Positions 1 to 64,000 of a stretch of DNA of 64,000 bases are shown piece by piece. Location: assembly GCA_964452935.1 (NCBI GenBank), contig CAYVNO010000001.1, positions 25,537-89,536 on the forward strand, written 5' to 3'. The notes under the pieces are model-generated. The model was given only the letters and a program-made list of their open reading frames with translations. It made no database searches and was not told where the DNA came from. Position 1 is the stretch's first letter. Every line of letters starts with the position of its first letter. Both the position numbers and the translations under genes were made by a program. This stretch comes from an uncultured Methanosarcinales archaeon (GTDB lineage: Archaea; Nanobdellota; Nanobdellia; Woesearchaeales; DSVV01).

Positions 1-766
1 CACAGATGTTCCATACTATTATGATGACGGTGATGTTTCTTTAGTTCCTTCAATGGATGATGTTGAAGATAGTTTATCACAGTATATCACTAATAATCTT
101 ATGAATTGTTTAGGTGGTTTTGAGACTTTTAGAGAGATGGGATATACAATTGAGACAGGACTAATGGTTGTTGATACAAGTATTATGGAGGACAGTGTTA
201 GTGTTGTTCTAGATTACCCTGTTACTTTAAAATCAGAAACAGAGGTTAAACCTTATGAGATGTTTGTTTATCAGTATGATATTAATTTGAATACTGTTTA
301 TTCAGTAATGAACACACTTATGACTGATGTTATTACAAATCCTTATTATTCACCGTTAAGTTTAATGTTGGAGTTGGGCCAAGAACATGGTTTTCAGATT
401 GATACATTGACTTATGAAAATTCAAGAGTGTTTGTAATTCAAGATTTAGAAACACAGATACAAGGAGTTCCATTTATTTACTTATTTGCAACAAAGACTT
501 CAGGTGAGAATATAATGCCTGTAATTGAGATGGATGAGATTGTCGCAAATGTTGGAGAAGAGTTTAATGGAGAGGTTAGCGCTTTTGACAGAGAAGGAGA
601 TGTTATGATGTATTCTGTTGAAATTAATGATATTGGGTTGGCAGTGAATCCTTATTCAGGTGAGATTGAGTTTATTCCTGATACTATAGGGGAGTATACT
701 GTTATGATATTTGTTTCAGATGGTGTAGATGAAGCTTCGAAAGAAGTTACAGTGAGGGTGGTATAA
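1..766 (+). CDS. Partial CDS, with the 5' end outside the window, encoding a surface protein fragment with an Ig-like/cadherin-like (He_PIG-type) domain
   Basis: Frame 2 is open from nt 2 into the ORF at 53. The C-terminal motif ...PYSGEIEFIPDTIGEYTVMIFVSDGVDEASKEVTVRV is typical of putative Ig/cadherin-like repeats. The stop overlaps the start of the next gene (TAAATG). Confidence 0.45.
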   Translation, partial: TDVPYYYDDGDVSLVPSMDDVEDSLSQYITNNLMNCLGGFETFREMGYTIETGLMVVDTSIMEDSVSVVLDYPVTLKSETEVKPYEMFVYQYDINLNTVYSVMNTLMTDVITNPYYSPLSLMLELGQEHGFQIDTLTYENSRVFVIQDLETQIQGVPFIYLFATKTSGENIMPVIEMDEIVANVGEEFNGEVSAFDREGDVMMYSVEINDIGLAVNPYSGEIEFIPDTIGEYTVMIFVSDGVDEASKEVTVRVV

Positions 767-3748
767 ATGAAGAAATTATTAATCTTTGGAATTTTGTTTG
801 TTATAATGTTGATGGGAGTTAATGGGTTGGATTGTAGTCCTGGAGGTTATGATGAATCAAACCCACAACTTACAACTACTTGTTCACAAGCTGAGGAGTT
901 AGGGATATCTCATGTTCCAGGCGGTGTGATCATACAAGATGATGGTATGATATCTACAAATGGTGCAGATATTACTGATATGTTGGCTGAGTTAGATGGA
1001 CAGGCTCTTAATATTCAAGGTGACGCAGTTATCAGTGGACAAAAAGTTAAGATTGGTGGTACTGTGACAGTCGATGGTAGTGATATTGTAGTGGCTCAAG
1101 ATTCGTTTATGGAGCTCCCAGATGGTACAGAGATGCAGGGAGGAATTGTTGATCTTTCTGCTAAAACAGTTAGGTTAGAAGATTTTGGTACATATACAGA
1201 TGAAAGTACAGGATTAGTTGTTGCTGATAATGCTGTAATTAAATATGAGTCAGATGAGATCTCTGTTCTTGAAGGTGGAACTGCAAGTTATACTGATACA
1301 GGAGGAAGTGCTGTTGTTATTAATGGATATAGTGGGGGTGTTGGTGTGAGTTGTGCATCTGCAGGAAGTTGTACTGTTGAGACAGAGCACCAGGCTGTTG
1401 CACTTGCAGACTTTGGGCAGGATGTCGATGTATCATTTAATAATGCTGGTTTTATGGAAGTTAGTTTTAGTGCAGATGGAGGTAGGTTGACTTTACCTCC
1501 TGGAGGAGATGTTTATTTTAGTGATACTGATACTGGCAGTGCGGATTTTATGTATATTGGTGATGATGGACAGGTATTGAATTTTGATGTTGGTAAATCA
1601 TTTGATACTGTTGTGTATATACAAGGCAATCAGATTGCAATTAATGATATAAGGATTACAAATAATGAACATCATAGTGCAGATGGCGGAGTTAGTCGTA
1701 CTCTGGATTCTTCAAATACTTTGAGGGTTTACAGGGATAGTGGAGTAAATATTGAAGGGGAGTTTGATGGTGAGTTGGTAATTGATCATCCTGTTGAAGG
1801 AGGAGCTCAGGCAGTGTTGGCTAGTGGTGAGGATGTTTATTTCTCTATTGTTGATGATGAAATTTATTTAGGATTTGATTCTGTCGGCGAGGGTTCTAGG
1901 TTTGCAGATGCAACACTGAGTTATGCAGATTCATCTGGTTCAATTTCTGTTACTCCTGAAGGATCTATGTCTATGAATGGAAGGTTTAAGGTTGAGACAG
2001 ATGATGGTGTTGTTTTAGCTCTTGGTAATCCTGGTGCTGAGTCTAGTGTATATTCACATGGCGATATTCTTAGAGATGATGATGGATCTCTTGTACGTGT
2101 TGATGTAGATACAGGTTCTGCTGAATATGTTGGGAGAGTTATAGAAGGGAATGATGTTGCTTTAGAGTTTGGAGATGGAGACTTAAGGAGTGCGATTGTT
2201 TCTGACGGAATGTGTACTATTGATGATGAGAATGGTCTTGAGATGGTACATGCAGAATTTTCTGGTGATTTACAACAGATATACTTTGCAGGAAATCTTC
2301 CTTCTGAAGATGTTATGGAAAGTAGAGCTTCTGTTTATTTTGATGAACAAGGGAATTATATTGTTGGAGCAAATGCAGATAGAATGTCTATTGATAATGG
2401 TGGATCTATACAGATTGTTGAGTATGGAGATGTTAGAACAGGAAAAGGTAGTGGCTATACATCATTTTTTGTTCAACCAGAAGATGTAATGACTGTTTTT
2501 CTTCAAGATGATGATACTGCTTTGACAGCTTTTGTAGGTCAGTTAGAAGGGATGGATGATAATCAGAGAGCTGTTGCAGCAGAGTTTATGGGCGGATACC
2601 AAGATGCATTGTTGTCAGGAAGTGTTGACGATAGTGATGATGCTGTTTCGGGTACATACTCTGATGTGTTTGACATGGTAGATGATGAAGAGTTTATGGC
2701 AGCTTATATGGCTTTAGATCATAGTGGGAGGGATGAAGTTGTTAAACTTGCTGCGATGGAATATGGAGTATATGCTGAGGATGGTTATACGATGGCAGAT
2801 GCAATGGTTGGAGCTTTGGCTGATCATGAATTTTATTCTTCAGCAGATATTGATTCTGCTTGGGTTAGTAATAATCCTATTGAAGGAAGGTCTGTTGCTT
2901 ATGGTAGTAGAGATGCATTGTTACTTGGGGATGCTGTTGCTGCTTTAGATGCGGCAGGAAATATAAATGATGATGAACTTGCTGCATTGATGTTTCCTTC
3001 AGATTATCCAGAGGCAGAAGCTCAAAGGGTTGCACTAAAATATGATGGTGTTCCTTTTTCATCAGATACAGCTTTGGGATTAAGTGACCCTGTTCTTTCA
3101 GATGAGTTGGAAGATGCTGTTGCCGGTGTACAAAATATGGATAACTTTAGAGATACAATGGTTGAAATATTTGGTGACCCAGATCTGTTAAGTATGAGTA
3201 ATGATGATATTTATACAATGATTGCTGCAGATAATGGATGGGAAAATCTTCCAAGAGATCAGTTAGAAAAAAGAGTTGATAACGGGTTGGAAGGAAGAGG
3301 TTTATTTGCAAGACAGGTGCAGAGTTCAAGAGATGAGATTGTTCTTGCAGGCGGTTCATATGGTTTGCAGCAAGATTTAGATTATGCGTTGGAGCAAGCT
3401 GATGAAGTTCTTCCACCAGAGCCGTATGAATCTGGATTGAGAGCTCCTCCTGAACTTGAGTTAGGGACTATTAGTGATGTGCAAGGTATAATGAGTGCCG
3501 TAGATGGGTATGATACTGGTATAGTTGATACTAGGGTGCAAGAGAACGTACTTATACCTTATTTTGAGACTCAGGTAGAAAGAATTAATGGGCTTGTTGG
3601 TGATGGGGATATTGGTGATGCAGGAATGCAAGCAGATGCTTTAGATAGAATGCTTGAAATTTATGTATTTACTGGTGAAATCACCCAGGATGAAGCAGAT
3701 AGAATAATGGGAACGGTTCACGAGCAAGCAACCTCAGGTTTTAATTAA
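767..3748 (+). CDS. Large secreted acidic surface protein (993 aa), N-terminal signal peptide, rich in D/G/S/T/V
   Basis: The N-terminus MKKLLIFGILFVIMLMGVNG is a signal-peptide-like hydrophobic segment. The protein has very acidic, low-complexity composition. It is probably an S-layer or adhesin-like protein. Confidence 0.5.
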   Translation: MKKLLIFGILFVIMLMGVNGLDCSPGGYDESNPQLTTTCSQAEELGISHVPGGVIIQDDGMISTNGADITDMLAELDGQALNIQGDAVISGQKVKIGGTVTVDGSDIVVAQDSFMELPDGTEMQGGIVDLSAKTVRLEDFGTYTDESTGLVVADNAVIKYESDEISVLEGGTASYTDTGGSAVVINGYSGGVGVSCASAGSCTVETEHQAVALADFGQDVDVSFNNAGFMEVSFSADGGRLTLPPGGDVYFSDTDTGSADFMYIGDDGQVLNFDVGKSFDTVVYIQGNQIAINDIRITNNEHHSADGGVSRTLDSSNTLRVYRDSGVNIEGEFDGELVIDHPVEGGAQAVLASGEDVYFSIVDDEIYLGFDSVGEGSRFADATLSYADSSGSISVTPEGSMSMNGRFKVETDDGVVLALGNPGAESSVYSHGDILRDDDGSLVRVDVDTGSAEYVGRVIEGNDVALEFGDGDLRSAIVSDGMCTIDDENGLEMVHAEFSGDLQQIYFAGNLPSEDVMESRASVYFDEQGNYIVGANADRMSIDNGGSIQIVEYGDVRTGKGSGYTSFFVQPEDVMTVFLQDDDTALTAFVGQLEGMDDNQRAVAAEFMGGYQDALLSGSVDDSDDAVSGTYSDVFDMVDDEEFMAAYMALDHSGRDEVVKLAAMEYGVYAEDGYTMADAMVGALADHEFYSSADIDSAWVSNNPIEGRSVAYGSRDALLLGDAVAALDAAGNINDDELAALMFPSDYPEAEAQRVALKYDGVPFSSDTALGLSDPVLSDELEDAVAGVQNMDNFRDTMVEIFGDPDLLSMSNDDIYTMIAADNGWENLPRDQLEKRVDNGLEGRGLFARQVQSSRDEIVLAGGSYGLQQDLDYALEQADEVLPPEPYESGLRAPPELELGTISDVQGIMSAVDGYDTGIVDTRVQENVLIPYFETQVERINGLVGDGDIGDAGMQADALDRMLEIYVFTGEITQDEADRIMGTVHEQATSGFN

Positions 3749-3776
3749 TTTTTTATTTTTCTTTTTAAATATTTCT
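3749..3776 (+). terminator. T-rich tract downstream of the surface protein gene (archaeal oligo-T terminator candidate)
   Basis: The sequence ttaattaattttttatttttctttttaaa follows the stop codon directly. Confidence 0.35.
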
Positions 3777-3827
3777 GGTAATCTTTATATAGTAGTGTAA
3801 CTTCCTAGGAGTAAGTGGGGGGATAGT

Positions 3828-4355
3828 TTGGGAAGGATATATGGGATAGCGTTTGCATTGTTTTTAGGTGTTTTATATTCAGGAGATGTTAATGCAGATA
3901 CTGTTGAGTCTGAGTCAGGTGCTAATGGAGCTAGTTCAGAATGTATTGAAGATTGTTTAACTATTTCTATTAGAAAAACTGATGATGTTAGCGGTTTAAT
4001 AGAATTATACAATGGAAATGAGTTAGTGGATAGTTATGATATCTCTCATGGGGGTGCTTTGACACCTGAAGGAGAGTATAGGGTTACTGACGTGAATCGT
4101 AGAACTGCAGGTTGGTATCAGTCGATTATTCTTACGTCTGAGGATGGTGTTGAAGTTGCTATGCATGGTTTGTACCAAGGTACATCAAGTAGTATGCCAA
4201 GAAAAGGGGAGAGAACTGCTGGTTGTGTCATGTTAGAAGAGGTTGATAATGTTATTCGTTTTCTTGATCAATATTTTGGTGGTTTAGATGAACAAGGAGA
4301 TCATCATTACACATTACCTAGACCTAATGCTGTTAGAGTGGAAATAAGTAGGTAA
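3828..4355 (+). CDS. Secreted protein with an L,D-transpeptidase (YkuD)-like catalytic motif
   Basis: There is a signal peptide, MGRIYGIAFALFLGVLYSGDVNA. The motif ...VAMHGLYQGTSSS...TAGCVML resembles the His / Ser-x-Gly-Cys catalytic signature of YkuD domains. Confidence 0.4.
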   Translation: MGRIYGIAFALFLGVLYSGDVNADTVESESGANGASSECIEDCLTISIRKTDDVSGLIELYNGNELVDSYDISHGGALTPEGEYRVTDVNRRTAGWYQSIILTSEDGVEVAMHGLYQGTSSSMPRKGERTAGCVMLEEVDNVIRFLDQYFGGLDEQGDHHYTLPRPNAVRVEISR

Positions 4356-4460
4356 AATTGAAAACATTCAAACTTAAGGCAAGCTTAAGTAGAGTATTTC
4401 CATTAAAATTGAAAACATTTATAAACCAACTCTTAATCTGTATATAAATAGAGTTCCCGT
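4354..4460 (+). promoter_or_regulatory. Leader/promoter region of the L1-L10-L12 operon, with two 15-nt direct repeats flanking a 7-bp palindrome, followed by TATA-like boxes
   Basis: The repeat aaaattgaaaacatt occurs at 4354-4368 and again at 4405-4419. The palindrome acttaag-gcaag-cttaagt lies at 4371-4389. TATA-like tttataaa and tatataaata boxes lie 40-80 nt upstream of the L1 start. Confidence 0.35.
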
Positions 4461-4504
4461 GAACTATTTGCCTTTAATGGTTGATAGGAGGGTGGAGGAA
4501 AAGA

Positions 4505-5155
4505 ATGGATAAAAATAAGCTTCAAAATGCGCTTAAAAAGGTAAAAGAGAGCGCAAATAAGCGTAATTTCAAGCAAAGTTATGATTTAGTGGTTTCTTTA
4601 CAGAATTTAAACCTTAAAAAGCCAGATCAGCATGTAGATAAGTATGCTAGTCTTCATTATGGAACTGGAAAAAAGAAGAAAATATGTGCTTTTGTGGGTC
4701 CAGAATTGAAGGACGAGGCTTCAAAAGTATGTGATTTAGTTATTATACAAGATGATTTTCAAAAATATTCTGATAAAAAGAAGGCTAAGGATTTAGCAAA
4801 GGAATATGATTATTTTATAGCTCAGGCCAATATTATGGCAAAGGTTGCTACTAGTTTTGGTAAGATTTTAGGTACAAGGGGAAAGATGCCAAATCCAAAG
4901 GCAGGGTGTGTTGTACCTCCAAAGGCTAATTTGAAACCTCTTTATGATAAATTACAGAAAACAGTAAGAGTTATGGTAAAGACTCAACCACAGTTTCAGT
5001 GTATTATTGGGAATGAGGATTCAAAAGATGAAGAGTTATTAGATAATGCTGAAACAATTTTGAAGCAATTAAAAAACGCTTTACCAAATCATGAAGCAAA
5101 TATTAAAGCAGTTTATCTTAAATTATCAATGTCAAAACCAGTGAAGGTAAAATAA
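4505..5155 (+). CDS. rpl1: 50S ribosomal protein L1
   Basis: The protein MDKNKLQNALKKVKESANKRNFKQSYDLVVSLQNL...GTRGKMPNPKAG matches archaeal L1. A GGAGG SD lies at 4488-4499, which places the likely start at 4505 rather than the first in-frame ATG at 4481. Confidence 0.85.
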   Translation: MDKNKLQNALKKVKESANKRNFKQSYDLVVSLQNLNLKKPDQHVDKYASLHYGTGKKKKICAFVGPELKDEASKVCDLVIIQDDFQKYSDKKKAKDLAKEYDYFIAQANIMAKVATSFGKILGTRGKMPNPKAGCVVPPKANLKPLYDKLQKTVRVMVKTQPQFQCIIGNEDSKDEELLDNAETILKQLKNALPNHEANIKAVYLKLSMSKPVKVK

Positions 5156-5156
5156 A

Positions 5157-6017
5157 ATGGCTCCAAAAGCAATAATTTCACCAGAAAAGAAGAAAGTTGT
5201 AAAAGAGTTTGTGAAATTACTAGAGGAATATCCTATTGTTGGGGCTGTAAATATGGAGAATCTTCCTACAAAACAACTTCAGAACATGAGAGCTCAGTTA
5301 AGGGGCACTGTTGTTATGAAGATGACAAAGAGGAGATTGATTAGGATAGCGATTGAGAGTGTTAAAGATAAGAAAAAAGGTGTTGAAGAGTTAATACCTT
5401 GTTTGAAAGGAATGCCAGCATTACTTTTTACAAAAGAAAACCCGTTTATATTATATAAAAAATTACAAAAAAATAAATCAACAGCACCTGCTAAAGCGGG
5501 TCAGACAGCACCAAAAGAGATTGTTGTTAAAGCAGGACCAACACCTTTTGCTCCAGGTCCGGTTATTGGAGAGTTAGGTGCAGCAGGAATAAAAGCAGGT
5601 ATTGATGGTGGAAAGGTAGTAATCAAAGCAGACTCAGTTGTAGCAAAAGAAGGAGATGTTATTGATGCAAAACTTGCTGGGTTATTGACTAGATTGGGTA
5701 TTGAACCAATGGAAATTGGTTTAGATATAACGGCTGTTTATGAAGATGGTTCAATATTTACTAGAGATGTTTTAGCTGTTGATGAAGAAGAATATGTAAA
5801 CAATGTTTCACAGGCAAGCAAATGGGCATTTAATTTGGCTGTGGAAGCAGGAATAATGACGACAGAAACTACAGAGTTCATGGTACAGAAAGCATTTAAG
5901 GATGCAAAGAGTTTAGCAGGAGAAGCAAATATTTTATGCAGTGCGACTGTCAATGATGTTTTGGCAAAAGCAAATGCGCAAGCAGCTTCATTAAAGAGTG
6001 AGGCGAAGTTAGATTAA
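5157..6017 (+). CDS. rpl10: 50S ribosomal protein L10 (acidic ribosomal protein P0)
   Basis: MAPKAIISPEKKKVVKEFVKLLEEYPIVGAVNMENLPTKQLQNMRAQLRG is a typical archaeal P0 N-terminus. The gene lies 2 nt after the L1 stop. Confidence 0.85.
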   Translation: MAPKAIISPEKKKVVKEFVKLLEEYPIVGAVNMENLPTKQLQNMRAQLRGTVVMKMTKRRLIRIAIESVKDKKKGVEELIPCLKGMPALLFTKENPFILYKKLQKNKSTAPAKAGQTAPKEIVVKAGPTPFAPGPVIGELGAAGIKAGIDGGKVVIKADSVVAKEGDVIDAKLAGLLTRLGIEPMEIGLDITAVYEDGSIFTRDVLAVDEEEYVNNVSQASKWAFNLAVEAGIMTTETTEFMVQKAFKDAKSLAGEANILCSATVNDVLAKANAQAASLKSEAKLD

Positions 6018-6060
6018 TAATCCTTATTTAATGGATTAATGGTTACGGAGGATGAATAAA

Positions 6061-6375
6061 ATGGAATATGTGTACACGGCAATGTTGATTCACAAAGCAG
6101 GTGGCAAAGTTGATGAAGCTACTGTTAAAAAAGTTTTAGAGGCTGCAGGTGTTAAACCTGATGAAGCAAGAGTAAAAGCTTTAGTTGCAGCACTTGATGG
6201 CGTTAATATTGATGAAGCTATTGAAAAAGCAGCATCAGTTCAGGTTGCAGCAGCAGCTCCAGCAGGAGACGCAGCTCCAGCAGCAGAAGCTAAGAAAGAA
6301 GATAAGAAACCAGCTGCAGAAGAAAAGAAGTCAGATGAACAAGCAGCAGCAGGACTTGGCTCATTGTTTGGGTAG
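6061..6375 (+). CDS. rpl12: 50S ribosomal protein L12 (P1 stalk protein)
   Basis: The protein runs [30 protein letters not shown]...[17 protein letters not shown]. It has an Ala/Glu/Lys-rich hinge and a conserved GLGxLFG C-terminus. A GGAGG lies 11 nt upstream of 6061, whereas the ORF-track ATG at 6052 is too close to the SD. Confidence 0.85.
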
Positions 6376-6376
6376 A

Positions 6377-6396
6377 GTGTTAAGCAAGCTTAACAC
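6377..6396 (+). terminator. Perfect palindromic hairpin immediately after the L12 stop
   Basis: The sequence gtgttaagc-aa-gcttaacac has 9-nt inverted arms and is followed by tttgagcc. Confidence 0.4.
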
Positions 6397-6485
6397 TTTG
6401 AGCCTCCCCATATTTACTGTAACATGGGATTGGCCCGCCCCGACAACTGATTGATCACCTAGCAGAATTGACCAATAAGTGATTT

Positions 6486-6510
6486 GGTGTTTCTAAACAC
6501 CTTTTTTGTT
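6486..6510 (+). terminator. Hairpin plus T-run (intrinsic-terminator-like) at the end of the L1-L10-L12 operon
   Basis: The stem-loop ggtgttt-cta-aacacc is followed by ttttttgtttt. Confidence 0.45.
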
Positions 6511-6524
6511 TTCAACGATAGTAT

Positions 6525-7433
6525 GTGAGGAATATGTTAGATAAAGATAAGAAAAAGGAACTGTTAAATCAGCTCAACGAGAAAAAGAAGAAGATTCTAG
6601 ATCTAAAATCAAAACTTAATGAACTGAATGATCAAAAAGAGCATTGGTTTCATAAGAAAGAAGAGATTTCTAAGAAAATAAGGTCACATATATCGACTAT
6701 TAAGAATTCTAAAAGAGAAAGAAATGTATTTACTAAACAGGTTAAAGATTCTAAAGGTAAAAGAGAGGATCTAAATAAACAGATAAAAGATAAGATTAAT
6801 GAAGTAAAGAAATTAAATAAAGAAAAGAAAGATATTGCTACAAAATATGGTATTGAAGGAGATCCTTCTGCTTTAAAATCTCAGATAAATAAATTAGAAC
6901 AAAAGATTGAGACAGAGCCTATGTCATTTGATAATGAAAGAAAGATAATGAAGAAGATAAAAGAGATGAAGAAAAAATATGATGAGGCTTTGAAAGTAAG
7001 TAATGTCTGGAAAAAGATTCATGATGTTTCAAAGGATATTGATAAGTTGAAGAGGAAAGCTGATTCATCTCATAAATCTATACAATCAAAAGCGAAGGAT
7101 TCTCAAGAGAAACATGAAGAGATGGTTGGTGCTTCTAAAGAAGTAAATGATCTTAAAAAGAAAGAAGAGGAAGCGTATAAGAAATTTCTTGATTTTAAAG
7201 CACAATTTACAAAACTTAATAATGAGTTAAAGGAACTACTTCCAGGTATAAATAAGATTAGAGGAGATTTAGACTTAGATAAAAAAGAAGCAAAGAAAAT
7301 AAAAGAGTTAAAGAAACAGAAAACATTGGATGAGAAAAGAAAGGAAGTACAAGATAAATTGAGTTCTGGTAAAAAAATTACATTAACTACTGAAGATTTG
7401 TTAGCATTTCAAGGAATGCAAGATAAAAAATAA
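6525..7433 (+). CDS. Hypothetical Lys/Glu-rich coiled-coil protein
   Basis: The 302-aa protein is K/E-rich low-complexity with heptad character. No recognisable catalytic motif was found. Confidence 0.45.
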   Translation: MRNMLDKDKKKELLNQLNEKKKKILDLKSKLNELNDQKEHWFHKKEEISKKIRSHISTIKNSKRERNVFTKQVKDSKGKREDLNKQIKDKINEVKKLNKEKKDIATKYGIEGDPSALKSQINKLEQKIETEPMSFDNERKIMKKIKEMKKKYDEALKVSNVWKKIHDVSKDIDKLKRKADSSHKSIQSKAKDSQEKHEEMVGASKEVNDLKKKEEEAYKKFLDFKAQFTKLNNELKELLPGINKIRGDLDLDKKEAKKIKELKKQKTLDEKRKEVQDKLSSGKKITLTTEDLLAFQGMQDKK

Positions 7434-7438
7434 AAGAA

Positions 7439-7618
7439 TTATAATTTCTCCATGAAGCTACATTTGCCACATGTTCTTCTGTTTTTGTGTTCTGCCATGA
7501 ATACGCCAGCACCACATTTTGGACAAGGTTTATTCTTTCTTACTGCTTTTTCTCCCTCTACTTTGTATGTTGTCCATATTTGAGAAGGTTTTTTCTCTGC
7601 TTTTTTCTTTTTTCCCAT
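7439..7618 (-). CDS. rps27ae: 30S ribosomal protein S27ae (eS31), C4 zinc ribbon
   Basis: This 59-aa ORF is absent from the ORF track because it is below 60 aa. Manual translation gives MGKKKKAEKKPSQIWTTYKVEGEKAVRKNKPCPKCGAGVFMAEHKNRRTCGKCSFMEKL, which contains CPKCG...CGKC. It has a GGAGGTGA SD and sits immediately downstream of S24e, the conserved pairing. Confidence 0.8.
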   Translation of the reverse strand: MGKKKKAEKKPSQIWTTYKVEGEKAVRKNKPCPKCGAGVFMAEHKNRRTCGKCSFMEKL

Positions 7619-7620
7619 TT

Positions 7621-7639
7621 AATTCACCTCCGGTGAATT
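7621..7639 (-). promoter_or_regulatory. Palindromic element embedding the Shine-Dalgarno of rps27ae
   Basis: The plus-strand sequence aattcacc-tcc-ggtgaatt has an 8-bp stem. On the mRNA the GGAGGUGA SD lies in the loop and 3' arm, and the start codon is 4 nt downstream. Confidence 0.4.
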
Positions 7640-7682
7640 CTAATTTTCACGTTTCGCGAAAATTTAATTTGTCTTTTTATTT

Positions 7683-8159
7683 TTATTCACCTTTTGGTTC
7701 TTCCTTTGGTTTCTCTTCCTTCTTCTCTTCAGGCTTTACTTCTTCTTTTGGTGTCTCTGCTGGTTTTTCCTCTGCTTTTGGTTCTTCTTTCTCTTCAGGC
7801 TTTACTTCTTCTTTTGGTGTCTCTTCGGGCTTCACTTCTTCTTTTGGTTTAGGTGCTTCTGTCTTTTCTTCCTTCTTCTCTTGTTTTGTATGTTTTTTTA
7901 TTAGTGTTTCTAACTCAAGTGTTTTCATTGCTTTTTCGTCTTTATAGACGTGACAAATTACTTTTGCTTTTTTTGAACCATATCTTTGGTAAATATGTCT
8001 GATAACCACTAAATTAGGATCTGCAGAAACTTTTTTTGCAACTAATTCTTTTAATTCTAACCTTGAAGGGGTTTTTCCTTCAAAATATGCCATTGCACTC
8101 ACTCTTTGTCTTGATAAGAGTGGTGTGTCTTTCTTTTTTAGAATCTCTATGTCTTTCAT
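7683..8159 (-). CDS. rps24e: 30S ribosomal protein S24e with an unusual C-terminal K/P/E-rich repeat tail
   Basis: The N-terminal ~100 aa, MKDIEILKKKDTPLLSRQRVSAMAYFEGKTPSRLELKELVAKKVSADPNLVVIRHIYQRYGSKKAKVICHVY..., match S24e. The C-terminal ~60 aa are (EEVKPEE/KPKEE)n repeats, encoded by DNA tandem repeats at about 7683-7870. Confidence 0.8.
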   Translation of the reverse strand: MKDIEILKKKDTPLLSRQRVSAMAYFEGKTPSRLELKELVAKKVSADPNLVVIRHIYQRYGSKKAKVICHVYKDEKAMKTLELETLIKKHTKQEKKEEKTEAPKPKEEVKPEETPKEEVKPEEKEEPKAEEKPAETPKEEVKPEEKKEEKPKEEPKGE

Positions 8160-8170
8160 TTATATCACCA

Positions 8171-8359
8171 TTATCTCGCTTTTATAGCGTATTCTCCGTT
8201 AACATTAATTCCTATCTTTTGTGAAATCATTGATTTTTCTGTATTGATGATATTCACTCTTCCTTGCCAGTTGGTTGAGAATTGTTTTGATTTACAAATT
8301 GGGCATGTGTCTCCGTCAACAAATACCTTGCATTTTTTACATACTTTTTTCTTTGCCAT
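8171..8359 (-). CDS. spt4: Transcription elongation factor Spt4 / RNA polymerase subunit E''
   Basis: MAKKKVCKKCKVFVDGDTCPICKSKQFSTNWQGRVNIINTEKSMISQKIGINVNGEYAIKAR carries a C4 zinc ribbon and the Spt4 NGN-binding region. It lies between rpoE' and S24e, as in the conserved archaeal cluster. Confidence 0.8.
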   Translation of the reverse strand: MAKKKVCKKCKVFVDGDTCPICKSKQFSTNWQGRVNIINTEKSMISQKIGINVNGEYAIKAR

Positions 8360-8361
8360 TT

Positions 8362-8380
8362 AATTTACCTCCGGTAAATT
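8362..8380 (-). promoter_or_regulatory. Palindromic element embedding the Shine-Dalgarno of spt4 (paralogous to 7621-7639)
   Basis: The sequence aatttacc-tcc-ggtaaatt is the same architecture as the rps27ae element, with compensatory changes that preserve the 8-bp stem. Confidence 0.4.
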
Positions 8381-8465
8381 CCAAATTCCACTTTGTAGAA
8401 TTTGATTTCCCTCCGGAAAATTGTAAAATTTCACTGCGTAAAATTTTTAATTACGTCTTGAAAAT

Positions 8466-9041
8466 TTATTTACCTTTCTTTTTAGTAGCAGGTTTGCCTG
8501 CTTTTTTGTTTTTTTCTTCAATCATCCATTCAGGTTTTCCTAAACCTGTTTGTCTCATTGTTAATCCTAATTTGGGATTAGTTGGATCTTTGTAACTGAT
8601 TGCAATAACTCTTGCTCTGCAGTTATCTCCAACTTTAAGTGATCTCTTTGTTTCTTTTCCTAAAAGAACTTTTTCTTTTGAGAAACTTACAAAATCATCC
8701 ATTGTTTGTGAAACATGAATCATTCCTTCTATTGGACCAATTGACATAAATGCTCCAAAGTCTGCGATATCTTTGATTTTTCCAAGAACAACTTCTTGTA
8801 GTTCAGGTTTAAAATTTAGTATCTCAAACTTAGCTTCATAGTATGGAGATCCATCTCCAGGAATTATTGTTCCATCTTGAATTTTAATTACCTTACTTAC
8901 ATCAATAACAATGCCCATCTCTTTTGAGATGTATCCTTCGTACTTCTTTTTTATTTGCTTTATTACTGCTGCATTCAGGTCTAATCCAAATAGATCTGGT
9001 GTTACTCTGATATGATCTTTTATTGTTGTTCTATAGTACAT
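8466..9041 (-). CDS. rpoE: DNA-directed RNA polymerase subunit E' (Rpo7), S1 domain
   Basis: MYYRTTIKDHIRVTPDLFG...IPGDGSPYYEAKFEILNFKPELQEVVLGKI...GMIHVSQTMDDFVSF...VGDNCRARVIAIS is typical of Rpo7/E'. Confidence 0.8.
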   Translation of the reverse strand: MYYRTTIKDHIRVTPDLFGLDLNAAVIKQIKKKYEGYISKEMGIVIDVSKVIKIQDGTIIPGDGSPYYEAKFEILNFKPELQEVVLGKIKDIADFGAFMSIGPIEGMIHVSQTMDDFVSFSKEKVLLGKETKRSLKVGDNCRARVIAISYKDPTNPKLGLTMRQTGLGKPEWMIEEKNKKAGKPATKKKGK

Positions 9042-9050
9042 TTTTCTCCC

Positions 9051-9434
9051 TCATATTAATTCTAAATATTTTTTTTGCCTTAGGAATATGACTTTTTTGT
9101 TTAATGTTTTTATCCTGTTTTTTAATTCTTTGTCTTGTGTGGCTATTGTATAACCTTTTTTGGTTAAATCAATTAGACAGTCGTCTACGTATTTTTCAGA
9201 GTCAATGGTTAGTATTTTAATATTTTTTGCTTTTAATAGTTGTAATGAGAGAGATGCTGCATCTTTGTGTTTTCCTTTCTGTTCTTTGATGATCTTATTT
9301 AGCTCATCTATTGTCTTGTCGAGGACAAAAAGTTCATACTTTGTATGTATTATGCGGTCTATCTCATCGAATATGTCAATTTTTAATGATGCTGGAAGTA
9401 TTGTAAAATTGGTGTCTAAGATGATTTTTTCCAT
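9051..9434 (-). CDS. PIN-domain nuclease, Fcf1/Utp24-like
   Basis: MEKIILDTNF is a PIN N-terminal motif. The C-terminal TIATQDKELKNRIK resembles the Fcf1-type VATQDxxLR motif. The gene lies upstream of rpoE', as in many archaea. Confidence 0.55.
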   Translation of the reverse strand: MEKIILDTNFTILPASLKIDIFDEIDRIIHTKYELFVLDKTIDELNKIIKEQKGKHKDAASLSLQLLKAKNIKILTIDSEKYVDDCLIDLTKKGYTIATQDKELKNRIKTLNKKVIFLRQKKYLELI

Positions 9435-9521
9435 ATAAGGCGTTTATATATGTTCCTTTATAAATGTTGGTGTTATTTATATCACAACATTTATATATCA
9501 GTATAGCAAAAGATATACTGT

Positions 9522-11642
9522 ATGATATTTGGATCTGGTTATCAAGGGCCTATGCGAAGTTATCATGCTAGCCCTGCAGGCTATTTAGGTAGTTTTAGTC
9601 ACCCTGTTTCTGATGATGGGCAGAAGATTGAAGGGAGTATAGATGGTTCTGGCGCTGTTGGCGTTGCTGATATGGGTATGAGTGTAACAGAAGGAGCTAG
9701 GTTCGGAAGTTTAATCCAAACAGCACAAAATGCCATTAGGTTAGGTACTGGTGCGATTGAACTAGCAACTATCCAGGGTGGAGCAGAACCTGGCGGAGCT
9801 GAGAGTTATGGGCATGAGGCAAGACAGGCTTTGAGAGAGTTAGCTAGAGCTAATAATGTTTATTTTACAAGTGTTCATACTCCAACTAATTCGGTTGCTA
9901 ATTTATCTGGATATAATCCACAGGAGAGAGGTTTTAATGATGAGTTTAGACATAGAGAAATGGAAGAGGTAAAAAAAGCTATAGAATTTGCAGCAGATGT
10001 TGGTGGTGGTGCAGTGGTGGTTCATACTGGAGAGGCACAAAGAGATATGTCAACTGCTCCTTGGAATAGAGAGATTTATCCTGGGCAGAAAGAATTCTTA
10101 GGCTTTGATGAAGAACAAGGAAGACAGGTATTGTATATGGTTGATGATAGAAATGGAAAATTAATAACAGAAGTTAGAAAATCTCAAACAGTTTTTGAAC
10201 CAGATTTTGAGACTACTGTTATTGATGGAAAAGAGGTTTATGTTGATCAGGATGGAAACCCGTTACAAGATGAAACTGATTTTGATAATTTATTTAGGAG
10301 GGTTCCAAAATGGGATTCTGGCGGAACAAAGTTTAAGACAAAAAGAAGAGATTGGCAATTTTTTGTAGATAAGGCTGCAAGATGGAATCAAAATCATCCA
10401 AGAGAGGATGGGAGAGACTGGACTGCAGAAGATATATTTTTTAGAACACAGATGGAAACTAGAGTATTACAACATAGAGGTCATTCTCTGTTTTATGGTA
10501 GAAGTTATGAAGAGTCACAAAGGGCAAGAGATGAGATGTTGAAAGCCTATGATCATTATAAAAAATTAGAGGATAGTATGTCTCCTGAAGAGTTATGGAA
10601 GGTTATGGAACAAGATTCTAAAATGGGGAGACATGGTTATGGTGTCATGGGGAAGTTTGTACCAACTGAAGGTAAATTACCTACACAGATCATAAAAGAA
10701 GCAATTCATCAACAAAACTTAGATTTAAAACACATTAGAGAGGCTTCAGCAGCAGCAGATGCAGAAGCTGATCAGATTATTGAAACATTAGAACATGTTA
10801 AACCTGCACAAGTTTATGCAAAAGAGATTACATCAAAATCTTATGCAGAGGCTGGAATTCTTGCAATGGAACAGACAAAGAATAATCCTTATGCAAAGAG
10901 AGATATATTTGTTGCACCAGAAAATTTATGGCCTGAGATGGGTTATGGTACACATCCAAGGGAGTTGTTGGAGTTAGTTACTGTTGCGAGAGAGAAAATG
11001 ATACAGTTTTTGACTGAGAAAGAGATTCCAAGTAGGCAGGAAATGAGGGATGAAGAAGGTAATTTAAAGATGGAGATTAATCCATTCTATACAGGGATGA
11101 ATAAAAAGGATGCACAAGAGTATGCAAAAAGACATATTAAAGCGACATTTGATACACAGCATTTAGGAATGTGGTGGAAACATTTTCAACCTATGCCTGG
11201 TGAAACTAAGGATGAAAGAAAAGGAAGATTTATGACTTGGTTTAAGGACGAAGTAAAAAATTTACATGAACATGATATTATTGGGCATATTCATGCTGTT
11301 GATAGTTTAGGTGGTGGACATCATCACTTACCTGTTGGACAGGGAGATTTGCCTATTAAAGAGATGTTAGAATGGATGAGAAGAAAAGGTTACAAGGGAA
11401 CTATGATTTCAGAAGGTCATGAAGAAGATGGAAGATTTGGTGCAGGAAGACAGATGACTGAAACTTGGAGTCATTTAGGAAGTAATATGGTTGGGTTAGG
11501 TTATGGAATGGGTGCTCCAGCTCCAGCATTTTCAGATGTACATCATTCTTATTTCAGAAGTATGCAGAATCCTTATTTTATATTTGGTGCTTATTCTCCA
11601 AGCAATGATTGGCAGCTATGGACCCAGGTTCCGATGGAGTGA
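9522..11642 (+). CDS. Large (706 aa) protein with split xylose-isomerase-like TIM-barrel (AP endonuclease 2 family) signatures, of higher GC than the surroundings
   Basis: N-terminal ...AIELATIQGG...VYFTSVHTP...GGGAVVVHTGE and C-terminal HDIIGHIHAVDSLGGGHHHLPVGQGDLPIKEMLEWMRRKGYKGTMISEG match sugar-phosphate isomerase/epimerase TIM-barrel strands. They are separated by a ~370-aa insert of unknown nature. Confidence 0.4.
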   Translation: MIFGSGYQGPMRSYHASPAGYLGSFSHPVSDDGQKIEGSIDGSGAVGVADMGMSVTEGARFGSLIQTAQNAIRLGTGAIELATIQGGAEPGGAESYGHEARQALRELARANNVYFTSVHTPTNSVANLSGYNPQERGFNDEFRHREMEEVKKAIEFAADVGGGAVVVHTGEAQRDMSTAPWNREIYPGQKEFLGFDEEQGRQVLYMVDDRNGKLITEVRKSQTVFEPDFETTVIDGKEVYVDQDGNPLQDETDFDNLFRRVPKWDSGGTKFKTKRRDWQFFVDKAARWNQNHPREDGRDWTAEDIFFRTQMETRVLQHRGHSLFYGRSYEESQRARDEMLKAYDHYKKLEDSMSPEELWKVMEQDSKMGRHGYGVMGKFVPTEGKLPTQIIKEAIHQQNLDLKHIREASAAADAEADQIIETLEHVKPAQVYAKEITSKSYAEAGILAMEQTKNNPYAKRDIFVAPENLWPEMGYGTHPRELLELVTVAREKMIQFLTEKEIPSRQEMRDEEGNLKMEINPFYTGMNKKDAQEYAKRHIKATFDTQHLGMWWKHFQPMPGETKDERKGRFMTWFKDEVKNLHEHDIIGHIHAVDSLGGGHHHLPVGQGDLPIKEMLEWMRRKGYKGTMISEGHEEDGRFGAGRQMTETWSHLGSNMVGLGYGMGAPAPAFSDVHHSYFRSMQNPYFIFGAYSPSNDWQLWTQVPME

Positions 11643-11717
11643 ACGTTTTTATTGGTAGAATTTATTTCTTTTCTAATTTCTTTTTATCCTCCTCTTGTAA
11701 GAAGTTTTCTTTTGAAA

Positions 11718-12494
11718 TTATTGATTCTCCAAGATTATTTTCAATATCTTTTCTTGTTCTTTTTGCAATGCTTCCCCTTTTATGGCAGAGTCTTTGCATC
11801 TGTTAAATCCTTGGGAGTCTTTTTTTCTTGTAATGTCTGTGGTTGCTTTTTCACCAATCATATTAAGAATTAATTCCCAATCGCCCATGTGATCTCTTAG
11901 ATTTTGGTTTTTCTTTGTCAGTCCTTTGAATTGTTTATATTCTGAGATTGTTTTTCCAAAACTAGCTTTGGAGATTTCGTTAGTTAGAATTGCAAAGTCT
12001 TTTTGTTCTTCAATTCCTCTATTTTTCCACTCATCTGTTAGTTCTTGTCTTATTGCTATTCCTCTTAATCTTTTGTCAATCCAATCTTTTGGATAACCTT
12101 TTAGTTCATAGTATTTCTTTACTCTATCTTGTGCAATTTCTGGGTTTTCTATTTCTTCAATTCTTTCGTATCCGACTTGAGCTAGCCATTGTTTGAATGG
12201 TTCTGCTTTTTTTGAAGGTATTGATTGGATTATCCTAAACATTGACTTAGTGTTAGCACAGTCCGTAAGTCTCATTTTGCCATCAGGAGCTTCTAGTTTC
12301 AACTGTCGACAATTTGTCGATAGTTCAATTCCATGTTCAGATTCTCTCTTTTTCAATCTATACCAATAATCTTTAGCGTCTACACTATCTGTAAGGGCTA
12401 AAACAACATCTATTACTGAGAAATACCATTCGCCACTACACCTTATTCTTCTGATCTGTTTTCCTTGGAATACTATTAGTTTGTTCTTTTCCAT
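11718..12494 (-). CDS. dinD: DinD-like DNA-damage-inducible protein (Bro-N/KilA-N N-domain + DinD C-domain)
   Basis: The C-terminal KGLTKKNQNLRDHMGDWELILNMIGEKATTDITRKKD aligns with E. coli DinD KGLKKNQKILDHMGSTELAANLF...KLKRD. The N-terminal FQGKQIRRIRCSGEWYFSVIDVVLALTDS is Bro-N-like. Confidence 0.65.
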   Translation of the reverse strand: MEKNKLIVFQGKQIRRIRCSGEWYFSVIDVVLALTDSVDAKDYWYRLKKRESEHGIELSTNCRQLKLEAPDGKMRLTDCANTKSMFRIIQSIPSKKAEPFKQWLAQVGYERIEEIENPEIAQDRVKKYYELKGYPKDWIDKRLRGIAIRQELTDEWKNRGIEEQKDFAILTNEISKASFGKTISEYKQFKGLTKKNQNLRDHMGDWELILNMIGEKATTDITRKKDSQGFNRCKDSAIKGEALQKEQEKILKIILENQ

Positions 12495-12587
12495 CTAATT
12501 TTAGATGATTAGTTCATATATAAAACTGATTATTTATTGCTAGAAAGTTGTTGTCAGATTGTGTTTAGGACTATTGTGTGGTTGTAA

Positions 12588-12845
12588 CTAGCTAGTTTTC
12601 CACTCGTTAGAGCTGTGGTCTGCGTAGAAATCTATTTGAGGATTGCAAACTTTTGTTTTCGGATTAATTGCTTTTTTATTCTTTTTTGCGCATTCTGGAC
12701 AGAAAATAAATTTCTTGAATGTGTGAGAAATACTTTTTCTTTTTTGATGGTCTTCACAGATGTATCTGCCGCAATGATCACAGAATGTGTCGGTATGTGA
12801 TTTGCAGATATAACATCTGCCATCCCAATGGTAGTGGAATCCCAT
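12588..12845 (-). CDS. Small Cys-rich zinc-finger protein, hypothetical
   Basis: The protein contains CYICKSH...CDHCGRYICEDH...CPEC, with multiple CxxC pairs. Confidence 0.45.
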   Translation of the reverse strand: MGFHYHWDGRCYICKSHTDTFCDHCGRYICEDHQKRKSISHTFKKFIFCPECAKKNKKAINPKTKVCNPQIDFYADHSSNEWKTS

Positions 12846-12857
12846 CTTAATTAAGAT

Positions 12858-13100
12858 TTATTTTTTCTTTTTAACTAATTCATCTAGTTTATCTGTTGGT
12901 TTTGCTTGTGCTTGTGCAGCTTTTGCTTGTGCTTCAAGGTCAACACCTAGATCTTTTAAGGATTTAATATGCATTTGCATTAGTTGTTCAACAATATTAA
13001 GAATCTTCATCATTTCTTCTCTTTCTTTTGCTAATGTTGATAATGCTCCTTTATGAAATCCAACTTGTTCATCTTTACTTGTATTTGCTTCTTCTGTCAT
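12858..13100 (-). CDS. Small hypothetical helical protein (80 aa)
   Basis: MTEEANTSKDEQVGFHKGALSTLAKEREEMMKILNIVEQLMQMH... has a GAGGTG SD 5 nt upstream of the ATG at 13100. The ORF-track start at 13139 is likely spurious. Confidence 0.4.
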   Translation of the reverse strand: MTEEANTSKDEQVGFHKGALSTLAKEREEMMKILNIVEQLMQMHIKSLKDLGVDLEAQAKAAQAQAKPTDKLDELVKKKK

Positions 13101-13139
13101 TTTGACACCTCGTGTGTTATTTAATAAGAGAAATATCAT

Positions 13140-13202
13140 AACTTATATATAAATATTGGGAATCGAAAGTTTTATATATAATGTTCATGACTTTCAGTAG
13201 TT
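13140..13202 (+). promoter_or_regulatory. Promoter of the histone gene, with TATA boxes close to the start codon (leaderless or short-leader transcript)
   Basis: Boxes tatatataaata and aaagttttatatataat lie ~25-45 nt upstream of the ATG at 13203. Confidence 0.4.
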
Positions 13203-13421
13203 ATGGAAAGAAGTAGAAAGGTAGGATTAATACCAAAGGCGCCAGTGGCGAGAATATTAATGAATTCAGGGGCTAAGAGAGTTAGTGCAGATGCTGTGGA
13301 CGCATTTGTTGATGTGTTGATTGATTTAACTGAAAGAATTGCAACACAATCAGCAAAGATTGCAAAGCATTCTGGAAGAAAGACTGTACAAGAAGGAGAT
13401 GTTAAGTTAGCATCTAAGTGA
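13203..13421 (+). CDS. Archaeal histone (HMf-family histone fold)
   Basis: MERSRKVGLIPKAPVARILMNSGAKRVSADAVDAFVDVLIDLTERIATQSAKIAKHSGRKTVQEGDVKLASK aligns along its length with archaeal HMfA/B. Confidence 0.85.
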   Translation: MERSRKVGLIPKAPVARILMNSGAKRVSADAVDAFVDVLIDLTERIATQSAKIAKHSGRKTVQEGDVKLASK

Positions 13422-13776
13422 TGTTTTTGAATGCGTTTGCTTCAAGTTTTGTTTTAGCTTTATGACATTCTTTGCATAATGTTCTTAGGTTTGATTTATT
13501 AAATGGGTTGATTTTCCCTCTTACTGGGATTATATGGTCAATGTCTAATTTAGATTTTCTAAATCTTTTTTTACATATGTTGCATTTGTATTTATCTCTT
13601 CTTAGAATGGCTTTTCTTACGAAATACCAAGAGTGGTCTTCATTGAATGTGTTCATGCACTCTTCTGAGCAGTAGTTTCTTCTAGTTTTTGGAACTATGT
13701 TTTCACAGTTTCTACATATCTTATTTCCGTTTAGGTCTATCTTGTTTTCATAGTCTTTTATTCTTGGAAAGCGCAT
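13414..13776 (-). CDS. HNH endonuclease
   Basis: The motif KYKCNICKK...DIDHIIPVRGKINPFNKSNLRTLCKECHKAK is an HNH motif with zinc-binding Cys pairs. An N-terminal CRNC...CSEEC provides an extra zinc ribbon. Confidence 0.75.
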   Translation of the reverse strand: MRFPRIKDYENKIDLNGNKICRNCENIVPKTRRNYCSEECMNTFNEDHSWYFVRKAILRRDKYKCNICKKRFRKSKLDIDHIIPVRGKINPFNKSNLRTLCKECHKAKTKLEANAFKNIT

Positions 13777-13794
13777 GGAAATATTGTAATTTGC

Positions 13795-14475
13795 TTGTTT
13801 TTATGTTTTTTGATGGTTAAATTTATATATCAATTATATGTAATTCTTTGTATGTTAATTGCTTTATCATTATCAGCTATTGCTTTGTTAATAATGTTCT
13901 TGTTATATTGGAAATTCTATTTTCTTAGGGATCCAATCCGAGCTATACCTGCTGATGAGAATTTAGTTGTTAGTCCTGCTGATGGTCGAGTTAGTAGAAT
14001 AATTAGGTTTGGTGGGAAAAAGCTAGAGATTGACAAGGGGTTATTGGGAAGAATAAAGACAATGACTAATGATGTTGCAAAGAAAGGTTATCTAATAAAT
14101 ATTGTTATGACTCCGTTAGATGTTCATTATCAAAGATCTCCTATAAGTGGGCAGGTTGTTAATATAAATTATAAAAAAGGTAAATTTAGGAATGCGATGT
14201 TGGATTCTAAATCTTTGAGATGTTTGAGGAATGAGAATAACCAGATATTAATCAAAGGAAAAATAAAAGCAAAAGTAATACAGATTGCTGGTGTGTTAGC
14301 AAGAAGAATCAAATGTCATGTTAGAAAAAAAGACAATCTTTTAAAAGGACAAAGACTAGGATTAATTAATCTAGGAAGTCAGGTGTGTTTAATAATACCT
14401 GAGATAAAAAAATTGAATATTAAAGAAGGCCAGTATGTTTATGGTGGAACAACTGTTGTAGGTGAGATTAAATGA
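13795..14475 (+). CDS. psd: Archaetidylserine (phosphatidylserine) decarboxylase, short archaeal type
   Basis: The protein has an N-terminal TM segment, a RDPxR...VVSPADGRV motif and an LGSQ autocleavage-like site. It sits adjacent to pssA. Confidence 0.7.
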   Translation: MFLCFLMVKFIYQLYVILCMLIALSLSAIALLIMFLLYWKFYFLRDPIRAIPADENLVVSPADGRVSRIIRFGGKKLEIDKGLLGRIKTMTNDVAKKGYLINIVMTPLDVHYQRSPISGQVVNINYKKGKFRNAMLDSKSLRCLRNENNQILIKGKIKAKVIQIAGVLARRIKCHVRKKDNLLKGQRLGLINLGSQVCLIIPEIKKLNIKEGQYVYGGTTVVGEIK

Positions 14476-14990
14476 AGATGTATAAATTATTGAAATTAGC
14501 TGATTTTGTTACAATGGGGAATTTAGTTGCTGGTCTGATCTCTGTAATTTATTCAATTAAACAAAACTTTACTATTGCTGTTATTTTTATGGTTCTTGCT
14601 GTTATTTTTGACGCTTTAGATGGGAGAGTAGCTAGATTGTCTAAGAATACAAAGATAAAAAAGGATTTTGGTAAGGAGTTAGATTCTTTAGCTGATGTTG
14701 TTTCATTTGGTGCTGCTCCTGCAATATTTGGTTATTGTTTAGGTTTGAGAGAGTGGTATTTTGTTGTTATATTGTTATTTTTTGCAGTGTGCGGGATGTT
14801 AAGATTAAGTAGGTTTAATATTTTGAATATTAAAGGATACATTGGTGTGCCTATAACTGTGAATGGTTTATTATTTCCTGTTTTGTATCTGATTTATTAT
14901 TATGTGAACTTTCCATTATGGGTTTTTGCGATTTTTTATTTGATAATGGCTTTTTTAATGATTTCATCAAAGAAATTTAAGAAAATTTGA
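14472..14990 (+). CDS. pssA: CDP-alcohol phosphatidyltransferase, archaetidylserine synthase-like
   Basis: The sequence DALDGRVARLSKNTKIKKDFGKELDSLAD matches the CDP-alcohol phosphatidyltransferase motif D-G-x2-A-R...G-x3-D-x3-D. It is a multi-TM protein and overlaps psd by 4 nt. Confidence 0.7.
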   Translation: MKMYKLLKLADFVTMGNLVAGLISVIYSIKQNFTIAVIFMVLAVIFDALDGRVARLSKNTKIKKDFGKELDSLADVVSFGAAPAIFGYCLGLREWYFVVILLFFAVCGMLRLSRFNILNIKGYIGVPITVNGLLFPVLYLIYYYVNFPLWVFAIFYLIMAFLMISSKKFKKI

Positions 14991-14997
14991 GGTAAAA

Positions 14998-15333
14998 ATG
15001 AAAGAGTTTTGGGTATTATTGATTGCATGTGGAATTGGAACATTAATTTGTCAGATAATCAAGTTCTTATTAACTGTTGTTAAGAAGAAAACTGATTATA
15101 AAATGTTAGTTAATGCAGGTGGAATGCCTTCTTCACACTCTGCGTCAATGGTTGTTTTGAGTTTATTGTTGTATTTAATAAATGGACTTAGTTTGTTAAC
15201 TGCAATGGCTATAGTGTTAATGTTTGTTATATTTAGTGATGCTTATAACTATAGGCATAAGTTGTCTGAGATTTTTGTTGGGATTTTGATAGGGGTGGTT
15301 ATCGCTTTGGTTACTTGGGGTGTGTTTTTATGA
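14998..15333 (+). CDS. Divergent PAP2 family membrane protein (DUF212/YuiD-like)
   Basis: GGMPSSHSA is the DUF212 signature. The protein is small and multi-TM. Confidence 0.6.
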   Translation: MKEFWVLLIACGIGTLICQIIKFLLTVVKKKTDYKMLVNAGGMPSSHSASMVVLSLLLYLINGLSLLTAMAIVLMFVIFSDAYNYRHKLSEIFVGILIGVVIALVTWGVFL

Positions 15334-15875
15334 TTGATTTTGTTTTGATGTGTTTATATCTGATTTTACCTGGGGCTGTGGCGAACATGGTTCCAGCAAT
15401 GTTTAGGAATTGTTTTAAAAAATATGCTTATCCTGTTGATTTTGGGCTAAAATTTAGAGGGAAAAGAGTTTTAGGTGCAAACAAGTCTTACAAAGGATTG
15501 TTATTGGGTGTAGTTGCTGCAGTAATTGTTGCTTTTATTCAAAAGATGTTGTATGTTTATCCTTTTTTCCAGAATATAAGTTTTATTGATTATTTTTCTG
15601 TTAATTTTGTTTTGTTGGGATTCTTATTGGGTTTTGGTGCGTTGTTTGGTGATTTAGTTGAGAGCTTTGTTAAGAGGCAGTTTAATGTTGCACCTGGAAA
15701 GCCTTTTATTCCATGGGATCAGTTGGATTTTGTGTTGGGAATGATTTTGTTTATTTCTTTTGTTAAGGTGCTGACATGGCAGATGTTGTTGTTTTATGTG
15801 CTTGTGATTCCTTTTTTACATGTATTGTTTAATCTGATTGGGTATGGTTTGGGTTTGCAGAAGAATAAGCTATAA
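15315..15875 (+). CDS. carS: CDP-archaeol synthase
   Basis: ILPGAVANMVPAMF...LGFGALFGDLVESFVKRQ...PWDQLDFVLG matches CarS (DUF46) motifs. The start may instead be at MIDFVL (15330). Confidence 0.7.
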   Translation: MGCVFMIDFVLMCLYLILPGAVANMVPAMFRNCFKKYAYPVDFGLKFRGKRVLGANKSYKGLLLGVVAAVIVAFIQKMLYVYPFFQNISFIDYFSVNFVLLGFLLGFGALFGDLVESFVKRQFNVAPGKPFIPWDQLDFVLGMILFISFVKVLTWQMLLFYVLVIPFLHVLFNLIGYGLGLQKNKL

Positions 15876-17177
15876 TCACTTCGATTCCAGTTTTTCAGTA
15901 AAGAACTTTTCAAATTCATCTATTTCGTCTTTTAGAACATCTATTTTCTTAGTTAATTTATCTATTTGTTTACTATGATCTTTTTGTTTGTTGTTTTTCA
16001 TTAGTTTTTCTAAATAATCCTTTGTTACCATGTTTTTTGGTGTTTTTTCTTCTTTGTCTACTAGTTCTGTGAAGTATTTCTCATATTCATCCATCTCTTT
16101 CTTTAAATCTTTTATTTTTTGAGAGTTTTCTTTTACATGTTCTTTGTAGTCTTTTTTTGTGCTTAGGTTTTTTGTTATTTTGTTAAGTGTTTTTTCAACA
16201 AAGTCTTTTGTTGCTATCTTTTTATCTATTTTTTTGTCCTCTAATTTCTCACTAAAGTATGATTCTTGATCGTCAATGTCTTTTTTTAGGTTTGTTAGCT
16301 GTTTTGTTAGTGAGATCATCTCTTTGTCAAACTCTTTTTTTGTTACTCCTGGTGTTTTTAACTTCGATATTTCTTTTTTTAGGTCGTCTTTTGTGATAAA
16401 ACTTTGTTTTATGTTGTCTAACTCAACACTATCAGATTCGATTGAATTTAATCTTTGATCTAGTTTCTCTGTGTTATCATTCATTTTTGTTAATGTCTTG
16501 TTTAATTCTTTAGTTGAGACTGTGTTTTCTTCTAGTTTTTCTATTTTCTCTCTTAGTTCGTCTATGTTCATTAGGTTTTCTTGTTTTAAATTATTGAGCT
16601 TTAATGTTTCTTGTTCAATATGGCTAACTCTTTTTGTGTATTGGTCTAGTTTTTCTAACTCTTTCTTTATATTTCCTTTTTTCTCTAGCTCTTTGTTTAG
16701 TTTATCGATAACTTTCTTTGATTTTGATACTGTTAACATCTCTTTTTCTATACTTTCTACTTTCTCTACTACATAATCTATGTCTGACTCTTTTGTTATT
16801 AAGCCTTTTATCTCTTTATTTGTTTTAGTGACTTTTTCATTTACTTTATCGACTTCTTTGTTGTAATATGTGTTTAACTCTTTCATACCTTTAACTAGTT
16901 CGTTGTTTATTTTTGATATCTCTGATTTAAGTTCAGATGTTTGTGTGTCATTTCTGTTAATCTTTTTTATTTCATTCTTTATAGAGTTTAATTCTTTGCT
17001 AATTTCACTTACTTCTTTGTTTGAGACGAAGTTATTAGAAATTTGTTGAGTTCTTTTTGAGATGTTCTTGTCTAGGTTTGTATTTATTTGACTAATAGAA
17101 TTATTTAGTTTTTTCATATCTCTTTCTATTAAAGAAAACGCTTTTTGAAGTCTTTTTTCTTGTGCTGTATTCACCAT
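15876..17177 (-). CDS. Hypothetical K/E-rich coiled-coil protein with internal repeats
   Basis: The 433-aa protein is highly charged, with heptad periodicity. It contains the repeated motifs EYEKYFTELVDKE and EFEKFFTEKLESK. Confidence 0.45.
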   Translation of the reverse strand: MVNTAQEKRLQKAFSLIERDMKKLNNSISQINTNLDKNISKRTQQISNNFVSNKEVSEISKELNSIKNEIKKINRNDTQTSELKSEISKINNELVKGMKELNTYYNKEVDKVNEKVTKTNKEIKGLITKESDIDYVVEKVESIEKEMLTVSKSKKVIDKLNKELEKKGNIKKELEKLDQYTKRVSHIEQETLKLNNLKQENLMNIDELREKIEKLEENTVSTKELNKTLTKMNDNTEKLDQRLNSIESDSVELDNIKQSFITKDDLKKEISKLKTPGVTKKEFDKEMISLTKQLTNLKKDIDDQESYFSEKLEDKKIDKKIATKDFVEKTLNKITKNLSTKKDYKEHVKENSQKIKDLKKEMDEYEKYFTELVDKEEKTPKNMVTKDYLEKLMKNNKQKDHSKQIDKLTKKIDVLKDEIDEFEKFFTEKLESK

Positions 17178-17216
17178 ATGTCTCCCCTTTATTTAAATTT
17201 GGGAGAGAATGTTTGT

Positions 17217-17783
17217 TTATAAAGATTTCGAATACCAGTTTAAGAACTTTATTAAGTTCTGACGATAACCAACTAGTTTATCTCTTATCTTTGTGTCTTC
17301 TGCAAGTGTTTTTTCGTAACCATCTGGTGTAAAAATTGAATCAAAACCAAACCCGTTATCTCCTTTTGGTTCTATTGGAACTGTTCCTTTTATCTTGTTT
17401 ATGAAACATACTGGGTCTTTATTAGGTGCGCAGAATCCTAAAGCTATTTTACATACTGCTTCTCTGTTTGTATTTTTAATTTGGTTTATGATTCCATTAA
17501 TTCCTACCTTGTTTATTTCAACGGCAGTGTTTATTCCGGGATAACCATTTAGTGTTGTAATGAATAATCCTGTGTCTGTTGTGATTACATCTTTATTGAA
17601 TTTATTTGCAGATAGTTTTGCACCTTCTTTTGCTACATGTTCGACAGAGTTCATGCTTTTATCTTCTGGATAATCATATTCAAGAATTTCAAATTTAATA
17701 TTTAAATCTTTGAACTCTTTTAGAATGTTATTGAATATTTCTACCTTACCAGGATTATGGGTTACATAATAAATAGTTTTCAT
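17217..17783 (-). CDS. Non-canonical purine NTP pyrophosphatase (Ham1/ITPase family)
   Basis: MKTIYYVTHNPGKVEIFNN...GFGFDSIFTPDGYEKTLAE matches the Ham1 TxNxxK and FGYDPIF-like motifs. Confidence 0.75.
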   Translation of the reverse strand: MKTIYYVTHNPGKVEIFNNILKEFKDLNIKFEILEYDYPEDKSMNSVEHVAKEGAKLSANKFNKDVITTDTGLFITTLNGYPGINTAVEINKVGINGIINQIKNTNREAVCKIALGFCAPNKDPVCFINKIKGTVPIEPKGDNGFGFDSIFTPDGYEKTLAEDTKIRDKLVGYRQNLIKFLNWYSKSL

Positions 17784-18971
17784 TTAATCCTCTAAAATTC
17801 TTATTGATGGAAGGTCTTTACCTTCAAACATCATTAATGAAGCTCCTCCTCCTGATGAAACATGAGTTACTTTGTCTTGTAAATTAAACTTTTCGATTGC
17901 TGCTGCTGAGTCTCCTCCTCCTATGATTGACTTTGCGTTAGAGTTTGCGACTGTTTGAGCAATCTTTTTTGTACCTTCTGCAAAATTATCCATTTCAAAT
18001 ACTCCTAATGGTCCATTCCAGATTATTGTACTTGCATGATTTAGGATTGTGGTGTAAAGTTTTACTGTTGCTGGGCCGATGTCTAATACTTGCCATTTGT
18101 CGGGAATTTGTTCTATGAGTACCACTTTTTTGTCTGCGTTATTGCAGAATTTGTTGGCGATTATTACATCAACAGGTAGTACAATTTTTGGGTCTTCTAT
18201 TAATTCTCTAATTTCTGCTTTTTCATGACTAAGTCCTTCTTCATCTACCTTAGAGTCCCCTGTGTTTAGTCCTAGAACTCTTAAAAATAACATTGATAAT
18301 GCTCCTCCTATAAGGATTTTATCTGCTTTTTTTAGTAAGTTGTTTATTGCAGAAATCTTATCTGCTTTTAGTCCACCTATGATTGAGACAAGAGGTTTTT
18401 CTGGGTTTTCGATAGCATTTTTTATTGTTTTTACCTCATTTTCAACAACAAATCCTGCACAACCAGGGATGTGTTCTGTTATGTTATATATTGAAGCATG
18501 TTTTCTATGAGACGCTGCAAATGCGTCATTTATATATATGTCTGCCATAAGTGCAAGTTTTCTTCCGAATTCAAATCTTTCTTTTTCATCTTTTGACTTT
18601 TCTTCTTTATTGAATCGAATATTTTCTAACATCAAGATTTCTCCTGGACTTAATGATTTTATTGCGGCTTCTGTTTCTTCTCCTATGCATGAGTCTATTT
18701 TTTTTACCTCTTTGTTTAATAGTTCTGAGAGTCTTTTTGCCAGTATGTTTGTTCTTAATTTTTCTACAATTTTTCCGTTAGGTCTTCCTAGATGAGTAAT
18801 AATAATTATTTTTGCATTTTTTTCTAAGAGGTAGTTGATTGTTGGAAGAGTGAGCCTTATTCTTTTATCACTTGTTATGTTCATCTCTTCATCTATTGGT
18901 ACGTTATAATCTACTCTTAGAATTACTGTTTTATCCTCAAAATTGAAGTCTTTTAGTGTTTTTAGAGGCAT
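17784..18971 (-). CDS. pgk: Phosphoglycerate kinase
   Basis: VILRVDYNVP...ITHLGRP...GGGASLMMFEGK is a typical PGK. The start codon abuts the stop of the downstream ITPase gene. Confidence 0.9.
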   Translation of the reverse strand: MPLKTLKDFNFEDKTVILRVDYNVPIDEEMNITSDKRIRLTLPTINYLLEKNAKIIIITHLGRPNGKIVEKLRTNILAKRLSELLNKEVKKIDSCIGEETEAAIKSLSPGEILMLENIRFNKEEKSKDEKERFEFGRKLALMADIYINDAFAASHRKHASIYNITEHIPGCAGFVVENEVKTIKNAIENPEKPLVSIIGGLKADKISAINNLLKKADKILIGGALSMLFLRVLGLNTGDSKVDEEGLSHEKAEIRELIEDPKIVLPVDVIIANKFCNNADKKVVLIEQIPDKWQVLDIGPATVKLYTTILNHASTIIWNGPLGVFEMDNFAEGTKKIAQTVANSNAKSIIGGGDSAAAIEKFNLQDKVTHVSSGGGASLMMFEGKDLPSIRILED

Positions 18972-19004
18972 TTTGAGAATGTGAGTATTATGCTATTTTT
19001 ATAT

Positions 19005-20222
19005 TTATTTGTTTTTGGTTTGAGGTTTTTCACCCATAGTTTTAGAGTCTTCTTTATCTACATTACATTTTTCTCTATTTTCTTCGAAGTGGAACATTCC
19101 TTTTACTGCTCTTGAGAGTTTTTGAAGTCTTCTGTTGTCTGTCTTTAGATGTTTGTTGCCCATATATAGTTTTTTATTAATTTCCATTGAGAATATGAAT
19201 ACATCTGGGTATTTGGTGGAGAGATATTTCAATATGTACCCTCCTTTGTATGGTTTATTAAATACTACATTCTTACATGCGTGTGTTGTAAGGTTCTTTT
19301 TCATTGTTTCAACAATGGGCATATAGAATGCTGGGATATAGCTAGTACCAAAGCTTAGGTCTGGTCTTCCTTTTTCGTGTACCATTGAATGACCATCAAA
19401 GATTATATTAAAACGGTGTGTTTCAATTAGTTTATTTAGTACATAGTAAAACTGATCATAATTCTTTAGAATTACTTCTTTCTGTCTTTTATTTAGTTTT
19501 CCTTTCCAAATATTCTTTACTCTTTTTTCTGATTCGTTTGTGTATATTGCTCTTTCTCTGGCCCTATTTAAGTCACAAAAGAATCTTGAAAACTTGGCAT
19601 TAATCCAAACTCCTCCTTTTTCTAGAACTAGTGGTCCATAAATTATGTCTGTTCCCATATCATCTTCTTGGAACCTTTTTTCTTCTGTAATCTCCATTAA
19701 TTCTTGGCCATATTTTGGGACCCATTTTCCACCATGGACGGTCATAAGAAGTGTGTTGAACTGGTTTTTCTTATAATTATCATAAATCATAATTCCGTTC
19801 TTTGTTATTGTTAGATTTGTTTTGGGGTAATCTTTGTAATATAACTCAATGTCCTCTTTTACTGACTCGTATAACTCTTTTTCTGGAAAGAATTCTTTGA
19901 ACCATATTGTGTTCTTCTTCCTGTGGAAATAAGCTATTGTTCCGTCAAGAACATCTATTGTTCTTTTGTATGAGTTAAGTAATGAGATAAAGTTTAAATG
20001 AGGGGTTGATTCTATTTTGTCATTTATTTTCATTAACTCGTTAAGAACTGCTGAATATGATAATGATTCTGAGAATCTTTTTTGTTTTCTTTTTAGGAAT
20101 AGTAAGAACAGGCTTGATAATTTAGGAATGTGTTTGAGAAGAAATCTAGTTGTTGCAGGTTTTTTAGGTTCTTTTTCTTCTTCTGTTTTTACTTTTTCTC
20201 TTTTTGGAGTTATTTCTGTCAT
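19005..20222 (-). CDS. N-formylglutamate amidohydrolase (FGase)-like hydrolase
   Basis: TVHGGKWVP, FFCDLNRARE and IIFDGHSMVHEKGRPDLSFGTS correspond to FGase family (PF05013) metal-binding motifs. Confidence 0.55.
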   Translation of the reverse strand: MTEITPKREKVKTEEEKEPKKPATTRFLLKHIPKLSSLFLLFLKRKQKRFSESLSYSAVLNELMKINDKIESTPHLNFISLLNSYKRTIDVLDGTIAYFHRKKNTIWFKEFFPEKELYESVKEDIELYYKDYPKTNLTITKNGIMIYDNYKKNQFNTLLMTVHGGKWVPKYGQELMEITEEKRFQEDDMGTDIIYGPLVLEKGGVWINAKFSRFFCDLNRARERAIYTNESEKRVKNIWKGKLNKRQKEVILKNYDQFYYVLNKLIETHRFNIIFDGHSMVHEKGRPDLSFGTSYIPAFYMPIVETMKKNLTTHACKNVVFNKPYKGGYILKYLSTKYPDVFIFSMEINKKLYMGNKHLKTDNRRLQKLSRAVKGMFHFEENREKCNVDKEDSKTMGEKPQTKNK

Positions 20223-20223
20223 T

Positions 20224-21597
20224 TTATCCTTCTATTTTCTCTAATATTGCTTTTGTTTTATGTAAATCTTTTATGTTTTTTTCTGAATAGAATAATGCTA
20301 ACTCTTTTGCATATTCCTGTGTTATCTTATCTTTGTATCCAGCTCTTCTAGCTTTTGCAAGGATTTTATCTGAGATTGTTCTCTTTTCTTCAATTGTCTT
20401 TTTTATAGGTTCTAATAGTTTGTGATATTTCTTTGGAGTGTTACTTTTTATGAATTTATAGAATCTGTTTATGTATATAGTTAACTCTTTGTTCTTGAAT
20501 CCTTCATAGGCAGAGTGTTTCTGGAATTCATTTCTTACGATTGTGTGGGGAGGAATGAATATCATGTTATTTTCTATTTTAAATGCTTCTTTTACATCTA
20601 TATCCATTGGAACGACAAGCATAAAATCTTGATATATTTTTCTTAGAGAATATTTCATCATTGTTGAGACTCCAAATATTTGGGATAAGAAGTTCATGTC
20701 TCCTCCCCTGTATTCTATTGTCCCATGTTTGTTAATTTTGACTGGGTTCCATGCATAATCTAGAATATTTGAAGATTTTGCGAGTTCAGTTTTTCCATAA
20801 CCTGCTCTTTTTAGCAGGCTTATCCATTTTGCATGTTTTTTATTTAGTGTAGATAATAAGTCTCCGAGGGTTTGTTTGTATGGTGGGAGTCCTCCAAAAA
20901 GTTGTCTTGCCCCATACAATCCTTTCATATAATTTAGTTTTTTGCCCCCTCTGTATAAGACTGTTCTTGAGTCTTTAGCTAGATGTTTGCAGTTTACGAA
21001 TGGTGAGGCCTGTAATAATGTTGTTAAAATTGGATCCATAGCAATAATAAAATTATATCCGTCAAGCATTGTTTTCTTTACTTTTGAATTTAATTTATAG
21101 TGGAGCATTTTTGTTTTGTGGTCAAACATTCCTCTTGGTAGGGTGTAATGTTGATGGAATCCACAACATAGTCCTGCGTTGGTGAATCTCTCTTTTCCAA
21201 GAACCTTTTCTTTGACAGTATACCACCCACCTTGTCTGAATGAAGGCTTATTGATTCCAAAGTAGGTTGCAAAGGGGTAGATATGTTTGTTATTTTTTTC
21301 TGCTATTTCTGTTAATTTTATATGGCTGTTTACTATCTCTTTGCTTGTTGAGCTAAGCTTTCTGTAAGGAAAGCAGATTACCTCAATCATTGATTTTGCA
21401 CATTCTGCTTGAACATTTAATTTTTGTTTTTGTGCTTTTTTTAGTAATGGATCTGAGTGATCAATTGATCCATCATTATTTAGAATAAAATTCTCTGTTT
21501 CATATCCACTTAGAGAACGTTTTAATGGCTTATCATGGTCTTTTGTTGGGATAAATAGCCTAGTCAGTTTTTTAACATGTTCTTTTACCATTTTCAT
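20224..21597 (-). CDS. GCS2/YbdK-like carboxylate-amine ligase (glutamate-cysteine ligase family 2)
   Basis: N-terminal SGYETENFILNNDG is the E-x-E motif and CGFHQHYTLP is the GxHxH motif. The size of 457 aa is typical of COG2170 amidoligases. The gene directly abuts the FGase-like gene. Confidence 0.55.
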   Translation of the reverse strand: MKMVKEHVKKLTRLFIPTKDHDKPLKRSLSGYETENFILNNDGSIDHSDPLLKKAQKQKLNVQAECAKSMIEVICFPYRKLSSTSKEIVNSHIKLTEIAEKNNKHIYPFATYFGINKPSFRQGGWYTVKEKVLGKERFTNAGLCCGFHQHYTLPRGMFDHKTKMLHYKLNSKVKKTMLDGYNFIIAMDPILTTLLQASPFVNCKHLAKDSRTVLYRGGKKLNYMKGLYGARQLFGGLPPYKQTLGDLLSTLNKKHAKWISLLKRAGYGKTELAKSSNILDYAWNPVKINKHGTIEYRGGDMNFLSQIFGVSTMMKYSLRKIYQDFMLVVPMDIDVKEAFKIENNMIFIPPHTIVRNEFQKHSAYEGFKNKELTIYINRFYKFIKSNTPKKYHKLLEPIKKTIEEKRTISDKILAKARRAGYKDKITQEYAKELALFYSEKNIKDLHKTKAILEKIEG

Positions 21598-21636
21598 ATT
21601 ATTTTAGAATTAAATCATATATAAACTTTACTTTGA

Positions 21637-22209
21637 TTATTGTAGTTGTTCTACTCTTTGTTGTAGTGATATTGCGATTCTTTTCATTTCTGTTGATTCT
21701 CTACCTTTCGGTACTTCTAATGGGGATATGTCTCTAATTATTGTGTAACGATTGTTGTCAGTGTAATGTAAGTTTAGGTAGTCTTCTAGGTCTTTGAATC
21801 TTTGTCTTCTGATTGCTTTTTTTACTTTTTTATCTCTCAAATGGATTCCTTCAATCTTCATTAGATATAATTTGTCTTCTTTAATTTCTATTTTATAAAT
21901 TGTTGTTGGTATCCCATAATCTCGTATGTAGATTGGTTGTGAATTAATTCCTGATTTTAGATATGCTCTTTCTTGAAGTTCTCTTGTGTATTCTCCAATT
22001 AATTCTGAGAGAGTTTTGTTTTTTGGTAGTTCTGGTGTGATGCTTATGAATTCTTGGTCTTCGTATTCGTTCCATGTTGCGATATCTCGAATACTTCCTG
22101 ATTCAAATCTATCTCTAGTCATTTCATCTCTTGCTTGTTCCCTAGAACACGGAGAAATGCCCATATATACAATGAGAGCTAAAGCTGAGAGGCTAATAAT
22201 CCTATTCAT
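21637..22209 (-). CDS. Hypothetical secreted protein / lipoprotein
   Basis: MNRIISLSALALIVYMGISPCSRE is a signal peptide with a Cys shortly after it. Confidence 0.4.
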   Translation of the reverse strand: MNRIISLSALALIVYMGISPCSREQARDEMTRDRFESGSIRDIATWNEYEDQEFISITPELPKNKTLSELIGEYTRELQERAYLKSGINSQPIYIRDYGIPTTIYKIEIKEDKLYLMKIEGIHLRDKKVKKAIRRQRFKDLEDYLNLHYTDNNRYTIIRDISPLEVPKGRESTEMKRIAISLQQRVEQLQ

Positions 22210-22241
22210 GTATAAATGATGTATGAGATAGTTTATATGTT

Positions 22242-25200
22242 TTATTTCTTCTTTGGTTTAATTCCTAGTTTCTTCTCTGTTTTTGCGACCGTTAGTGTTG
22301 TTTTTACAACTGAGTCGGGGTTTAATGACATGGAATGGATGCCTGCTTCAACTAAGAATTCAGCAAATTCTGGGTAATCAGAAGGGGCTTGCCCACAGAT
22401 TCCAATGTACTTGTTCATTTTATTAGCAATATGTATTACTCTTCTAATTAATGTTTTTACGGCTTGGTTTCTTTCTTCATACACATGTGCTACTAATTCA
22501 GAGTCTCTGTCTACACCTAATGTTAGTTGAGTTAGGTCGTTACTTCCTATTGAAAATCCGTCAAAATGTTCTAAGAATTCTTCTGCAAGAATTACGTTAG
22601 ATGGTATTTCACACATTAGGATGATTTTTAAGTTATCTTTTCCTTTTTCTAGTCCATTTTTTTTCATTTCTTTTAGAACTAATAACCCTTCTTCTACTGT
22701 TCTACAGAACGGAATCATTAAGACAATGTTTTTTAGTCCAAACTCTTTCATTACTTTTCTCATTGCCATACATTCTAATGCAAATGCGTCTTTGTATGCA
22801 GGAGAGTAGTATCTTGAAGCACCTCTCCAGCCAATCATTGGGTTGTCTTCAGTTGGTTCGAAATATTTCCCACCAATTAAGTTTGCATATTCGTTTGATT
22901 TAAAGTCTGATAATCTTATAATAACTTTTTTTGGATAGAATGCTGCTGCTAATGTACCTACTCCTTGTGCAAGCTTATCGACAAAGAATTGTGCTTTGTT
23001 TTTGTAGCCTTCTGTTAGTTTGTTGATCTGATTTCTGATTTTATTGTCTGTTACTTTATTGAATTCTAGTAATGCTCTAGGATGTACTTTTATATATGAA
23101 TTTATTATGAATTCTTCTCTTGCAAGGCCAACTCCTGAATTTGGTAAGAAACTGAATTCAAATGCTTCTTCAGGATTACCAATGTTCATCATTATTTCTG
23201 TTCTTGTTTCTGGAATTGATTTAAGGTTTGTTTTATGTATTTTGAATTTGAGTAATTTATCATAGATATAACCAATTTCACCTGAAGAACAGTCTGTTGT
23301 TATCTTTTGTCCTTGTTTTATTAGTTGTGTTCCATTCTCTGTCCCGACAATACATGGTACTCCAAGTTCTCTAGAGATGATTGCTGCATGACAGTTATTT
23401 ACTAATACAGGGGTTAATTTTTCTGTGAATACTGCGTAATTGTGATTATCTGCTACAGTTATGTTGTATACATCACCAAAGCTTTCTTCTTTTAAGTCTA
23501 CCATTCTGTTCATACGTAAGTCACTTTCTAATAACTCTCTTATCTTTTGTGAATTTTCTTTTTTTAGATCTTCTTCTGAGATATACAAATTTTTATCATA
23601 TCTTAATTTAGTCTGACCTCTTACTTCGTCTTTATTGAATATCTGTCTTGTAGAAAAGAATCTGCTTTTTATCACTCTATTTCTTATAACTCCCTTTATT
23701 CTTTTTGTATACTTTAATATCTTATCTAATTTCTCGACAATTTGTACATTGTGGATGTTCCTATTTTTTGTGACTTGAGGTATAATTCCAATTCTAAGAC
23801 AAGCTAACATAGTTCCTTCTAGAAGATTTCGATTTGAGATATAAATATTAATTCTATTATTATAAAATGTTCCGTCCCCATCAATTACTCCTGCTAAAAA
23901 ATTATATGCTACTTCTTCATCGCTTTGAAGAAGGGTAGTTACGATTTGATTTTTTTGTTCATGCATATTGTATGCTATGTCTTTTGAGTATAATCTAAAT
24001 GCCGTTGCTTGCCCTCTGACCTCTTTTCCTCTGATCATTCCGGTAGATATCTTTTTCTCAAAAGGAACAAAACTTTTATTGTATACTGATGTCATACAGT
24101 CTTGCATATGGTTAATGAATCTTTCTTTTTCTGGGATTTGCTTTTGAATAAATTGGACTTCTCCATGAGTTCGTGATCTGTAAATATGTCCATCCGTCAT
24201 TATTCCTCCCAATAAGTATGCTAATCTCTTATCTTTTTCAGTGGTTTGATTAATCATGGGAATATGTTGGGCAATACACACCATTTCTTTGTCGAGAAGC
24301 ATTTGTTTTATTTCTGTATCAACTAATTGTCTGTTTTTAATGTTGATCATTTTGTGATCCGGGGTAATTGTTAATGTGTTGTCCCTTATCTTTCCCCTAA
24401 TAGAAACACTTATCTTTATTTTTTTGGATTTTTTCTTCATGGATGCAATAATTGGTTTCCATTCAATTCTCTTTGTTTGTCTATTCAATGAAGGGGTTAG
24501 TAATCCATTGTATCCTTCTTCATGAACTTGTTGCATTGTCATAAATCCTTTATTTGTTAAAATTTTGGTGTTACCATCAAAACAAGTTCTTCCTCCTCTG
24601 TTTGTAACTATTGCAGAGGCTATTTTCATAATTGGTTCCCAGTCTGGATCAGTCATATCTGTCACTAGGATTTGACCTTTTTTGAAATTATTAATGTCTT
24701 TTACGTCTTTGATTATATTTGCTGGACCTTGTCCTATTTTCATTCCTACAGCTTTTCCTTTTGCAACAATTTTTCCTTTTTGTTGTAATTTGTATTCTTC
24801 TAAAGTGTTTAAGTCTCTTTGACTCTGAACTGTTTCAGGTCTTGCTTGAACTATGAATAATTTTTTTGTTTTTCCATCTTTTGCCCATTCCATATCCATT
24901 GGTTTGAAATAGTTAGCTTTTTCTGAGTAATGGTCTTCTATAATGCATGCCCATTCTGCTAATTTTAGTACTTCTTTATCTTCTAGAACGAATTTCTTTC
25001 TATCTTCTTTGTTTACTGGAATATTTTTTACTGTTTTGTTACCTTCCGAGGCATAAATCATTTTTATTTTCTTTGGACCAACTTTTTTAGAGATTATTGG
25101 TTTGAACCCTTGTTTTAATGTTGGTTTGAAAACATAGTATTCGTCTGGGTTTACTGCTCCTTGTACAACATTTTCTCCTAGACCATATGCTCCTGTTATA

Positions 25201-25880
25201 AAAACAGCATCTTTAAATCCTGTTTCAGTATCAATGGAAAACATAACTCCTGAACATGAGAGGTCTGATCTAACCATCTTTTGAACTCCTATGCTTAGTC
25301 CTATGGAAAAATGGTCGAATTTTTTATCTACTCTGTATGAGATTGCTCTGTTAGTAAATAATGATGCAAAACATTTTTTACATGCGGCAATTAAATCGTG
25401 ATCTCCTTTTATATTTAGATATGTTTCTTGTTGACCTGCAAATGATGCATCTGGTAGGTCTTCAGCAGTGGCTGATGATCTTACAGCGACATCTGTTCTT
25501 TTTCCGTATTCTTTGCATAGCTTTTTGTATGCTTTGATTATTTCTTGTTTTAGATCTTCTGGAAATTCTGCGTTCTTTATTAGCTCTCTTACACGATGTC
25601 CTTTATCTGCTAAGTCTCTCATGTCTTTTGTGTTTAATCCTTTTAGAATATTTTTTACTTCATTCCTTATTCCTGCTTTTTCTAATAGGTGATGGTATGA
25701 ATGTGCTGTGATTGCGAAACCGTTCGGAATATTTACTCCTTTTTTTGTTAGATTTCTATACATCTCTCCTAATGAAGCATTTTTTCCACCAACATGAGGA
25801 ACATCTTCAATACCTAGTTCGTTAAACCATAGAATGAACTCTTTTTCTTTGTTTTTTGGTTTTTTCTTGAATAATGCCAT
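22242..25880 (-). CDS. ppsA: Phosphoenolpyruvate synthase (pyruvate, water dikinase) interrupted by an intein
   Basis: N-terminal GGKNASLGEM...VPNGFAI is the PPDK_N ATP-grasp region. The catalytic motif TNRGGRT|CHAAIISRELGVPCIVGT is split by a 397-aa insert. The C-terminal PEP-utilizing TIM-barrel region is present. Confidence 0.9.
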   Translation of the reverse strand: MALFKKKPKNKEKEFILWFNELGIEDVPHVGGKNASLGEMYRNLTKKGVNIPNGFAITAHSYHHLLEKAGIRNEVKNILKGLNTKDMRDLADKGHRVRELIKNAEFPEDLKQEIIKAYKKLCKEYGKRTDVAVRSSATAEDLPDASFAGQQETYLNIKGDHDLIAACKKCFASLFTNRAISYRVDKKFDHFSIGLSIGVQKMVRSDLSCSGVMFSIDTETGFKDAVFITGAYGLGENVVQGAVNPDEYYVFKPTLKQGFKPIISKKVGPKKIKMIYASEGNKTVKNIPVNKEDRKKFVLEDKEVLKLAEWACIIEDHYSEKANYFKPMDMEWAKDGKTKKLFIVQARPETVQSQRDLNTLEEYKLQQKGKIVAKGKAVGMKIGQGPANIIKDVKDINNFKKGQILVTDMTDPDWEPIMKIASAIVTNRGGRTCFDGNTKILTNKGFMTMQQVHEEGYNGLLTPSLNRQTKRIEWKPIIASMKKKSKKIKISVSIRGKIRDNTLTITPDHKMINIKNRQLVDTEIKQMLLDKEMVCIAQHIPMINQTTEKDKRLAYLLGGIMTDGHIYRSRTHGEVQFIQKQIPEKERFINHMQDCMTSVYNKSFVPFEKKISTGMIRGKEVRGQATAFRLYSKDIAYNMHEQKNQIVTTLLQSDEEVAYNFLAGVIDGDGTFYNNRINIYISNRNLLEGTMLACLRIGIIPQVTKNRNIHNVQIVEKLDKILKYTKRIKGVIRNRVIKSRFFSTRQIFNKDEVRGQTKLRYDKNLYISEEDLKKENSQKIRELLESDLRMNRMVDLKEESFGDVYNITVADNHNYAVFTEKLTPVLVNNCHAAIISRELGVPCIVGTENGTQLIKQGQKITTDCSSGEIGYIYDKLLKFKIHKTNLKSIPETRTEIMMNIGNPEEAFEFSFLPNSGVGLAREEFIINSYIKVHPRALLEFNKVTDNKIRNQINKLTEGYKNKAQFFVDKLAQGVGTLAAAFYPKKVIIRLSDFKSNEYANLIGGKYFEPTEDNPMIGWRGASRYYSPAYKDAFALECMAMRKVMKEFGLKNIVLMIPFCRTVEEGLLVLKEMKKNGLEKGKDNLKIILMCEIPSNVILAEEFLEHFDGFSIGSNDLTQLTLGVDRDSELVAHVYEERNQAVKTLIRRVIHIANKMNKYIGICGQAPSDYPEFAEFLVEAGIHSMSLNPDSVVKTTLTVAKTEKKLGIKPKKK
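23394..24584 (-). mobile_element. Intein (397 aa) with a LAGLIDADG homing-endonuclease domain, inserted at the GGRT/CHAAI catalytic-His motif of PpsA
   Basis: It begins with CFDGNTKILT (Cys1, block A). LAGLIDADG-like YLLGGIMTDGHI and FLAGVIDGDGTF blocks are present. It ends ...VLVNN, followed by the extein Cys (CHAAI). Its in-frame excision restores the canonical PpsA motif. Confidence 0.85.
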
Positions 25881-25930
25881 GTGTTGGTTTATATGTTGGG
25901 GAGTATATAAAGATTTGTTATTATTGTAGA

Positions 25931-26911
25931 ATGGGTATGCAAAGGATTATATATCATTTATGGGTGTTTTGTTGTATGGTGTTTATATTAGAACTTTCAA
26001 AAGAAGATTTAGAATTATCTGTTTATGAGGCGAGGAGATTATTGGGTGTTAAGGGGAAGTTAGTTGAGAATTTATTATTAGTTGAAGATGTTGATGTTGA
26101 TTTGGTTAAAAGGTTGGCGTATGTAAATAATTTATATGAACTTGTTGTTCAATGTGATATGAAGGATTTTGAGAAGAGTTTGAAAGGTTTAGGAAAGTTT
26201 TATGAGAAAAGTTATTGTGTTAGGAAGATTGGTGATGGGTTAAGCGAGAAAGAGATTGGGTCTTTGTTCTGGGATAGGTTAGTTGAGGTCGGTTTGAAAC
26301 CTAAAGTTGACTTGTTTAAACCAAAGACGTTATTTGTTTGCATTTTTTTTAAGAATAATGTTATTGTTGGTAAATTAATATGGGGTAATGAGAAAGAATT
26401 CTTGAATAGGAAAGCTCATAAAAGGCCTGCTTTACATCCGAGTTCGTTAAATCCTAGGTTAGCTAAAGCAATGGTTAATATTTCTGCGAAGAATAACATC
26501 TGTGATCCTTTTTGTGGTTCAGGAGGAATTTTAATAGAGGCAGGGTTAATGGGGTTAAAGGTTGAGGGTTGCGATATCAATAGATTTATGATTAATGCTT
26601 GTGAAAAGAATTTGAAACATTTTGGTGTTAAATGTAAGTTAATGAGAAAGGATGCCCTGAAATTAATTGGTAAATTCGGAGCAATTGTTACTGATTTACC
26701 TTATGCAAAGAATACAAAGAATGTTGATTTGGATAAGTTGTATAAAGAGTTTTTTAAGAATGTTTATAGTTTAACTGATGTTATTGTTGTAGGTTTGCCT
26801 GATTTTGTTTCTTTGAAAGGTTTATTATATAGGTGGAAAGTTAAGAAGAAGTTTGTTTATTATTTGCATAAGAGTTTGAGTAAGGTTATTCTTGTTTTAG
26901 AGAAGAGTTAG
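25931..26911 (+). CDS. THUMP-domain tRNA (guanine-N2)-methyltransferase, Trm11/Trm14-like
   Basis: RPALHPSSLNPRLAKAMVNIS...DPFCGSGGILIEAGLMG is the SAM-binding motif of Trm11-type MTases. The ORF-track start at 25874 would overlap ppsA, so a later start near 25931-25976 is more likely. Confidence 0.6.
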   Translation: MGMQRIIYHLWVFCCMVFILELSKEDLELSVYEARRLLGVKGKLVENLLLVEDVDVDLVKRLAYVNNLYELVVQCDMKDFEKSLKGLGKFYEKSYCVRKIGDGLSEKEIGSLFWDRLVEVGLKPKVDLFKPKTLFVCIFFKNNVIVGKLIWGNEKEFLNRKAHKRPALHPSSLNPRLAKAMVNISAKNNICDPFCGSGGILIEAGLMGLKVEGCDINRFMINACEKNLKHFGVKCKLMRKDALKLIGKFGAIVTDLPYAKNTKNVDLDKLYKEFFKNVYSLTDVIVVGLPDFVSLKGLLYRWKVKKKFVYYLHKSLSKVILVLEKS

Positions 26912-27360
26912 TGGCAAGCGTATGGGTGGAGTTGTCTGATTATAGGTTCATCTTTTATTTTTATTGGGTATTTCTCCATAAGGTGGTTAAATTTGAATCC
27001 TCTATGTTCTGATCTGAATTTTCTAAATTCCCTACTTACGCTGTATTTTAATTCATGTTCTTGATGATCTTCTGCAGCTTTTCCTTTCCACTGAATTGGT
27101 CCGTTAGGTCTATCAAACCTTTCTCTTGATTTGTAGTTCGGGACTTCTTTTTTTATTGTTCTTATTAACATGTCTGCAACTATGTAATTTCCACTTGCGT
27201 CAGCATAACATGTTGCAAGATATAGAAAATCTGCGTAGATGGTTGAGTTTGGAAGATCTTGTTTTGTTTCTAACGCTTTATTTACTAATCTTTCAATGTT
27301 AGGTTCATCTCTTTTTCTCACTGTTCTTTCTGCTGTTTGTAGAATTTGTTTTAGTACCAT
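26908..27360 (-). CDS. Hypothetical protein (150 aa), with R/D/E-rich composition unlike the neighbouring genes
   Basis: No recognisable motif was found. The gene is higher in GC and part of a three-gene block of atypical composition. Confidence 0.35.
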   Translation of the reverse strand: MVLKQILQTAERTVRKRDEPNIERLVNKALETKQDLPNSTIYADFLYLATCYADASGNYIVADMLIRTIKKEVPNYKSRERFDRPNGPIQWKGKAAEDHQEHELKYSVSREFRKFRSEHRGFKFNHLMEKYPIKIKDEPIIRQLHPYACH

Positions 27361-27363
27361 CTT

Positions 27364-27987
27364 TTATTTTTTCATGTATTGTCTAAAAGCTGTTAACATT
27401 TCATTATCTTCTTTTATTGGTGGGTTAATATGTAGTCCGGAGTTATTGTTTTCTGGTGTTGTAGGTTTTTTGGAATTATAAGTTCCAGGAGCAGGGCAGA
27501 GTTTTACATCTCCTTGCATTGGATCTATTCCAAGAAGGTTTTCTCTATATCCGTCTCTGTCTAATTCTGCTGTTCTATCTATGTACTTATCATCTTTTGT
27601 TGAAACTCTTGGTGTGAGTATTAATGTGTCGGTTGCTAAGAATGCTTCAAAATATAATCCATTTTCTCCAACTTCAAATAAGTAGGTCGAGGTAAATATA
27701 TCCATGTCTTTGCCTGATCCAGAGGTTCTTCTGTATTTATAATCTGCTAGTTGTCCAGGAATTAATGAATCTGCTAGTGCAGCAACATTTGTTCTTGTAT
27801 CTTCGTCAGTTGTTAGTAATTCTAGTTGTTGGTCTAATGGAAGATCATTGAATCTGCCAATTAGTTCTTTCTCACTTCCTTCTGTTAGTAGTCCAGCTAG
27901 TCTTTCAGCCATATCATCCAAAGGGATTTGATATGTGGCTGTGCTAGTTGTTTCTATTCCTTGGTATTTTGTTACAGTTATACGCAT
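27364..27987 (-). CDS. Hypothetical protein (~207 aa)
   Basis: No recognisable motif was found. Composition is atypical for the region. The start is taken at MRITVTKYQ. Confidence 0.35.
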   Translation of the reverse strand: MRITVTKYQGIETTSTATYQIPLDDMAERLAGLLTEGSEKELIGRFNDLPLDQQLELLTTDEDTRTNVAALADSLIPGQLADYKYRRTSGSGKDMDIFTSTYLFEVGENGLYFEAFLATDTLILTPRVSTKDDKYIDRTAELDRDGYRENLLGIDPMQGDVKLCPAPGTYNSKKPTTPENNNSGLHINPPIKEDNEMLTAFRQYMKK

Positions 27988-28105
27988 TTTTATCAATTTG
28001 AAGGTAATCAAATGGGGTTTATAATACTAATTGTTATATCTATTATTTTCTATATAGAAAATAATAACAATAATATTTTTAAGGAGGTGTTTATTCCTTT
28101 CAAGA

Positions 28106-29161
28106 ATGCCAAGAAGATATGGAACAGGAGACGGAATAAGAGGAAGAGGAGGAAGATTTAGTGGAGATTTTTCTAGTAGAGGCGGTACTCAAGCAAGATT
28201 AGAAGAGCTTGCAGATAGGACTACGGCTGCACATAATCCTAGAAATAAGTCTAGACAGGTTCCTGAACCAATCACTGTTCATGAGTATGGTGGAATTGGA
28301 GAGCTTAGGGAATTAACTAAGAATGATTGTTATCCTGTTTATAATCATGTAGTTAAACAAGGTCTTCAACCTAGTAATGCTCTTGGAAGGGCTGTTACAT
28401 GTTTTATGGTTAATATGTTTTTGAATTTGCCAGGAGATGATTATTCTAGAAGAAGATATTCAAATAATGATAGAAGGGCTATGAGAGAACAGTTTGATAT
28501 TTTCCGTGAGGGTTTAATGGGGTTAGAGATTCTTTTTGGAGAAAGAAGTAATCTAGGTATTGGCGGATTTAAGAAAATTACTAATTGGTATGAACATGTT
28601 GATTATTTGGTTGAGAATGTAGATCTTTATTCAGTGTCTAGATCTGATATTGTTTATGTTAATGTTCCTCCTCAGGGACGTTTTTCAAATAGAGAGGAGA
28701 AAGCGCTTGAGGCAGTGTTTACAGGGTATAGAGATGAACAAGAACCTCATTTAAGAGTTCTCAAAGAAAATGCTAGTGAGGCGTTACTTCAACTTATGTT
28801 GAATCCAGAATTAAATGATCTTGAATCATATATTGATTCTATTGGTGAATATGATTTTAGTAATGAAAATGGAGGAGTAGAGGAAGCTGTTGATGCGATT
28901 ACCCCTCTTTTGAGATTATTTGATCAAATGGAGAAAGGGCAAGAACTTACAGCTGTTGAAGATTTCAAGGAGAGATATGGGGCAATGTTGCAAAAATATC
29001 CTGATCAACAAGGTTTAATATCATTGATGTCACAGGCGGTTGCTGAGGACGGTGTGTTAATAACTGAAGGAGCAGATGTAACAGAGATTCCTAACTTTAG
29101 GTTAGTTATGAGTTACAGAGATTGCTGTATGTATCAAAGAGTTAATCCAACTTCTCAATAA
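28106..29161 (+). CDS. Hypothetical protein with an N-terminal RGG/Gly-Arg-rich box
   Basis: The N-terminus MPRRYGTGDGIRGRGGRFSGDFSSRGGTQ is an RGG-type low-complexity region. The rest of the protein has no recognised motif, and the gene is higher in GC. Confidence 0.4.
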   Translation: MPRRYGTGDGIRGRGGRFSGDFSSRGGTQARLEELADRTTAAHNPRNKSRQVPEPITVHEYGGIGELRELTKNDCYPVYNHVVKQGLQPSNALGRAVTCFMVNMFLNLPGDDYSRRRYSNNDRRAMREQFDIFREGLMGLEILFGERSNLGIGGFKKITNWYEHVDYLVENVDLYSVSRSDIVYVNVPPQGRFSNREEKALEAVFTGYRDEQEPHLRVLKENASEALLQLMLNPELNDLESYIDSIGEYDFSNENGGVEEAVDAITPLLRLFDQMEKGQELTAVEDFKERYGAMLQKYPDQQGLISLMSQAVAEDGVLITEGADVTEIPNFRLVMSYRDCCMYQRVNPTSQ

Positions 29162-30878
29162 ATTTCTTAGTTGTTTCTAAAGCCATGTCAACTTCTTCTC
29201 GAGTTGGTTTGTGGAATGCTCTTAAGAATTTGTTTCTCATTGTGTGTATTTTCCTGATTTCTTCGTCATGCGGAAGATCTTTTTCTTGGCCTAGTATATT
29301 TGCTAGTCTATTGAAGTCAAGGTTTTTATCTTCTTCTCCAAATCTCTTTTTGTATTGTTCTTTTAGAGCGTAGTAGATAGCTAGATCGCAGTTAACTAGA
29401 ACGCTGCCTGAGTTTAACAATCCTTTTGCGTCCTCTTCTGTCTGTCCTGTTTTCTGACTTAGGATTGCAGCAGTTAATGCTGTTGGGTTTAGTTCAGTTG
29501 TTTCTTCTTCTGTATCCTCTTCTTCTGAAGTGTCTTGGTTGAATAATGATAGTAATTCGTTTGTGTTTTCTGGAAGGTTTACTTTTATCTCTTGTTTTGG
29601 TTCAGTTACTGGTGCTTCTTCAGCTGTAACTGGTTCTTGTGTTTGTTCTAGTTGTTCTGTTGTTTCTTCTTCTGCTTCTATTGGTTGTACTTCTTGTGTT
29701 TCTTCAGCTTGAATTGATTCTTGTTCTTTTGTTTCTATTATTGGTTGTTCTGTAGATTCTTCTGCTGTTAATGGTTGTTCTTCTTTTACTTCCAACTCTT
29801 CTTTTTCATCCCAATAATCAATTATTGGTGTTTCTTCGGTTGTTGATTCTTGTTTTTCTTCAACAGCTGTTTCCTCTTTGACTTCTTCTTCAACTTGTTC
29901 AACCTTTTCTTCATCCATGCCTAGAATATCTTGTGATTGTAGAACATAATATTGGTCATTTGATATTGCGAACTCTATAAATTGAGGTCTTCCGAATAAT
30001 CTCTCTATTCTTTTGCAATGTAATGCAATATCCATTATCTGTCTTTCATTTAATTTTTGTTCTGCAGCTTTTTTTGGCGGAATAATTGATTTTTTTGTTT
30101 TGAATTTATATTTATCTAATTCAAAAAGGAAATCTTGTTTTTTTATGTCTGTATCATCTATGGCTAGTGTATCTTTGTTTAGTGTGTATCTGTCAGGCAT
30201 TATGTTCCCGCTTGTTATTGCACATCCTAATCCTTTGCATGCAACAATTAGTATTTGTTCATGATTTGTTGGGTTTGTAGAATATGCTGCTCCAGATAGG
30301 TGAGAGTTGACCATGTTTTGGACTATTACAGCCATTGATGAATCTTGAATATTATTTTTCATTCTGTGTTCAATAGCTTTTGCTGTATAGAATGATGCCC
30401 AACATGCTTGTAGTGCATTTAATAATCTTTTATTTCCTTCAATGTTTAGGAAGTTTAGGTGCATCTTTGAGTAATCTTCATACCCACATGTGCTAGCTCT
30501 AACTGCTACTAATGGTCCTTTCTTTGAGTTAAGCATCTGGTTTAATTTAGTTGTATCTTCAATTAGACAGTTATAGTTTTCTAGAATTTCTTCTTGTATT
30601 GGATCTGGAAGTATTCCATTTACAATTAATTTTTGGATACCATTAGCAACATTTTGTAGGTTTTCTTTGTCTTCAAGTTTTATAGAAGATAATAAATTTC
30701 TTATTCTTATGTCTATTCCAGTATGTTTTAAGAATTTATCAAATGATTGTTTTTTAATAACAAATCCAATAGGTACTGAGAATCTATTGCATAAGGCTGC
30801 TAACCTTACTGACTTTTCCCCGACTTCGTGTATGTCATCCTTTGTTATATTTTTGAGCATTAATAAACTACTTTGCAT
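29142..30878 (-). CDS. Stand-alone PEP-synthase/PPDK N-terminal (ATP-grasp nucleotide-binding) domain protein with a long acidic E/T/Q-rich linker and a small C-terminal helical domain
   Basis: N-terminal VGEKSVRLAALCN...VPIGFVI...VAVRASTCGYEDYS parallels PpsA GGKNASLGEM...VPNGFAI...VAVRSSATAEDLP. The swivel-His and PEP-binding domains are absent. There is a ~170-aa acidic low-complexity middle and a C-terminal ...EEIRKIHTMRNKFLRAFH segment. Confidence 0.5.
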   Translation of the reverse strand: MQSSLLMLKNITKDDIHEVGEKSVRLAALCNRFSVPIGFVIKKQSFDKFLKHTGIDIRIRNLLSSIKLEDKENLQNVANGIQKLIVNGILPDPIQEEILENYNCLIEDTTKLNQMLNSKKGPLVAVRASTCGYEDYSKMHLNFLNIEGNKRLLNALQACWASFYTAKAIEHRMKNNIQDSSMAVIVQNMVNSHLSGAAYSTNPTNHEQILIVACKGLGCAITSGNIMPDRYTLNKDTLAIDDTDIKKQDFLFELDKYKFKTKKSIIPPKKAAEQKLNERQIMDIALHCKRIERLFGRPQFIEFAISNDQYYVLQSQDILGMDEEKVEQVEEEVKEETAVEEKQESTTEETPIIDYWDEKEELEVKEEQPLTAEESTEQPIIETKEQESIQAEETQEVQPIEAEEETTEQLEQTQEPVTAEEAPVTEPKQEIKVNLPENTNELLSLFNQDTSEEEDTEEETTELNPTALTAAILSQKTGQTEEDAKGLLNSGSVLVNCDLAIYYALKEQYKKRFGEEDKNLDFNRLANILGQEKDLPHDEEIRKIHTMRNKFLRAFHKPTREEVDMALETTKKFIEKLD

Positions 30879-30935
30879 GGTATCACCCTTTTGATACTCT
30901 TGTTTCTGTACTAAGATAAAAGATATATAAATGTT

Positions 30936-31700
30936 TTGATAATACTTATATACTACTTTGACTCTACTTTTGAGTATATGAAAAATAAGGTGTTGAGAGA
31001 TCTGAATGAGTTGATAAGGCAGGTAGAGAATATGCCTCCTGAGTTGGTTACTGGTAAGTATGACCCTTATGATTATAAGGCTCAGAAGTTAGCTGTTTAT
31101 AAAAGGGATGTTGATAAAATGTTATCTAATGTGAAGATGGATATTTTTAAGTTGTGTTTAGAATCTCTAAATAATAGAAATGAGGGAGTGATTTTTGATA
31201 TTATTATTAATTTAAAGAATCTCAATGTTGATAAGGAAAAGTTGATTAGTTTGAAAGAAGCTGTTGGTTTATTGAATTATGTTAAGGTTGCAAAGCCAAG
31301 AGAGCTGGAGTTAAAGATTCCTGTGGGGATTCCTACAGATATTAGAGATGATATTGTTGCAGATATGAAAGAGTTACAGAAATCTTATAATTCTACTTGT
31401 TATAGGGCGGCTGTTATTTTATGTGGTAGGGTGTTAGAGACTGCTTTACATAGAAAGTATTATGACACAACTGGTTTTGATATTTTGGAGAAGAATCCTG
31501 GGATTGGGTTAGGTAAGTTAATTGCAAAGTTAGATGAGAAGAATGTAAAGTTTGATCCAGGATTAACACAACAAATACATTTGATAAATCAGGTTAGAAT
31601 TTATTCTGTGCATAGGAAGAAAGAGGTGTTTTATCCTTCATCTGCACAATGCTATGCAATGATTTTGTATACAATGGATGTTTTGGGTAAGATGTTTTAG
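30936..31700 (+). CDS. Hypothetical protein with a C-terminal HEPN-like (Rx4H) motif
   Basis: The C-terminus ...QIHLINQVRIYSVHRKKE contains R-x4-H in a predicted helical region. The start is possibly at MKNKVL (30978). The gene is divergently arranged with the PPDK_N paralog. Confidence 0.3.
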   Translation: MIILIYYFDSTFEYMKNKVLRDLNELIRQVENMPPELVTGKYDPYDYKAQKLAVYKRDVDKMLSNVKMDIFKLCLESLNNRNEGVIFDIIINLKNLNVDKEKLISLKEAVGLLNYVKVAKPRELELKIPVGIPTDIRDDIVADMKELQKSYNSTCYRAAVILCGRVLETALHRKYYDTTGFDILEKNPGIGLGKLIAKLDEKNVKFDPGLTQQIHLINQVRIYSVHRKKEVFYPSSAQCYAMILYTMDVLGKMF

Positions 31701-31735
31701 AAAGTTTTTTATATCACCTTCTGTAATGAGAAGTT

Positions 31736-32158
31736 ATGAAGGCGAAATACTATGCATTAATCGGATTTGTCCTTGCTGTTGTTTTTTACTATTTATCTTC
31801 AATTATTTCTTCGATGTTTGATATTTTTAATTCTGTCCGTTATGTTCTTGGAAGCATTTATCCGTTAACATTCTTGGTTGTTTTGTTTCTATTGCTCCCT
31901 TTACTTCTGCTTCTTAGTAAGAATAAGATATGTTCTATTTTAAGTATAATTTCTGGATCTTTATTAATAACTGGTTTTGGTTTAGTCTTGTTTAAATTAG
32001 TTTTTACTGTTTCAAGAAGGTTGTTGGGCTATTCACCTTATACTTCAAATGCTTTTGAAGTTGTTTTATCCCTGTTGTTACTTGGAGTTTTTATTGTTTC
32101 TGGAGTCTTGTATATCATCGCAGGTATTAAAGCCTTGAAAGAAGGGAAGGAAGAGTAA
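31736..32158 (+). CDS. Hypothetical small membrane protein (4 TM)
   Basis: The protein is hydrophobic with multi-TM composition. Confidence 0.4.
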   Translation: MKAKYYALIGFVLAVVFYYLSSIISSMFDIFNSVRYVLGSIYPLTFLVVLFLLLPLLLLLSKNKICSILSIISGSLLITGFGLVLFKLVFTVSRRLLGYSPYTSNAFEVVLSLLLLGVFIVSGVLYIIAGIKALKEGKEE

Positions 32159-32160
32159 TT

Positions 32161-32232
32161 CTATAAGAATTCTTGTTCAACTATCATTTTATCATAAGTA
32201 GGATATTCTTTTGTAATTGCAGGTTTTATTGA
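32161..32232 (-). repeat. Duplicated copy of the 3' end of the radical SAM gene (matching 33573-33645), forming a direct repeat that brackets the AbiE cassette
   Basis: The minus-strand translation ...SIKPAITKEYPTYDKMIVEQEFL* matches the real gene's C-terminus KLKPAIVKEYPTFDKMIVEMEFL*. DNA identity is ~85% over ~72 nt. Confidence 0.7.
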
Positions 32233-32253
32233 AATTATGCATAACATTTATAA

Positions 32254-32874
32254 ATGATAGGATACTTTTATATCCTAATGACAAATAAAAATATAATACA
32301 ATGGATTGTGAAGAATGAAGATTTAGTAGTGCCAACTTTATTTAAACCAGTGCAATTTAGGATTATTAAGAAGCTTTCAAAGAATAAAAAGTTAACAGAG
32401 AATGAAAAAAGATATTTAAGAGGTAAGATGAAAGATAAGTTTAATGTTTTGCAGGAGTTAATGAAGGTTAATGTAATGAGAGATGAATTTAGAGTATTAG
32501 TTGATAATATTGGATCCTATTATGTGACTGGTTTAGAGGCTTTAAAACATAATGGTTATGGTTGGTATTTTGAACCAAAGATTGTGGAAGTAATAAATAC
32601 TAAGATTGAGGGAAGGTTTGTTGTTAATAATAAAACTGTTAAATTTATAAGAGTTAAATCAATATCAAAAAGTAAAACAAAGATTGATAAAAAATCCGGG
32701 ATTATATATGCAACAAATGAGCAAATATTAAAAGATATAGTATTCACTAAAAACAATTATACAGAATCTGTTTGGATGCAGATGTTTTCAAGATATGGGA
32801 TGATGTTTGCAAAAGGATTTAAGGAGTTATTGTCTAAAAAGAGCAAAATTAATTATGCACTTTATGGGGTTTGA
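32254..32874 (+). CDS. AbiEi-like antitoxin (type IV TA / abortive infection AbiE system)
   Basis: YYVTGLEALKHNGYGWY resembles the conserved AbiEi wHTH region. The gene overlaps the downstream AbiEii gene by 4 nt (ATGA). The start may be at 32281. Confidence 0.5.
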   Translation: MIGYFYILMTNKNIIQWIVKNEDLVVPTLFKPVQFRIIKKLSKNKKLTENEKRYLRGKMKDKFNVLQELMKVNVMRDEFRVLVDNIGSYYVTGLEALKHNGYGWYFEPKIVEVINTKIEGRFVVNNKTVKFIRVKSISKSKTKIDKKSGIIYATNEQILKDIVFTKNNYTESVWMQMFSRYGMMFAKGFKELLSKKSKINYALYGV

Positions 32875-33572
32875 GAATGACAAAGATTTTGGATGTTTTA
32901 AGAAAGTTTCTTAAAGAGGTGGAAAATGATAATCCATTTAATTTAGTTTTAAAAGGAGGAACTGCTTTAGCTATTTATTATTTGAATGATCATAGGGAAT
33001 CTGAGGATCTGGACTTTGATGTTGATAAGTCGTTGATTAAAAAACATGAAGAGATAATTGGTTATTTTGTTAATGTTTTGGGAATTTTAAAACAAAAACA
33101 AATTATCAATAATTTCAGGATAACAAAACAGGGTTTTGCTTCTACAGACAGATACCACATTAAACTTGAGATTGAGACATATAAAACCTTTTATACAAAA
33201 ATTGATGTGGACTTTGTTGATTTACCAAAGAAGTTAGTCAATAAAGATAATCTTTTCCTATATTCCTCTGAAAGAATCTTTGTTACAAAGGCCATCACTT
33301 TTATTAGTAGAAAAGAGTTCAAGGATTTATATGATTTGTTCTATTTGGTTGGGAAGATTGATGTTAGGAAGTTTAAGAATAAAGAGAATGTTGTTAAATT
33401 GATTGAGGAAGTAATAGCAGTTGCTAATGAAGAGGATATTCTTAAGCTTTATAGATCTGCTTTTAGAAATGTCGATATGAAATTTAAGAATTTAAAAGAG
33501 TCGCAGTTGGATTCTTTTCTTAGGACAATTATAAGGAAACTTAGGGTTTTGATAAATAAATTGAAGAAATGA
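32871..33572 (+). CDS. AbiEii/AbiGii-family nucleotidyltransferase toxin (DUF1814)
   Basis: LKGGTALAIYYLNDHRESEDLDFDV matches the GGTAL ... R-x-S-x-D-x-D nucleotidyltransferase signature of AbiEii. Confidence 0.7.
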   Translation: MRMTKILDVLRKFLKEVENDNPFNLVLKGGTALAIYYLNDHRESEDLDFDVDKSLIKKHEEIIGYFVNVLGILKQKQIINNFRITKQGFASTDRYHIKLEIETYKTFYTKIDVDFVDLPKKLVNKDNLFLYSSERIFVTKAITFISRKEFKDLYDLFYLVGKIDVRKFKNKENVVKLIEEVIAVANEEDILKLYRSAFRNVDMKFKNLKESQLDSFLRTIIRKLRVLINKLKK

Positions 33573-34622
33573 TTATAGGAATTCCATTTCAACTATCATC
33601 TTATCAAAAGTAGGATATTCTTTGACAATTGCTGGCTTTAGTTTGAGTTGTTTAAGTTCATCTTTTAGTTTATCTACAACTTCAACAGTTGTTAGTAGTC
33701 TCTTATTATCTATTTCAATCAGTTCTTTTGGGATGTCAAAGTTTTTTATTAAGTAATTCTTTGTTTTGCTTAAATTCTTTCCGTAAATAACTCCCTTTAT
33801 TAGCATTCCTTCATTGTCTACATAATCAAATGGTTTAGAGGCGTTCTTTGCTCTTCTTTTTAGTCTGTTTGCTAATTGCACCCGATCTTTTAGAGTACAT
33901 GTGCAATAGTGGATGTTTTTTATTTTTGAGAATTTTAAGAGTTTTTTTGCTAGTTGTTCACTTCCTTTTACACCATAGCTAATCCTATCTTTTGTTGTGT
34001 AATTGTTTTCAATTAATTTATTAGCGTTTGTGTCTGAGACTTCTAATTCGTTAATATTTAAGAAATCTATTTTGTTCTCTAAGAATTTGATTAATTTTTT
34101 TGTCTCTTTCTCTTTATTTGGGATTGCAGGGATTTCAACACCAATTTTCCAATCATATTCTTTTGCTAGTTCTATTCTTTTCCATAGTTTATTGTTTGTT
34201 ATTTCAGGATGGAATCTTATCTCATCTAAACCTGCTTTGTAGAGTTTTTCTAGAGAATTCTTGTTAACTAATATTGGTGGTGTGTAGAGATGAATATGGA
34301 ATTTTTTACCAAATGTTTTCTTTAATTCTTTGATGTATTTACATGTTCTTTCTAGTTTTACTAGTGGATCTCCTCCTGTGATTCCTACTCCTTTTGAATC
34401 ACATAGTTTAATTTCTGTAATTAAATCTTTGAAGTCTCTAGAAGGTCTTTCATTGAAATAAATTACATCTTTATTCTTTTTTTGATCAGAGATTGGACAA
34501 TAAAAACATTTTCTTGGGCAAATACCTGTAATAAAAAGAACAGTTTTTTCACCTTTAACACATTGTCTACATCCTTTTGGAAGTTTTCCTTTAAGAAATG
34601 AGAAGAATTTTGTTTTTTTCAT
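33573..34622 (-). CDS. Radical SAM protein (COG2108-type, PFL-activase-related)
   Basis: LFITGICPRKCFYCPIS is a CxxxCxxC radical SAM cluster motif, followed by GITGGDPL. Confidence 0.7.
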   Translation of the reverse strand: MKKTKFFSFLKGKLPKGCRQCVKGEKTVLFITGICPRKCFYCPISDQKKNKDVIYFNERPSRDFKDLITEIKLCDSKGVGITGGDPLVKLERTCKYIKELKKTFGKKFHIHLYTPPILVNKNSLEKLYKAGLDEIRFHPEITNNKLWKRIELAKEYDWKIGVEIPAIPNKEKETKKLIKFLENKIDFLNINELEVSDTNANKLIENNYTTKDRISYGVKGSEQLAKKLLKFSKIKNIHYCTCTLKDRVQLANRLKRRAKNASKPFDYVDNEGMLIKGVIYGKNLSKTKNYLIKNFDIPKELIEIDNKRLLTTVEVVDKLKDELKQLKLKPAIVKEYPTFDKMIVEMEFL

Positions 34623-35161
34623 ATTGCTTTTGTTAATAAATCTGATTTTGTTATTATTCCTAGGACTTTTCCGTTCTCTGATACTATTACTAATGGATAA
34701 TGTTTTAGTAGATTTGATACAACATCCATATTTGCTTCTTTTGTTATTGTTGGTGGTGAATCTTCCATAATATCTTTTATTTTTATGTTGGCATCTTTTG
34801 ATATGACTGCGTCTAAGAGTATTTTTTCTGAGATAAATCCCACAATGTTTTTGTCTTCTGACACAGGCATTTGTGAGATGTTGTATTTTTTCATCTTTTT
34901 TATTGTGTCTTTTAGTGAATCGTTTGGTTTTATGTTAATAATGCCTTTTTTGTAGATATCTTTTGCTTTTAACTCTTGTTTATGGTTTAATGTGTTTAGT
35001 GTGTCCATGATTTTCTTTACTTTTGTGAATGTTGGATCAATCATTCCAGATTCAATCTTTGCGATTAATGATTGGGAAACTCCTGAGAATTTGGCTAGCT
35101 CTACTTGTGTTAAGTTGAGTTTTTTTCTCATTCCTTTGATCTCGTTTAGGTTATCTATCAT
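34619..35161 (-). CDS. Transcriptional regulator, XRE-type HTH fused to a CBS domain pair
   Basis: N-terminal LTQVELAKFSGVSQSLIAKIESG is the HTH. Two CBS-like repeats follow (...ISQMPVSED...VGFISEKILL...; ...HYPLVIVSENGKVLGIITKSDLL). The gene overlaps the radical SAM gene by 4 nt. Confidence 0.7.
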   Translation of the reverse strand: MIDNLNEIKGMRKKLNLTQVELAKFSGVSQSLIAKIESGMIDPTFTKVKKIMDTLNTLNHKQELKAKDIYKKGIINIKPNDSLKDTIKKMKKYNISQMPVSEDKNIVGFISEKILLDAVISKDANIKIKDIMEDSPPTITKEANMDVVSNLLKHYPLVIVSENGKVLGIITKSDLLTKAI

Positions 35162-35292
35162 TAGTCGTAAGGGAATAATTCCTCTTTAAATATCTATCGG
35201 TTGGGAATATTCCTATCGGAATATTTTATTCAAGAAGTGTTTAAAAGGAGGTGTGAGTTTTTGTAGTAAATCATACTTGGAGGTTGATTATA

Positions 35293-36504
35293 ATGAAACA
35301 AAGTAAGTATTTTTTTACATCAGAGAGTGTATCTGCTGGACATCCTGATAAGTTATGCGATCATATTAGTGACGCTGTTTTGGATGCAATATATACAAAA
35401 GATCCTAATGCTAGGGTTGCTGTTGAATGTTTAACAAAGACAGGATTTGTTGTTGTTGCTGGGGAGGTAACTACGACTGCATGGGTAGATATCCAGAATA
35501 TTACAAGGAATACAATCAAAGAGATTGGTTATGATAAGCCAGAGTATGGTTTTGATGGGAACACATGTGGTGTTTTAGTATCATTATCTGAACAGAGTCC
35601 TGATATTTCTCAAGGGGTTACTGAAGGAGAAGGTGCATTCAAAGAACAAGGTGCAGGAGATCAAGGCTTGATGTTTGGTTATGCAACAAATGAGACACCT
35701 GAATTTATGCCACTACCAATTATCATGGCACATAAGTTATTGAAAGAGCTTGATAGAATTAGGAGGGCTAATGAGTTAACTTATCTAAGGCCGGATGCAA
35801 AGTCTCAAGTAACTGTTGAATATGAGAATGGGGAAGCAAAAAGGATTGATGCTGTTGTTATTTCAACACAACATGATCCGGATGCAACACATGAACAAAT
35901 CATGTCGGATGTAGTTGAAAAGGTTATAAAACCTGTTTGTGGTCAATGGTTAGATGAGAATACAAAGTTCTTTGTTAATCCAACTGGAAAATTTGTAGTT
36001 GGTGGACCTGTAGCAGATGCAGGTTTAACAGGAAGAAAAATCATTGTTGATACATATGGTGGACATGGAAGTCACGGTGGTGGATGTTTTTCAGGGAAAG
36101 ATCCTTCGAAAGTGGATAGGTCTGCTGCTTATATGGGTAGGTATATTGCAAAGAATATTGTTGCTTCAGGTTTAGCAGATAAGTGTGAAGTACAGCTTGC
36201 ATATGCAATTGGTGTTGCAGAACCTGTTTCTGTTCTAACACATTGCTTTGATACGAATAAAGTTCCAGAAGAAAAGATCTCAGAGTTAGTTAGGAAACAT
36301 TTCCCTCTAACACCTGCTGCGATAATTAATCATCTGAATCTTAGAAGACCAATCTATAAGAAAACAGCAGCATATGGTCATTTTGGAAGAGATGATCCTG
36401 ACTTTACATGGGAAAAGACAGATAAGGCAGATGTTTTGAAGCAGGATGCCGGTTCTTTGGGTGAACCAGAGAAATCTGGAGATCAAGTACCTTTAGATGC
36501 ATAA
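35293..36504 (+). CDS. metK: S-adenosylmethionine synthetase, bacterial/eukaryotic MetK type (not archaeal MAT)
   Basis: [40 protein letters not shown] and the rest of the three-domain MetK signature are present. The start is taken at MKQSKYFF. Confidence 0.9.
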
Positions 36505-36591
36505 TTTTTCCTTTTTTCTTACTTTTTCTTACAAAAACTTTATATATAAACTTAGTTGATAGTTTAGTATTAATATTGAGAGGTTGATAAT

Positions 36592-36918
36592 ATGGTAAAA
36601 TATAGAAATGCGTTTCTGGTGTTTTTGTTTTCAGTCATTACACTAGGTGTGTATGCAATTTATTGGGCTGTTTCAACAACGCTAGAGTTAAAAGAGAAAT
36701 CTGATAAGGCACCAAATCCATGGTTATTGTTACTGTTATTAGTGCCATTTGTACAGATTGTTGCTATGATTTATTATTACTGGATGTATTGTACTGCTCT
36801 AGAAGAAGCTACTAAAGGAAAGGCAAGTAGAGTTCCATACTTTTTATTGCTGTTGATTTTGGGAGCGATTGGTATGGCAATAGTACAGTTGCAGTTGAAT
36901 AAGCTTGCAAAGAAATAA
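36592..36918 (+). CDS. Small membrane protein, DUF4234-like
   Basis: VITLGVYAIYW is the DUF4234 signature. The protein has two or three TM segments. Confidence 0.45.
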   Translation: MVKYRNAFLVFLFSVITLGVYAIYWAVSTTLELKEKSDKAPNPWLLLLLLVPFVQIVAMIYYYWMYCTALEEATKGKASRVPYFLLLLILGAIGMAIVQLQLNKLAKK

Positions 36919-36958
36919 ATTTTTATTTTTATTTTAATTGAAAAAAGAGGTGAAGTAA

Positions 36959-38068
36959 ATTACGTTAGCTAAATACTTACAGTGCTTTAAATGTAAAAAG
37001 ACTTATTCTCCTTATCAGATTATTTTTCAGTGCGAAGAATGTGGTGGGCCTTTAGATGTTTATTATGATTATCATAAGATTAGTAAGAATATTGTAAAGA
37101 ATTTATTTATTAGAGAACAGATAAGGCATTGGAAATATTGGCCTTTTTTCCCTGTCAGTGATTTAGATAAAGCAATTTCAATGAATGAAGGAGGAACACC
37201 GTTAATTCAATCAAATGATGAGAAGAATTTTATGTTTAAGTATGAAGGAGTTAATCCTACCTGTTCTTTTAAGGATAGGGGAAGTGCTGTTGAGATTAGT
37301 AAGGCAAAAGAGTTTGGTGTTAAGGAAGTAGTTTGTGCTTCAACTGGTAATATGGGTGCTTCTGTTGCTGCGTATTGTGCGAGAGCAGGTATTAAAGCAA
37401 CAATTTATGTTCCAAAGTTTGCTCCAAGACCTAAAGTTCATCAGATAAAAATGATGGGTGCAAGGGTGATGATAGTTAATGGTAGTTATGAAGATGCTCT
37501 GAATATGACAAAGAAATTGAATGAGAAAAGAGGAATTTATTTAGTGGGGGATTATCCTTATAGGGAAGAGGGAGAGAAGAGTGTTACTTTTGAAATATTA
37601 GATCAGTTAAATTTTATTCCTCCGAAGTATATTGTTTACCCAATGGGAAATGCTGTTTTAATTGCAGCTGCTTACAAGGCTTGTATGGAGTTTAAAGAGG
37701 TAGGTTTGATAAGAAAAATGCCTAAATTAGTTGGTATTCAAGCTGAAGGTTGTAGGCCACTTGTTAATGCGTTTAAGACTGGTGTTTTAAGTCAACAAAT
37801 TAATACTCATACTATCGCTACTGCTATTGACTGTGGAAATCCTACTAATGGTTTAGAGGCGTTAGATGGCATGGAGAAAACAAAAGGAATTGCTGAGTTT
37901 GTTACAGACAGAGAGATTATTTCAGCTTTGAAGAAGTTAGGTAAACAAGGGATTTATGTTGAACCTGCTGGTGCTGTTTCTTATGCAGGAGCAATGAAGT
38001 TAGGTTTAGAAGGGAAAACAGTTTGTGTTTTAACAGGACATGGTTTAAAAGATTCTAGATTGTTTTAG
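36959..38068 (+). CDS. thrC: Threonine synthase (archaeal type, with an N-terminal zinc ribbon). It apparently lacks a canonical start codon, and AUU at 36959 is the candidate start
   Basis: The ORF-track CDS 37181-38068 contains SFKDRG, the PLP-Lys motif. The frame is open upstream to a TAA at 36956-58 and encodes LQCFKCKKTYSPYQIIFQCEECGGPLDVYYDY, the Cys4 ribbon typical of archaeal ThrC N-termini. No ATG/GTG/TTG lies in that extension. An AGAGGTGA SD lies 6 nt upstream of ATT at 36959. Confidence 0.7.
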   Translation: MTLAKYLQCFKCKKTYSPYQIIFQCEECGGPLDVYYDYHKISKNIVKNLFIREQIRHWKYWPFFPVSDLDKAISMNEGGTPLIQSNDEKNFMFKYEGVNPTCSFKDRGSAVEISKAKEFGVKEVVCASTGNMGASVAAYCARAGIKATIYVPKFAPRPKVHQIKMMGARVMIVNGSYEDALNMTKKLNEKRGIYLVGDYPYREEGEKSVTFEILDQLNFIPPKYIVYPMGNAVLIAAAYKACMEFKEVGLIRKMPKLVGIQAEGCRPLVNAFKTGVLSQQINTHTIATAIDCGNPTNGLEALDGMEKTKGIAEFVTDREIISALKKLGKQGIYVEPAGAVSYAGAMKLGLEGKTVCVLTGHGLKDSRLF

Positions 38069-38073
38069 TGTAA

Positions 38074-38775
38074 TCATGTTGCTCTTTCATCTATAAGGAA
38101 TCTACATCTTCTTTCATGAAGTTCTAAAATAGTTTTGCTGCCTAGTTCTGGCATATTTCTGTCTAACCATGTTCTATATAGTCCTGTTAGCTTATTCTTA
38201 TACTCGTCTGGTTGCATATACCAGATATTAGTGCATCTTGCGGGATGTAACATGCAATCAACATAATTGCCTAAGCCTCCTAGGGCAATGCTGAGATATG
38301 TCTCAATCAGTTTTTCTTTGGTTATTTTTGCTTCTCTTAATCTATCAAGAGCAAATTCATGTGCCTCCATTTCATCATTTAATGTATCACTCATTTCTTC
38401 AAAACAACATTTTACACTAGGGTCTACGACTTTACTACGAGCGGTCCATCTGTCGTATAGGTATTGATATTCATTGTGTGCATGTCCAATTTCATGAAGT
38501 GCATCTGAAAGCCATTCAAGATAGGCTGTTGCATGGTAACCTGGGTATCTTTCTTCTATCTCTTCTCTATATTCTGGTACTTCAGTAACTCTAACTCGAT
38601 CATGCGAGAAATTTGCGCCAAAATTATCAGCTACTTCCACCCACCATCTCTCTGAAAGATGTTCTAACTGGTTTGTACCATTTATCTTGATAGCATCTAT
38701 ACAACCAGTGGTAGCACATAATGTAATGGCTATCTCACCTATTCCTTCTATTGTGAATTGTTCAGGATTTCTCAT
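38074..38775 (-). CDS. Putative zinc metallopeptidase (HExxH), hypothetical
   Basis: HEIGHAHNEY is a HExxH motif. Composition is atypical (higher GC, with W/R/Y-rich stretches). Confidence 0.35.
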   Translation of the reverse strand: MRNPEQFTIEGIGEIAITLCATTGCIDAIKINGTNQLEHLSERWWVEVADNFGANFSHDRVRVTEVPEYREEIEERYPGYHATAYLEWLSDALHEIGHAHNEYQYLYDRWTARSKVVDPSVKCCFEEMSDTLNDEMEAHEFALDRLREAKITKEKLIETYLSIALGGLGNYVDCMLHPARCTNIWYMQPDEYKNKLTGLYRTWLDRNMPELGSKTILELHERRCRFLIDERAT

Positions 38776-38822
38776 CTAAGCAAGGAAATGAGGCACTTTT
38801 TATAAATATTGAGAAGTTGTTT

Positions 38823-39683
38823 TTAAAGTACTTTGGCATTTTTTAGTGTATACAAGCTCAATCCTAATTCTACTAGCATGAATCCTGTTGTTACAATTAC
38901 TAATGTTGGTGACAATGTGTCCCAGAGCATTACTATTAATATTATTGCGAATAGGTAGAATATCCATCTTAAAATTATTGCATGAACAATTGTTTTTTGT
39001 TTGAAGTCTTTTCTGTGTCTTTGTGTTTTCTTTTTTAGTGTGTAGATGAAGAGTAGTATTGTTATTATGAAGAAAATTATTAATGCATAAATATCATATT
39101 CTTTTTGGAAATTGAGTAATGCTCTTGGTATTACTAAAAGATTCATTATGATTGCAAATATTATGTATGATATTGGAATGATTGAGATGTACTTTATTAT
39201 TTTATTTTTTATTGGTAGATATTCATATGTTGTTAGAAAACATAGTGTTACAAGATACCATGCGATAAAGTTTAATGCAGGCACTCCGAAGAATCCTTCT
39301 GTTGGTAAATAACCAATCCATGTCCAGTAACCTATTTTTACAGCAAATGGATCTATTGCGAAATCTATTAGAACTGCTAATAAGGGAGTTAAAAATAATC
39401 TTTGTAGTTTTGTTTTTGTTAGTTTTGTTGCAATAAGATATGATATAAATATTATCATTCCCCATGCGAGGATTACAAATAAGGGTGTTTTGTAGATTAA
39501 TAAGAAAGATGTGTCATAAAAGTATCCTCCTTCAATGTTTTTGAATATTACTGCATGAATGTTTTCAAAGATTACTGCAAATAATGTTGCTAGAAGTAAT
39601 AAATCTAGTTTTTTTATTTTTTTAGCTGTGTAAATAGTTAATGAATATAGTATTAAGATTGTAAATTCTATTATTAGGTTCAT
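38823..39683 (-). CDS. Integral membrane protein (about 8 TM), hypothetical
   Basis: The protein is strongly hydrophobic and multi-TM. Confidence 0.4.
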   Translation of the reverse strand: MNLIIEFTILILYSLTIYTAKKIKKLDLLLLATLFAVIFENIHAVIFKNIEGGYFYDTSFLLIYKTPLFVILAWGMIIFISYLIATKLTKTKLQRLFLTPLLAVLIDFAIDPFAVKIGYWTWIGYLPTEGFFGVPALNFIAWYLVTLCFLTTYEYLPIKNKIIKYISIIPISYIIFAIIMNLLVIPRALLNFQKEYDIYALIIFFIITILLFIYTLKKKTQRHRKDFKQKTIVHAIILRWIFYLFAIILIVMLWDTLSPTLVIVTTGFMLVELGLSLYTLKNAKVL

Positions 39684-39715
39684 AGAGAATTATTTGTGTA
39701 ATTAGTATTTATAGT

Positions 39716-40855
39716 TTACTCTTTGAATTCTTTCCCTATCTCTTTATATGCGTCACGGAAGGGCATGCCTTTTTTAACTAATTCATATGCTTTTTCTGTT
39801 GCAAAGAGTTCTTTTGTCATAGCTTTTTGTAGAGAATCTTTGTTAATTTCTATGTTTTCAACTATTAAATTCATTATTTTTAAAGATTTGAGGGTTTCTT
39901 TGAATCCTTTGATTATTGGTTCTTTTGTTAGCTGGAAATCTCGGTTATAGCCTGTCATAAGGTTTGAGATAATGTTTTTTACTGTGAATTCATACCCTAG
40001 AACAACATTATATTTTGCACGAATTAGTTCTAAACAATCTTGGTTGTTTTTCTGCGGCATTATTGAGCTGCCTGTGCAGAACTCTTTAGGTATTTTTATG
40101 TAGTTAAATTCCTGCATTGAGAATAGTATTAAATCTGTTGAGAGTTTGTTTAGTGTTTGCATTATATTTGTTAGTGTGTGAAGTGTTTGCGCTTCAAACT
40201 TTCCACGTGAGTTTGCACAATAGATTGGATTGGATTGTGTCTTTGAGAAATTTAACTCTTTTGTTGTTATTTCTTTGTCAATGTTTAGATTTGTTCCGAA
40301 ACCAGCTGCACTTCCTAACGGGTTTTGATTTAAGATTGTTAATTGAGTGTCTATTAGTTTTAGATCATCTTCTAACATGTCTTTAAAACTTGATAACCAT
40401 GTTTTAATAGTGGTGGGCATTGCTTTTTGCATGTGCGTATAGCCAGGCATGGGTGTGTTGTCTTCTTTTTCTAGTGTTTTAATTAGTGTTTTTGTTAATT
40501 CTTTTGTTTCTTTTAGTTTATCTATTATGTAAAGTCTTAGTGCTGTCATTACCTGATCATTTCGAGAACGTCCTGTGTGTATTTTTTTGCCTATTTCTCC
40601 TAAATAATTTTCAATTGCTGTATGACAGTCTTCGTCTGACTGTTTTATTTCAATGTTTGCTTCTGAAAGTTTTGTTTTTATTTCTGTTAACTCTTCATCT
40701 GTTAGGATTCCAATTTTATTTAGCATTTTTGCATGAGCGATTGAGGCTTTTATGTCGTATTTTATGAGTTCTTTGTCTAGTTTGTAGTCGTTTCCTACTG
40801 TGAATTCTTCTATTTCTTTGTTTATGTTATTTCCTTTATCCCAAAGTTTTGTCAT
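39716..40855 (-). CDS. argH: Argininosuccinate lyase
   Basis: GRSRNDQV and [12 protein letters not shown] are fumarate-lyase family signatures, and the protein has overall ASL similarity. The gene overlaps argG by 4 nt. Confidence 0.85.
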
Positions 40856-42105
40856 TTTTCTAATGCCTCATCTATTCCAATGTCTCGTTTGTCTAAAAGG
40901 ACGTTATGTGCTTTTAGTCGTATTGCGTTTAGTTTAATGAATCCCTTTGCATCTGTTTGATCATATCCTCCTTCCATGTCCATACTTCCTAATTCTTGGT
41001 CATATAATGATGTTGGTGATATTCGTGCAATTGGTGTTACGTTTCCTTTGTATAAACTCAATGTTACTATACCATCTATTAGTTTTTGGCTTTGGTTGAA
41101 TGCTGCCATTAGGAAGTCCATTTCTGGAGAAAACCAGTAGCCGTTATAGATCAGTTCTGAAAATTTTGGTGCAAGGCTGTTTTTCATGTGCATTACTTCT
41201 CGGTCCATTGCAATCCCTTCGATATCTTTGTGAGCTGCCCAGAGAATTGTTGCACCAGGTGTTTCATAAACTCCTCGTGATTTGATTCCTAGATAACGAT
41301 TTTCTACCATGTCTATACGTCCTATTCCGTTTTCACTTCCTAGTTTGTTTAAGTATGTGAAAAGTTCTAATGGATCTGTTTTTATTGTGTTGTTGTGTTC
41401 AATTTTTATTGGTAGGCCATCTTTGAAATGTATTTTTATAATTGTTTCTTTGTCTGGAGCGTTTTTTGGAGAATTTGTTTTTGAGTATACACTTTCATCT
41501 GCTGTTTTATTTGGATCTTCTAGAATCCCAGCTTCATGGCTTATATGCATTAAATTATCATCTTCGCTAAATGGTTTTTTTAATGAGGCTTTTACTGGAA
41601 TGTTTTTTTCTTTTGCATAGTTGATCATATCTGTACGTCCTTTGAATTTATCCAGGAATTCTTTATCTTTCCATGGCGAAATAACTTTTATTTCTGGAGA
41701 TAGTGCGAAATAGGCCATTTCAAAACGTACTTGATCGTTTCCTTTTCCTGTTGCACCATGTGAAACATATTCTGCGTTTTCTTTTTTTGCAACTTCGATC
41801 TGATATTTTGAGATTATTGGTCTTGCTATTGCTGTACCTAGTAAATAAGTTCCTTCGTATAATGCGTTTCCTTTCATTGCTTGGAAGATGTAGTTAGTTA
41901 CAAACTCTTTTTTTAGATCTTTTATGTAAACTTTTGACGCTCCGATTGCTAATGCTTTGTTCTTTGCTTCTTCAAAATCTTCATCTTGTCCAACGTCAGC
42001 TATGTATGCTATTACTTCATAGCCTTTTTCTAATAGCCATTTGAGTATTACGCTTGTGTCTAATCCGCCTGAATATGCTAATACAACTTTCATGATTTTC
42101 ACCAA
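40852..42105 (-). CDS. argG: Argininosuccinate synthase
   Basis: [13 protein letters not shown] is the PP-loop, and ASS motifs are present throughout. Confidence 0.9.
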
Positions 42106-42247
42106 TTCTAAGGATGAGTTTGTGCTTTTTATACTTATTGACCTGCTTTAGACTTAATTGGACATTAATGTCCGAAACAGAACATTTATATATTAGTTGA
42201 ATGTTATATTATGTATGAACATAGCAAAAGAGACTGAATGTTATATT

Positions 42248-42844
42248 ATGGATAGGCCTAGTATTAAGGATTGTGTTAAAAAAGACATGATAAATTACTC
42301 TAAATTAGCTAGAGCTGTGATTAGGGATTGTGGCATGGATGAGAAAGATTTTGATGCTGTGTTGATAGCTTGTAGAAGGGTTAGGGATAAGTTGAGTAAG
42401 GAAAAGAGTTTTGAGAAGCCGATTATTGATTTATTGAAGAAAAGTAAGGTAGAGATAAAGAATAAGATGATTGTGGGGATTGTTGAGAGATCTGTTAATT
42501 TTGATTTATTGGTTGAGATTGGGAAGGAGATTAAGAAACAGAAAGAGATATTACATCTGGTTGAAGGAACTAGTACATTTACTTTAATTACATCTGAAGA
42601 GTTTGAAGATTTGTTGAAGAATAATCTTGGTAGTAAACTAATAAAGATTGAGAAGAATTTGGTTGAGATAGTTATAAAGAGTTCTGAGGAGTTAGAGAGT
42701 ACACCTGGTGTTGTTGCTTACCTTTATTCTTTGTTTGGAGAATATGGAATCAATATTGCAGAAACCACAAGTTGTTGGACAGATACAATCTTTGTGATTG
42801 AAAAGAAATATTTGAGTAAAGCAGTTGAAGTGCTGAAGTTTTAG
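42248..42844 (+). CDS. Hypothetical protein with a C-terminal ACT-like domain
   Basis: C-terminal TPGVVAYLYSLFGEYGINIAETTSCWTDTIFVIEKKYLSKAVEVL resembles an ACT fold. The gene is adjacent to arg genes. The start is taken at MDRPSIKD. Confidence 0.3.
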   Translation: MDRPSIKDCVKKDMINYSKLARAVIRDCGMDEKDFDAVLIACRRVRDKLSKEKSFEKPIIDLLKKSKVEIKNKMIVGIVERSVNFDLLVEIGKEIKKQKEILHLVEGTSTFTLITSEEFEDLLKNNLGSKLIKIEKNLVEIVIKSSEELESTPGVVAYLYSLFGEYGINIAETTSCWTDTIFVIEKKYLSKAVEVLKF

Positions 42845-43440
42845 TAAACCGGTTTCAAAATAAAGAAAACAATCCACATTATTATAACAATTAGAATTAA
42901 TATTATTGTAGCTAACCATAGTCCTGGTGTTTTCATTACTGCAGGGCATGTTCTAAAATCATTCCAGGTATCTTTAAACACATTCTTTCCGTATGTTAGC
43001 CATGAAAATAAGAATATTCCAAAGTTGATTCCGTACATGAACACACAATACAAACAAAACACACCCAAAACAAATTTACAAATATAAAATAAGAATATTG
43101 AGTATAACACGCTAAAACAACCGATAACAAAGACATATCTTAACATAACTTTTCTTAAATCTTTGCCAAATACTGCGATAAATGTCATTAAAAATACTAA
43201 TGTGTATGTTATTAATCCTAAGAATGCTATTGGTATCCCAAACATTTCAGAGTATGAGCTAGTGTTTACTGCGTCACAATTAAATATCTCAGAAACATTG
43301 CAGTTAGATGGTGTGCCATCATAGTCTGGGCTTAATAGATAATAATGAAGTTTAGTCAGAGAATAACCAAAATACATGCCAGATAAGGCTAGAATCAGTA
43401 TAAGAACCATAAATGTGTAATTTAAGTATTTGTTTTTCAT
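42841..43440 (-). CDS. Vitamin K epoxide reductase (VKOR) family membrane protein
   Basis: Loop Cys pair CNVSEIFNC and the active-site CLYC (CxxC) sit within a 4-5 TM scaffold. The start is taken at MKNKYLN. Confidence 0.55.
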   Translation of the reverse strand: MKNKYLNYTFMVLILILALSGMYFGYSLTKLHYYLLSPDYDGTPSNCNVSEIFNCDAVNTSSYSEMFGIPIAFLGLITYTLVFLMTFIAVFGKDLRKVMLRYVFVIGCFSVLYSIFLFYICKFVLGVFCLYCVFMYGINFGIFLFSWLTYGKNVFKDTWNDFRTCPAVMKTPGLWLATIILILIVIIMWIVFFILKPVY

Positions 43441-43694
43441 TATATCATCTCTAAAGCAGAGACAATGTTCCATATCTGTGTTCTTGTATATGCTTGCATG
43501 TTTGTGTCATCTGATAGTTCGTCAAGAACATTCAATGCTTTATTTACTCTCATTGATACTTCTGATTCTTCTTTTAGTGTTTTTATGACTTCTTCTATCT
43601 TTGATTTAACATTCTTTGGTACTGTGTTATCCTCTTGTAGTTCTTTTAGAGAGTCAATTATGTTCTTCATGTTTTCTTCTGTCATTTTAATCAT
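43440..43694 (-). CDS. UPF0147 family protein
   Basis: ...TVPKNVKSKIEEVIKTLKEE...SMRVNKALNVLDELSDDTNMQAYTRTQIWNIVSALE matches the conserved UPF0147 pattern. Confidence 0.65.
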   Translation of the reverse strand: MIKMTEENMKNIIDSLKELQEDNTVPKNVKSKIEEVIKTLKEESEVSMRVNKALNVLDELSDDTNMQAYTRTQIWNIVSALEMI

Positions 43695-44021
43695 TTCTTT
43701 TCTTTCTTTTCCATCTCTGTCATTACTTCTTTTCTAAGGCCTTCAGCTTTTTCTTTTAGGCTGTTTTCTTGTTTTTCGAATGTTTTAACTCTTATTTCTG
43801 TCATCTCTTTTTTAGATGTTAAATCCTTTTCTAGGTCCTCTTTTGAAGATGAGACCATTATGTTGCCAACTATTTTGTATGCTTTTTCTGTCTTTTATCT
43901 CTTTAAGAGCAGAATCAATTTCCATTAATTGCATTTGGAATTGTTGTTTCTGAGATAATGTTTGTTGCATATTTTGTTCAATCATTTGCAACTGTTGCAT
44001 TTTTTCTTCAGTATTTTTCAT
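43691..44021 (-). pseudogene. pfdB: Prefoldin beta subunit gene interrupted by a single-nucleotide frameshift in an A5 run
   Basis: N-terminal frame MKNTEEKMQQLQMIEQNMQQTLSQKQQFQMQLMEIDSALKEIKD matches PfdB. After the AAAAA run (plus strand TTTTT 43883-43887), the +1 frame encodes KAYKIVGNIMVSSSKEDLEKDLTSKKEMTEIRVKTFEKQENSLKEKAEGLRKEV..., the PfdB C-terminus. It ends with a TGA overlapping the UPF0147 ATG. Confidence 0.7.
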
Positions 44022-44022
44022 T

Positions 44023-44253
44023 TTACCTACCTCCGGCTTTGGTGTATGTGGTTAATAATTTTGTTATTGAATTTAATGTTGCCCTTAGGGCTGTTGAGTC
44101 TTCAGCAGTTATTTTGAATATTATCTTTTTACTATCTTTTTTCATTACTGTTTTAGATCTTTTGTTTTGTAACGATATAATCTCTGGTTTCAATGCTTTT
44201 GATAAGAGATTAACATTAATATCTTTAACTTCGATTGTTGTAGTTAACTTCAT
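44023..44253 (-). CDS. pcc1: KEOPS complex subunit Pcc1-like
   Basis: ...ITAEDSTALRATLNSITKLL matches the Pcc1 signature A.D..ALRA.LNS. The protein is small (76 aa) and sits in the exosome-superoperon neighbourhood. Confidence 0.55.
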   Translation of the reverse strand: MKLTTTIEVKDINVNLLSKALKPEIISLQNKRSKTVMKKDSKKIIFKITAEDSTALRATLNSITKLLTTYTKAGGR

Positions 44254-44387
44254 CTTGCTTTGACTTTAGTAGTAGTAGTTCTAGGTTTGAAAAGCATTTT
44301 TGAACCACAGTAAGGGCATCTAATCTTTTTTCTTAAATAATCTTCTCCAACATTCTTGTTACAGTTAAAGCATTTATATTCAACCAT
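44250..44387 (-). CDS. rpoP: DNA-directed RNA polymerase subunit P (Rpo12/RPC10)
   Basis: This 45-aa ORF was not in the track. MVEYKCFNCNKNVGEDYLRKKIRCPYCGSKMLFKPRTTTTKVKAR contains CxxC...CxxC. It overlaps pcc1 by ATGA. Confidence 0.75.
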   Translation of the reverse strand: MVEYKCFNCNKNVGEDYLRKKIRCPYCGSKMLFKPRTTTTKVKAR

Positions 44388-44389
44388 TT

Positions 44390-44653
44390 TTATTCACCAG
44401 ATTTTTCTTTTTTTGCAACTACTTTTTTTGTCTTCTTTTTGCTAATTGTGTAAGCTTTTGCTGTAAACTTTGAGTCGCACTTGGAACAGTTCCAGATTCC
44501 TGCAGCCAATCTTTTTATTCCATTTATTTTGTTACAATAAGGACATTTATGTTTTTTCTTTTGTTCTTTTTCAACTATTTCTAACTTGTTTCTAATTCTT
44601 CTACCATATCTTGATCCAAATCTTTTTGTTGATCCTAATCTTTTCTTTGCCAT
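44390..44653 (-). CDS. rpl37ae: 50S ribosomal protein L37ae (eL43)
   Basis: MAKKRLGSTKRFGSRYGRRIRNKLEIVEKEQKKKHKCPYCNKINGIKRLAAGIWNCSKCDSKFTAKAYTI. The ORF-track N-terminal extension is read-through across the tRNA. The true start at 44653 has an AAGGTGA SD. Confidence 0.85.
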   Translation of the reverse strand: MAKKRLGSTKRFGSRYGRRIRNKLEIVEKEQKKKHKCPYCNKINGIKRLAAGIWNCSKCDSKFTAKAYTISKKKTKKVVAKKEKSGE

Positions 44654-44681
44654 TTGATTCACCTTATGATTCCGTATAATA

Positions 44682-44778
44682 TGGGGCTGCCCGGACATTC
44701 GTTGCTTTTTAAGCGATTTCGAACCGGGGTTACCTGGTCCCAAACCAGGAAGGATAGACCAAACTACCCTACAGCCCC
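44682..44778 (-). tRNA. tRNA-Pro (anticodon UGG) carrying a ~22-nt non-canonical insertion (intron) in the T-loop
   Basis: Manual fold gives acceptor GGGGCTG/CAGCCCC (7 bp), U8A9 and a D-arm GGGT-AGTTTGGTCT-ATCC. The anticodon stem is CCTGG/CCAGG with loop TTTGGGA (anticodon TGG, G37). The T-stem is CCCGG/CCGGG. The T-loop is 29 nt (TTCGAAATCGCTTAAAAAGCAACGAATGT) instead of 7. Removing ~22 nt between the repeated CGAA yields a canonical TTCGAAT. The gene is GC-rich against an AT-rich background. Confidence 0.7.
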
Positions 44779-44864
44779 TTTGTAGTATTGGAGTCATTAG
44801 TGATGCTATTTAAAGCTTTCTCTTTATTTGTATATATAATTGCTTTATAAACCCCTTTTTGGGC

Positions 44865-45521
44865 TTATTCTGTCTCTGTTAGGTTTAGATACCCTTTATC
44901 ACTCCATATAAGAACTCCCCTATCATATAATTCCTTGATTACTGGGTCGCTTTTATTGATATTTGTTTTTGTTATACTTATGAGTTTTATGCTATCTATG
45001 TCTAATAATGGGGATAGATCTGTAACAGGTGTGCTACGGAAGCTGACTTCTTCTAGTTGTTGCATACATACTAGAACTGAGATATCTGATACTTTGGTTT
45101 TTGCTAGGTCTAGTGCTTTGAGATTTGTTAATCTACCAAGACATGATATGTTGTCTATTTTACTGAACCCATCTAATGATAGTCCTGTTAGCTCTGTCAT
45201 GTCCATTACCTGATATAATGCTTTGCTCCCTAATTGATTAGAAAGTCTTTTGAATTTATTATGGCTTGAGCTATATATAACTGGGCCGTAATGATGCAGC
45301 GTGCTATGGTTTCGTGTTACTGTTCTTATTTCTATTAAATGGTTAGTTTTGTTTTCGATATCTGTGATATTTATTGAGCATATATCGTACTTCTTACCAA
45401 AAATTATTTCAGAGAATTTAGGTGCCATAAATGATGCAAAACCTGCTATTATTAAGGAGAATATTAATGCTAGAACAGCTATAATAATAAGTATTATTCT
45501 GAATTTAGCTTTTTTATCCAT
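44865..45521 (-). CDS. Leucine-rich repeat (LRR) protein with an N-terminal membrane anchor
   Basis: There is an N-terminal TM segment. LTGLSLDGFSKIDNISCLGRLTNLKALDLAKTKVSDISVL shows LxxLxLxxN-type repeats. Confidence 0.55.
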   Translation of the reverse strand: MDKKAKFRIILIIIAVLALIFSLIIAGFASFMAPKFSEIIFGKKYDICSINITDIENKTNHLIEIRTVTRNHSTLHHYGPVIYSSSHNKFKRLSNQLGSKALYQVMDMTELTGLSLDGFSKIDNISCLGRLTNLKALDLAKTKVSDISVLVCMQQLEEVSFRSTPVTDLSPLLDIDSIKLISITKTNINKSDPVIKELYDRGVLIWSDKGYLNLTETE

Positions 45522-45575
45522 ATTTTGAATATTGTTCTAGTAATATTTATAAAGATGCCTGTTTTTATGCTGGTT

Positions 45576-46676
45576 ATGGCAGTTACTAGTGCTCAGAAAT
45601 TTAAGATGAAGAAGTTTATCAAAGAGTTGTCTAAACATAGGGGTAGACATACTGAGTTAGTTAGTGTTTATGTTCCTGCAGGGTACGAGATTACTAAGAT
45701 TATTAATCATTTATCTCAGGAGCAAGGGACAGCAACTAATATTAAATCTACTGCTACTAGGAAAAATGTTATTGATGCTCTTGAAAGAATGATACAACAT
45801 TTGAGGTTGTATAAGAAAACGCCTGAGAACGGACTTGTTGCTTTTTCAGGAAATGTGGCTGAGAGAGAGGGACAGAGTGATGTTCAAGTTTGGAGTCTAG
45901 AACCTCCTGTACCAATGAATCAGAGATTATATAGGTGTGATAAACAGTTTATTTTAGATCCTTTAATTGATATTTGTGAGACAAAAGAAGCTTATGGTTT
46001 GATTGTTATGGATAGAAGGGATGCAAATATTGCTTTACTTCGTGGAAAGGCAATTATTCCTTTAGTTAAAACACACTCAGAAGTTCCTGGAAAGTTCCGA
46101 GCTGGAGGTCAGAGTGCTCAACGTTTTGCACGATTAAGAGAAGGTGCTGCAAAAGATCATTATAAAAAGGTTGCAGAGTATGTTAAAGAACAGTTTTTGC
46201 ATATGAAAGATTTGAAAGGTATTCTAGTTGGTGGTCCTGGTCCGACAAAGTATGATTTTGTTGAAGGGAATTATATTACAGATCAGTTAAAGCAGAAAAT
46301 AATTGCAATAAAAGATTTATCATATACAGAAGAGTTTGGTTTGCAGGAATTGTTAGATAAATCTCAGGATGTTTTGGCAGATGAAGAGGTTGCCGATGAG
46401 AAGAAGTTAATGCAAAAGTTTTTTCAGTTTTTATCAACAAAGCCGGGAATGGTTTCTTATGGTGAGAAAGAGGTCAAACATTTTTTAGAGACAGGAACTG
46501 TTGATACTCTTTTGTTATCTGAAGCTTTGGAAGATGAAGAGATTGAAGAGTTTGAAGAAAAGGCAAAAGAGATGGGTAGTGAGGTTAAAATTATTTCTGT
46601 AGAAACAAGAGAAGGTGTTCAGTTAAGAGATATGGGAAAAATAGCAGCAATTCTTAGGTATGATACTAGTCATTAG
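45576..46676 (+). CDS. prf1: Peptide chain release factor aRF1
   Basis: The NIKS motif (TATNIKS) and the GGQ motif (FRAGGQSAQRFARLRE) are present. The start is taken at MAVTSAQ, and the ORF-track N-terminus is probably an over-extension. Confidence 0.85.
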   Translation: MAVTSAQKFKMKKFIKELSKHRGRHTELVSVYVPAGYEITKIINHLSQEQGTATNIKSTATRKNVIDALERMIQHLRLYKKTPENGLVAFSGNVAEREGQSDVQVWSLEPPVPMNQRLYRCDKQFILDPLIDICETKEAYGLIVMDRRDANIALLRGKAIIPLVKTHSEVPGKFRAGGQSAQRFARLREGAAKDHYKKVAEYVKEQFLHMKDLKGILVGGPGPTKYDFVEGNYITDQLKQKIIAIKDLSYTEEFGLQELLDKSQDVLADEEVADEKKLMQKFFQFLSTKPGMVSYGEKEVKHFLETGTVDTLLLSEALEDEEIEEFEEKAKEMGSEVKIISVETREGVQLRDMGKIAAILRYDTSH

Positions 46677-47719
46677 AATAATTTTCCTGGTGATAAAAGT
46701 CTAGATCTTCTTGAGTCACTTAGCTCTCTTTTTGTTCTACCTTGGTCATAGAATGCTTTTACAATTTCTTGTGTTAATCTGTTTCCTATTTGTGGTACTT
46801 CTTCTCTCATATAACCTGCTCTGAATCCTTGAAATGCTGGGAGTTGTTTTATGTCTTCTGTTAATCTGCCATCTTCTCTGTTTGTGATGCAACATTTATG
46901 GGTTCTTTCATAACTTGCTCCATAATAGTCATAGAAAGCGTCTTCAGAAGCTACTTCTATTGCTTCTCGAATTGAGGTTGCTTCATGAACAGTTATTGTG
47001 TTCTGTCCTGCCATACGAATCTCTAGTTCTGATAAAGGACAGATGTTCATTGGGTTTTGAGATAGTCTGAATTGAATTAGTGTGTATAAATTATCTGTGT
47101 TATGTTCATAGATTAGTGTTACCCTTCCTGTTGTTTTGTCGTTTTCTTGTTCAAAAAATCTGTATTTTATTGGATGGATCGATAACCATGATCCAATGTT
47201 TGTTCCGCCATGTTCTGTTCCTACTGGAATTCTTCTTGTGTTTCTTAGGATTTCTTCAGCTGTGTCATTGCTTTGTACTCCCACAATTTGAGTAATAATT
47301 TCATCATGAGGGTGGGTGTGAGTTGGGATTGTTGTAAGAGCAGCATAACCATTTTCTAATCCTGATTGATATTCAACTCTAACTCCTTGTTCATTATATA
47401 CTAAATGGCTGTGGAGAGGTTTATGTCCTTCAATTAGTGTTAGATTCCCTAGTGCAATACCTCTCTCTTTCTTTTCTCTTTCTTGTTCTAATGAGAGAGT
47501 ATGTAAAGCTTTTTGATCTTGTCTGAGAATTGCATCTAGATTTCTTAGGTCAGTAATTGTGTATATGTTTATTTGTGAGGTCATATATGGAGGTAATCTA
47601 AGTGTTTTTATAAATGTTATTCTGGCTGGTTTCTGAAGGATAGACAGTTGCTCCTTGCGGAGCAACCGCTCATAACCTCTTGTGAGTCGTTTATGAGGGT
47701 GATTCGTATTTGCCTTCAA
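46673..47719 (-). CDS. Hypothetical protein (348 aa) of atypical composition
   Basis: No recognised motif was found. The protein is R/T/H-rich. Its 5' region overlaps the repeat element at 47641-47701, so the true start may be the internal MTSQINIY. Confidence 0.3.
   Translation of the reverse strand: MKANTNHPHKRLTRGYERLLRKEQLSILQKPARITFIKTLRLPPYMTSQINIYTITDLRNLDAILRQDQKALHTLSLEQEREKKERGIALGNLTLIEGHKPLHSHLVYNEQGVRVEYQSGLENGYAALTTIPTHTHPHDEIITQIVGVQSNDTAEEILRNTRRIPVGTEHGGTNIGSWLSIHPIKYRFFEQENDKTTGRVTLIYEHNTDNLYTLIQFRLSQNPMNICPLSELEIRMAGQNTITVHEATSIREAIEVASEDAFYDYYGASYERTHKCCITNREDGRLTEDIKQLPAFQGFRAGYMREEVPQIGNRLTQEIVKAFYDQGRTKRELSDSRRSRLLSPGKLF
47641..47701 (+). repeat. Structured repeat element, copy 1: a GC hairpin plus a conserved 30-nt core hairpin
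   Basis: Stem gttgctcc-ttgc-ggagcaac is followed by ctcataacctcttgtgagtcgtttatgagggtg, in which ctcataa and ttatgag are inverted arms. The core matches 48371-48400. Confidence 0.55.
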
Positions 47720-48317
47720 TTGTATTTGTTATGATTTTTGAATCATATTCCTTTATACTATGGCCAATAAGATAGTCTTTCTTTATTTTATTCATTCTTT
47801 TATTTGTCTTTTCATAATTAGAATTTCTAACATAATGGCCAATGGTTGCTCCAATGATTGGTGTTGCTATGGCTGTTCCTCCTACTGCCATTCCTGCAAC
47901 TTTTAATGTTTGATTTGGTTCTATTCCATATTCTAATTCTAAAATAAGTGTCCCAAATATAGTAAGGGTTGTTGCAGCTAGTCCTAACTGTATTCCTAAT
48001 ACATGCATTACAGCGTAGCACATTCCTAAAGTGTCCTCAAATGTTTCACAGAAGCTTGTTTTTGACTTTAATTTGTTTATTTCTTTTTCTAAATTGAGTG
48101 GATCTTCATTCGGTATCTTAAATACATATGTTCCTTGATATTCATTACTTAATCCTTGTGGGAATAGATAAATCTGAGAATCATTTGTGTCTTTTCTGTA
48201 CATTTTTCCGATCTTTTTGTATCCTTCTCCTTTTAATCGCTCTGATAATTCTTTCTTGTGTTCTCTACTCTTTCTAGCTAATGTACAAATTGTTTCAAGT
48301 TGTGGTGTTTCATTCAT
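47691..48317 (-). CDS. Hypothetical protein with a Gly/Ala/Thr-rich hydrophobic C-terminal half (membrane-associated)
   Basis: The 208-aa protein is bracketed by the two repeat-element copies. Confidence 0.35.
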   Translation of the reverse strand: MNETPQLETICTLARKSREHKKELSERLKGEGYKKIGKMYRKDTNDSQIYLFPQGLSNEYQGTYVFKIPNEDPLNLEKEINKLKSKTSFCETFEDTLGMCYAVMHVLGIQLGLAATTLTIFGTLILELEYGIEPNQTLKVAGMAVGGTAIATPIIGATIGHYVRNSNYEKTNKRMNKIKKDYLIGHSIKEYDSKIITNTIEGKYESPS

Positions 48318-48338
48318 TTTATTTACCTGTTAAAGTTA

Positions 48339-48409
48339 CTCCTGCTGCAACTAATGCAGCAAGAGAACTGCTCATAACTCTTGTGAGTCGTTTATGAGTG
48401 TTTTTTTAG
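48339..48409 (+). repeat. Structured repeat element, copy 2: a GC hairpin plus the conserved core, followed by a T7 run
   Basis: Stem tgctgca-actaa-tgcagca is followed by ctcataactcttgtgagtcgtttatgagtg and then ttttttt. Confidence 0.55.
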
Positions 48410-48414
48410 TCATT

Positions 48415-48798
48415 TTATTCAAACGTTACCCTATATGTTTCTCCTTTGTAGGTTCCATTAATTGATAGTCCTGCGATTGATTCATGATCTAATGTTTGTT
48501 CGGGGCTTAGTTGTAGACCTCTAACTTTACTCCATGATTCATTTCTTATTTCTGCACCAAGTAGGATTCCATGTTCAAATTCACGTCTTGTATCACCAAC
48601 TAAGTCAGAATCTTTCCCTTGATATATCATGTCTCTACAATAACAATTTCCTTCATAAAATCCTTCAGCTTTTATCTGTTTTAGAATTCCCCAGATTGTT
48701 TCTAAGTTATCTGCTGTTTTTTGATCTACCTTGAAGAAATTTTCATTTCTTTTCATCTGTTCTTGGACACAATCATACAATGTTGTTTTTTCTTCCAT
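48415..48798 (-). CDS. Hypothetical protein
   Basis: The start is taken at MEEKTTLY. No motif was recognised. Composition is D/E/G/R-rich and atypical for the region. Confidence 0.3.
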   Translation of the reverse strand: MEEKTTLYDCVQEQMKRNENFFKVDQKTADNLETIWGILKQIKAEGFYEGNCYCRDMIYQGKDSDLVGDTRREFEHGILLGAEIRNESWSKVRGLQLSPEQTLDHESIAGLSINGTYKGETYRVTFE

Positions 48799-48799
48799 T

Positions 48800-49138
48800 T
48801 TATATTCCTCTACAGTGTTGTGGATCAATTATTGGTGTTTCTACTCTTTCCATATAATCTCCTTGTCTGTTTTCTGCGTAGACTACGACTGAATCGTCTT
48901 TAAAATCAATTATTTGTGATAATGTTAGTTGTCCACTTAGGTTTCCAAATTTTCCTCTGCCTTCTGCAAGGCATGTGCAGATTCCTTTTTCATTATACAC
49001 AGGATCTTCCATGCTACAAGAGATTGTTTGTGGATTAATGTTGACTTTGTCCTCTTGGCTACCACAACATGCAGGTAAGAGTAGTAAAGTTGCAGAATAA
49101 AGTGCAGTTAATGTTTTGACTGTACTCATTTTTATCAC
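48800..49138 (-). CDS. Small secreted lipoprotein, hypothetical
   Basis: LLLLPACCG is lipobox-like, preceded by a hydrophobic signal segment. There are several Cys in the mature part. Confidence 0.4.
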   Translation of the reverse strand: MIKMSTVKTLTALYSATLLLLPACCGSQEDKVNINPQTISCSMEDPVYNEKGICTCLAEGRGKFGNLSGQLTLSQIIDFKDDSVVVYAENRQGDYMERVETPIIDPQHCRGI

Positions 49139-49644
49139 TTGTAAACCTTTACTTCAATTCCTTCTTCTCTCACTCTCTTTGTAATATCTTGTTTGATTTC
49201 ATCACCAACATTTTGGTAATCAACTTTAACTCCTCTTTCTAAGTCAAGATCATCTCTATCTTTCTCATCTCCTTCAGGCATTGAGAAATATAACTTGACT
49301 TCAAATGGGTGCCCAAGTGAATCGTGTTTTGTGTTTCTAACAGTTGATTTAATGTAGTTCATGATTTTATCAAGTCCTTTTGGATCTTCTTGGTTTGGTG
49401 CAAAGAAATCTGGTTCTCTAACTTCATCTCCTGCATTCATAATTTCTAGATATGTTTCTACTACATTATCTCCTTTTTTATGTATTCTTTCATACACACA
49501 AAGAATCTCTTTTGCTGTTTTTGTAGGTGTGTCATCTGCAACATACTCTGCTTGTTCTAACTCATATTCTGGTGATTCTTCACGAAGGCTATCTGCTCCT
49601 TCTTCATCACCGTCTAACAATCTTTCAAATAATGTTTTACCCAT
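49135..49644 (-). CDS. Acidic hypothetical protein
   Basis: The protein is D/E-rich. It overlaps the downstream lipoprotein gene by 4 nt, indicating an operon. Confidence 0.3.
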   Translation of the reverse strand: MGKTLFERLLDGDEEGADSLREESPEYELEQAEYVADDTPTKTAKEILCVYERIHKKGDNVVETYLEIMNAGDEVREPDFFAPNQEDPKGLDKIMNYIKSTVRNTKHDSLGHPFEVKLYFSMPEGDEKDRDDLDLERGVKVDYQNVGDEIKQDITKRVREEGIEVKVYK

Positions 49645-49699
49645 ATTTATCGCCTCACAATAGTTATTACCCTTTAGTGAACCTAGGATAGATTAATAT

Positions 49700-49756
49700 C
49701 TTTCTGATATTATTGATATCAGTGATATCAAAAATCGAAAGCTTTTTATATATAAA
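49700..49756 (+). promoter_or_regulatory. Promoter/operator region of the AbrB-like regulator, with a palindrome plus tgatatc direct repeats and then a TATA box
   Basis: The sequence ctgatat-tattg-atatcag is followed by tgatatcagtgatatc. The TATA box ctttttatatataaag lies ~20-30 nt upstream of the coding start. Confidence 0.35.
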
Positions 49757-49771
49757 GTGATTACTTTCTGT

Positions 49772-50686
49772 ATGAAACGGAAACTAATCAAACAGGGTGG
49801 TGGTGGGGTCACATTCTATGTGCCAAAGAAATGGGTTGATAAACAAGGCTTGAAACCTGGTGATGAGATTGATGTAATTGAGGAAGATGATAAATTAATT
49901 GTTCTAAATGAAGCGATGACTCAGAATAAGACTGTTGAGATTGATATTAAGGGTATGGATCATACAGCTCTTTTGAAAACAGTTATCTCTTATTATGAGA
50001 TGGGTTATTCTGAGATTACTATTATTTCAGATAATGGAATGGTTTATATTCCAACTTTATTAAAAGAAAAGAAGATAACAGTAAAAGAAGAGGTTGAAAG
50101 ATTAGTAAATAGGCTTATTGGTTTTGAGTTGATTAGTTTTGAGTCAAATAAATATGTTTTGAAAGATATTGCTATGACTTCTCCTACTGAGTTTGATAAT
50201 GTTCTAAGGAGAATCTTTTATTTATTATTAGAATTTCAAAATTATGTAAAAGAGACAGTTGATAATAAGAATAAAGTCAAAGATTATAATGAACATCATG
50301 ATAGTATTGCTAAGTTTATTAGTTTTTGTATTAGGTTATTGAATTTAAGTATGGATAAAACTAATGTTGAGAAGAATAATTTACATACAATACTAACATT
50401 GTTGGATAAGTATACTGATGCGTTAAGATGGCTATTATACGATTACACTGCTAGTGGAATAAAAGATAAAAAATCAATCTTTGCTATAATGGATCATTTT
50501 AGAATGTATTATAATTTATTTTATAATTATGATATAAAATTAATAAATGAGTTAGATAGAGAAAGAATTAAGTTAAGAAAAACATTGAAATCAGATGAAG
50601 CAGTTATTCACTTTTCTTCTGTTTTAGAATATATCATGGCAATGATTAGACCAACTATTTGTTTAGTTGAGAGTTCCAAGTCTTAA
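49772..50686 (+). CDS. Transcriptional regulator with an N-terminal AbrB/SpoVT swapped-hairpin domain and a PhoU-like helical C-domain
   Basis: MKRKLIKQGGGGVTFYVPKKWVDKQGLKPGDEIDVIEEDDKLIVL is a typical AbrB/MazE-type domain. The C-terminal ~220 aa are helical and PhoU-like. Confidence 0.5.
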   Translation: MKRKLIKQGGGGVTFYVPKKWVDKQGLKPGDEIDVIEEDDKLIVLNEAMTQNKTVEIDIKGMDHTALLKTVISYYEMGYSEITIISDNGMVYIPTLLKEKKITVKEEVERLVNRLIGFELISFESNKYVLKDIAMTSPTEFDNVLRRIFYLLLEFQNYVKETVDNKNKVKDYNEHHDSIAKFISFCIRLLNLSMDKTNVEKNNLHTILTLLDKYTDALRWLLYDYTASGIKDKKSIFAIMDHFRMYYNLFYNYDIKLINELDRERIKLRKTLKSDEAVIHFSSVLEYIMAMIRPTICLVESSKS

Positions 50687-52852
50687 TCCTCTGTCAACTC
50701 TATGTTTTAGTGTATATATTTGTTGTAACATTCTATCCATTTGTGTTGGGTTTTCTAGATTTCTTCTGTGCATAACTGAAACGTATTTTGTTGATGCATT
50801 AACCATTCCTGAATCTGCCCATTGAAACATTTCTCTGTGTTTTTCTCTGTCTGTTCTGAAATTGTTATCATGTTCTGATCTCATTGAAACATATACATCG
50901 ACATATTTTCTAACTTGGTCTTTTGTTAGGTTGAAATCTGATTCAGATAGGAACCATGTTACTTCTTCTATCTCTTTCCCCCATGAAATTAATCCATAAT
51001 CAACAATATTTCCTTTAACAATATTTCCTTTTTCTCCTGTTCTTATTGATCCTGGTTTCCAATCTCCGTGTATAATACTTAATCTTCCTTCGATTGCATA
51101 TTGTTGGAATGTTTCATTTGCTCTTTCTATATCTCCGACAAGATATGAACCGATTTCTGATTTAATTACACTATGCACTTTACTTGATGAACTTGTTGGT
51201 ATAACAACTGCTTCATAATGTGGTGTGTCTCCTCTGAGATGTCTAGATGTTCCTAAAACTGTTTCTTTATCTTTTAGTGCTGCTTTTGTTGCGTTTTTAT
51301 GGAATAAGCCCATTAAAAATAGGTTGTGTTTTATGTACCTGTCAATATTAAATGTTCCGTTGGGATTGAATGGGATATAACCTGTTTTTGCATATCCTGA
51401 TGTTTGGTTTGCTACATTGCTAAGTACAAGTAATGAGCTGTTATTTAGTTCTATTAATTCTTTTAATGATGGCATAAACTCTTCAAATTCTCCAAGATCC
51501 CATTTGTAGGCTGTTTGTGCTTCTAGTTTGTTTAATTCAATTGCTGCTTGTTTTGCGACGAGTTCCGGAGATGATAAAACAAGTCCTGAGTTGTTTCCTG
51601 TTGCTATTGGGAAATATGTATCCATCTCAACAATTGCGTCAATGTGTCCTTCTTCTGTTTCTGGGAATATTTCACTTATTCTTCTACGAGCAGATTCTAG
51701 TATTGCTGTTTTGTTTGCTCTTCTAACAACAGGTTCCATATTGCTTAAGATTGGTTTGTAATTGAACTCTTCTCTTTTCATCATTTCAAATTCAGAGTTC
51801 ATTAACTGGTCTATGAACCAGCCATAATATACTAATCTCATAAACTCTTTATTTGATTCATCTGTTCTTCTTGATTCTTCTCCAACATCTTCATCTCCCT
51901 CTTTTATTGCTGCAAATATGTCTTTTCCTAATTCAATTAGTTCATAGTCAGTTAGATCATGTTCTTTTAATAGTCTTAGGATTAATGGAGAATTTTCAGT
52001 TGCGTTTTGAACATCTTCTATTTCAAAAGGTAGGTCTCTTGGCATGTCTTCTGGCTCAATGTATGCTTCTCCATATCCTCTGTCGAAGTCAAATTGGTTT
52101 AGGTGGTCTGCTGTTAATTTTTCTTTAATTTCTTTAGCAATTCTTTCATATGCACCTTGGAATAATGTATCGTGAAGTCTCAATAATCTTGCTGGCATTC
52201 CTTGGTATGCTTCTCCATATACTTTGTGATCTTCTTTTCCTGTTTCTAGATAGTCAACAACTCTATTTACTAGTTTTACTCTGTCATTATTTCTTTCTAT
52301 TGTTCCTCCTTCTATACCTTGTTCTACTGCATTTCTTATTTCAGATAATTCTCTTTCCATAATTATGTCAAAACATTTTCTTCCTATGCTGTCAGATTTA
52401 TTACAGTCTTTATGTCTTGGGTCGTTGCTTAATAAAGGGTATGTCCATATACTTTCAGTACAGAAGGGATCTATTCTCATGCTTATTGCATCAATTGTTC
52501 TTATTAGTCTTCCACAGATGGTTTCTAGATCTTTTTCTGTTTCTCCTGTTAGTTGTTCAGCTAAAGGAGTACATCCACAATCTGTTGAATCATATTCGGA
52601 ATAATTTCTTGGGTGGTTGTGGTAATCTGCTCCTCCTTTATTTTTAATTCCAAATAATTCTAATCCATATAACTCACATATTTTATCATATTCAAATGCT
52701 ATTCTGTCGGCTATCTGAGTTTGTTGGTTTGCATCAGGTTCTGAGAAGATTCCGTGTCTATGTAAATGATCCTGTCTAAAATAATTAGTAATTCTATCTC
52801 CTAAGTCATCCATTAAATCTACTAATTCTTCTGCGCTTGGTTGATTACTCAT
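50663..52852 (-). CDS. Large (729 aa) protein with a C-terminal aminoglycoside-phosphotransferase/protein-kinase-like (APH) domain
   Basis: LSIIHGDWKPGSI is the Brenner-type HGDxxxxN catalytic loop, and IVDYG is a DFG-equivalent. The N-terminal ~450 aa are unassigned, acidic and Cys-containing. Confidence 0.5.
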   Translation of the reverse strand: MSNQPSAEELVDLMDDLGDRITNYFRQDHLHRHGIFSEPDANQQTQIADRIAFEYDKICELYGLELFGIKNKGGADYHNHPRNYSEYDSTDCGCTPLAEQLTGETEKDLETICGRLIRTIDAISMRIDPFCTESIWTYPLLSNDPRHKDCNKSDSIGRKCFDIIMERELSEIRNAVEQGIEGGTIERNNDRVKLVNRVVDYLETGKEDHKVYGEAYQGMPARLLRLHDTLFQGAYERIAKEIKEKLTADHLNQFDFDRGYGEAYIEPEDMPRDLPFEIEDVQNATENSPLILRLLKEHDLTDYELIELGKDIFAAIKEGDEDVGEESRRTDESNKEFMRLVYYGWFIDQLMNSEFEMMKREEFNYKPILSNMEPVVRRANKTAILESARRRISEIFPETEEGHIDAIVEMDTYFPIATGNNSGLVLSSPELVAKQAAIELNKLEAQTAYKWDLGEFEEFMPSLKELIELNNSSLLVLSNVANQTSGYAKTGYIPFNPNGTFNIDRYIKHNLFLMGLFHKNATKAALKDKETVLGTSRHLRGDTPHYEAVVIPTSSSSKVHSVIKSEIGSYLVGDIERANETFQQYAIEGRLSIIHGDWKPGSIRTGEKGNIVKGNIVDYGLISWGKEIEEVTWFLSESDFNLTKDQVRKYVDVYVSMRSEHDNNFRTDREKHREMFQWADSGMVNASTKYVSVMHRRNLENPTQMDRMLQQIYTLKHRVDRGLRLGTLN

Positions 52853-52986
52853 TCTTTTTCCTCGAATAGTTTTTTTAATGCAAACTCAATTGCGTGTGAT
52901 TTGTTTCTGAAAACACCGGAACGCATGCTATCTTGAATCTTTACAACAATTTCTTCGTCCACTGTTATGCTTAGTTTGTGTTTCAT
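52849..52986 (-). CDS. Ribbon-helix-helix (CopG/Arc-like) small DNA-binding protein, 45 aa
   Basis: This ORF was not in the track. MKHKLSITVDEEIVVKIQDSMRSGVFRNKSHAIEFALKKLFEEKE has a beta-strand followed by two helices. It overlaps both neighbours by ATGA. It is a paralog of the ORF at 55318-55455. Confidence 0.6.
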   Translation of the reverse strand: MKHKLSITVDEEIVVKIQDSMRSGVFRNKSHAIEFALKKLFEEKE

Positions 52987-53909
52987 CTTGGTTGATTCTC
53001 CCTGTAATTATCTCTTTCAGCTCTTGCTTTCATTTGTGGTGTTTGTAATTGTATTTCTAGATTGGAATAATCTTCTGAGGATTTTTTAATTATTATGCCT
53101 TGGAATCCATTCGGTTTTGGGAATGTTATTAAGTCACGTACATCATCAACAGAATAATCATAAATACATCTCATTAAGTATAAACAATGTCCTGCTGTTT
53201 CGGCAGTTATTCTTATACCATTTATATCTCCAATATCATTTACACTTCTCAATGAAGGATTTCTTTGAATCCATGCATAAACACTTTCTGGTGTTTTTAC
53301 TCTAGTTTCTATATCTATTACTTTGTCTCTTTTATGCCTCTCTTTTAAGAATTGCCTCCATTTCTCAAGCTCTTCTGGATCAAGACTATTCTCTTCTATA
53401 TGTTTGAGAATTTCTTCATATAATTTTGGGTCTTGTTCTATAATTTCTTTTCTTGTGAGATATCTTTTCGGCTTAAACTCTTGGAATCCTAATTGTTCTA
53501 CTGTTTCTTCTAGTTCTGGCATTTCTTCGCCAATAAAAAATGCTCTTCTATTATTTAGGTAGTGAGGAATATATAGTTCTAGGTCGTGCTGTTGTGTACC
53601 TGTAAATCGTGGTCTTCCTTCTTCAAAATCAACATAGTAGAACATTGTTCTATTGTCTTCTCCTTGTTCTACTATGTATCCCACTCCAGTATGATTAACC
53701 TTTTTTACACGGTACATTGTTAGGTGATGTCCTACTGTACCAATGTTTAGTGCGACAACTTTTCCTTGTAATGAAGATTGAATTCCTTCATATTTTTCTA
53801 CTCTTCTAAATCCTAGTTCATGGAGGGCTCTACGACTGTTTCTAATTCTTTGTTTAACACTGTCACTCATTGCTCTTCTCATTATTTTATTGTGTAGTGG
53901 TTCTGTCAT
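52983..53909 (-). CDS. RelA/SpoT-like (RSH synthetase-fold) nucleotidyltransferase, small-alarmone-synthetase-like
   Basis: C-terminal SVNDIGDINGIRITAETAGHCLYLMRCIYDY...DLITFPKPNGFQGIIIKK...LEIQLQTPQM aligns with the RelP/RelQ synthetase core (D..G.R....; PK.NGYQSLH; VEIQIRT). Consensus Y (to F) and R (to Q) positions are substituted. Confidence 0.6.
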   Translation of the reverse strand: MTEPLHNKIMRRAMSDSVKQRIRNSRRALHELGFRRVEKYEGIQSSLQGKVVALNIGTVGHHLTMYRVKKVNHTGVGYIVEQGEDNRTMFYYVDFEEGRPRFTGTQQHDLELYIPHYLNNRRAFFIGEEMPELEETVEQLGFQEFKPKRYLTRKEIIEQDPKLYEEILKHIEENSLDPEELEKWRQFLKERHKRDKVIDIETRVKTPESVYAWIQRNPSLRSVNDIGDINGIRITAETAGHCLYLMRCIYDYSVDDVRDLITFPKPNGFQGIIIKKSSEDYSNLEIQLQTPQMKARAERDNYRENQPR

Positions 53910-53984
53910 TTATCCTATTCTATACTACTCATATATAAATGTTTCTATTTGTTACTATTGATTGGTAGTTATATTGTTCTTTAT

Positions 53985-54022
53985 TACCCTTTACATTTGA
54001 AAAATCTGATTGTAAAGGGTAA
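53985..54022 (+). repeat. Palindromic 38-bp element upstream of the Fic gene
   Basis: The sequence is taccctttaca-tttgaaaaatctgat-tgtaaagggtaa. Confidence 0.6.
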
Positions 54023-54055
54023 GTTTTATATATGAGTTAGGGCTATCAATTCATT

Positions 54056-55057
54056 ATGGTATATATTTACAAGAAAACAATACATGGAAAGAACTATTAT
54101 TATCTTAGGGTATCTAAGAGGGTTAATGGTAAATTAGTGGTTAAAGATGTTGCTTATTTGGGTAATGATATATCTAAGATTGAAAGTAAGTTAAATAATT
54201 TAGTGGAGTATAAGGATGAGATAAGAAAAGGTCATAGAATCATAAAGAAATTTATACAATCAAATTATTTCTTACAGAAAGTAAAAAAATTGAAATTAAA
54301 GAATATTAATTATTTAGATAAAGGAATGTTAGAACAGGTTGAGGCTATAAAATTACATTATAAAAATAATTTTTTAAAATTAGATGAATTAACAAAGAAA
54401 GAGGTCTATAAACATTTTTTAATTGATTTTGCTTTTAATACAACCTCCATAGAAGGTAATACAATCACTCTAGATGAAGCAAATAAACTTTTGAATGAAG
54501 ATATTTTACCAAAAAATAAAACTCTTAGAGAAGTTTATGATTTGCAGAATACTGAAAACACTTTTTTATGGCTTTTAGACGACAAACCTTTGTTTAATGA
54601 AATGTTAATCACTGATATTCATGATAGATTGCTAGAGAAAATTGATGTAAGAAAAGGCTATAGGACTCAAGATATTAAAGTTTTCAAGTCAAAATTTGAG
54701 GCTTCTCCTGTTAAATACTTAAAGATTGATATGAGGGTTTTAATGAAGTGGTTTAAAGATAATAAAAAGTTACATCCTCTTGTTTTAGTTGGATTATTGC
54801 ATCATAAGTTAGAGAAGATACATCCGTTTGCAGATGGAAACGGAAGAACAGGGAGAATGTTGATGAATTATATTTTAATGAAAATGGGTTTTCCTCCTTT
54901 AATTATATCTAAAAAAAGAAGATCAGATTATTTGGCTGCTTTAAGGAATGCAGATAATTGTGATTTAAATGATAATGATTCTAGTTATTATAAAAAGTTG
55001 ATAACTTATTTAGCTGAGGAGATGGTTTCTTCTTATTGGTCTAATTTTAATGTTTAA
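54056..55057 (+). CDS. fic: Fic/Doc family protein (putative AMPylase)
   Basis: HPFADGNGRTGR matches the canonical Fic motif HPFx[DE]GNGRxxR. Confidence 0.9.
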   Translation: MVYIYKKTIHGKNYYYLRVSKRVNGKLVVKDVAYLGNDISKIESKLNNLVEYKDEIRKGHRIIKKFIQSNYFLQKVKKLKLKNINYLDKGMLEQVEAIKLHYKNNFLKLDELTKKEVYKHFLIDFAFNTTSIEGNTITLDEANKLLNEDILPKNKTLREVYDLQNTENTFLWLLDDKPLFNEMLITDIHDRLLEKIDVRKGYRTQDIKVFKSKFEASPVKYLKIDMRVLMKWFKDNKKLHPLVLVGLLHHKLEKIHPFADGNGRTGRMLMNYILMKMGFPPLIISKKRRSDYLAALRNADNCDLNDNDSSYYKKLITYLAEEMVSSYWSNFNV

Positions 55058-55059
55058 TT

Positions 55060-55097
55060 TACCCTTTACAATTGAAAAATGTGAATGTAAAGGGTAA
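55060..55097 (+). repeat. Second copy of the palindromic 38-bp element, immediately downstream of the Fic stop
   Basis: The sequence taccctttaca-attgaaaaatgtgaa-tgtaaagggtaa is about 90% identical to 53985-54022. Confidence 0.6.
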
Positions 55098-55317
55098 ATA
55101 TGATTCTATGTGTTTTTCTTCTAAAAACAAAACCTTTAAATACTAGTACATACTGAGTAATGCTTAATGCATATCATTAAGATATGATATGTAATCGTAA
55201 GCAGGTTTAGAACGAGTAAGAACGCCAACAATTTCGCCAAAATTGTAGTTCAGGGCAGGGTGCGGTAGCATCCTTCCAATTTTTTTCATAGGGGGTGCAA
55301 GATAGGAGTTGTGATAG

Positions 55318-55455
55318 ATGAAAGAACGTATTACAATAACAATTGACAAGGACCTGTTAAATTGGTTAGATAGTAAAATTGAAGATAAAACTTTTGCAAA
55401 TAGAAGTCACGGGTTTGAATTCTTAATTAAGAAAAGGATGGATGGTGAAAAATGA
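55318..55455 (+). CDS. Ribbon-helix-helix small protein, 45 aa, paralog of 52849-52986
   Basis: This ORF was not in the track. The protein is MKERITITIDKDLLNWLDSKIEDKTFANRSHGFEFLIKKRMDGEK. An AGGAG SD lies upstream. Its TGA overlaps the ATG of the beta-CASP gene. Confidence 0.6.
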   Translation: MKERITITIDKDLLNWLDSKIEDKTFANRSHGFEFLIKKRMDGEK

Positions 55456-56702
55456 AGATCACTTTCCATGGTGCAGCAAAAGAGGTAGGAAGAAGTTGTA
55501 TTGAAATTAATAATAAATATCTATTAGATGCAGGGTTAAAAATATGTGAAGAAGGGTCAGAGTATCCAACAGAGTTATTTCTTGATGGAATACAAGCAGT
55601 GTTTTTAAGTCATGCACACCTCGATCATACTGGAGCGTTGCCTTTATTTAATCATGATGGGTTGCATTGTAATATCTTTTGTACAAAAGCTACAAGAGAA
55701 CTTACAAAAATATTATTAAAGGACTCTTTGCATATTGCGTTATTAGAAACTAGGCATCCAGGTTATGGTGAAGATAATATCTTTAATGTTTTAGATTATA
55801 TGAAGTTTGTTAGATATAATAAAATAAATAAGTTTGGTAATATGAGGTTTGTTTTTTTAGATGCTGGACATATTCCTGGTTCTGCTTCTGTTTTATTAGA
55901 GATTGATGGGAAATCTGTTTTATACACAGGAGATATTAATCATAATGAAACTTTCCTATTGAATGGTTTAAATTATAATGTAAAAAATGTTGATGTGATG
56001 ATTACTGAGGCAACTTATGGGGATAGAAATCATCCTAATAGAAGTAAACAAAAGAAACAGTTCATAAATATGATAAAAGAATGTTTGAGAAATGATGGAA
56101 GTGTGTTGATTCCAGCGTTTGCTGTTGGTAGGGCACAAGAGATTATTCTAATGTTAGCAAGAGAAAACATCAGAGCGCCGATTTATTTAGATGGGATGGC
56201 CAAAAAGGTTTCTAATTTGTTCTTAGATTTAAGGCAGTATGTAAAAAGTGAGAAGAGTTTAAGGAATGCGTTGAGGAAAGTAAAATACATTAAATCTTGG
56301 AAACAAAGAAAAGAGATAATAAAACGGAAAGGGATTTTTATAACAACTTCTGGAATGTTAGACGGTGGACCAATAATGGATTATATGAAATACCTGTATC
56401 ATGATCCTAAGAATTGTATTTTACTAACAGGTTATCAAGCAGAAGGTTCTAACGGAAGGTTATTATTAGAAGAGGGAGCTGTGTTTATTGACGGGATGAG
56501 GTTAAGGTGGAGAGGTTATGTCCAGAAGTTTGATTTTAGTGCACATTCAGGAAGAAAGGAACTTGTTAAGTTTATTAAAAATGTTAATCCAAAAGTTTTG
56601 ATTATAAATCACTGTGATGAAGAAGCAGGAGAGTCAATTAAGAACGAATTCAAAAACAAAAAAGTGTTTTTACCGCATTTAGATGAAACTATAGATTTAT
56701 GA
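55452..56702 (+). CDS. Metallo-beta-lactamase/beta-CASP family ribonuclease (aCPSF2-like)
   Basis: HAHLDHTGALP is the MBL His motif. The ~416-aa size and later His/Asp motifs are typical of short archaeal beta-CASP RNases. Confidence 0.7.
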   Translation: MKITFHGAAKEVGRSCIEINNKYLLDAGLKICEEGSEYPTELFLDGIQAVFLSHAHLDHTGALPLFNHDGLHCNIFCTKATRELTKILLKDSLHIALLETRHPGYGEDNIFNVLDYMKFVRYNKINKFGNMRFVFLDAGHIPGSASVLLEIDGKSVLYTGDINHNETFLLNGLNYNVKNVDVMITEATYGDRNHPNRSKQKKQFINMIKECLRNDGSVLIPAFAVGRAQEIILMLARENIRAPIYLDGMAKKVSNLFLDLRQYVKSEKSLRNALRKVKYIKSWKQRKEIIKRKGIFITTSGMLDGGPIMDYMKYLYHDPKNCILLTGYQAEGSNGRLLLEEGAVFIDGMRLRWRGYVQKFDFSAHSGRKELVKFIKNVNPKVLIINHCDEEAGESIKNEFKNKKVFLPHLDETIDL

Positions 56703-56734
56703 TTCCTATAGAGCTTTAGGAAAAAGAGGTGTTG

Positions 56735-56756
56735 AGTGGTGCCTTCGGGCACTACT
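56735..56756 (+). terminator. GC hairpin with a UUCG tetraloop in the intergenic region
   Basis: The sequence agtggtgcc-ttcg-ggcactact is followed by a TATA-like tatattaat box before the ATPase start. Confidence 0.3.
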
Positions 56757-56766
56757 CTATATTAAT

Positions 56767-59400
56767 ATGCAATATTATGCTGAAAAAACAAAAAGTGTTG
56801 AGAAGGATCTTTCTACTAGTGTGAATAATGGGCTGGAAAGTAAGGATGCAAAAAGTAGGTTAGAGAAATATGGGTTAAATGAGTTAAAAAGAGCAAAGAA
56901 GATTAATCCTATAAAGATATTCTTTGATCAATTCAAAAGTATTGTTATTTATATTTTGATTGCGGCAGTAATTATATCTATATTTCTTGGTGAGATAATT
57001 GATAGTGTTGTTATTCTAGTTATTCTAATATTTAATGCGGTTTTTGGATTTATACAGGAGTATAAAGCAGAGAAGTCTATAGAAGCTTTGAAAAAGATGG
57101 CTTCATTAAAGGCAAAAGTTATTCGGGATGGGAAAGAGATTCTAATAGAAGCAAGAGATGTTGTTCCTGGCGATGTGCTAGTGTTAGAAGAAGGAGATAA
57201 GGTTCCTGCTGATTGTAGGTTGTTTGAAGTAGTAAGGTTAGAAACACAAGAAGCGTCTTTAACAGGTGAGTCAACACCAGTAAATAAGACAGATGATATT
57301 ATGAAAAAAGATACAATCTTAGCTGAGAGAAAGAATTGTGTATATGCAGGAACAATTATTACAAAAGGAAGAGGTAAAGGGGTTGTTATTGGAACTGGAA
57401 TGAAAACAGAGCTTGGGAAAATAGCGAAATTAATCCAGGACACAGAACAAGAGTTAACTCCTTTACAACATAAATTAGATTCTTTAGGCAGATGGTTAGG
57501 TTTTGCAACTATATTTATTTGTGTGATTGTTTTTATTGTTGGTATTTTAAGGGGAGGGAGCATGTTAGAGATGTTTTTAGCTGCAGTAGCACTAGCAGTA
57601 GCAGCTATTCCAGAAGGTTTACCAGCTGTGGTTACTATCTCTTTAGCGTTAGGTGTAAGAAGGATGATAAAGAGGAACGCGTTAGTTAGAAAACTACCTT
57701 CTGTTGAAACTTTGGGGTGTACAACTGTTATCTGTTCCGATAAAACAGGAACATTAACCAAAAATGAGATGACTGTGAAAAAGATTTTTATGAATAATAA
57801 TATTGTTGAGGTAAGTGGTGCAGGTTATACTGATGATGGAAATTTTATGTTTAAAGATAAGAAAGTTAATCCAGAACAGTTTGAGATGTTATTAAAGATT
57901 GGTGCGTTAAATAACTCAGCTTTAGAGAAAGGAACTGTTATTGGAGATCCTACTGAGGGATGTTTGATTGTTAGTGCAAGAAAAGGTGGGTTAGATAGAG
58001 AAAAATTAGAGAAGGAATGTAAACGAGTTGATGAGCTTCCGTTTGATTCTGAAAGAAAGATGATGAGTACTGTACATCTGGTTTCTGGTAAGAAGATGGT
58101 ATACACTAAAGGAGCTCCTGATATGATTATTAATTGTTGTACTCATATTTTAGAGAATGGCAAGGTTAGAAAGTTATCAGATAAAGATAAGAAGTTTATT
58201 TATAATGTGAATGATGGCTTTGCAAAAGATGCTTTAAGAGTTTTAGGATTTGCATATAAACCTTTGAAATTAGCTGAGAAGGCTGAAGAGAAAAAGTTAA
58301 TCTTTGTTGGGTTGCAAGCGATGATTGATCCACCAAGAGAGAGTGTTAAGGATTCTATAAAAAGATGCCATGATGCAGGTATTAAGGTTGTTATGATTAC
58401 AGGAGATCATGAGATAACTGCTAGAGCGATTGCAAAAGAGTTAGGCATTGGCGATAGATCAATGTGTGGCAAAGATTTAGATGAAAAAGAGGATTTACAT
58501 AATATTGTTAAGAATATTGATATCTATGCAAGAGTTAATCCAGAACATAAGCTAAAGATTGTTGATGCTCTGAGAAAGAATGGGCATGTTGTTGCGATGA
58601 CTGGAGATGGTGTTAATGATGCTCCAGCTTTGAAAAAAGCTGATATTGGAATTGCTATGGGAATTACAGGGACAGATGTTTCAAAAGAGGCTTCTGATAT
58701 GGTTTTAGTTGATGATCACTTTTCTTCTATTGTTAATGCTGTTGAAGAAGGAAGAGGGATCTATGACAATATAAAGAAGTTTGTTAATTACATGTTATCT
58801 TCAAATTTAGGAGAGGTATTAGTTTTATTTGTAGCAATGTTGATAGGGTTTAAAGATTCAATGGGGGGAGTTGTTATTCCAATAATTGCTATACAAATTT
58901 TGTGGATAAATTTAGTTACAGATGGTTTGCCTGCTTTAGCGTTGGGTGTTGATCCAATTAGTAGAGGGATTATGCAGAGAAATCCTAGAAGCCCAAAAGA
59001 ACATATTGTTTCTGCAAATATGGGAGTTAATGTGTTGTTGATAGGAATAATGATTTGTGTAATAAGTTTGATATTATTTAATAAAGGGTTAAGTGAAGAT
59101 GTTGTTGTTGGAAGGACAATGGTGTTTACAGCTTTAGTGGTTATGGAGACAGTAAGAGTTGTTATGATAAGATCACAGTATAATGTTGGCTTTTTATCCA
59201 ATAAATATTTAATTGGAGCTTTATTTGTTTCATTATTATTGCAGTTAGCGGTTGTTTACACACCATTGAATATTATATTTAAGACAGCTCCGTTAGGTTT
59301 AGTACATTGGATGTATATTATTATTGGTGCTGTTTCAATGATGATTGTTGGAATGGGTGCAAACTTTTTAATTAAAAGAATAACAAGAGAGGTTGATTGA
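56767..59400 (+). CDS. P-type cation-transporting ATPase (P2-type, Ca2+/cation pump)
   Basis: TGES, DKTGTLT, TGDHEITA and TGDGVNDAPAL are present, with 10 TM segments. Confidence 0.9.
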   Translation: MQYYAEKTKSVEKDLSTSVNNGLESKDAKSRLEKYGLNELKRAKKINPIKIFFDQFKSIVIYILIAAVIISIFLGEIIDSVVILVILIFNAVFGFIQEYKAEKSIEALKKMASLKAKVIRDGKEILIEARDVVPGDVLVLEEGDKVPADCRLFEVVRLETQEASLTGESTPVNKTDDIMKKDTILAERKNCVYAGTIITKGRGKGVVIGTGMKTELGKIAKLIQDTEQELTPLQHKLDSLGRWLGFATIFICVIVFIVGILRGGSMLEMFLAAVALAVAAIPEGLPAVVTISLALGVRRMIKRNALVRKLPSVETLGCTTVICSDKTGTLTKNEMTVKKIFMNNNIVEVSGAGYTDDGNFMFKDKKVNPEQFEMLLKIGALNNSALEKGTVIGDPTEGCLIVSARKGGLDREKLEKECKRVDELPFDSERKMMSTVHLVSGKKMVYTKGAPDMIINCCTHILENGKVRKLSDKDKKFIYNVNDGFAKDALRVLGFAYKPLKLAEKAEEKKLIFVGLQAMIDPPRESVKDSIKRCHDAGIKVVMITGDHEITARAIAKELGIGDRSMCGKDLDEKEDLHNIVKNIDIYARVNPEHKLKIVDALRKNGHVVAMTGDGVNDAPALKKADIGIAMGITGTDVSKEASDMVLVDDHFSSIVNAVEEGRGIYDNIKKFVNYMLSSNLGEVLVLFVAMLIGFKDSMGGVVIPIIAIQILWINLVTDGLPALALGVDPISRGIMQRNPRSPKEHIVSANMGVNVLLIGIMICVISLILFNKGLSEDVVVGRTMVFTALVVMETVRVVMIRSQYNVGFLSNKYLIGALFVSLLLQLAVVYTPLNIIFKTAPLGLVHWMYIIIGAVSMMIVGMGANFLIKRITREVD

Positions 59401-59522
59401 AGTGGTGAGAATACAAGCAAGAAGTGTTGGTAAAGAAAAACCAAAGTCAAATGATGAGATATATAAGAATTGGAAAAGATACATGGAAGTAAGAAAAAAG
59501 GAAAGGAACAAAGAAGATTAAA

Positions 59523-60617
59523 ATGAATAAGAATCTTTTATTTGGTATTGTGATGGGTGTTTCTATTTTATTAAGTGCTTTAATTATTGGTTTTGTTTAT
59601 TATTCTGATTCTGATGAACCTCATGTTGGTGGTTTATTGCCGGTTATGATTCAATTAGCTTCTGGATGTGATGTTGGAGAGTATTATGATGTTGAGCCAA
59701 TATTTATTAAGAATTTTGGTGATAGTAATATTGTTGTAACAATGAAAACAAGACAAGACATTGTTTCTTTAAAGAATGATGATTGTGTTATAAAATCTGG
59801 GAGACCAGATGAGTTAAGAGAGTTAATTGAAGAGTTAAGGCCACAGTTAAGAGAAGAAAGAGATGAAAAACTAAGAGAGTTAAGATTAAATAGGTCTGTT
59901 AAGAAAAAAGATGTTTTAGACAAAGATGATTTAGAAGATTTCTTGAAGAATAAACATCCTGATACCCCTCAAGATGCTCCTGATGGTGGCGTTATGTCTC
60001 CGTATCAACTTTATGTTACACCAGATGATGTAGAATATTATTTAGATGATAATAGTTTAAGTACAAAAGAAGAGATTTATGAAGCGGCTTTACAATGGGT
60101 GTGGGTTTCTGAGCAGACGTTAAATAATGAGGATGAGTTATGGTTATATCCTGTGGATTTTTTAGATGATACTCCTAGTTATCTTGGGAACCCTGTCAAA
60201 GGTAGAATTGCGAGTGACTGTTCTGAACAAGCTAACACTTTAGCTTCGTTATTAATTGCTTCTGATGAATATGATGAGACAGAGGTTAGAGTTGTTTTGG
60301 GTTTAGTTGATTTTGGAGGTTCTACAGGTGGACATGCATGGGTTGAGGTCTATGAAGATGCAAGATGGTTTGCTTTAGAGCCTACTGCAGGTTATTATTA
60401 TGACGATGATAATAATAAGTTTGTGAAGACAGATGTTTCTGTTATTCCTTATGAATATTTTAGTTTCTATGAGTTCCCTGCTGAAGAGATCTGGTATTAT
60501 TATAATCATGAATACTTTTATGACTTTGTTGACAGAAGGGGAAATGCTCCTCAGAATTGGAGAAAAATGGCAAAATCTTATTTCCAGAGTCAGATTACAG
60601 CGAGTAGGGCAAATTAG
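59523..60617 (+). CDS. Transglutaminase-like cysteine protease domain protein, membrane anchored
   Basis: There is an N-terminal TM segment. The core ASDCSEQANTLASLLIA...GGHAWVEVYEDARWFALEPT has the Cys-His-Asp triad spacing of TGase-like domains. Confidence 0.65.
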   Translation: MNKNLLFGIVMGVSILLSALIIGFVYYSDSDEPHVGGLLPVMIQLASGCDVGEYYDVEPIFIKNFGDSNIVVTMKTRQDIVSLKNDDCVIKSGRPDELRELIEELRPQLREERDEKLRELRLNRSVKKKDVLDKDDLEDFLKNKHPDTPQDAPDGGVMSPYQLYVTPDDVEYYLDDNSLSTKEEIYEAALQWVWVSEQTLNNEDELWLYPVDFLDDTPSYLGNPVKGRIASDCSEQANTLASLLIASDEYDETEVRVVLGLVDFGGSTGGHAWVEVYEDARWFALEPTAGYYYDDDNNKFVKTDVSVIPYEYFSFYEFPAEEIWYYYNHEYFYDFVDRRGNAPQNWRKMAKSYFQSQITASRAN

Positions 60618-60629
60618 ATTGGTGACACA

Positions 60630-62315
60630 ATGGATCAAAAATCAAATAAATATTTCAAAGAGCTAATGAAAGAGTTAGGTAGAAAGAAATACACTAAACA
60701 TACTCTTAATACACTTAAGATGAAACTCTGTGAGAAACATAAATTAAAGAATATTCCAACTGATATCCAGATTCTTTTGAATGTTGATAAAAAGAAATTA
60801 AATAAATTCAATCTTAAACTATTGCAGACTAAACCTACAAGGTCTATTTCAGGTGTTGCTGTCTGTGCAGTTATGAGTTTTCCGTATAAATGTCCTCATG
60901 GTGAGTGTAGGATGTGTCCTTCAAATACTTCAAAAGGTATTCCACAGAGTTATACTGGGAAAGAGCCGGCATCAATGAGGGCAATTAGGAATAAATTTGA
61001 TTCTTACTTGCAGGTTTTTAATAGATTAGAGCAATATGTTGTTATGGGGCATAATTTTGATAAGATTGAGTTAATTATTATGGGCGGTACATTCCCAAGT
61101 TTTCCAAAAAAATATCAAGAGAATTTTGTAATGAATGCGTTCAAAGCTATGAATGATTTTGGAAAATTATTTTTTGTAAATAATGAGTTTAATGTTTCTA
61201 AATTTAAGAAATTCTTTGAATTGCCTGGTGAAGTTGGTAGTGAGAAGAGAGTTAAGTCTATTCATAAGAAGATTTTGAAATTAAAAGGTAAGTCTACTTT
61301 AGAGAAAGAACAGAGAATGAATGAGAAGTCAATGGTTAGATGTGTTGGTATGACTCAGGAGACTAGACCGGATTATGGGATGTTAAAACATGCAAATGAG
61401 ATGTTAAGATTAGGTTGTACTAGAGTTGAATTAGGTGTACAAACGGTTTATAACGAAGTTTTAGAGAGGATTGAGAGAGGACATAGTGTTGAAGACAGTA
61501 TTAATTCTATAAGGATTCTAAAAGATTTAGGTTTTAAGATAAATTATCATGTAATGCCTGGTTTGCCTGATGTTGATAAGAAAAAAGATATTGAAGGATT
61601 AAAGAAATTATTTACTGATCAAAGATTTAGACCAGATATGTTAAAAATATACCCTTGTATGGTTTTAAAAAATACTAAATTATTTAGAGATTGGAAGAAA
61701 GGTAAGTTTGATCCGTTAACAACAAAGAAAGCTGCCGAGTTAGTTGCAGAGTTTAAGAAATATGTTCCAGAGTATGTAAGAATAATGAGGGTTCAAAGAG
61801 ATATTCCTACTTATATGACAGAAGCAGGAGTTGATAAAACAAATTTAAGACAGTATGTTGATAAGTTGAAACCAAAATGTAAATGTATTAGGTGTAGGGA
61901 GATTGGTAGATTTATTGGAAAAAAGAATTTTAAACTAGGGAAAATTAGTGTGAATATTAAAGAGTATAAGGCAAGCGATGGAAAAGAGTTTTTTATTTCT
62001 GCAGATGATAAGAATATGTTGTTGGGTTTTTGTAGATTAAGATTTCCTTCACAGTTACTTAGAAAGGAAATAACGAAGAAAACTGCCTTAGTTAGGGAGT
62101 TGCATATTTATTCTCCCGCGGTTAATATTGGTGAGAAATCTAAGGATTCATTTCAACATAAAGGACTTGGAAAGAAATTATTGAAAAAAGCTGAAGAAAT
62201 TGCTAAAAAGAATGGAAAGAAGAAAATAGTTATTATTTCTGGTGTTGGAGCTAGGGATTATTATAGAAAATTAGGTTATAAAAATCAAGGGCCTTATATG
62301 GTAAAGAAACTGTAA
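60630..62315 (+). CDS. elp3: Elongator complex protein 3 homolog (radical SAM + GNAT tRNA-modifying enzyme)
   Basis: CAVMSFPYKCPHGECRMC is the radical SAM cluster. The C-terminal GNAT is marked by QHKGLGKKLLKKAEEIA. Confidence 0.85.
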   Translation: MDQKSNKYFKELMKELGRKKYTKHTLNTLKMKLCEKHKLKNIPTDIQILLNVDKKKLNKFNLKLLQTKPTRSISGVAVCAVMSFPYKCPHGECRMCPSNTSKGIPQSYTGKEPASMRAIRNKFDSYLQVFNRLEQYVVMGHNFDKIELIIMGGTFPSFPKKYQENFVMNAFKAMNDFGKLFFVNNEFNVSKFKKFFELPGEVGSEKRVKSIHKKILKLKGKSTLEKEQRMNEKSMVRCVGMTQETRPDYGMLKHANEMLRLGCTRVELGVQTVYNEVLERIERGHSVEDSINSIRILKDLGFKINYHVMPGLPDVDKKKDIEGLKKLFTDQRFRPDMLKIYPCMVLKNTKLFRDWKKGKFDPLTTKKAAELVAEFKKYVPEYVRIMRVQRDIPTYMTEAGVDKTNLRQYVDKLKPKCKCIRCREIGRFIGKKNFKLGKISVNIKEYKASDGKEFFISADDKNMLLGFCRLRFPSQLLRKEITKKTALVRELHIYSPAVNIGEKSKDSFQHKGLGKKLLKKAEEIAKKNGKKKIVIISGVGARDYYRKLGYKNQGPYMVKKL

Positions 62316-62342
62316 TATTTTTAAATAGGGCTGTATTTCTTT

Positions 62343-63386
62343 ATGATTATGGGAGATAAGATTGATATACCTATTGTACTTGATGTTGATTTAACAGCTT
62401 CTGCTGAGTATTTACAGATTCCTATGCTTACTGATAGATTTCCTGCTTTGAAGGAGCACTATGCTACAAAGGGTTATGAGTTAAATGTTCCTCAGGATTA
62501 TCTAGATATTTCTTCAAATTTTGGTGATAGGGGTGTTGCTTATTTACAGATGATGATTTGGGATGCACAACCAGGTGGTCCGTTAGATGGGTTAACAAAT
62601 GAAGAAATCAGGAATTCTGGAAAAAGAGCTGAACCTGCTATTGGTTTGGCAGATGGTTTAAGGCAACTTAGGAATGATTTTAGTGGAATAGCTAGACTTC
62701 ATTATTTTTTTCTTTCAATGGGCAATAAACCTGCAGTTGAAGGGTTTGTTGAAGCTCAAAGATTAACAGATGTTGTTGAATTAATAGAAGCTTCTGAGTT
62801 TACTACAGATGAGGATGGAGTAATAAATGGTTTGAAAAGAGTTGTCGACGATTTTGGTAAGAACAGATGGATAATTCCTTTTTTGAAAGGAGGGAGAGAT
62901 TCATTGAATACTGTTGTTTCAACTCGTAGACAGAAATTCAATGATAGGGATCTTATTGTTATTGGAGATGGTTTTACTGATGTGTCTAAATTTACTTATG
63001 GTAAATCAAGAGGAGCTGCACCTATCTGTGTTTATGCTCCAGGAGATATTCGTAGATTTATCCAGGCTATTGAAATTGTTGGACCAAGAGTGGATTGTGT
63101 TGTTCCTAGAGATTATACTCCTGGCAGTGTTCTTTATGATTATTTGAGTTCAGTTATTTCTAGTAATGTAGCAGGCCATTGTGATTTTGAGCCAGGTCTT
63201 TTGTATAAACATGGTACAGACGGGATAGCTCATGGTGGGACAAGAGAGTTAGTTGAAAGGCATTTAAGGGATTGTTGTGGATGTCGCTCTTATTTTGAGA
63301 GATATGTTGTGGATACTAATGGCGGCGAACATATAGAACACAGAAAATCTTTAGTTTCGCCAGTTGTTTTAAGTATGGATGATTAA
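62343..63386 (+). CDS. HAD-superfamily-like hydrolase, hypothetical (higher GC)
   Basis: IVLDVDLTAS is the DxDxT motif I, and LIVIGDGFTDVS is a GDGxxD motif IV. The C-terminus is Cys-rich (CCGC). Confidence 0.4.
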   Translation: MIMGDKIDIPIVLDVDLTASAEYLQIPMLTDRFPALKEHYATKGYELNVPQDYLDISSNFGDRGVAYLQMMIWDAQPGGPLDGLTNEEIRNSGKRAEPAIGLADGLRQLRNDFSGIARLHYFFLSMGNKPAVEGFVEAQRLTDVVELIEASEFTTDEDGVINGLKRVVDDFGKNRWIIPFLKGGRDSLNTVVSTRRQKFNDRDLIVIGDGFTDVSKFTYGKSRGAAPICVYAPGDIRRFIQAIEIVGPRVDCVVPRDYTPGSVLYDYLSSVISSNVAGHCDFEPGLLYKHGTDGIAHGGTRELVERHLRDCCGCRSYFERYVVDTNGGEHIEHRKSLVSPVVLSMDD

Positions 63387-63427
63387 TTCGGTAAATCTTT
63401 ATAAATGGATATTTAATACCTTATTAT

Positions 63428-64000
63428 ATGAATCCGCCAGTATATAGGCCTGTTAGAATTGGTGCTTTAAGTACTGATACTTCAGGGGAGAATGGGGAAA
63501 AGAAGGTACCAGATAGATTAGATGAATTAGTTGAAAAATTATCTAATGAGTTAGGTAGGGATAATGTTTCTGTGGAACATAAACTTGTTCGTGAGCATAC
63601 TTCTGATAATCCAACTTTTATGCATCTTGTTGAATATTATAAACCTTATCTTAAAGAACTTGTTGAAGAAAAAAAAGTTGATGTTCTGTTTGTTAATGGT
63701 GGGGATGGGACAATGCAGATTGTAATTTCCGCATTGGTTGAGTTATATAGGGATACTCCTAAAATGATTCCAAAAATACGTCCTGGAAGGGGCGGAACAC
63801 AGAATATAAGTGCTGATTCTCTTGATGTTCCTAGAAAAAGTTTGTTGGATGGGTTATTGGGAAAAACTTCTCCTGAGATTGCTTTAGATGATTTAGTTAG
63901 AAAATGTAGTGGGATGTACATTGATGACATGGATGAAGGGGTTAATGATTTAGATAGATGTGTTGAAAGATATCATGTTTTAAAGGTTGAAGATGGAAAT
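63428..64000 (+). CDS. Partial CDS, with the 3' end outside the window, encoding a diacylglycerol/NAD kinase catalytic-domain (DAGK_cat) protein
   Basis: VLFVNGGDGTM is the GGDGT motif. The ATG is at 63428. There is no stop before the window end, so it is not in the ORF track. Confidence 0.55.
   Translation, partial: MNPPVYRPVRIGALSTDTSGENGEKKVPDRLDELVEKLSNELGRDNVSVEHKLVREHTSDNPTFMHLVEYYKPYLKELVEEKKVDVLFVNGGDGTMQIVISALVELYRDTPKMIPKIRPGRGGTQNISADSLDVPRKSLLDGLLGKTSPEIALDDLVRKCSGMYIDDMDEGVNDLDRCVERYHVLKVEDGN

Follow-up and report, generated by a model that had tools for sequence, protein, structure and literature searches.

The window analysed here is a stretch of archaeal DNA of 64,000 nucleotides (64 kb). 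On its minus strand, positions 44682..44778 hold a proline tRNA gene of an AT-rich, small, DPANN-type archaeon, and the T-loop of this gene is interrupted by a 22-nt intron. Read as the reverse complement, the 5′ part of the gene is GGGGCTG TA GGGT AGTTTGGTCTA TCCT T CCTGG TTTGGGA CCAGG TAAC, and the 3′ part is CCCGG TTCGAA ATCGCTTAAAAAGCAACGAATG T CCGGG CAGCCCC A, where ATCGCTTAAAAAGCAACGAATG is the insert. The unspliced T-loop spans 29 nt, and the tRNA segment forms an island of 56% GC in a genome of 33% GC. Gene and intron are identical in two independent JGI assemblies (L001 and L002), the contig having been located through the 87-aa L37ae protein; the organism is present in JGI samples 3300009374 and 3300009405. 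The parts of the gene and its flanking elements are listed below, together with the evidence for each; BHB denotes the bulge-helix-bulge splice motif.

44682..44778, minus strand: pre-tRNA-Pro(UGG), 97 nt, with G1 at 44778, the discriminator A73 at 44682 and CCA not encoded (sequence; ARAGORN after intron removal; cloverleaf covariation)
44718..44778, minus strand: 5′ exon, 61 nt, tRNA positions 1-59, ending ...CCCGG TTCGAA (BHB geometry; intron-less orthologues L007 and L009)
44696..44717, minus strand: intron, 22 nt, AUCGCUUAAAAAGCAACGAAUG, at position 59/60 (deletion gives TTCGAAT and a tRNA call; inserts of homologues at the equivalent point)
44682..44695, minus strand: 3′ exon, 14 nt, comprising U60, the T-stem strand CCGGG, the acceptor strand CAGCCCC and A73 (sequence; T before CCGGG invariant in 30/30 intron-bearing genes)
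44740..44742, minus strand: anticodon UGG, followed by G37 (Rfam partial alignment; ARAGORN)
44390..44653, minus strand: rpl37ae, 87 aa, 28 nt downstream of A73 and preceded by GGTGA (JGI gene calls and Pfam)
44807..44814, minus strand: TATA-like box TTTAAATA, a candidate archaeal promoter whose start is at -36 relative to G1 (read from the sequence)

The rpl37ae gene heads a cluster with rpoP, pcc1 and prefoldin beta, followed on the same strand by UPF0147 and VKOR, while genes for an LRR protein and aRF1 lie upstream of the tRNA. With L37ae, RpoP, Pcc1, aRF1 and CDP-archaeol synthase, the gene context is archaeal. The 28-nt distance from tRNA to rpl37ae reported in the first-pass annotation is correct, but its statement about an annotated ORF crossing the tRNA is not supported, since only a mechanical ORF (44390..44797) does so and the L37ae called by JGI has 87 aa. 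The interval between tRNA and rpl37ae is free of any T-run, and co-transcription of the two genes is therefore possible. In most homologues, boxes resembling TTTAWAWA start at about -32 to -41.

Among the approximately 58 ORFs of the window, no Pfam match to the splicing endonuclease EndA (tRNA_int_endo) or to RtcB was obtained. In a scan of GC-rich islands for hidden RNAs, all islands other than the tRNA fell within ORFs, except for two intergenic stretches. The stretch at 13205..13420 looks by eye like a small histone-like ORF; the one at 6376..6524 contains hairpins, but has no Rfam match and an unremarkable fold.

Detection and structure of the tRNA body

The position of the intron in the T-loop hides the gene from standard tRNA finders. 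In its unspliced form, no tRNA was reported by ARAGORN anywhere in the 64-kb window, whether or not introns in the anticodon loop were allowed for, and a search of the whole window with Rfam returned no tRNA either at the gathering score or at E ≤ 5. Lowering the ARAGORN thresholds produced calls that we rejected as spurious, namely a “tRNA-Arg” spanning the insert, as well as 14 junk calls whose “introns” ran to kilobases. The Rfam tRNA model gave a 19-bit partial match that extends over the 5′ strand of the acceptor and over both the D and anticodon arms but leaves out the T arm. This match appeared only when the search was restricted to 351 nt, which implies that an E-value search of the whole window would also miss other disrupted tRNAs.

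Removal of 19-24 nt from the 29-nt T-loop is sufficient for ARAGORN to call tRNA-Pro(tgg). When exactly 22 nt are cut after TTCGAA, the product called is 75 nt long and its loop, TTCGAAT, lies between CCCGG and CCGGG. The first-pass annotation had described a 97-nt tRNA-Pro(UGG) with a 29-nt T-loop, anticodon TGG and G37, in which excision of about 22 nt would restore TTCGAAT. The lengths, anticodon and G37 are all read directly from the sequence, and deletion of 44696..44717 yields both that loop and the ARAGORN tRNA-Pro call.

The remaining features are those of an ordinary tRNA: the acceptor stem has 7 bp, the D, anticodon and T arms are all present, and the anticodon loop consists of 7 nt with U33, UGG and G37. 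After splicing, the T-loop conforms to the consensus U54 U55 C56 R57 A58 and is closed by G53-C61. ARAGORN called tRNA-Pro(tgg) for all spliced homologues submitted to it (20/20). Across 18 distinct spliced homologues, the cloverleaf is 96% paired, and its covariation score was reached by 0/500 shuffles; changes on both sides of a pair occur at three anticodon-stem pairs and two D-stem pairs.

These 18 sequences also support a standard register for the D stem. In the standard register, the stem consists of G10.U25, G11-C24, G12-C23 and U13.U22, with A21 and a single U26. Pairs 10:25, 11:24 and 12:23 are then unbroken in every sequence, with 11:24 being GC in 13 and UA in 5, and 12:23 being GC in 16 and CG in 2. 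The register chosen in the first-pass annotation, which led it to count 2 nt between the D and anticodon stems, is broken in 5, 3 and 3 of the 18 sequences at its respective pairs and was discarded.

A generic scan for a T arm combined with a 59/60 BHB gave a single match over the two strands of the 64-kb window; its other matches were confined to tRNA-Pro genes in the loci fetched for comparison. Together with the fold z-score given below and the recovery of the gene in two assemblies, this single match places the combination of tRNA and BHB above chance expectation.

The splice motif and its proposed processing

The BHB motif is described as a 4-bp helix between two 3-nt bulges that bear the splice sites, and in the canonical intron the first two anticodon bases sit in the central helix (PMC4090602). 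We derived from this canonical 37/38 case that cleavage falls after the second nucleotide of each bulge. Applying the rule to the fold of the precursor gives an intron at 44717..44696, corresponding to position 59/60, with the following elements.

44724..44728, minus strand: outer helix h, 5′ strand of the T stem, CCCGG, positions 49-53 (pair probabilities 0.65-0.96)
44690..44694, minus strand: outer helix h, 3′ strand of the T stem, CCGGG, positions 61-65 (pair probabilities)
44720..44723, minus strand: central helix H, exon strand U54 U55 C56 G57, predicted to pair with 44698..44701 (probabilities 0.69-0.75 in the full precursor)
44698..44701, minus strand: central helix H (4 bp), intron strand CGAA, intron positions -6 to -3 (register-specific pairing in relatives)
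44717..44719, minus strand: 5′ splice-site bulge B1, A58 A59/A, with predicted cleavage after A59 (BHB rule, PMC4090602, applied to the fold)
44695..44697, minus strand: 3′ splice-site bulge B2, U G/U60, with predicted cleavage before U60 (unconstrained MFE fold, where a 3-nt bulge separates H from the T stem)
44704..44714, minus strand: weak inner stem h′, GCUU AAA AAGC (MFE fold; core energy -2.0 kcal/mol versus -0.1 for shuffles)

Folding of the 97-mer yields -43.2 kcal/mol (z = -3.84), a value equalled by 0/200 shuffles. Its unconstrained MFE fold holds the acceptor stem, the anticodon arm, the T stem, helix H and the 3-nt bulge on the 3′ side. The 5′ side folds as a 5x2 internal loop followed by the 4-bp GCUU/AAGC stem, and a strict 3-nt bulge there would depend on an isolated U-A pair together with a C.A mismatch in the window copy. 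Because the 5′ site falls within this internal loop and the inner stem is weak, the motif is relaxed on the 5′ side. As modelled, therefore, the insert lies in a BHB context that is strict in its 3′ half (hBH) and relaxed in its 5′ half. This agrees with the first-pass annotation, which had suggested cleavage at a relaxed BHB: in the unconstrained fold, the T stem acts as outer helix and UUCG/CGAA forms the central helix, and the intron coincides with 44696-44717, around which it had advised looking for such a motif. The junction is fixed by the intron-less orthologues, in which the loop reads TTCGAAT or TTCAAAT. On these grounds, we consider it very probable that the locus is a tRNA-Pro(UGG) gene carrying a BHB-type intron at 59/60.

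From this arrangement we infer a route of cleavage and ligation and the order of its steps. In the precursor, the T stem would be lengthened by the 4-bp helix that U54-G57 forms with the intron strand CGAA. The 3′ splice site would be presented by the 3-nt bulge UG/U60, and the 5′ site, A58 A59/A, would lie in a bulge or internal loop closed only by the weak intron stem. The archaeal splicing endonuclease EndA would cut after the second nucleotide of each bulge, and an RtcB-type ligase would join the exons to give a 75-nt tRNA with the T-loop UUCGAAU and the expected exon junction ...GGUUCGAA/UCCGG.... Addition of CCA would follow ligation. As U54-G57 are sequestered in the precursor, the elbow between T-loop and D-loop would form only after splicing.

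Inserts at the same site in related genomes

A genome scan with the 87-aa L37ae identified eight relatives, labelled Woesearchaeota, Pacearchaeota, “uncultured Methanosarcinales” and, in one case, Nitrososphaera. The “Methanosarcinales” labels on several related MAGs look unreliable and were not used. In six of the eight, tRNA-Pro(UGG) lies immediately upstream of rpl37ae. Four of these six protein-found loci carry a T-loop insert (20 nt in L003, 125 nt in L004, 14 nt in L005 and 123 nt in L008), and the other two have none at the syntenic site, their loops being TTCGAAT (L007) and TTCAAAT (L009). Rfam calls the two intron-less genes tRNAs, at 35.6 and 60.2 bits for L007 and L009, respectively, and none of the interrupted ones. 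The spliced loop of the window gene, TTCGAAT, is that of the intron-less L007.

A scan of metagenomes returned 29 loci; its pattern had the anticodon loop, T arm and 3′ acceptor strand as fixed elements and required a gap of 8-38 nt. Since the pattern fixed the T arm, conservation of that arm in this set is partly by construction; since it required an insert, the intron-bearing share of the set is meaningless, and the unbiased share is the protein-based 4/6. In 27 of the 29 loci, rpl37ae follows the tRNA-Pro, and the encoded proteins are 44-70% identical to the L37ae of the window. Synteny and this degree of identity indicate orthologous loci of a fairly deep clade.

Combining the 29-locus scan with the loci found through L37ae gives 30 distinct intron-bearing genes, nearly all situated just upstream of rpl37ae. 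In all 30, the insert occupies the same point, with lengths from 13 to 125 nt and interiors that cannot be aligned. The inserts share the signature YGAA-NN before U60: intron positions -5 to -3 are G in 30, A in 28 and A in 29 of the 30 genes, position -6 is C in 16, U in 11 and A in 3, and the base before CCGGG is T in 30/30. The T-loop intron proposed in the first-pass annotation is thus also backed by 30 homologous genes with one insertion point and one YGAA-NN-T signature, and its assignment to a DPANN-like archaeon fits the Woesearchaeota and Pacearchaeota labels of the nearest genome relatives.

Pairing in the predicted motif is specific to its register. In the BHB register, 26/30 distinct genes have every pair of helix H, compared with 17/824 (2.1%) in other registers. 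Three protein-found genes pair UUCA with the intron sequence UGAA, a change from G57-C to A57-U. The hBH arrangement of T stem, H and 3′ bulge appears in the MFE fold of 21/30 genes, and some relatives (L003, L025, L027 and L039) show a textbook hBHBh′ with clean 3-nt bulges. The intron interiors have a summed fold of -202.7 kcal/mol, against -90.5 +/- 9.4 kcal/mol for shuffles (0/300 as low), and introns of 13-15 nt are without the inner stem h′. Across the series, the 3′ hBH half is retained and the 5′ half relaxed.

Covariation within helix H, the core of the BHB, was not significant, its score being reached by 66/500 shuffles. The exon strand is nearly invariant and was also fixed by the search pattern, so that the case for the motif rests on register-specific complementarity and conservation.

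Relatives have additional inserts in their tRNA-Pro genes: near position 3/4, within the D-loop and at 37/38. The one near 3/4 in L007 fits a motif with a central helix made of leader nucleotides and G1 and a 10-bp inner stem; for the one near 3/4 in L003, the attempted BHB motif did not resolve.

Alternative readings, known systems and significance

Rejection by the standard finders and the weak inner helix of the window intron would both be expected if the locus were a pseudogene, an intact tRNA-Pro disabled by a 22-nt insertion in its T-loop so that no working tRNA is made. We regard this as very unlikely. The exons are intact and every stem pairs, a TATA-like box stands at the usual distance, and the insert keeps the exact BHB register in 26/30 distinct relatives, with an interior that evolves freely. 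The locus is, moreover, syntenic across relatives whose L37ae proteins are just 44-70% identical, which is unexpected for a dead gene. A different possibility accepts a real intron and moves the junction to 58/59 or 60/61, giving UUCGAGU or UUCGAAA. The run of A at the 5′ junction does leave the sequence alone ambiguous, and removal of 22 nt at neighbouring offsets also gives an ARAGORN tRNA-Pro; yet the geometry of the BHB (motif from PMC4090602, cleavage position derived) gives A59/A and G/U60, the T before CCGGG is invariant, and the intron-less orthologues read TTCGAAT or TTCAAAT. A shifted junction is accordingly highly improbable.

It is extremely unlikely that the insert is retained, leaving a mature tRNA with a 29-nt T-loop or an extra hairpin. 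A length of 13-125 nt and a sequence that is free outside the BHB core form the pattern of a removed spacer, and orthologues without the insert show the canonical 7-nt loop. Retention would also keep U54-G57 sequestered and block the conserved elbow contacts that these nucleotides make in the established structure of tRNA. There remains the reading without any RNA gene, in which the segment is a chance look-alike or encodes an N-terminal extension of L37ae, as the mechanical 135-aa ORF (44390..44797) crossing the region in frame with L37ae might suggest. To this we assign next to no probability: the JGI call is the 87-aa protein, and the tblastn alignments of relatives start at residues 1-11 of that form, 14-90 nt past the tRNA in most loci and up to 305 nt in two. 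Neither the island of 56% GC in a 33% GC genome nor the strong covariation of a cloverleaf that is kept in relatives is in keeping with it. A tRNA-Pro(UGG) gene with a BHB-type intron at 59/60 thus remains the preferred reading.

Introns of this kind have precedents. Position 59/60 is listed among the non-canonical intron positions of archaeal tRNAs, for which Crenarchaeota and Nanoarchaeota are the richest sources of BHB introns, and the tRNA-Pro(UGG) of Pyrobaculum islandicum has introns at 25/26, 37/38 and 56/57 (PMC4090602). Like the introns of Crenarchaeota, those of Thermoproteales above all, the one described here is short, presumably spliced by proteins, placed outside the anticodon loop and has its splice sites in a BHB or relaxed hBH that consists partly of exon sequence. 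As in P. islandicum, this isoacceptor can carry several introns, to judge by the additional inserts in the genes of relatives. The host, in contrast, is a mesophilic-looking, DPANN-type organism of 33% GC and not a hyperthermophilic crenarchaeon; the intron lies at 59/60, with the T stem as outer helix and the T-loop UUCG as central helix; and one site is common to a clade at one syntenic locus, whereas in Thermoproteales similar intron sequences are reported to be scattered among many tRNAs. The canonical archaeal intron at 37/38, with its strict hBHBh′, likewise has a 4-bp central helix and two 3-nt bulges and is presumed to depend on EndA and RtcB, but it sits in the anticodon loop and not in the T-loop. 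Here the T stem supplies the outer helix and, in the window copy, the 5′ site is relaxed.

Within the DPANN superphylum, to which the nearest L37ae relatives point, disrupted tRNA genes are known from ARMAN-2/Micrarchaeum, which has an epsilon2 EndA, and from Nanoarchaeum (PMC5829648, PMC3239211), and there too non-canonical or multiple introns defeat prediction. Kaneta et al. predicted tRNAs for one Pacearchaeota and one Woesearchaeota genome, reported that multiple DPANN lineages possess an alpha4-type EndA bearing an L3 loop and that tRNA gene disruption is increased in the lineages whose alpha4 EndA carries it, and noted that the tRNA sets of some DPANN and Asgard genomes are incomplete, pointing to undetected disrupted genes (PMC5829648). 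The DPANN studies (PMC5829648, PMC3239211) give counts and enzyme types. In this accessible literature on tRNA disruption in DPANN, we found no description of a 59/60 intron in tRNA-Pro or of its linkage to rpl37ae. Introns in the T arm also occur in tRNA genes of eukaryotic nucleomorphs and of Cyanidioschyzon merolae, some being just 3 nt long (PMC4090602, PMC3728597). These resemble the present case in placing an insert in the TψC arm of an otherwise normal tRNA gene, but belong to eukaryotic nuclear or nucleomorph genomes, whereas the gene context here is archaeal.

Our findings therefore extend a known phenomenon and reveal no new one, as both 59/60 introns and intron-rich DPANN tRNA genes are already in the literature. 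What they appear to add, judging from the compared sequences, is a site common to a clade at a single syntenic locus, in a gene in which relatives stack further inserts. The consequence for annotation is direct: a 64-kb window that contains a tRNA-Pro(UGG) gene passes as free of tRNAs in ARAGORN and, at the gathering threshold, in Rfam. For its BHB intron models, tRNAscan-SE 2.0 used training sets from Crenarchaeota, Euryarchaeota and Thaumarchaeota (PMC8450103). The hidden gene is probably essential, and hidden genes of this kind can make DPANN genomes appear deficient in tRNAs. In addition, 30 introns of 13-125 nt at one orthologous site, accompanied by intron-less alleles, provide a natural series for defining the minimal requirements of DPANN endonucleases.

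A broader proposition, which we consider unlikely, is that the 59/60 intron is an old, clade-wide fixture of the tRNA-Pro(UGG)/rpl37ae-rpoP-pcc1 locus in Woesearchaeota/Pacearchaeota-like DPANN, held there by selection and not by drift. If this were true, one possible reason would be that the intron breaks the segment of T arm and 3′ end that integrating elements use as an attachment site; beside this reason stands the intron-less L009 allele, in which precisely this segment recurs as a 34-nt att-like duplication. Another would be that the intron makes formation of the T-loop, and hence maturation of a transcript shared with the ribosomal-protein operon, dependent on splicing. Taken with the additional inserts seen in relatives, tRNA-Pro would then be a hotspot of gene disruption in these archaea.

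Genes and elements elsewhere in the window

Other features noted in the window include an intergenic element, mobile-element-like genes, defence-type domains and several enzymes:

6376..6524, +, intergenic stretch of 150 nt, locally GC-rich, with the ribosomal P1 gene on one side and a DUF7121 gene on the other
11721..12494, -, Bro-N domain protein, mobile-element or virus-like
13205..13420, +, small ORF, putative archaeal histone (read by eye)
13417..13776, -, HNH endonuclease gene, mobile-element or virus-like
22245..25880, -, PPDK/PEP-synthase-like ORF of 1212 aa with an intein (Intein_splicing and LAGLIDADG_3 matches)
25874..26908, +, UPF0020-type methyltransferase
29145..30878, -, second PPDK-type ORF, PPDK_N domain only
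32871..33569, +, AbiEii nucleotidyltransferase
35284..36501, +, S-adenosylmethionine synthetase, matching Pfam's three S-AdoMet_synt domains
49757..50683, +, MazE-like domain
52986..53909, -, RelA_SpoT-domain protein
54056..55054, +, Fic/DOC protein
60630..62312, +, Elp3-like radical-SAM/GNAT protein

The GC-rich intergenic stretch carries a 9-bp hairpin immediately past the stop codon, followed by a second hairpin and a T-run; its fold z-score is only -1.6, and an Rfam search of the stretch returned no match (top score 16.5 bits). In the 1212-aa ORF, the intein matches cover residues ~448-817 and separate the PPDK_N domain from the PEP-utilizers domain. The small ORF that reads by eye as an archaeal histone is flanked by the Bro-N and HNH endonuclease genes. 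Domains of the toxin-antitoxin or defence type, namely the AbiEii, MazE-like, RelA_SpoT and Fic/DOC entries, are dispersed over the window, and a series of ORFs around 46.7-52.9 kb gave no Pfam matches. The S-adenosylmethionine synthetase, which we read as belonging to the MetK-type family, lies in otherwise archaeal surroundings, and the Elp3-like protein possibly has a role in tRNA wobble modification.

Conserved order of tRNA-Pro and rpl37ae

The placement of tRNA-Pro(UGG) directly upstream of rpl37ae (window 44390..44778) is conserved in relatives (loci L003-L005, L007-L009 and L011-L038), being found at 27 of the 29 loci recovered with the tRNA pattern and at 6 of the 8 recovered through L37ae, and it is kept at L37ae identities as low as 44%. 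The two genes are 14-90 nt apart in most loci. Because no T-run separates them in the window, they may be co-transcribed there.

At L009, a Pacearchaeota MAG whose tRNA-Pro is intron-less, the final 11 nt of the tRNA and 23 nt of 3' flank form a 34-nt repeat (2269-2302 and 2386-2419; 100% identity), with the second copy 117 nt downstream. This repeat looks like an attachment-site duplication or the remnant of a rearranged 3' half.

Long and additional inserts in tRNA-Pro of relatives

The T-loop introns of L004 (2325-2449) and L008 (104-226) are each ~125 nt long and contain several strong hairpins. Both start with ACAGCT and finish with G(T)TGATGAAAG, a terminus similar to box C (RUGAUGA), and their interiors fold far better than shuffled sequences (-40.0 vs -24.2 and -38.2 vs -21.6 kcal/mol, respectively). 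A small RNA, or else a miniature inserted element, might lie within these introns.

In L003 (~2370-2420), L007 (~2300-2345) and L034 (~8440-8470), a further insert seems to interrupt the acceptor stem at about position 3/4. The sequences read GGG, an insert ending in CATGAA, then GCTG, and GGG, an insert running from ATTGTAT to CATCAA, then GCTA. For L007, a splice motif fits with the central helix formed by the leader plus G1 (GATG/CATC) and an inner stem of 10 bp, and the Rfam alignment of this tRNA starts only at model position 4; an attempted fit for the L003 insert resolved no splice motif.

Extra D-loop inserts occur in L005/L017/L035, L014, L020 (for example, GGTAGCTTGG[AGCACACGCGAGCAAC]CATCC), L023, L028, L030 and L031, and the tRNA-Pro of L004 has an insert at position 37/38, where TTTGGG is followed by TTGTTAAAACACAAGAA and then ACCAGA. 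With these additional inserts, a single tRNA-Pro gene in this clade therefore carries two or three introns.

Follow-up and report, generated by a model that had tools for sequence, protein, structure and literature searches.

Here we describe a chromosomal operon of three genes from a DPANN (Woesearchaeota-like) archaeon; its genes encode a RelA/SpoT-type (RSH) synthetase, a ribbon-helix-helix (RHH) protein and a protein with a kinase-like domain (Table 1). It lies within the 64-kb stretch of DNA that was analysed as a whole, hereafter the window. At 33 % GC, open reading frames of 308 and 729 codons are far above chance expectation, and identical proteins are predicted on contigs of independent metagenome assemblies. 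A preliminary description made from the sequence alone had three minus-strand genes joined by ATGA overlaps, and both the coordinates and the letters at the two 4-bp junctions agree with it (...caagATGAaa... at 52983-52986 and ...aagaATGAgt... at 52849-52852), as do the motifs that it listed (DINGIR at residue 228, PKPNGFQ at 264 and EIQLQT at 285 of the 308-aa protein, HGDWK at 595 and VDYG at 617 of the 729-aa protein). Because stop and start codons overlap and no space is left for an intergenic promoter, the three genes must share a transcript and are probably co-translated; they form a single transcription unit. That the overlaps fuse the genes through translational coupling was an overstatement, since overlaps of 4 bp occur often in this compact genome, in no fewer than six further same-strand pairs of genes in the window, and denote co-transcription and no special fusion.

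Table 1. Features of the operon and its surroundings, with positions in the window.
Feature	Position	Strand	Remarks
AbrB-domain partner gene	49772..50686	plus	convergent with kinase gene; Pfam MazE_antitoxin 1.1e-6, TIGR01439 AbrB
Gene 3 (kinase)	50663..52852	minus	729 aa ORF
Gene 3 C-terminal protein-kinase-like domain (aa ~385-729)	50663..51712	minus	family alignments, invariant columns
Gene 3 N-terminal region (aa 1-380)	51713..52852	minus	no homologue (HMMER, BLASTP); putative input/sensor region
Gene 2 (RHH)	52849..52986	minus	45 aa ORF
Gene 1 (RSH)	52983..53909	minus	308 aa ORF
TTTATATA box	53932..53939	minus	22 bp upstream of gene-1 ATG; sequence reading
Perfect palindrome TTACCCTTTACA-N15-TGTAAAGGGTAA	53984..54022		between divergent RSH-operon and Fic promoters; candidate operator

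The operon was initially thought to sit in an island. AbrB-type and Fic neighbours are indeed present, but the region is not distinct in composition, its GC, GC3 and codon usage being the same as those of host genes, and the flanks are occupied by housekeeping genes (aRF1, L37ae, beta-CASP RNase, P-type ATPase, ELP3). Moreover, PADLOC, PHROG and phage and plasmid sequences yielded nothing related to the RSH or the kinase beyond weak RelA/SpoT-level matches, and on these grounds nothing points to recent transfer.

The RSH synthetase fold that had been read into the C-terminus of gene 1 is borne out by profile searches. Pfam PF04607 (RelA_SpoT) matches residues 202-298 (E 6.8e-12, 46.1 bits against a cut-off of 27 bits) and NCBIfam TIGR00691 matches residues 150-298 (E 1e-14), and the synthetase (pyrophosphokinase) domain spans approximately residues 150-300. 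Aligned to residues 208-348 of E. coli RelA, it retains RxKxxxS (R202/K204/S208), the Mg-binding Asp (D228), the catalytic Glu (E285) and PKPNG, and it differs at three positions (Y to F269, H to I273 and R to Q289). The domain is divergent, yet largely intact. Residues 1-130 form an orphan, basic N-terminal region (pI 9.6), in contrast to the acidic catalytic domain (pI 5.4). No RSH hydrolase is visible near the gene, and searches with gene 1 returned no homologue besides itself. RSHs are rare and sporadic in archaea, where synthetase-only ‘divRel’ proteins occur, for example in Methanosarcina acetivorans (Atkinson et al., 2011, PMC3153485). Set beside divRel by description, gene 1 is likewise a synthetase-only archaeal RSH with no hydrolase visible nearby; it differs in its DPANN origin, its host-like composition and its place in an operon with a kinase.

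Synthetase-only RSHs in small overlapping operons are typical of bacterial toxSAS toxin-antitoxin modules, and the FaRel locus, as reported in the same work, is tricistronic like the RSH-RHH-kinase operon (10.1101/575399). A synthetase-only RelA/SpoT domain and a small overlapping operon are shared by FaRel, FaRel2, PhRel, PhRel2, CapRel and Tas1 (Jimmy et al., 2020; Kurata et al., 2021). This likeness favours the original proposal of a toxSAS-type toxin-antitoxin or defence module, according to which the RSH would act as a toxin and arrest growth, either by pyrophosphorylating tRNA 3' ends or by making (pp)pApp, and the RHH protein, the RSH's own N-terminal domain or a type VII-like phosphorylation by the kinase would neutralise it. 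The proposal gains from the lack of a hydrolase domain in a synthetase-only enzyme from a domain of life with few RSHs, from the basic N-terminal 130 aa, which could bind RNA, and from the orphan status of the RSH, which is typical for fast-evolving conflict genes. A kinase-neutralised toxin with an NTase fold also has a precedent in TglT/TakA of Mycobacterium tuberculosis (Rv1045/Rv1044), an NTase-like toxin and its kinase antitoxin (PMC7205606). Here the likeness is conceptual, in that an NTase-fold enzyme and a kinase are encoded together and the enzyme is controlled by phosphorylation; TglT/TakA is a two-gene bacterial system whose toxin is not an RSH, and no homology is implied.

The sequence of gene 1 nevertheless sets it apart from toxSAS in several respects. 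It is archaeal, its synthetase domain is C-terminal and lies behind an orphan region of 130-150 aa, and it matches no toxSAS subfamily and has no conserved partner gene. Whereas RelA matched at 3e-7, no solved toxSAS did so at E <= 10, and gene 1 resembles long RelA/SpoT enzymes, its nearest relatives, more closely than any solved toxSAS, including part of the pre-SYNTH helical region. Its Phe in place of the acceptor-stacking Tyr and its Gln in place of the Arg of the EIQIRT motif had been regarded as substitutions of the toxSAS kind. However, Kurata et al. (10.1101/2021.04.30.441581) describe this Tyr as highly conserved among SAS enzymes and report that Y128A abolishes the toxicity of FaRel2, and its substitution is, on their account, no toxSAS trait. 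The same authors describe the tRNA-targeting toxSAS as being without a clear sequence signature and tie tRNA binding to a basic patch (10.1101/2021.04.30.441581), whereas the catalytic domain of gene 1 is acidic. The host-like composition of the operon and the lack of PHROG and PADLOC matches also argue against a toxin-antitoxin or defence module. Finally, the toxSAS antitoxins mentioned in these accounts are a SAH hydrolase and complex-forming proteins such as ATfaRel2, whereas an RHH protein and a kinase lie downstream here. Panacea has reportedly been described for toxSAS antitoxins (PMC8832971).

Gene 2 encodes a CopG-sized minimal RHH protein without a C-terminal extension, an assignment already made from the sequence and now supported by transitive homology: it is 52-55 % identical to the RHH protein encoded just ahead of the kinase in a sister lineage (L003/L004/L008/L010), Pfam RHH_1 picks up these orthologues (5.6e-6), and a profile of the family finds the NikR RHH, the antitoxin Rv0298 and CopG. 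In that lineage the RHH-kinase pair, again with an overlapping kinase start, occurs without an RSH. This argues against the suggestion that the RHH protein is the antitoxin of the RSH, as does its length, since 45 aa leave no room for a tail that could bind and neutralise a toxin. Gene 2 is probably an autorepressor of the operon. Like the CopG, Arc and NikR-N repressors, it has a palindrome upstream, and its DNA binding is predicted. From archaeal promoter architecture, the TTTATATA TATA box is the probable promoter of a leaderless RSH-RHH-kinase transcript, and the palindrome sits 45 bp further upstream. A second copy of the palindrome is found at 55057-55099, and no further copy with 0-1 mismatch exists in the 64 kb. 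It is best regarded as a candidate operator; measured between centres, 27 bp separate its arms, a wide spacing for one RHH dimer.

Gene 3 had been described as an acidic N-terminal region of ~450 aa followed by an APH/kinase-like domain. Both parts stand, with a different boundary: because the kinase domain is larger than first thought, the orphan region comes to ~380 aa. This region is acidic (pI 4.7) and mostly helical in a low-confidence AF2 prediction; in an exhaustive HMMER search all non-self matches began at query residue 368 or later, and BLASTP against P0003 showed no N-terminal similarity. The kinase domain carries K434 (beta3 Lys), E444 (alphaC Glu), H595-G-D597-W-K599 (catalytic loop) and D618-Y-G (DFG equivalent), and in family alignments K434, D597, K599 and D618 are invariant and E444 nearly so. 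The family, with a consensus catalytic loop HGDWKxEN, comprises 55 representatives that match only residues ~380-725 of gene 3 and appears to be confined to DPANN archaeal contigs.

The kinase family resembles both APH/choline kinases and Hanks-type kinases (ePKs), with the beta3 Lys, the alphaC Glu, the HGD loop, Lys at D+2, Asn at D+5 and D[FY]G. On the APH side, Pfam APH matches 6/48 homologues (gene 3 itself reaches 12.9 bits against a cut-off of 23.2), the best PDB profile match is the APH 3csv, and the Foldseek top-50, which include APH(2''), APH(3') and ChoK, are all APH or choline kinase, weakly so (E about 1e-2, from a query model of pLDDT 43). Unlike these kinases, the family mixes an APH-type HGD with an ePK-type DxKxxN, no curated family covers the kinase domain of gene 3, and an AbrB-domain gene is linked to the kinase at every locus examined. 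With such mixed features and a poor model, the substrate may be a protein or a small molecule. In gene 3, Ser602 takes the place of the canonical catalytic-loop Asn, and an insertion of 8 aa with a KGNIV-KGNIV duplication comes directly after it; for this reason the kinase may be catalytically impaired. The N-termini of the family are interchangeable, with leucine-rich repeats (LRR) in 11/48 homologues, a receiver domain in one, a Gly/Ala-rich hydrophobic, putatively membrane-embedded segment in another, and orphan regions.

The neighbourhoods of the kinase in other lineages bear on all interpretations of the operon. In 8/8 other lineages, in which the kinase is 27-47 % identical, homologues of the AbrB-type protein (27-49 % identity) lie tail-to-tail with the kinase or one gene away, and the remaining neighbours vary. 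The AbrB-type protein, initially treated as island context, is thus the conserved partner of the kinase in each lineage examined. It combines an N-terminal AbrB/SpoVT (MazE-like) DNA-binding domain with an uncharacterised C-terminal domain of ~250 aa, and the 3' end of its gene overlaps the kinase gene by 24 bp; a TATA box can be read in the sequence, as can the ATG at 49772 (MKRK...), the likely start in place of GTG at 49757. The preliminary description had let its proposal hinge in part on co-localisation of the three genes elsewhere, and this was not seen: searches gave no RSH homologue, and none of the eight lineages has an RSH within 5-8 kb of the kinase. No conserved toxin-antitoxin pairing emerges, and with an AbrB-type protein as the conserved partner of the kinase the toxin-antitoxin idea gains no support. 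In the two nearest relatives, toxin-like genes do precede the (RHH-)kinase (VapBC in L003; an MNT-type NTase with HD and Fic in L012), and Fic neighbours the present operon, so that the RSH as a toxin-type cargo gene would fit. The preliminary description was right on the domains and the operon, and we consider the toxSAS-type module that it built on them somewhat unlikely.

It is also conceivable that the kinase is itself a toxin in a HipBA-like pair, with the RHH protein as DNA-binding antitoxin or regulator and the RSH as an added third part (cf. hipBST). Kinase toxins with small DNA-binding partners, including tripartite forms, are known (PMC8262856), and the RHH-kinase pair with its overlapping start is kept in the sister lineage. 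Yet Pfam searches of the window and the homologues turned up neither HipA_C nor any other Hip signature, an RHH is missing from most family members (L005, L007, L009, L012, L014-L016), their large N-termini (LRR, receiver or membrane) are of a kind usual in sensors and not in toxins, and a convergent AbrB-like gene as universal partner is unlike the layout of a toxin-antitoxin operon. We regard this arrangement as very improbable.

We tentatively prefer, with a probability of about 0.4, a lineage-specific, RHH-regulated signalling operon, in which a conserved pair of sensor kinase and AbrB-type regulator would have recruited a lineage-specific pyrophosphokinase. The N-terminal region of the kinase would take in a signal and the kinase domain would phosphorylate a protein target, most likely the AbrB-type DNA-binding partner, with the RSH as a possible further target. 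AbrB is reported to be phosphorylated by Ser/Thr kinases in Bacillus (Kobir et al., 2014, as cited in PMC6333020), and one related locus has signalling-type neighbours, with three tandem kinase paralogues, a His_Phos_1 phosphatase and a histidine kinase (L005). An RHH dimer would repress the operon through the upstream palindrome. The RSH would have been recruited upstream of a pre-existing RHH-kinase pair as an additional output, and would move pyrophosphate from ATP onto an acceptor 3'-OH; substitution of the Tyr, His and Arg positions of RelA suggests an acceptor other than the usual GDP or GTP.

With the RSH a singleton, what ties it functionally to the kinase is its place in the operon of a single genome. 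The RSH might instead be an independent small alarmone-synthetase-like gene that overlaps its neighbour purely through genome compaction, as the frequency of 4-bp overlaps in the window, the missing RSH at all other kinase loci and the occurrence of the RHH-kinase pair alone elsewhere would allow. Against this, overlapping stop and start codons without promoter space imply co-transcription and probable co-translation, and operon membership in prokaryotes usually means shared function; we judge independence to be unlikely. Under the signalling reading that we favour, the operon would in sum place growth or gene expression under kinase-linked control, and would not be a self-contained addiction module. 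As a single locus, the operon is of interest for bringing together a divergent RSH, a tiny RHH protein and a sensor-type kinase.

The conserved core of this locus is a gene pair, formed by a kinase gene and a gene for an AbrB-type protein; one sub-lineage has gained a ribbon-helix-helix (RHH) gene before the kinase, and the window genome alone has gained a RelA/SpoT homologue (RSH) before the RHH gene. The RSH, RHH and kinase genes have the minus-strand layout given to them in the preliminary description (see table), and stop and start codons overlap as ATGA at both junctions. Four-base overlaps are frequent in the host genome, with at least six further same-strand pairs within the window, and those of the operon signify co-transcription and nothing more specific. 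The position of a TTTATATA box, 22 bp upstream of the first ATG, suggests a single leaderless archaeal transcript. Since proteins identical to the operon products are present on contigs of independent metagenome assemblies, the operon genes are real.

Coordinates of features in the window and on contigs with related loci
Feature	Sequence	Coordinates	Strand	Detail
RSH gene	window	52983..53909	-	308 aa
RHH gene	window	52849..52986	-	45 aa
Kinase gene	window	50663..52852	-	729 aa
KGNIV-KGNIV duplication	window	51002-51031	-	kinase aa 608-617
TTTATATA box	window	53939-53932
AbrB-like gene	window	49757/49772..50686	+	convergent with kinase
GATAT(C) repeats and TTTTTATATATA box	window	within 49706-49755		upstream of AbrB-like gene
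Palindrome, first copy	window	53984-54022		TTACCCTTTACA-N15-TGTAAAGGGTAA
Fic gene	window	54056..55057	+	flanked by the palindromes
Palindrome, second copy	window	55057-55099		TTACCCTTTACA-N15-TGTAAAGGGTAA
Second RHH gene	window	55318..55455	+	45 aa
Operon of second RHH gene	window	55318-56702	+
Five orphan genes	window	46673-49644	-	348, 208, 137, 112, 169 aa
Leucine-rich-repeat protein	window	44865-45521	-	218 aa
Three tandem kinase paralogues	L005	3062-9020		469, 510, 457 aa
Two AbrB-like paralogues	L007	1510-2475 and 4189-5175
Kinase ORF, probable assembly chimera	L010	3471-4628
Sigma70_r2 + Sigma70_r4 product	L012	13534-14436		300 aa

The window is archaeal chromosome, with housekeeping genes around the locus (aRF1, ribosomal protein L37ae, a beta-CASP RNase, a P-type ATPase and ELP3) and a GC content of ~33 % along its whole length; neither tRNA nor Rfam RNA was found in it, and the only named relatives of the locus are Candidatus Woesearchaeota and Nanoarchaeota MAGs. 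Host-like GC, GC3 and codon usage led us to reject both recent horizontal transfer and a genomic-island origin. Between aRF1 and the AbrB-like gene lie five consecutive, co-directional orphan genes with no match in Pfam, NCBIfam, PADLOC or PHROG. The 112-aa product begins with an apparent lipoprotein signal (...LLLLPACCGSQ), and the only other copies of the 169-, 112- and 137-aa genes are on L001, a contig carrying the same sequence in the assembly of another sample. The gene of a leucine-rich-repeat (LRR) protein (LRR_4, 2e-8) lies at a distance of 5 kb from that of the kinase.

A kinase-like C-terminus had been proposed for the 729-aa protein, and we accept it as a protein-kinase-like domain, given catalytic residues that are conserved across 48 sequences and the match of six of these to Pfam APH (best E 1.1e-6). 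An exhaustive HMMER search of 1.84 billion representatives recovered 55 proteins, with each non-self match limited to residues ~380-725; a word-index search with the full protein returned itself only, and a profile search of the word-index database with the kinase-domain alignment returned just five proteins. Across the 48 sequences K434, H518, D597, K599, N610, D618, Y654 and R697 are invariant, and G419, E444, G596, G614, R658 and D662 nearly so. The family consensus, VxIK ... E ... VIHGDWKxEN ... VDF, includes the beta3 Lys, alphaC Glu and DFG-like Asp, and its catalytic loop merges the HGD of APH-type kinases with the DxKxxN of Hanks-type kinases. The window protein itself scores below the Pfam APH cut-off (E 0.095; 12.9 against 23.2 bits), and its best PDB profile match is the APH 3csv (E 0.05), followed by the catalytic loops of Aurora, VRK and MKK7, all of them weak. 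All of the top 50 Foldseek matches in the PDB are APH(2''), APH(3') or choline kinase, a weak pointer at E ~1e-2 and TM-scores of 0.2-0.3. The AF2 model of the protein (6-sequence alignment) is poor, with a mean pLDDT of 43 and kinase-domain blocks at 50-79. The kinase substrate could be a protein or a small molecule.

The catalytic loop of the window protein, HGDWKPGS, precedes an 8-aa insertion that contains the duplication KGNIV-KGNIV, so that the canonical catalytic-loop Asn may either be replaced by Ser602 or be shifted to N610. Only the window protein has this tandem duplication of 5 aa, located after the catalytic loop and before the DFG-like motif. The kinase N-termini vary: LRRs are the commonest module (11/48), a receiver domain and a hydrophobic stretch rich in Gly and Ala occur in one sequence each, and in the window protein the kinase domain is preceded by 380 aa of acidic orphan sequence, predicted to be helical. 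Varied N-termini on a constant catalytic domain look like those of sensor kinases. On L010, one of the related contigs, the kinase ORF turns after ~residue 255 into what by eye appears to be the C-terminus of a group II chaperonin (thermosome), a likely product of chimeric assembly at the end of the contig.

Kinase loci were recovered, in part by a genome-contig scan with an alignment of six close sequences, for eight lineages other than that of the window (contigs L003/L004/L008/L010; L005/L006; L007; L009/L011; L012/L013; L014; L015; L016). In all eight an AbrB-like homologue, with 27-49 % identity to the window protein, is encoded convergently with the kinase. The 3' ends of the two genes overlap by 24 bp in the window, 27 bp in L012, 15 bp in L016, 12 bp in L014 and 4 bp in L007; the gap is 9-10 bp in L015 and L009, and a single gene intervenes in L003-type loci (Cu-oxidase_4 family) and in L005 (His_Phos_1). 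Because the remaining flanking genes differ among the kinase loci, and the 64-kb window holds only one copy of each gene, kinase and AbrB-like gene are a conserved pair and not residual synteny.

The AbrB-like protein combines an N-terminal AbrB/SpoVT (MazE-like) domain with an uncharacterised domain of ~250 aa that has no match in Pfam, NCBIfam or the PDB; its identification as an archaeal AbrB-PhoU regulator was dropped, as no PhoU match was obtained over this region in the same three collections. Translation probably starts at the ATG at 49772 (MKRK, as in all homologues) and not at the GTG at 49757. Upstream, three GATAT(C) repeats (GATATtattGATATCagtGATATC; GATATC repeats at 49706-49728) are followed by a TTTTTATATATA box, and the repeats may be an autoregulatory site. 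In L005 (and also L006) three kinase paralogues stand in tandem, the third carrying a receiver domain; after them come a His_Phos_1 phosphatase gene and the AbrB-like gene in convergent orientation, and a HisKA/HATPase histidine kinase is encoded just upstream. These neighbours lend a signalling flavour to the pair. L007 has two AbrB-like paralogues within 5 kb, one of which abuts the kinase 3' end.

Among the kinase loci the RHH gene is limited to the window and the L003-type lineage, where it overlaps the kinase start and a complete VapBC pair lies upstream. Alone, the gene-2 protein has no Pfam match; its description as an RHH protein is borne out through its orthologues. It shares 52-55 % identity with a 47-aa protein whose gene precedes that of the closest kinase homologue in L003/L004/L008/L010, the orthologues match RHH_1 (5.6e-6) and RHH_3 (2.7e-5), and a four-sequence profile matches the RHH of NikR (E 0.006), the Rv0298 antitoxin and CopG, with residues 2-40 of the protein aligned. 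At 45 aa it equals CopG in size and is a DNA-binding unit alone. Type II RHH antitoxins bind their toxins via a C-terminal tail beyond the RHH fold, an extension that is absent here. The second RHH protein, 33 % identical to the first, matches the N-terminal RHH region of NikR models, and its gene is ATGA-coupled to that of a beta-CASP/metallo-beta-lactamase RNase in an operon 2.3 kb from the first. As this second gene heads its own ATGA-coupled operon, the small RHH genes of the host genome look like operon-leading regulators. That RHH and kinase constitute a HipBA-like pair, with the kinase as toxin, is very improbable: the Hip signature is absent (no HipA_C match for the window kinase, nor HipA_C among the families listed for 47 homologues), most members of the kinase family are without an RHH gene, and the family carries large, sensor-type N-termini.

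The RelA/SpoT synthetase domain attributed to the first gene is confirmed by Pfam RelA_SpoT (PF04607; 46.1 bits against a gathering threshold of 27 bits, E 6.8e-12, residues 202-298), and the long-RSH model TIGR00691 widens the match to residues 150-298 (E 1e-14). The first 130 residues have no match and are basic (pI 9.6), the catalytic part being mildly acidic (pI 5.4); a single-sequence AF2 model is unusable (pLDDT 36). Among solved structures the E. coli RelA synthetase domain (residues 208-348, E 9e-7) comes closest, ahead of Rel and RelP. Aligned with RelA, the protein keeps both catalytic carboxylates, the Mg-binding Asp D228 (DINGIR; DVRAVR in RelA) and the catalytic Glu E285 (EIQLQT; EIQIRT in RelA), and also retains RxKxxxS (R202, K204, S208) and PKPNG. 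At the acceptor site NGYQSIH has become NGFQGII and EIQIRT has become EIQLQT; the substitutions are Y->F269, S->G271, H->I273 and R->Q289. In RelA the His of NGYxSxH and the Arg of EIQIRT have roles at the acceptor site; a literature search on the EIQIRT motif gave no match. From the residues kept and altered in this alignment, the enzyme core looks intact and the acceptor side of the pocket changed. Phe269 could still stack, and the replacement of Tyr, His and Arg by Phe, Ile and Gln suggests that the enzyme may use an acceptor different from GDP/GTP.

No relative of the RSH other than itself was found in a word-index search of 5.8 billion proteins, which remote homologues may escape, and none in viral contigs, PHROGs or PADLOC; tblastn against phage and plasmid records yielded only RelA/SpoT genes with 24-28 % identity. 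Archaeal RSHs are rare and sporadic (Atkinson et al. 2011, PMC3153485), and a synthetase-only RSH in an archaeon is therefore unusual in itself. The three-gene arrangement, put forward earlier as a candidate module, does not recur: no RSH was found within 5-8 kb of the kinase in 8/8 other lineages by tblastn and by scanning all six frames for the motif E-x-Q-x-[RQK]-T, nor any RSH homologue in the data searched. As the RSH is a singleton, it could simply adjoin the RHH-kinase genes, free of any functional coupling, a reading we regard as unlikely.

The preliminary description likened the Tyr and Arg substitutions to those of toxic small alarmone synthetases (toxSAS), a comparison not borne out by the literature. 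According to Kurata et al. (10.1101/2021.04.30.441581), SAS enzymes strongly conserve the Tyr that stacks on the acceptor, FaRel2 loses both toxicity and tRNA labelling when this residue is replaced (Y128A), and no clear sequence signature marks the toxSAS that target tRNA. By PDB searches the RSH gives no match to a described toxSAS subfamily: no toxSAS chain is among its matches at E <= 10, whereas RelA, Rel and RelP appear. Structures of CapRel and Tas1 are presumably deposited in the PDB.

Divergent from the operon is a Fic gene, whose product shows the active-site motif in its canonical form, HPFADGNGRTGR; an inhibitory-helix motif within the protein, TSIEGN, makes auto-inhibition probable. 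The Fic protein matches the PADLOC candidate-defence families PDC-S04 (1.8e-36) and SoFic (6e-30) as well as several PHROGs with unknown function. On L012, the contig with the closest full-length kinase homologue, a Fic protein 30 % identical to that of the window is encoded 2 kb upstream of the kinase; the same contig has a gene whose product matches Pfam Sigma70_r2 and Sigma70_r4, which would be surprising for archaeal DNA. The two palindrome copies around the window Fic gene are 87 % identical over 46 nt including the spacer, and no further copies were found in the 64 kb, the related loci or viral contigs. The first has 12-bp arms and lies between two divergent TATA boxes, that of Fic and that of the RSH operon; it is 45 bp upstream of the operon box and a candidate operator of the RSH operon. 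The second begins at the stop codon of the Fic gene, 220 bp ahead of the second RHH gene. The pair could represent operators or cassette boundaries.

The proposal that the operon is a toxSAS-type toxin-antitoxin or defence module retains a certain appeal, but we consider it rather unlikely. The RSH is synthetase-only and an orphan within an overlapping operon, its slot in the nearest relatives holds VapBC (L003) or an MNT-type NTase with HD plus Fic (L012), the matches of the divergent Fic protein to defence families are strong, and in TglT/TakA there is a precedent for an NTase-fold toxin neutralised by a kinase (PMC7205606). However, no partner gene is conserved beside the RSH in the data searched, and the RSH is unlike any known toxSAS. 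Furthermore, the RHH protein is evolutionarily tied to the kinase, with orthologues that occur where there is no RSH, and is too small for a classical antitoxin. GC and codon usage carry no sign of mobility, and phage or plasmid relatives are lacking; for the kinase, no relatives were found in phage or plasmid collections (searched with the kinase domain), PADLOC or PHROGs.

The observed domain identities, operon structure and gene-pair conservation are in our view best explained by an RHH-autoregulated signalling operon, a reading to which we give a probability of roughly 0.4 and in which we infer the phosphorylation and binding partners and the RSH product. According to this model, the kinase would sense a signal through its N-terminal region and act on the AbrB-type regulator, and the RSH would add an output specific to this lineage, with an acceptor that is probably other than canonical GDP/GTP. 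In Bacillus, AbrB is phosphorylated by Ser/Thr kinases, according to Kobir et al. 2014 as cited in PMC6333020. A bolder version, which we hold to be distinctly unlikely, is a kinase-gated conflict or growth-control system, in which a sensor kinase whose N-terminal detector can be exchanged (in relatives an LRR, receiver, membrane or orphan domain) would report to the AbrB-type regulator and, in this lineage, switch a non-canonical RSH on or off, which would be the first such effector in DPANN archaea.

The constituent domains are all of known kinds. What is new is a divergent RSH with an altered acceptor pocket in a DPANN archaeon, its operonic coupling to a kinase, unique to one genome, and a kinase family, so far unclassified, whose AbrB-domain partner is strictly conserved. 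An intact but atypical RSH synthetase domain in a Woesearchaeota-like chromosome, co-translated with a kinase, is a candidate for probing a possible role of pyrophosphorylated nucleotides or RNA ends in reduced symbionts, and the operon raises the question of kinase control of RelA/SpoT-type synthetases. The two-gene unit of a kinase with modular sensor domains and an AbrB-domain protein may represent a simple signalling pathway of DPANN archaea.

Follow-up and report, generated by a model that had tools for sequence, protein, structure and literature searches.

The fic gene of this archaeal locus is bracketed by two nearly identical palindromes, an arrangement that raises the question of whether these elements serve the gene as operators, delimit it as a recombining cassette, fold as hairpins or are bound by regulators encoded nearby. 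In the window, i.e., the whole stretch of 64,000 nucleotides that was analyzed, the locus comprises the following features:

53984–54022, unstranded: upstream palindrome, putative operator, TTACCCTTTACA-N15-TGTAAAGGGTAA, its promoter-proximal arm reaching the BRE position
54023–54032, plus strand: BRE remnant and TATA box, G-T-TTTATATA (TATA at 54025–54032), assigned from the 82-locus consensus
54056–55057, plus strand: fic gene, 333 aa, class II autoinhibited Fic related to metazoan FICD (Pfam PF02661, E=3.6e-20)
55059–55097, unstranded: downstream copy of the palindrome, putative operator, starting 1 nt past the TAA stop and without a conserved TATA box after it

The analyses presented below argue that the 39-bp palindrome is probably the fic operator and that it is read by Fic itself, whose own promoter would thereby be repressed.

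The palindromes and the fic promoter

The upstream copy reads TTACCCTTTACA-TTTGAAAAATCTGAT-TGTAAAGGGTAA and the downstream copy TTACCCTTTACA-ATTGAAAAATGTGAA-TGTAAAGGGTAA. The arms, which are the same in both copies, are perfect inverted repeats of 12 nt (13 nt in the second copy), and the 15-nt centers differ at three positions, leaving 36 of 39 nucleotides identical. A previous sequence-only reading had described this bracketing and placed it accurately, except that it counted arms of 11 nt; past the TAA stop, the 12-nt downstream arm begins after 1 nt and the 11-nt arm of that reading after 2 nt. A pattern search tolerating up to three mismatches retrieved exactly these two sites in 64 kb and none in 100 shuffles, and the single 11-mer arm was found at four places in the window, all of them within the two palindromes. 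Rfam, at gathering and E-value thresholds, assigned neither the palindromes nor the sequence around them to a family, and ARAGORN detected no tRNA within the window. A T-run is present near position 55285, 3′ of the downstream copy.

A census of 714 kb of archaeal loci (~110 loci, mostly from DPANN) revealed 145 occurrences of the core TACCC-N24-32-GGGTA against 2.15 expected. Ninety-seven of these cores were in the operator position, 28 just past the stop codon and 17 displaced or in tandem beside fic, while three were solo and none was found elsewhere; across archaeal loci the core is linked to fic and does not behave as a generic genome-wide motif unrelated to this gene. In a genome scan with exact arms, 25 of the 29 archaeal-type matches abutted a full-length Fic homologue (47–66% identical). 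The same scan gave 19 bacterial matches with longer stems followed by T-runs and without fic, which were therefore taken as chance terminators unrelated to the palindrome, and a pattern scan of 2.9 million viral contigs gave no match, indicating no link to known viruses. When loci were picked by protein similarity alone, the upstream site was found 31–35 nt before the ATG in 72 of 76 (~95%), and the downstream copy was present in 27 of 78, mostly 0–3 nt past the stop codon. TACCC was preserved in 82 of 82 copies of both arms, mid-stem mismatches occurred in about a quarter of the sites, and the putative operator was conserved nearly base for base over several DPANN lineages.

The placement of the upstream site relative to the promoter was also determined. 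In 82 loci, GGGTA is followed by the consensus A-[G/A]-A-TTTAWAWA and, 31–35 nt past the arm, by the ATG with which every gene begins, no Shine-Dalgarno-like motif being found in any of them (0/82). In the window, 33 nt separate the end of the upstream copy from the fic ATG, and the TATA center lies ~27 nt before the A of this codon; therefore, a leaderless fic mRNA is predicted, its start being the one that standard archaeal promoter geometry would impose. The palindromic site overlaps the fic core promoter, abutting BRE/TATA at a fixed distance in 72 of 76 loci. This conserved abutment lends support to the suggestion of the sequence-only reading that a potentially toxic AMPylase is under tight operator control. 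A scan for σ70 promoters was uninformative, since the host is an archaeon.

The Fic protein and its N-terminal domain

The fic product scored 73 bits against Pfam PF02661 (cutoff 24), the closest solved relatives of its residues 84–304 were FICD/Fic-1 (E=2e-25), and its AF2 model (pLDDT 90.7) retrieved FICD as the top Foldseek matches. Three stretches of the gene are relevant here:

54056–54190, plus strand: codons 1–45, three-stranded β-sheet plus helix, MVYIYKKTIHGKNYYYLRVSKRVNGKLVVKDVAYLG..., predicted operator-reading domain, near-invariant and co-varying with the DNA
54440–54457, plus strand: codons 129–134, TTSIEG, inhibitory-helix motif [S/T]xxxE[G/N], read from sequence
54821–54856, plus strand: codons 256–267, HPFADGNGRTGR, canonical Fic active-site motif, read from sequence

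The protein belongs to class II, as it carries the active site HPFx[D/E]GN[G/K]R together with an inhibitory motif placed N-terminal to the core in the same chain. TTSIEG aligned with the inhibitory motif TVAIEG of FICD, and both regions were preserved among 45 homologues, in which S131, E133, G134, and N135, as well as H256, P257, F258, G261, N262, G263, R264, G266, and R267, were invariant. Judging from the intact motifs only, Fic may perform AMPylation/deAMPylation and be toxic upon de-inhibition. The inhibitory TxxxEG and the HPFxDGNGR motifs are common to the archaeal Fic and to FICD/HYPE and C. elegans Fic-1, but FICD presents a transmembrane anchor and TPR repeats where the archaeal protein has its β-hairpin domain. 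FICD activity is known to be controlled by dimerization, and we know of no DNA binding by this enzyme. The archaeal chain ends directly after the Fic core, and neither Pfam nor the AF2 model revealed an HTH.

The N-terminal domain was nearly invariant across the 45 homologues, with strands predicted at residues 2–9, 12–23, and 26–36, and with R22 and V29 placed by the model on the β2-β3 hairpin. Sequence-profile searches of Pfam, NCBIfam, and PDB with this domain returned noise only, and Foldseek revealed no significant DNA-binding fold in PDB or BFVD (best E of 0.13 and 0.03, respectively), the weak matches being PC4/Sub1, P4-integrase arm domains, and homing endonucleases. Comparison with AP2/integrase arm-type, RHH, and AbrB folds gave no significant sequence or structural similarity, and in the literature searched, neither this Fic family of archaea nor the N-terminal domain or the palindrome was found to be described. 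Most likely, this is a previously undescribed and unannotated domain that acts as the specific reader of the operator.

The distribution of the palindrome followed this domain rather than the Fic catalytic domain, as three genes other than fic that encode the domain have the same half-sites in front of them. An MntA-like nucleotidyltransferase adjoining HepT, whose first 42 residues are 60% identical to those of Fic (E=1e-14), has two direct repeats, TGTAAAGGGTAA-N9-TGTAAAGGGTAA, upstream and abutting its TATA box, and two proteins that combine the N-terminal domain with unrelated C-termini have the palindrome abutting the TATA box of each. More divergent versions of the domain were found on GlyRS, PheRS-alpha, another MNT, and a second Fic type, and their genes showed different, TGTRR-initiated repeats around the TATA boxes; on class II aminoacyl-tRNA synthetases, the domain could bind RNA. 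Its occurrence on MntA antitoxins and class II tRNA synthetases, with promoter repeats of their own, hints at a general plug-in module for autoregulation, which would suit reduced genomes with few classical regulators.

Residues of the domain and bases of the half-site co-vary. Arg22 and C10 were concordant in 78 of 82 loci, C10 being present on both arms in 61 of the 65 loci with Arg22 and in none of the 17 with K/N/T22 (p=3.7e-14). Likewise, C7 was present on the proximal arm in 13 of 15 loci with A/S29 and in 3 of 67 with other residues (p=1.2e-10). On a tree built from Fic residues 60–333 only, the R22 trait required at least 14 changes and the C10 trait at least 18, and the joint trait required just 18, so that the changes of R22 and C10 coincide. 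Co-inheritance could in principle generate such co-variation, but these repeated coincident changes argue against it. Comparison of the loci demonstrated, at the level of sequence, the linkage of the site to the domain, its fixed promoter position, and the co-variation of protein and DNA. The domain may thus represent a testable new archaeal DNA-binding fold, in which the natural co-variation set (Arg22-C10, residue 29-base 7) predicts specificity swaps; if true, R22K or R22N would move the preference from TACCCTTTACA to TACCCTTTA[A/T][A/T].

Proposed autorepression and its parallels in other systems

In the autorepression model, the half-site T1A2C3C4C5T6T7T8A9C10A11 would be read base-specifically by the N-terminal β-hairpin domain of ~45 residues, and a Fic dimer would place its two N-terminal domains on the two inverted arms, in keeping with the dimeric protein-binding site envisaged by the sequence-only reading. 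The promoter-proximal arm would end at about –34, overlapping the BRE that immediately precedes the TATA box, and because of this overlap bound Fic should block the recruitment of TFB/TBP and repress its own transcription. Such autorepression would keep an autoinhibited, potentially toxic AMP-transferase at a low level, a toxin-antitoxin logic in one polypeptide, where the DNA-binding domain, the inhibitory helix, and the toxin would be joined in a single chain. The downstream copy may contribute to cooperative repression by looping across ~1.08 kb, or the protein bound to it may form a roadblock that insulates the gene. Archaeal sites that lie just before the BRE can also serve activation instead of repression; for this locus we infer repression rather than activation, as well as the binding of a dimer and the role of the downstream copy.

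One experimental precedent exists for a Fic toxin repressing itself by means of a fused DNA-binding domain, the bacterial CccR. In Yersinia pseudotuberculosis, this class II Fic toxin, whose HTH domain is C-terminal, represses itself as a dimer bound to AGATAATCAT-N26-ATGATAATCT within the promoter from which it is expressed, and its regulatory and toxic activities are separable (PMC9755527). The archaeal Fic is similarly a class II protein whose N-terminal inhibitory helix is fused to a (here putative) DNA-binding module, and the CccR palindrome is also widely spaced, with 10-bp arms and a 26-bp spacer, and overlaps its own promoter. In contrast to CccR, the putative archaeal module is an N-terminal β-hairpin without Pfam/PDB match instead of a C-terminal HTH, and the host relies on a BRE/TATA promoter and a predicted leaderless mRNA; moreover, the archaeal site has arms of 11–12 bp, a spacer of 13–16 bp, and a second copy past the stop. 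Judging from this locus, archaea may have evolved this logic on their own, using another, so far unannotated DNA-binding domain. It would also offer a view of the control of FICD-like enzymes outside eukaryotes, and a simple archaeal promoter-operator pair for in vitro transcription studies of unculturable organisms.

Other parallels are less close. As in phd/doc, where Doc has the Fido fold, an inhibitory peptide is combined with a palindromic operator in the gene's own promoter (predicted for the archaeal Fic), and the archaeal fic has further toxin-antitoxin-like genes around it and passes from genome to genome; however, a single archaeal chain comprises inhibitor, putative DNA-binding domain, and toxin, and a separate antitoxin gene is absent. 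The operator also differs from those of type II toxin-antitoxin systems in being conserved across phyla rather than locus-specific. As for lac O2, gal OI, and ara O2, these are likewise second operators, ~1 kb off, within the regulated gene or at its distal end, for the same (here putative) repressor, but two thirds of the family do without the archaeal second site, and looping would require a tetramer.

The downstream copy and alternative explanations

In arms and spacer length, the downstream copy matches the upstream copy with which it shares a locus, and the loops of the two copies are more similar within loci (0.63) than between loci (0.45; p~2e-4). Downstream copies have perfect arms and obey the residue-22 rule, while the adjacent TATA-like sequence decays. 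On these comparative grounds, the downstream copy is probably a genuine second binding site for the same protein, most likely an auxiliary operator acting by looping or as a roadblock. The next gene was on the plus strand in 11 loci and on the minus strand in 9 when the copy was present, versus 26 and 16 when it was absent, and neither the orientation nor the distance of this neighbor was associated with its presence; therefore, a role as the operator of the next gene or as a shield against convergent transcription was dropped. The downstream copy is not monophyletic but patchy inside one clade, so that simple inheritance from a single origin is not the full explanation. The operator model alone leaves two observations without explanation, namely that only about one third of the loci have the downstream site and that the boundaries are sharp and cassette-like.

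These observations bear on the possibility that the palindromes are recombination sites delimiting a mobile single-gene cassette, which would excise and integrate or be exchanged through them, with an operator function that is secondary or absent. In eight pairs of loci, fic is 82–89% identical at the nucleotide level, while the flanks are dissimilar over 2 kb on each side (blastn with word size 11 and tblastx at 1e-5); in a contrast pair with 97.6% identity, the flanks are common to both. On the left, the units become homologous precisely where the upstream palindrome begins; on the right, the homology extends to the far edge of the downstream palindrome in L115/L120, L074/L085, and L036/L113, and to the stop codon in L125/L126. 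Such unrelated contexts with sharp boundaries indicate that some form of cassette exchange is real. The concerted evolution of the two copies within a locus points in the same direction, as do three solo palindromes without fic (L003, L010, and L035); L003 shares its right-flank genes with the fic-carrying L013 and L010 an adjacent ORF with the fic-carrying L042. Toxin-antitoxin modules are also bracketed by repeats with a palindrome in them, which measure 86 nt (a perfect repeat) in L082 and 74 nt in L016, and in L108 and L035 palindromes lie directly beside tRNA genes.

Nevertheless, we consider it unlikely that the palindromes are primarily recombination sites. Their fixed abutment to the TATA box and their co-variation with Fic residues oppose this explanation, and therefore the site is to be regarded as a protein-recognition element of the gene's promoter. 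Two thirds of the loci have no downstream copy and yet such units are also found in unrelated contexts (L125/L126, L019/L041), and sharp boundaries would also be expected from homologous allele swaps anchored in the conserved palindromes or in the 3′ coding end. No clean pair of occupied and empty sites was found among the loci compared; the best homologue of a housekeeping neighbor (beta-CASP) among 5.8 billion proteins was 59% identical. The 2.9 million viral contigs had no pattern match. Clustering of neighbor ORFs revealed no integrase or transposase recurring near the loci, and no integrase, IntI, or TnpA was present among annotated neighbors or recurrent neighbor families. Thus, of the mobile or recombining cassette proposed from the sequence, the movement of similar units between unrelated flanks stands, with its sharp edges and solo sites, but no associated recombinase accompanies it.

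The comparison with integron attC sites and IS200/IS605-type elements leads to a similar picture. An attC is imperfect, 57–141 bp long, and carries R''-L''/L'-R' boxes and extrahelical bases, and it accompanies a promoterless ORF with IntI nearby. As in these systems, the archaeal unit is a single gene between palindromes in direct orientation that appears in unrelated contexts with sharp edges, and the same repeats bracket toxin-antitoxin cassettes. Unlike attC, the archaeal element is a perfect 39-bp one without extrahelical bases or R/L boxes; unlike an integron cassette, fic carries a promoter of its own, placed between element and start codon, the element on the upstream side goes with the gene rather than with a preceding cassette, and most members have this upstream element only. 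Both kinds of function could be combined: the second operator and the sharp cassette edges suggest that the repressor's own sites may help a toxin gene to move between genomes. In its most complete form, this proposal would comprise a novel archaeal DNA-binding family with a partly readable code (Arg22 with G:C at position 10, residue 29 with position 7), deployed as plug-in self-repression on the adenylyl-transferring enzymes Fic, MntA, GlyRS, and PheRS, and, in one Fic clade, bracketing operators that serve as a recombination anchor, possibly bound by Fic, for the exchange of this self-contained cassette, made up of operator, promoter, and toxin, and of neighboring toxin-antitoxin cassettes between DPANN genomes; that all of these parts hold jointly is doubtful.

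Even less probable than recombination is that the palindromes act as RNA or single-stranded DNA hairpins, with the downstream copy as a terminator or 3′-end stabilizer, or with the N-terminal domain recognizing a folded, tRNA-like target instead of duplex DNA. Each copy does fold into a stem of 12–14 bp (–15.4 to –16.8 kcal/mol, z = –3.8 to –6.0), compensatory changes are numerous in the arms (e.g., ACCCTCTACA/TGTAGAGGGT and ACCCATTACA/TGTAATGGGT), and the downstream copy lies within the expected fic transcript, but the upstream copy, being upstream of the TATA box, is absent from it. Similarly, the domain is also carried by tRNA synthetases, and its weak fold matches include PC4/Sub1, a single-strand binder, but the MntA-type gene has the same half-sites as direct repeats, which are incapable of forming a hairpin. 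The sequence itself is invariant and not merely its pairing, as evidenced by TACCC on both arms, and the mid-stem mismatches and the lack of an Rfam match also oppose this explanation. The terminator role that had been proposed for the downstream copy found no support: an intrinsic terminator has a G+C-rich stem and a short loop with a T-run directly behind, whereas this stem, with its 15-nt loop, is followed by AAATATG instead of a T-run, does not fit that description, and was not flagged by the terminator pattern scan.

The sequence-only reading had also considered control by adjacent RHH-like or AbrB/MazE-like proteins, encoded as follows:

52849–52986, minus strand: RHH-like ORF, neighbor of fic
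55318–55455, plus strand: RHH-like ORF, neighbor of fic
49757–50686: AbrB/MazE-like protein, neighbor

That the palindromes are operators for these proteins is hardly credible: palindrome binding is typical of RHH and AbrB repressors, and an RHH-like ORF lies on either side of the fic locus, but such neighbors are absent from the other ~100 palindrome loci, where all-against-all ORF clustering in two rounds recovered no conserved neighbor and Fic alone recurred, for which reason this idea was rejected; in addition, a 4-nt overlap appears to couple the translation of each RHH ORF to that of another gene, downstream in the operon to which the ORF belongs, the divergent RelA_SpoT operon has its TATA box ~40 nt from the palindrome, and it is with Fic residues that the palindrome DNA co-varies.

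The palindrome pair and its link to fic

The two palindromes, their arms and the fic ORF that they enclose were all found again in the sequence, which bears out the description of the pair in the sequence-only reading, and the finding is real and specific. The elements concerned are the following:

53984-54022: upstream palindrome, TTACCCTTTACA-N15-TGTAAAGGGTAA, by sequence reading
54025-54032: TATA box of fic, from the window sequence
54056-55057, + strand: fic ORF, 333 aa (Pfam Fic, E=3.6e-20), the sole ORF between the palindromes
55059-55097: downstream palindrome, TTACCCTTTACA-N15-TGTAAAGGGTAA, by sequence reading

The arms of both palindromes are perfect inverted repeats, the same in the two copies, and the 15-nt centres differ at 3 positions. 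The fic ATG lies 33 nt past the end of the upstream palindrome, and the downstream one starts 1 nt past the stop codon. Across the 64-kb window (G+C ~32%), only these two sites matched the palindrome with ≤3 mismatches, none being found in 100 shuffles, and the four occurrences of the 11-mer arm all fell within them. tRNA and Rfam searches of the window gave no match. The window sequence also occurs in two contigs, one from a JGI metagenome and one from ENA, and its housekeeping proteins were closest to those of Woesearchaeota/Nanoarchaeota (DPANN archaea), with identities of ≤59%.

The pattern ACCCTTTACA-N13-17-TGTAAAGGGT was sought in 596 Gb of genome sequence, with each species represented by a single genome, and retrieved 48 loci; no match was obtained in viral contigs. 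Nineteen of the 48 were bacterial, with longer stems followed by T-runs and without fic, and for these reasons were taken as chance terminators rather than the same element. The other 29, of archaeal type, were spread over bins of Woese-, Nano-, Pace- and Iainarchaeota and a few of Methanosarcinales, and included one on a small contig assigned to Bacteroidetes (comparison locus L041), always with one locus per genome; 25 adjoined a full-length homologue of the window Fic (47-66% identity), one lay beside a distant Fic and three were solo (L003, L010, L035). To avoid the bias of a motif search, 80 metagenome loci were fetched by Fic protein similarity alone. The upstream palindrome, called at ≤4 mismatches in 22 arm positions, ended 31-35 nt before the ATG in 72 of the 76 loci with enough upstream DNA, the few apparent exceptions being recognisable variants such as TTACCCCT...AGGGGTAA in L058 and L066, and a downstream copy was present in 27/78, mostly 0-3 nt past the stop. 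The core TACCC-N24-32-GGGTA was observed 145 times in the archaeal loci (714 kb in all), against 2.15 expected: 97 in the operator position, 28 just past the stop, 17 displaced or in tandem near fic and 3 solo, with none outside these four classes. With this excess, and all but the three solo cores linked to fic, the element is not the generic genome-wide motif that had been considered as an alternative.

Fic-plus-palindrome loci of DPANN type also occurred in L029, L042 and L049 (Methanosarcinales bins) and in the 3.8-kb L041, which could reflect mis-binning or transfer to DPANN hosts.

The upstream copy as a probable operator and its predicted reader

On the 3′ side of GGGTA, the consensus of the upstream copy is A-[G/A]-A-TTTAWAWA, by its sequence a textbook archaeal BRE/TATA, followed by the ATG 31-35 nt past the arm. 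An ATG start was found in 89/89 fic genes and a Shine-Dalgarno-like motif in 0/82 fic loci. Standard archaeal promoter geometry fixes the transcription start relative to the TATA box and, since the TATA centre lies ~26 nt ahead of the ATG, transcription of fic would start at the ATG and its mRNA would be leaderless; such a start would place the proximal arm at approximately -34 to -45, overlapping the BRE. The proposal that the palindrome is an operator holds on the fixed spacing to BRE/TATA, seen in 72/76 protein-selected loci.

With the arm numbered T1A2C3C4C5T6T7T8A9C10A11, T1 and C3-C5 never varied in either arm across 82 unique loci, A2 deviated in one arm only, and variation was limited to positions 6-7 and 9-11. 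This variation followed two Fic residues on the β2-β3 hairpin of the N-terminal domain: C10 was present in both arms at 61/65 loci with Arg22 and at 0/17 with Lys, Asn or Thr22 (Fisher p=3.7e-14), and C7 in the proximal arm at 13/15 loci with Ala or Ser29 and at 3/67 with other residues (p=1.2e-10). On a tree built from Fic residues 60-333 only, the residue-22 state required a minimum of 14 changes and the C10 state 18, and the joint state also needed only 18, therefore the protein and DNA changes share branches; the corresponding minima for residue 29, base 7 and their joint state were 8, 11 and 12. An Arg that pairs with G:C and is lost along with that pair is a classic signature of direct readout. 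The invariant base of the hairpin would correspond to the outer TACCC and its variable tip to the variable inner bases.

No neighbouring gene was conserved across palindrome loci, where only Fic recurs, which removes the adjacent RHH and AbrB-like regulators proposed earlier as binders. The most likely binder is the Fic protein, by way of its N-terminal domain, which had not been described before. Comparative data suggest that a Fic dimer would bind the palindrome over its own promoter and that the bound protein would repress its own transcription. A similar arrangement is found in CccR of Yersinia pseudotuberculosis, a class II Fic protein whose HTH domain is C-terminal. [quoted passage not shown] The archaeal protein would likewise work as a self-repressing Fic toxin, but its putative DNA-binding module has another fold and lies at the opposite end of the protein, its promoter is archaeal, and it stands outside the CccR group. 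The system is worth following up for its candidate DNA-binding domain, which would be a new archaeal one and has natural variants of specificity, and for a conserved, predicted second operator at the gene end.

The catalytic part of Fic (residues 84-304) was nearest to metazoan FICD (E=2e-25; Foldseek agrees) and carries the class II inhibitory motif T129-TSIE-G134 and the canonical HPFADGNGRTGR motif. The N-terminal extension, rich in Lys/Arg and Tyr, replaces the TPR region of FICD and is nearly invariant in 45 homologues (M1, Y3, Y5, K7, Y14, Y16, L17, S20, D31, A33, Y34, L35 and G36 without exception). AlphaFold2 predicted three long β-strands (2-9, 12-23, 26-36) followed by helices, with pLDDT >90. 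The extension had no match in Pfam, NCBIfam or PDB sequences and no significant Foldseek neighbour (best E=0.13 in PDB, 0.03 in BFVD); the weak matches were nucleic-acid binders, namely PC4/Sub1, P4-integrase arm domains and homing endonucleases. Within the window, the domain is confined to the fic ORF, which the only two palindromes bracket.

Among solved structures, the closest relatives of the window Fic were metazoan FICD/HYPE and C. elegans Fic-1 (E ~1e-25), bacterial Fic structures being farther (E=1e-16 or worse); this closeness may touch on the origin of eukaryotic FICD.

A profile of Fic residues 1-52, run against 1.84 billion proteins, matched 188 representatives only, distributed among two Fic types, MntA-like nucleotidyltransferases, GlyRS-like class II tRNA synthetases, PheRS-α and proteins with unknown C-termini. 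Residues 1-42 of the MntA-like comparison protein P0275, whose gene adjoins HepT, shared 60% identity with the window Fic (E=1e-14), and 5′ of its gene the fic half-site recurs as direct repeats, TGTAAAGGGTAA-N9-TGTAAAGGGTAA, next to a TATA box and a leaderless ATG; therefore, a hairpin is not required. Similarly, TTACCCTTTA...AAGGGTAA palindromes touch the TATA boxes of P0257 and P0300, whose C-termini are unrelated. Divergent versions of the domain are accompanied by other repeats, all TGTRR-initial, at or around the TATA box:

L016: TGTAGACACC(CAT), three times, ahead of an MNT gene
L131, 540-600: TGTAGTTGTTAATAA and TGTAGTTATTAACAA, on either side of the TATA box of a GlyRS gene
L137, ~470-500: CTGTAGTTACTAA, at another GlyRS gene
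L093, 2077-2200, gene on the - strand: TGTGGTAATTAACT, three times, at a PheRS-α gene
L086: CTACA...TGTAG, on both sides of the TATA box, at a gene of the second Fic type

Because non-Fic genes with the domain keep the half-sites at their TATA boxes, the predicted site is one that tracks the N-terminal domain and not the Fic catalytic domain.

In DPANN housekeeping genes for GlyRS-like and PheRS-α proteins, the same domain was accompanied by a repeat of 13-15 nt (TGTAGTTnTTAA... or TGTGGTAATTAACT) that flanks their own TATA boxes in 2-3 copies, which suggests transcriptional self-regulation of these tRNA synthetase genes.

The downstream copy and the neighbouring genes

The downstream copy was common (27 loci), though patchy, in the clade of the window, with C-terminus ...WNNFN[VI] or ...WNNFL[IV], and nearly missing from the other clade, with C-terminus ...YWxIFL. 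Its arms were preserved as well as the upstream ones, spacer length was equal in both copies at 25/27 loci, and its loop resembled that of its own upstream copy (0.63) more than those of other loci (0.45; permutation p ~2e-4). The downstream copies in L051, L094, L073 and L108 followed the residue-22 rule. These comparisons lead us to conclude that it is a genuine predicted second Fic binding site, which selection has retained and which has been homogenised with its upstream counterpart. We also conclude that it is not a promoter element; the TATA-like sequence 3′ of it in some loci was not conserved. Whether it was present did not depend on how far away the next gene lay or on which strand. 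The most economical ideas are that it would act as an auxiliary operator, through looping or cooperativity, or as a roadblock of bound protein. As RNA, each copy would form a stem (-15.4 to -16.8 kcal/mol), as any perfect palindrome does, and the suggested terminator is unlikely, since no T-run follows the copy and the pattern scan flagged a hairpin with T-run at 55257-55289 instead.

The genes and signals around the pair are the following:

50663-53909, - strand: divergent three-gene operon, neighbouring ORFs overlapping by 4 nt
52849-52986, - strand, and 55318-55455, + strand: paralogous RHH-like ORFs of 45 aa, MKHKLSITVDEE... and MKERITITIDKD...
~55136, + strand: good TATA box CTTTAAATA, 37 nt past the downstream palindrome

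The operon codes for a RelA_SpoT-domain protein of 308 aa (Pfam E=6.8e-12), the 45-aa RHH-like protein and a 729-aa protein without a match in Pfam, and from its sequence looks like a small-alarmone-synthetase toxin module. Each RHH-like ORF overlaps the start of the next gene by 4 nt, that of the 729-aa protein and that of a β-CASP/aCPSF-like nuclease, respectively; the coupling of a tiny RHH protein to a housekeeping-type RNase is unusual. At 55134-55289 (+), the TATA box is followed by ~125 nt of higher G+C (fold z=-2.7; no Rfam match), ending in a terminator-like hairpin (55257-55274) and a T7 run, a stretch that could encode a small RNA or serve the RHH/β-CASP operon as a structured leader.

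Exchange of the fic unit

In eight locus pairs, fic genes 82-89% identical in nucleotides lay in flanks that were unalike over 2 kb on each side by sensitive blastn and tblastx; in one pair with fic 97.6% identical, the flanks were common at 92%. The aligned units are homologous from the left end of the upstream palindrome as far as the right end of the downstream one or, where that copy is absent, as far as the stop codon. Because such similar fic genes sit in unrelated flanks with such sharp edges, movement or exchange of the unit as a discrete block is taken as a real property. The idea of a mobile cassette thus stands as regards block exchange between contexts and is unlikely as regards a dedicated cassette system. 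A dedicated palindrome-specific recombination mechanism is a minority possibility: no recombinase recurs near fic loci, units without the downstream copy are equally context-free, and ordinary homologous replacement anchored in the ultra-conserved palindromes or the conserved 3′ end would give equally sharp boundaries. The solo locus L003 shares right-flank genes with L013, which has fic and two copies, and the solo L010 shares an adjacent ORF with the fic-bearing L042.

The best homologue of Fic was 69% identical, against 59% for the neighbouring housekeeping β-CASP nuclease, as would be seen if fic had been exchanged horizontally or were conserved with unusual strength.

In L082, an 86-nt perfect direct repeat (5009-5094 and 5716-5801), composed of the fic downstream palindrome and 47 nt rightward, surrounds a 621-bp hicB-hicA module, an A-B-A layout that points to the palindrome as the site of a recent insertion or duplication. 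In L016, a 74-nt direct repeat (3923-3996 and 4829-4902; 95% identical), composed of 48 nt of left flank and the palindrome, encloses three small genes (antitoxin, RelE-like and wHTH), beside which lies a distant Fic homologue (29% identity) without an upstream palindrome. Four different palindromes stand in tandem 5′ of fic in L068 (3029-3215), and tandem palindromes were also found in L101 (271-350) and L044 (2892-2967); these arrays of two to four, in which each palindrome has its own arm variant, matched between its two arms, may be cooperative operators or relics of cassette turnover. tRNA genes touch the downstream copy in L108 (1665-1751, -) and the solo copy in L035 (5896-5990, -), and tRNA-Asp(GTC) lies ~80 to 830 nt from fic in L019, L045 and L036, a closeness that could be due to chance in compact genomes or to a preferred insertion region. 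The repeat-bracketed modules, tandem array of L068, solo copies and abutting tRNA genes were read as signs that the palindromes are recombinogenic.

In one subclade (L038, L053, L009), a conserved 17-19 nt element, TCCGGCCGCAGGGATTTT, touches the left arm and resembles the reverse complement of a tRNA 3′ end (T-arm and acceptor); ARAGORN found no intact tRNA at these sites. In L038 the element appears again ~70 nt past the stop, in an attL/attR-like arrangement.
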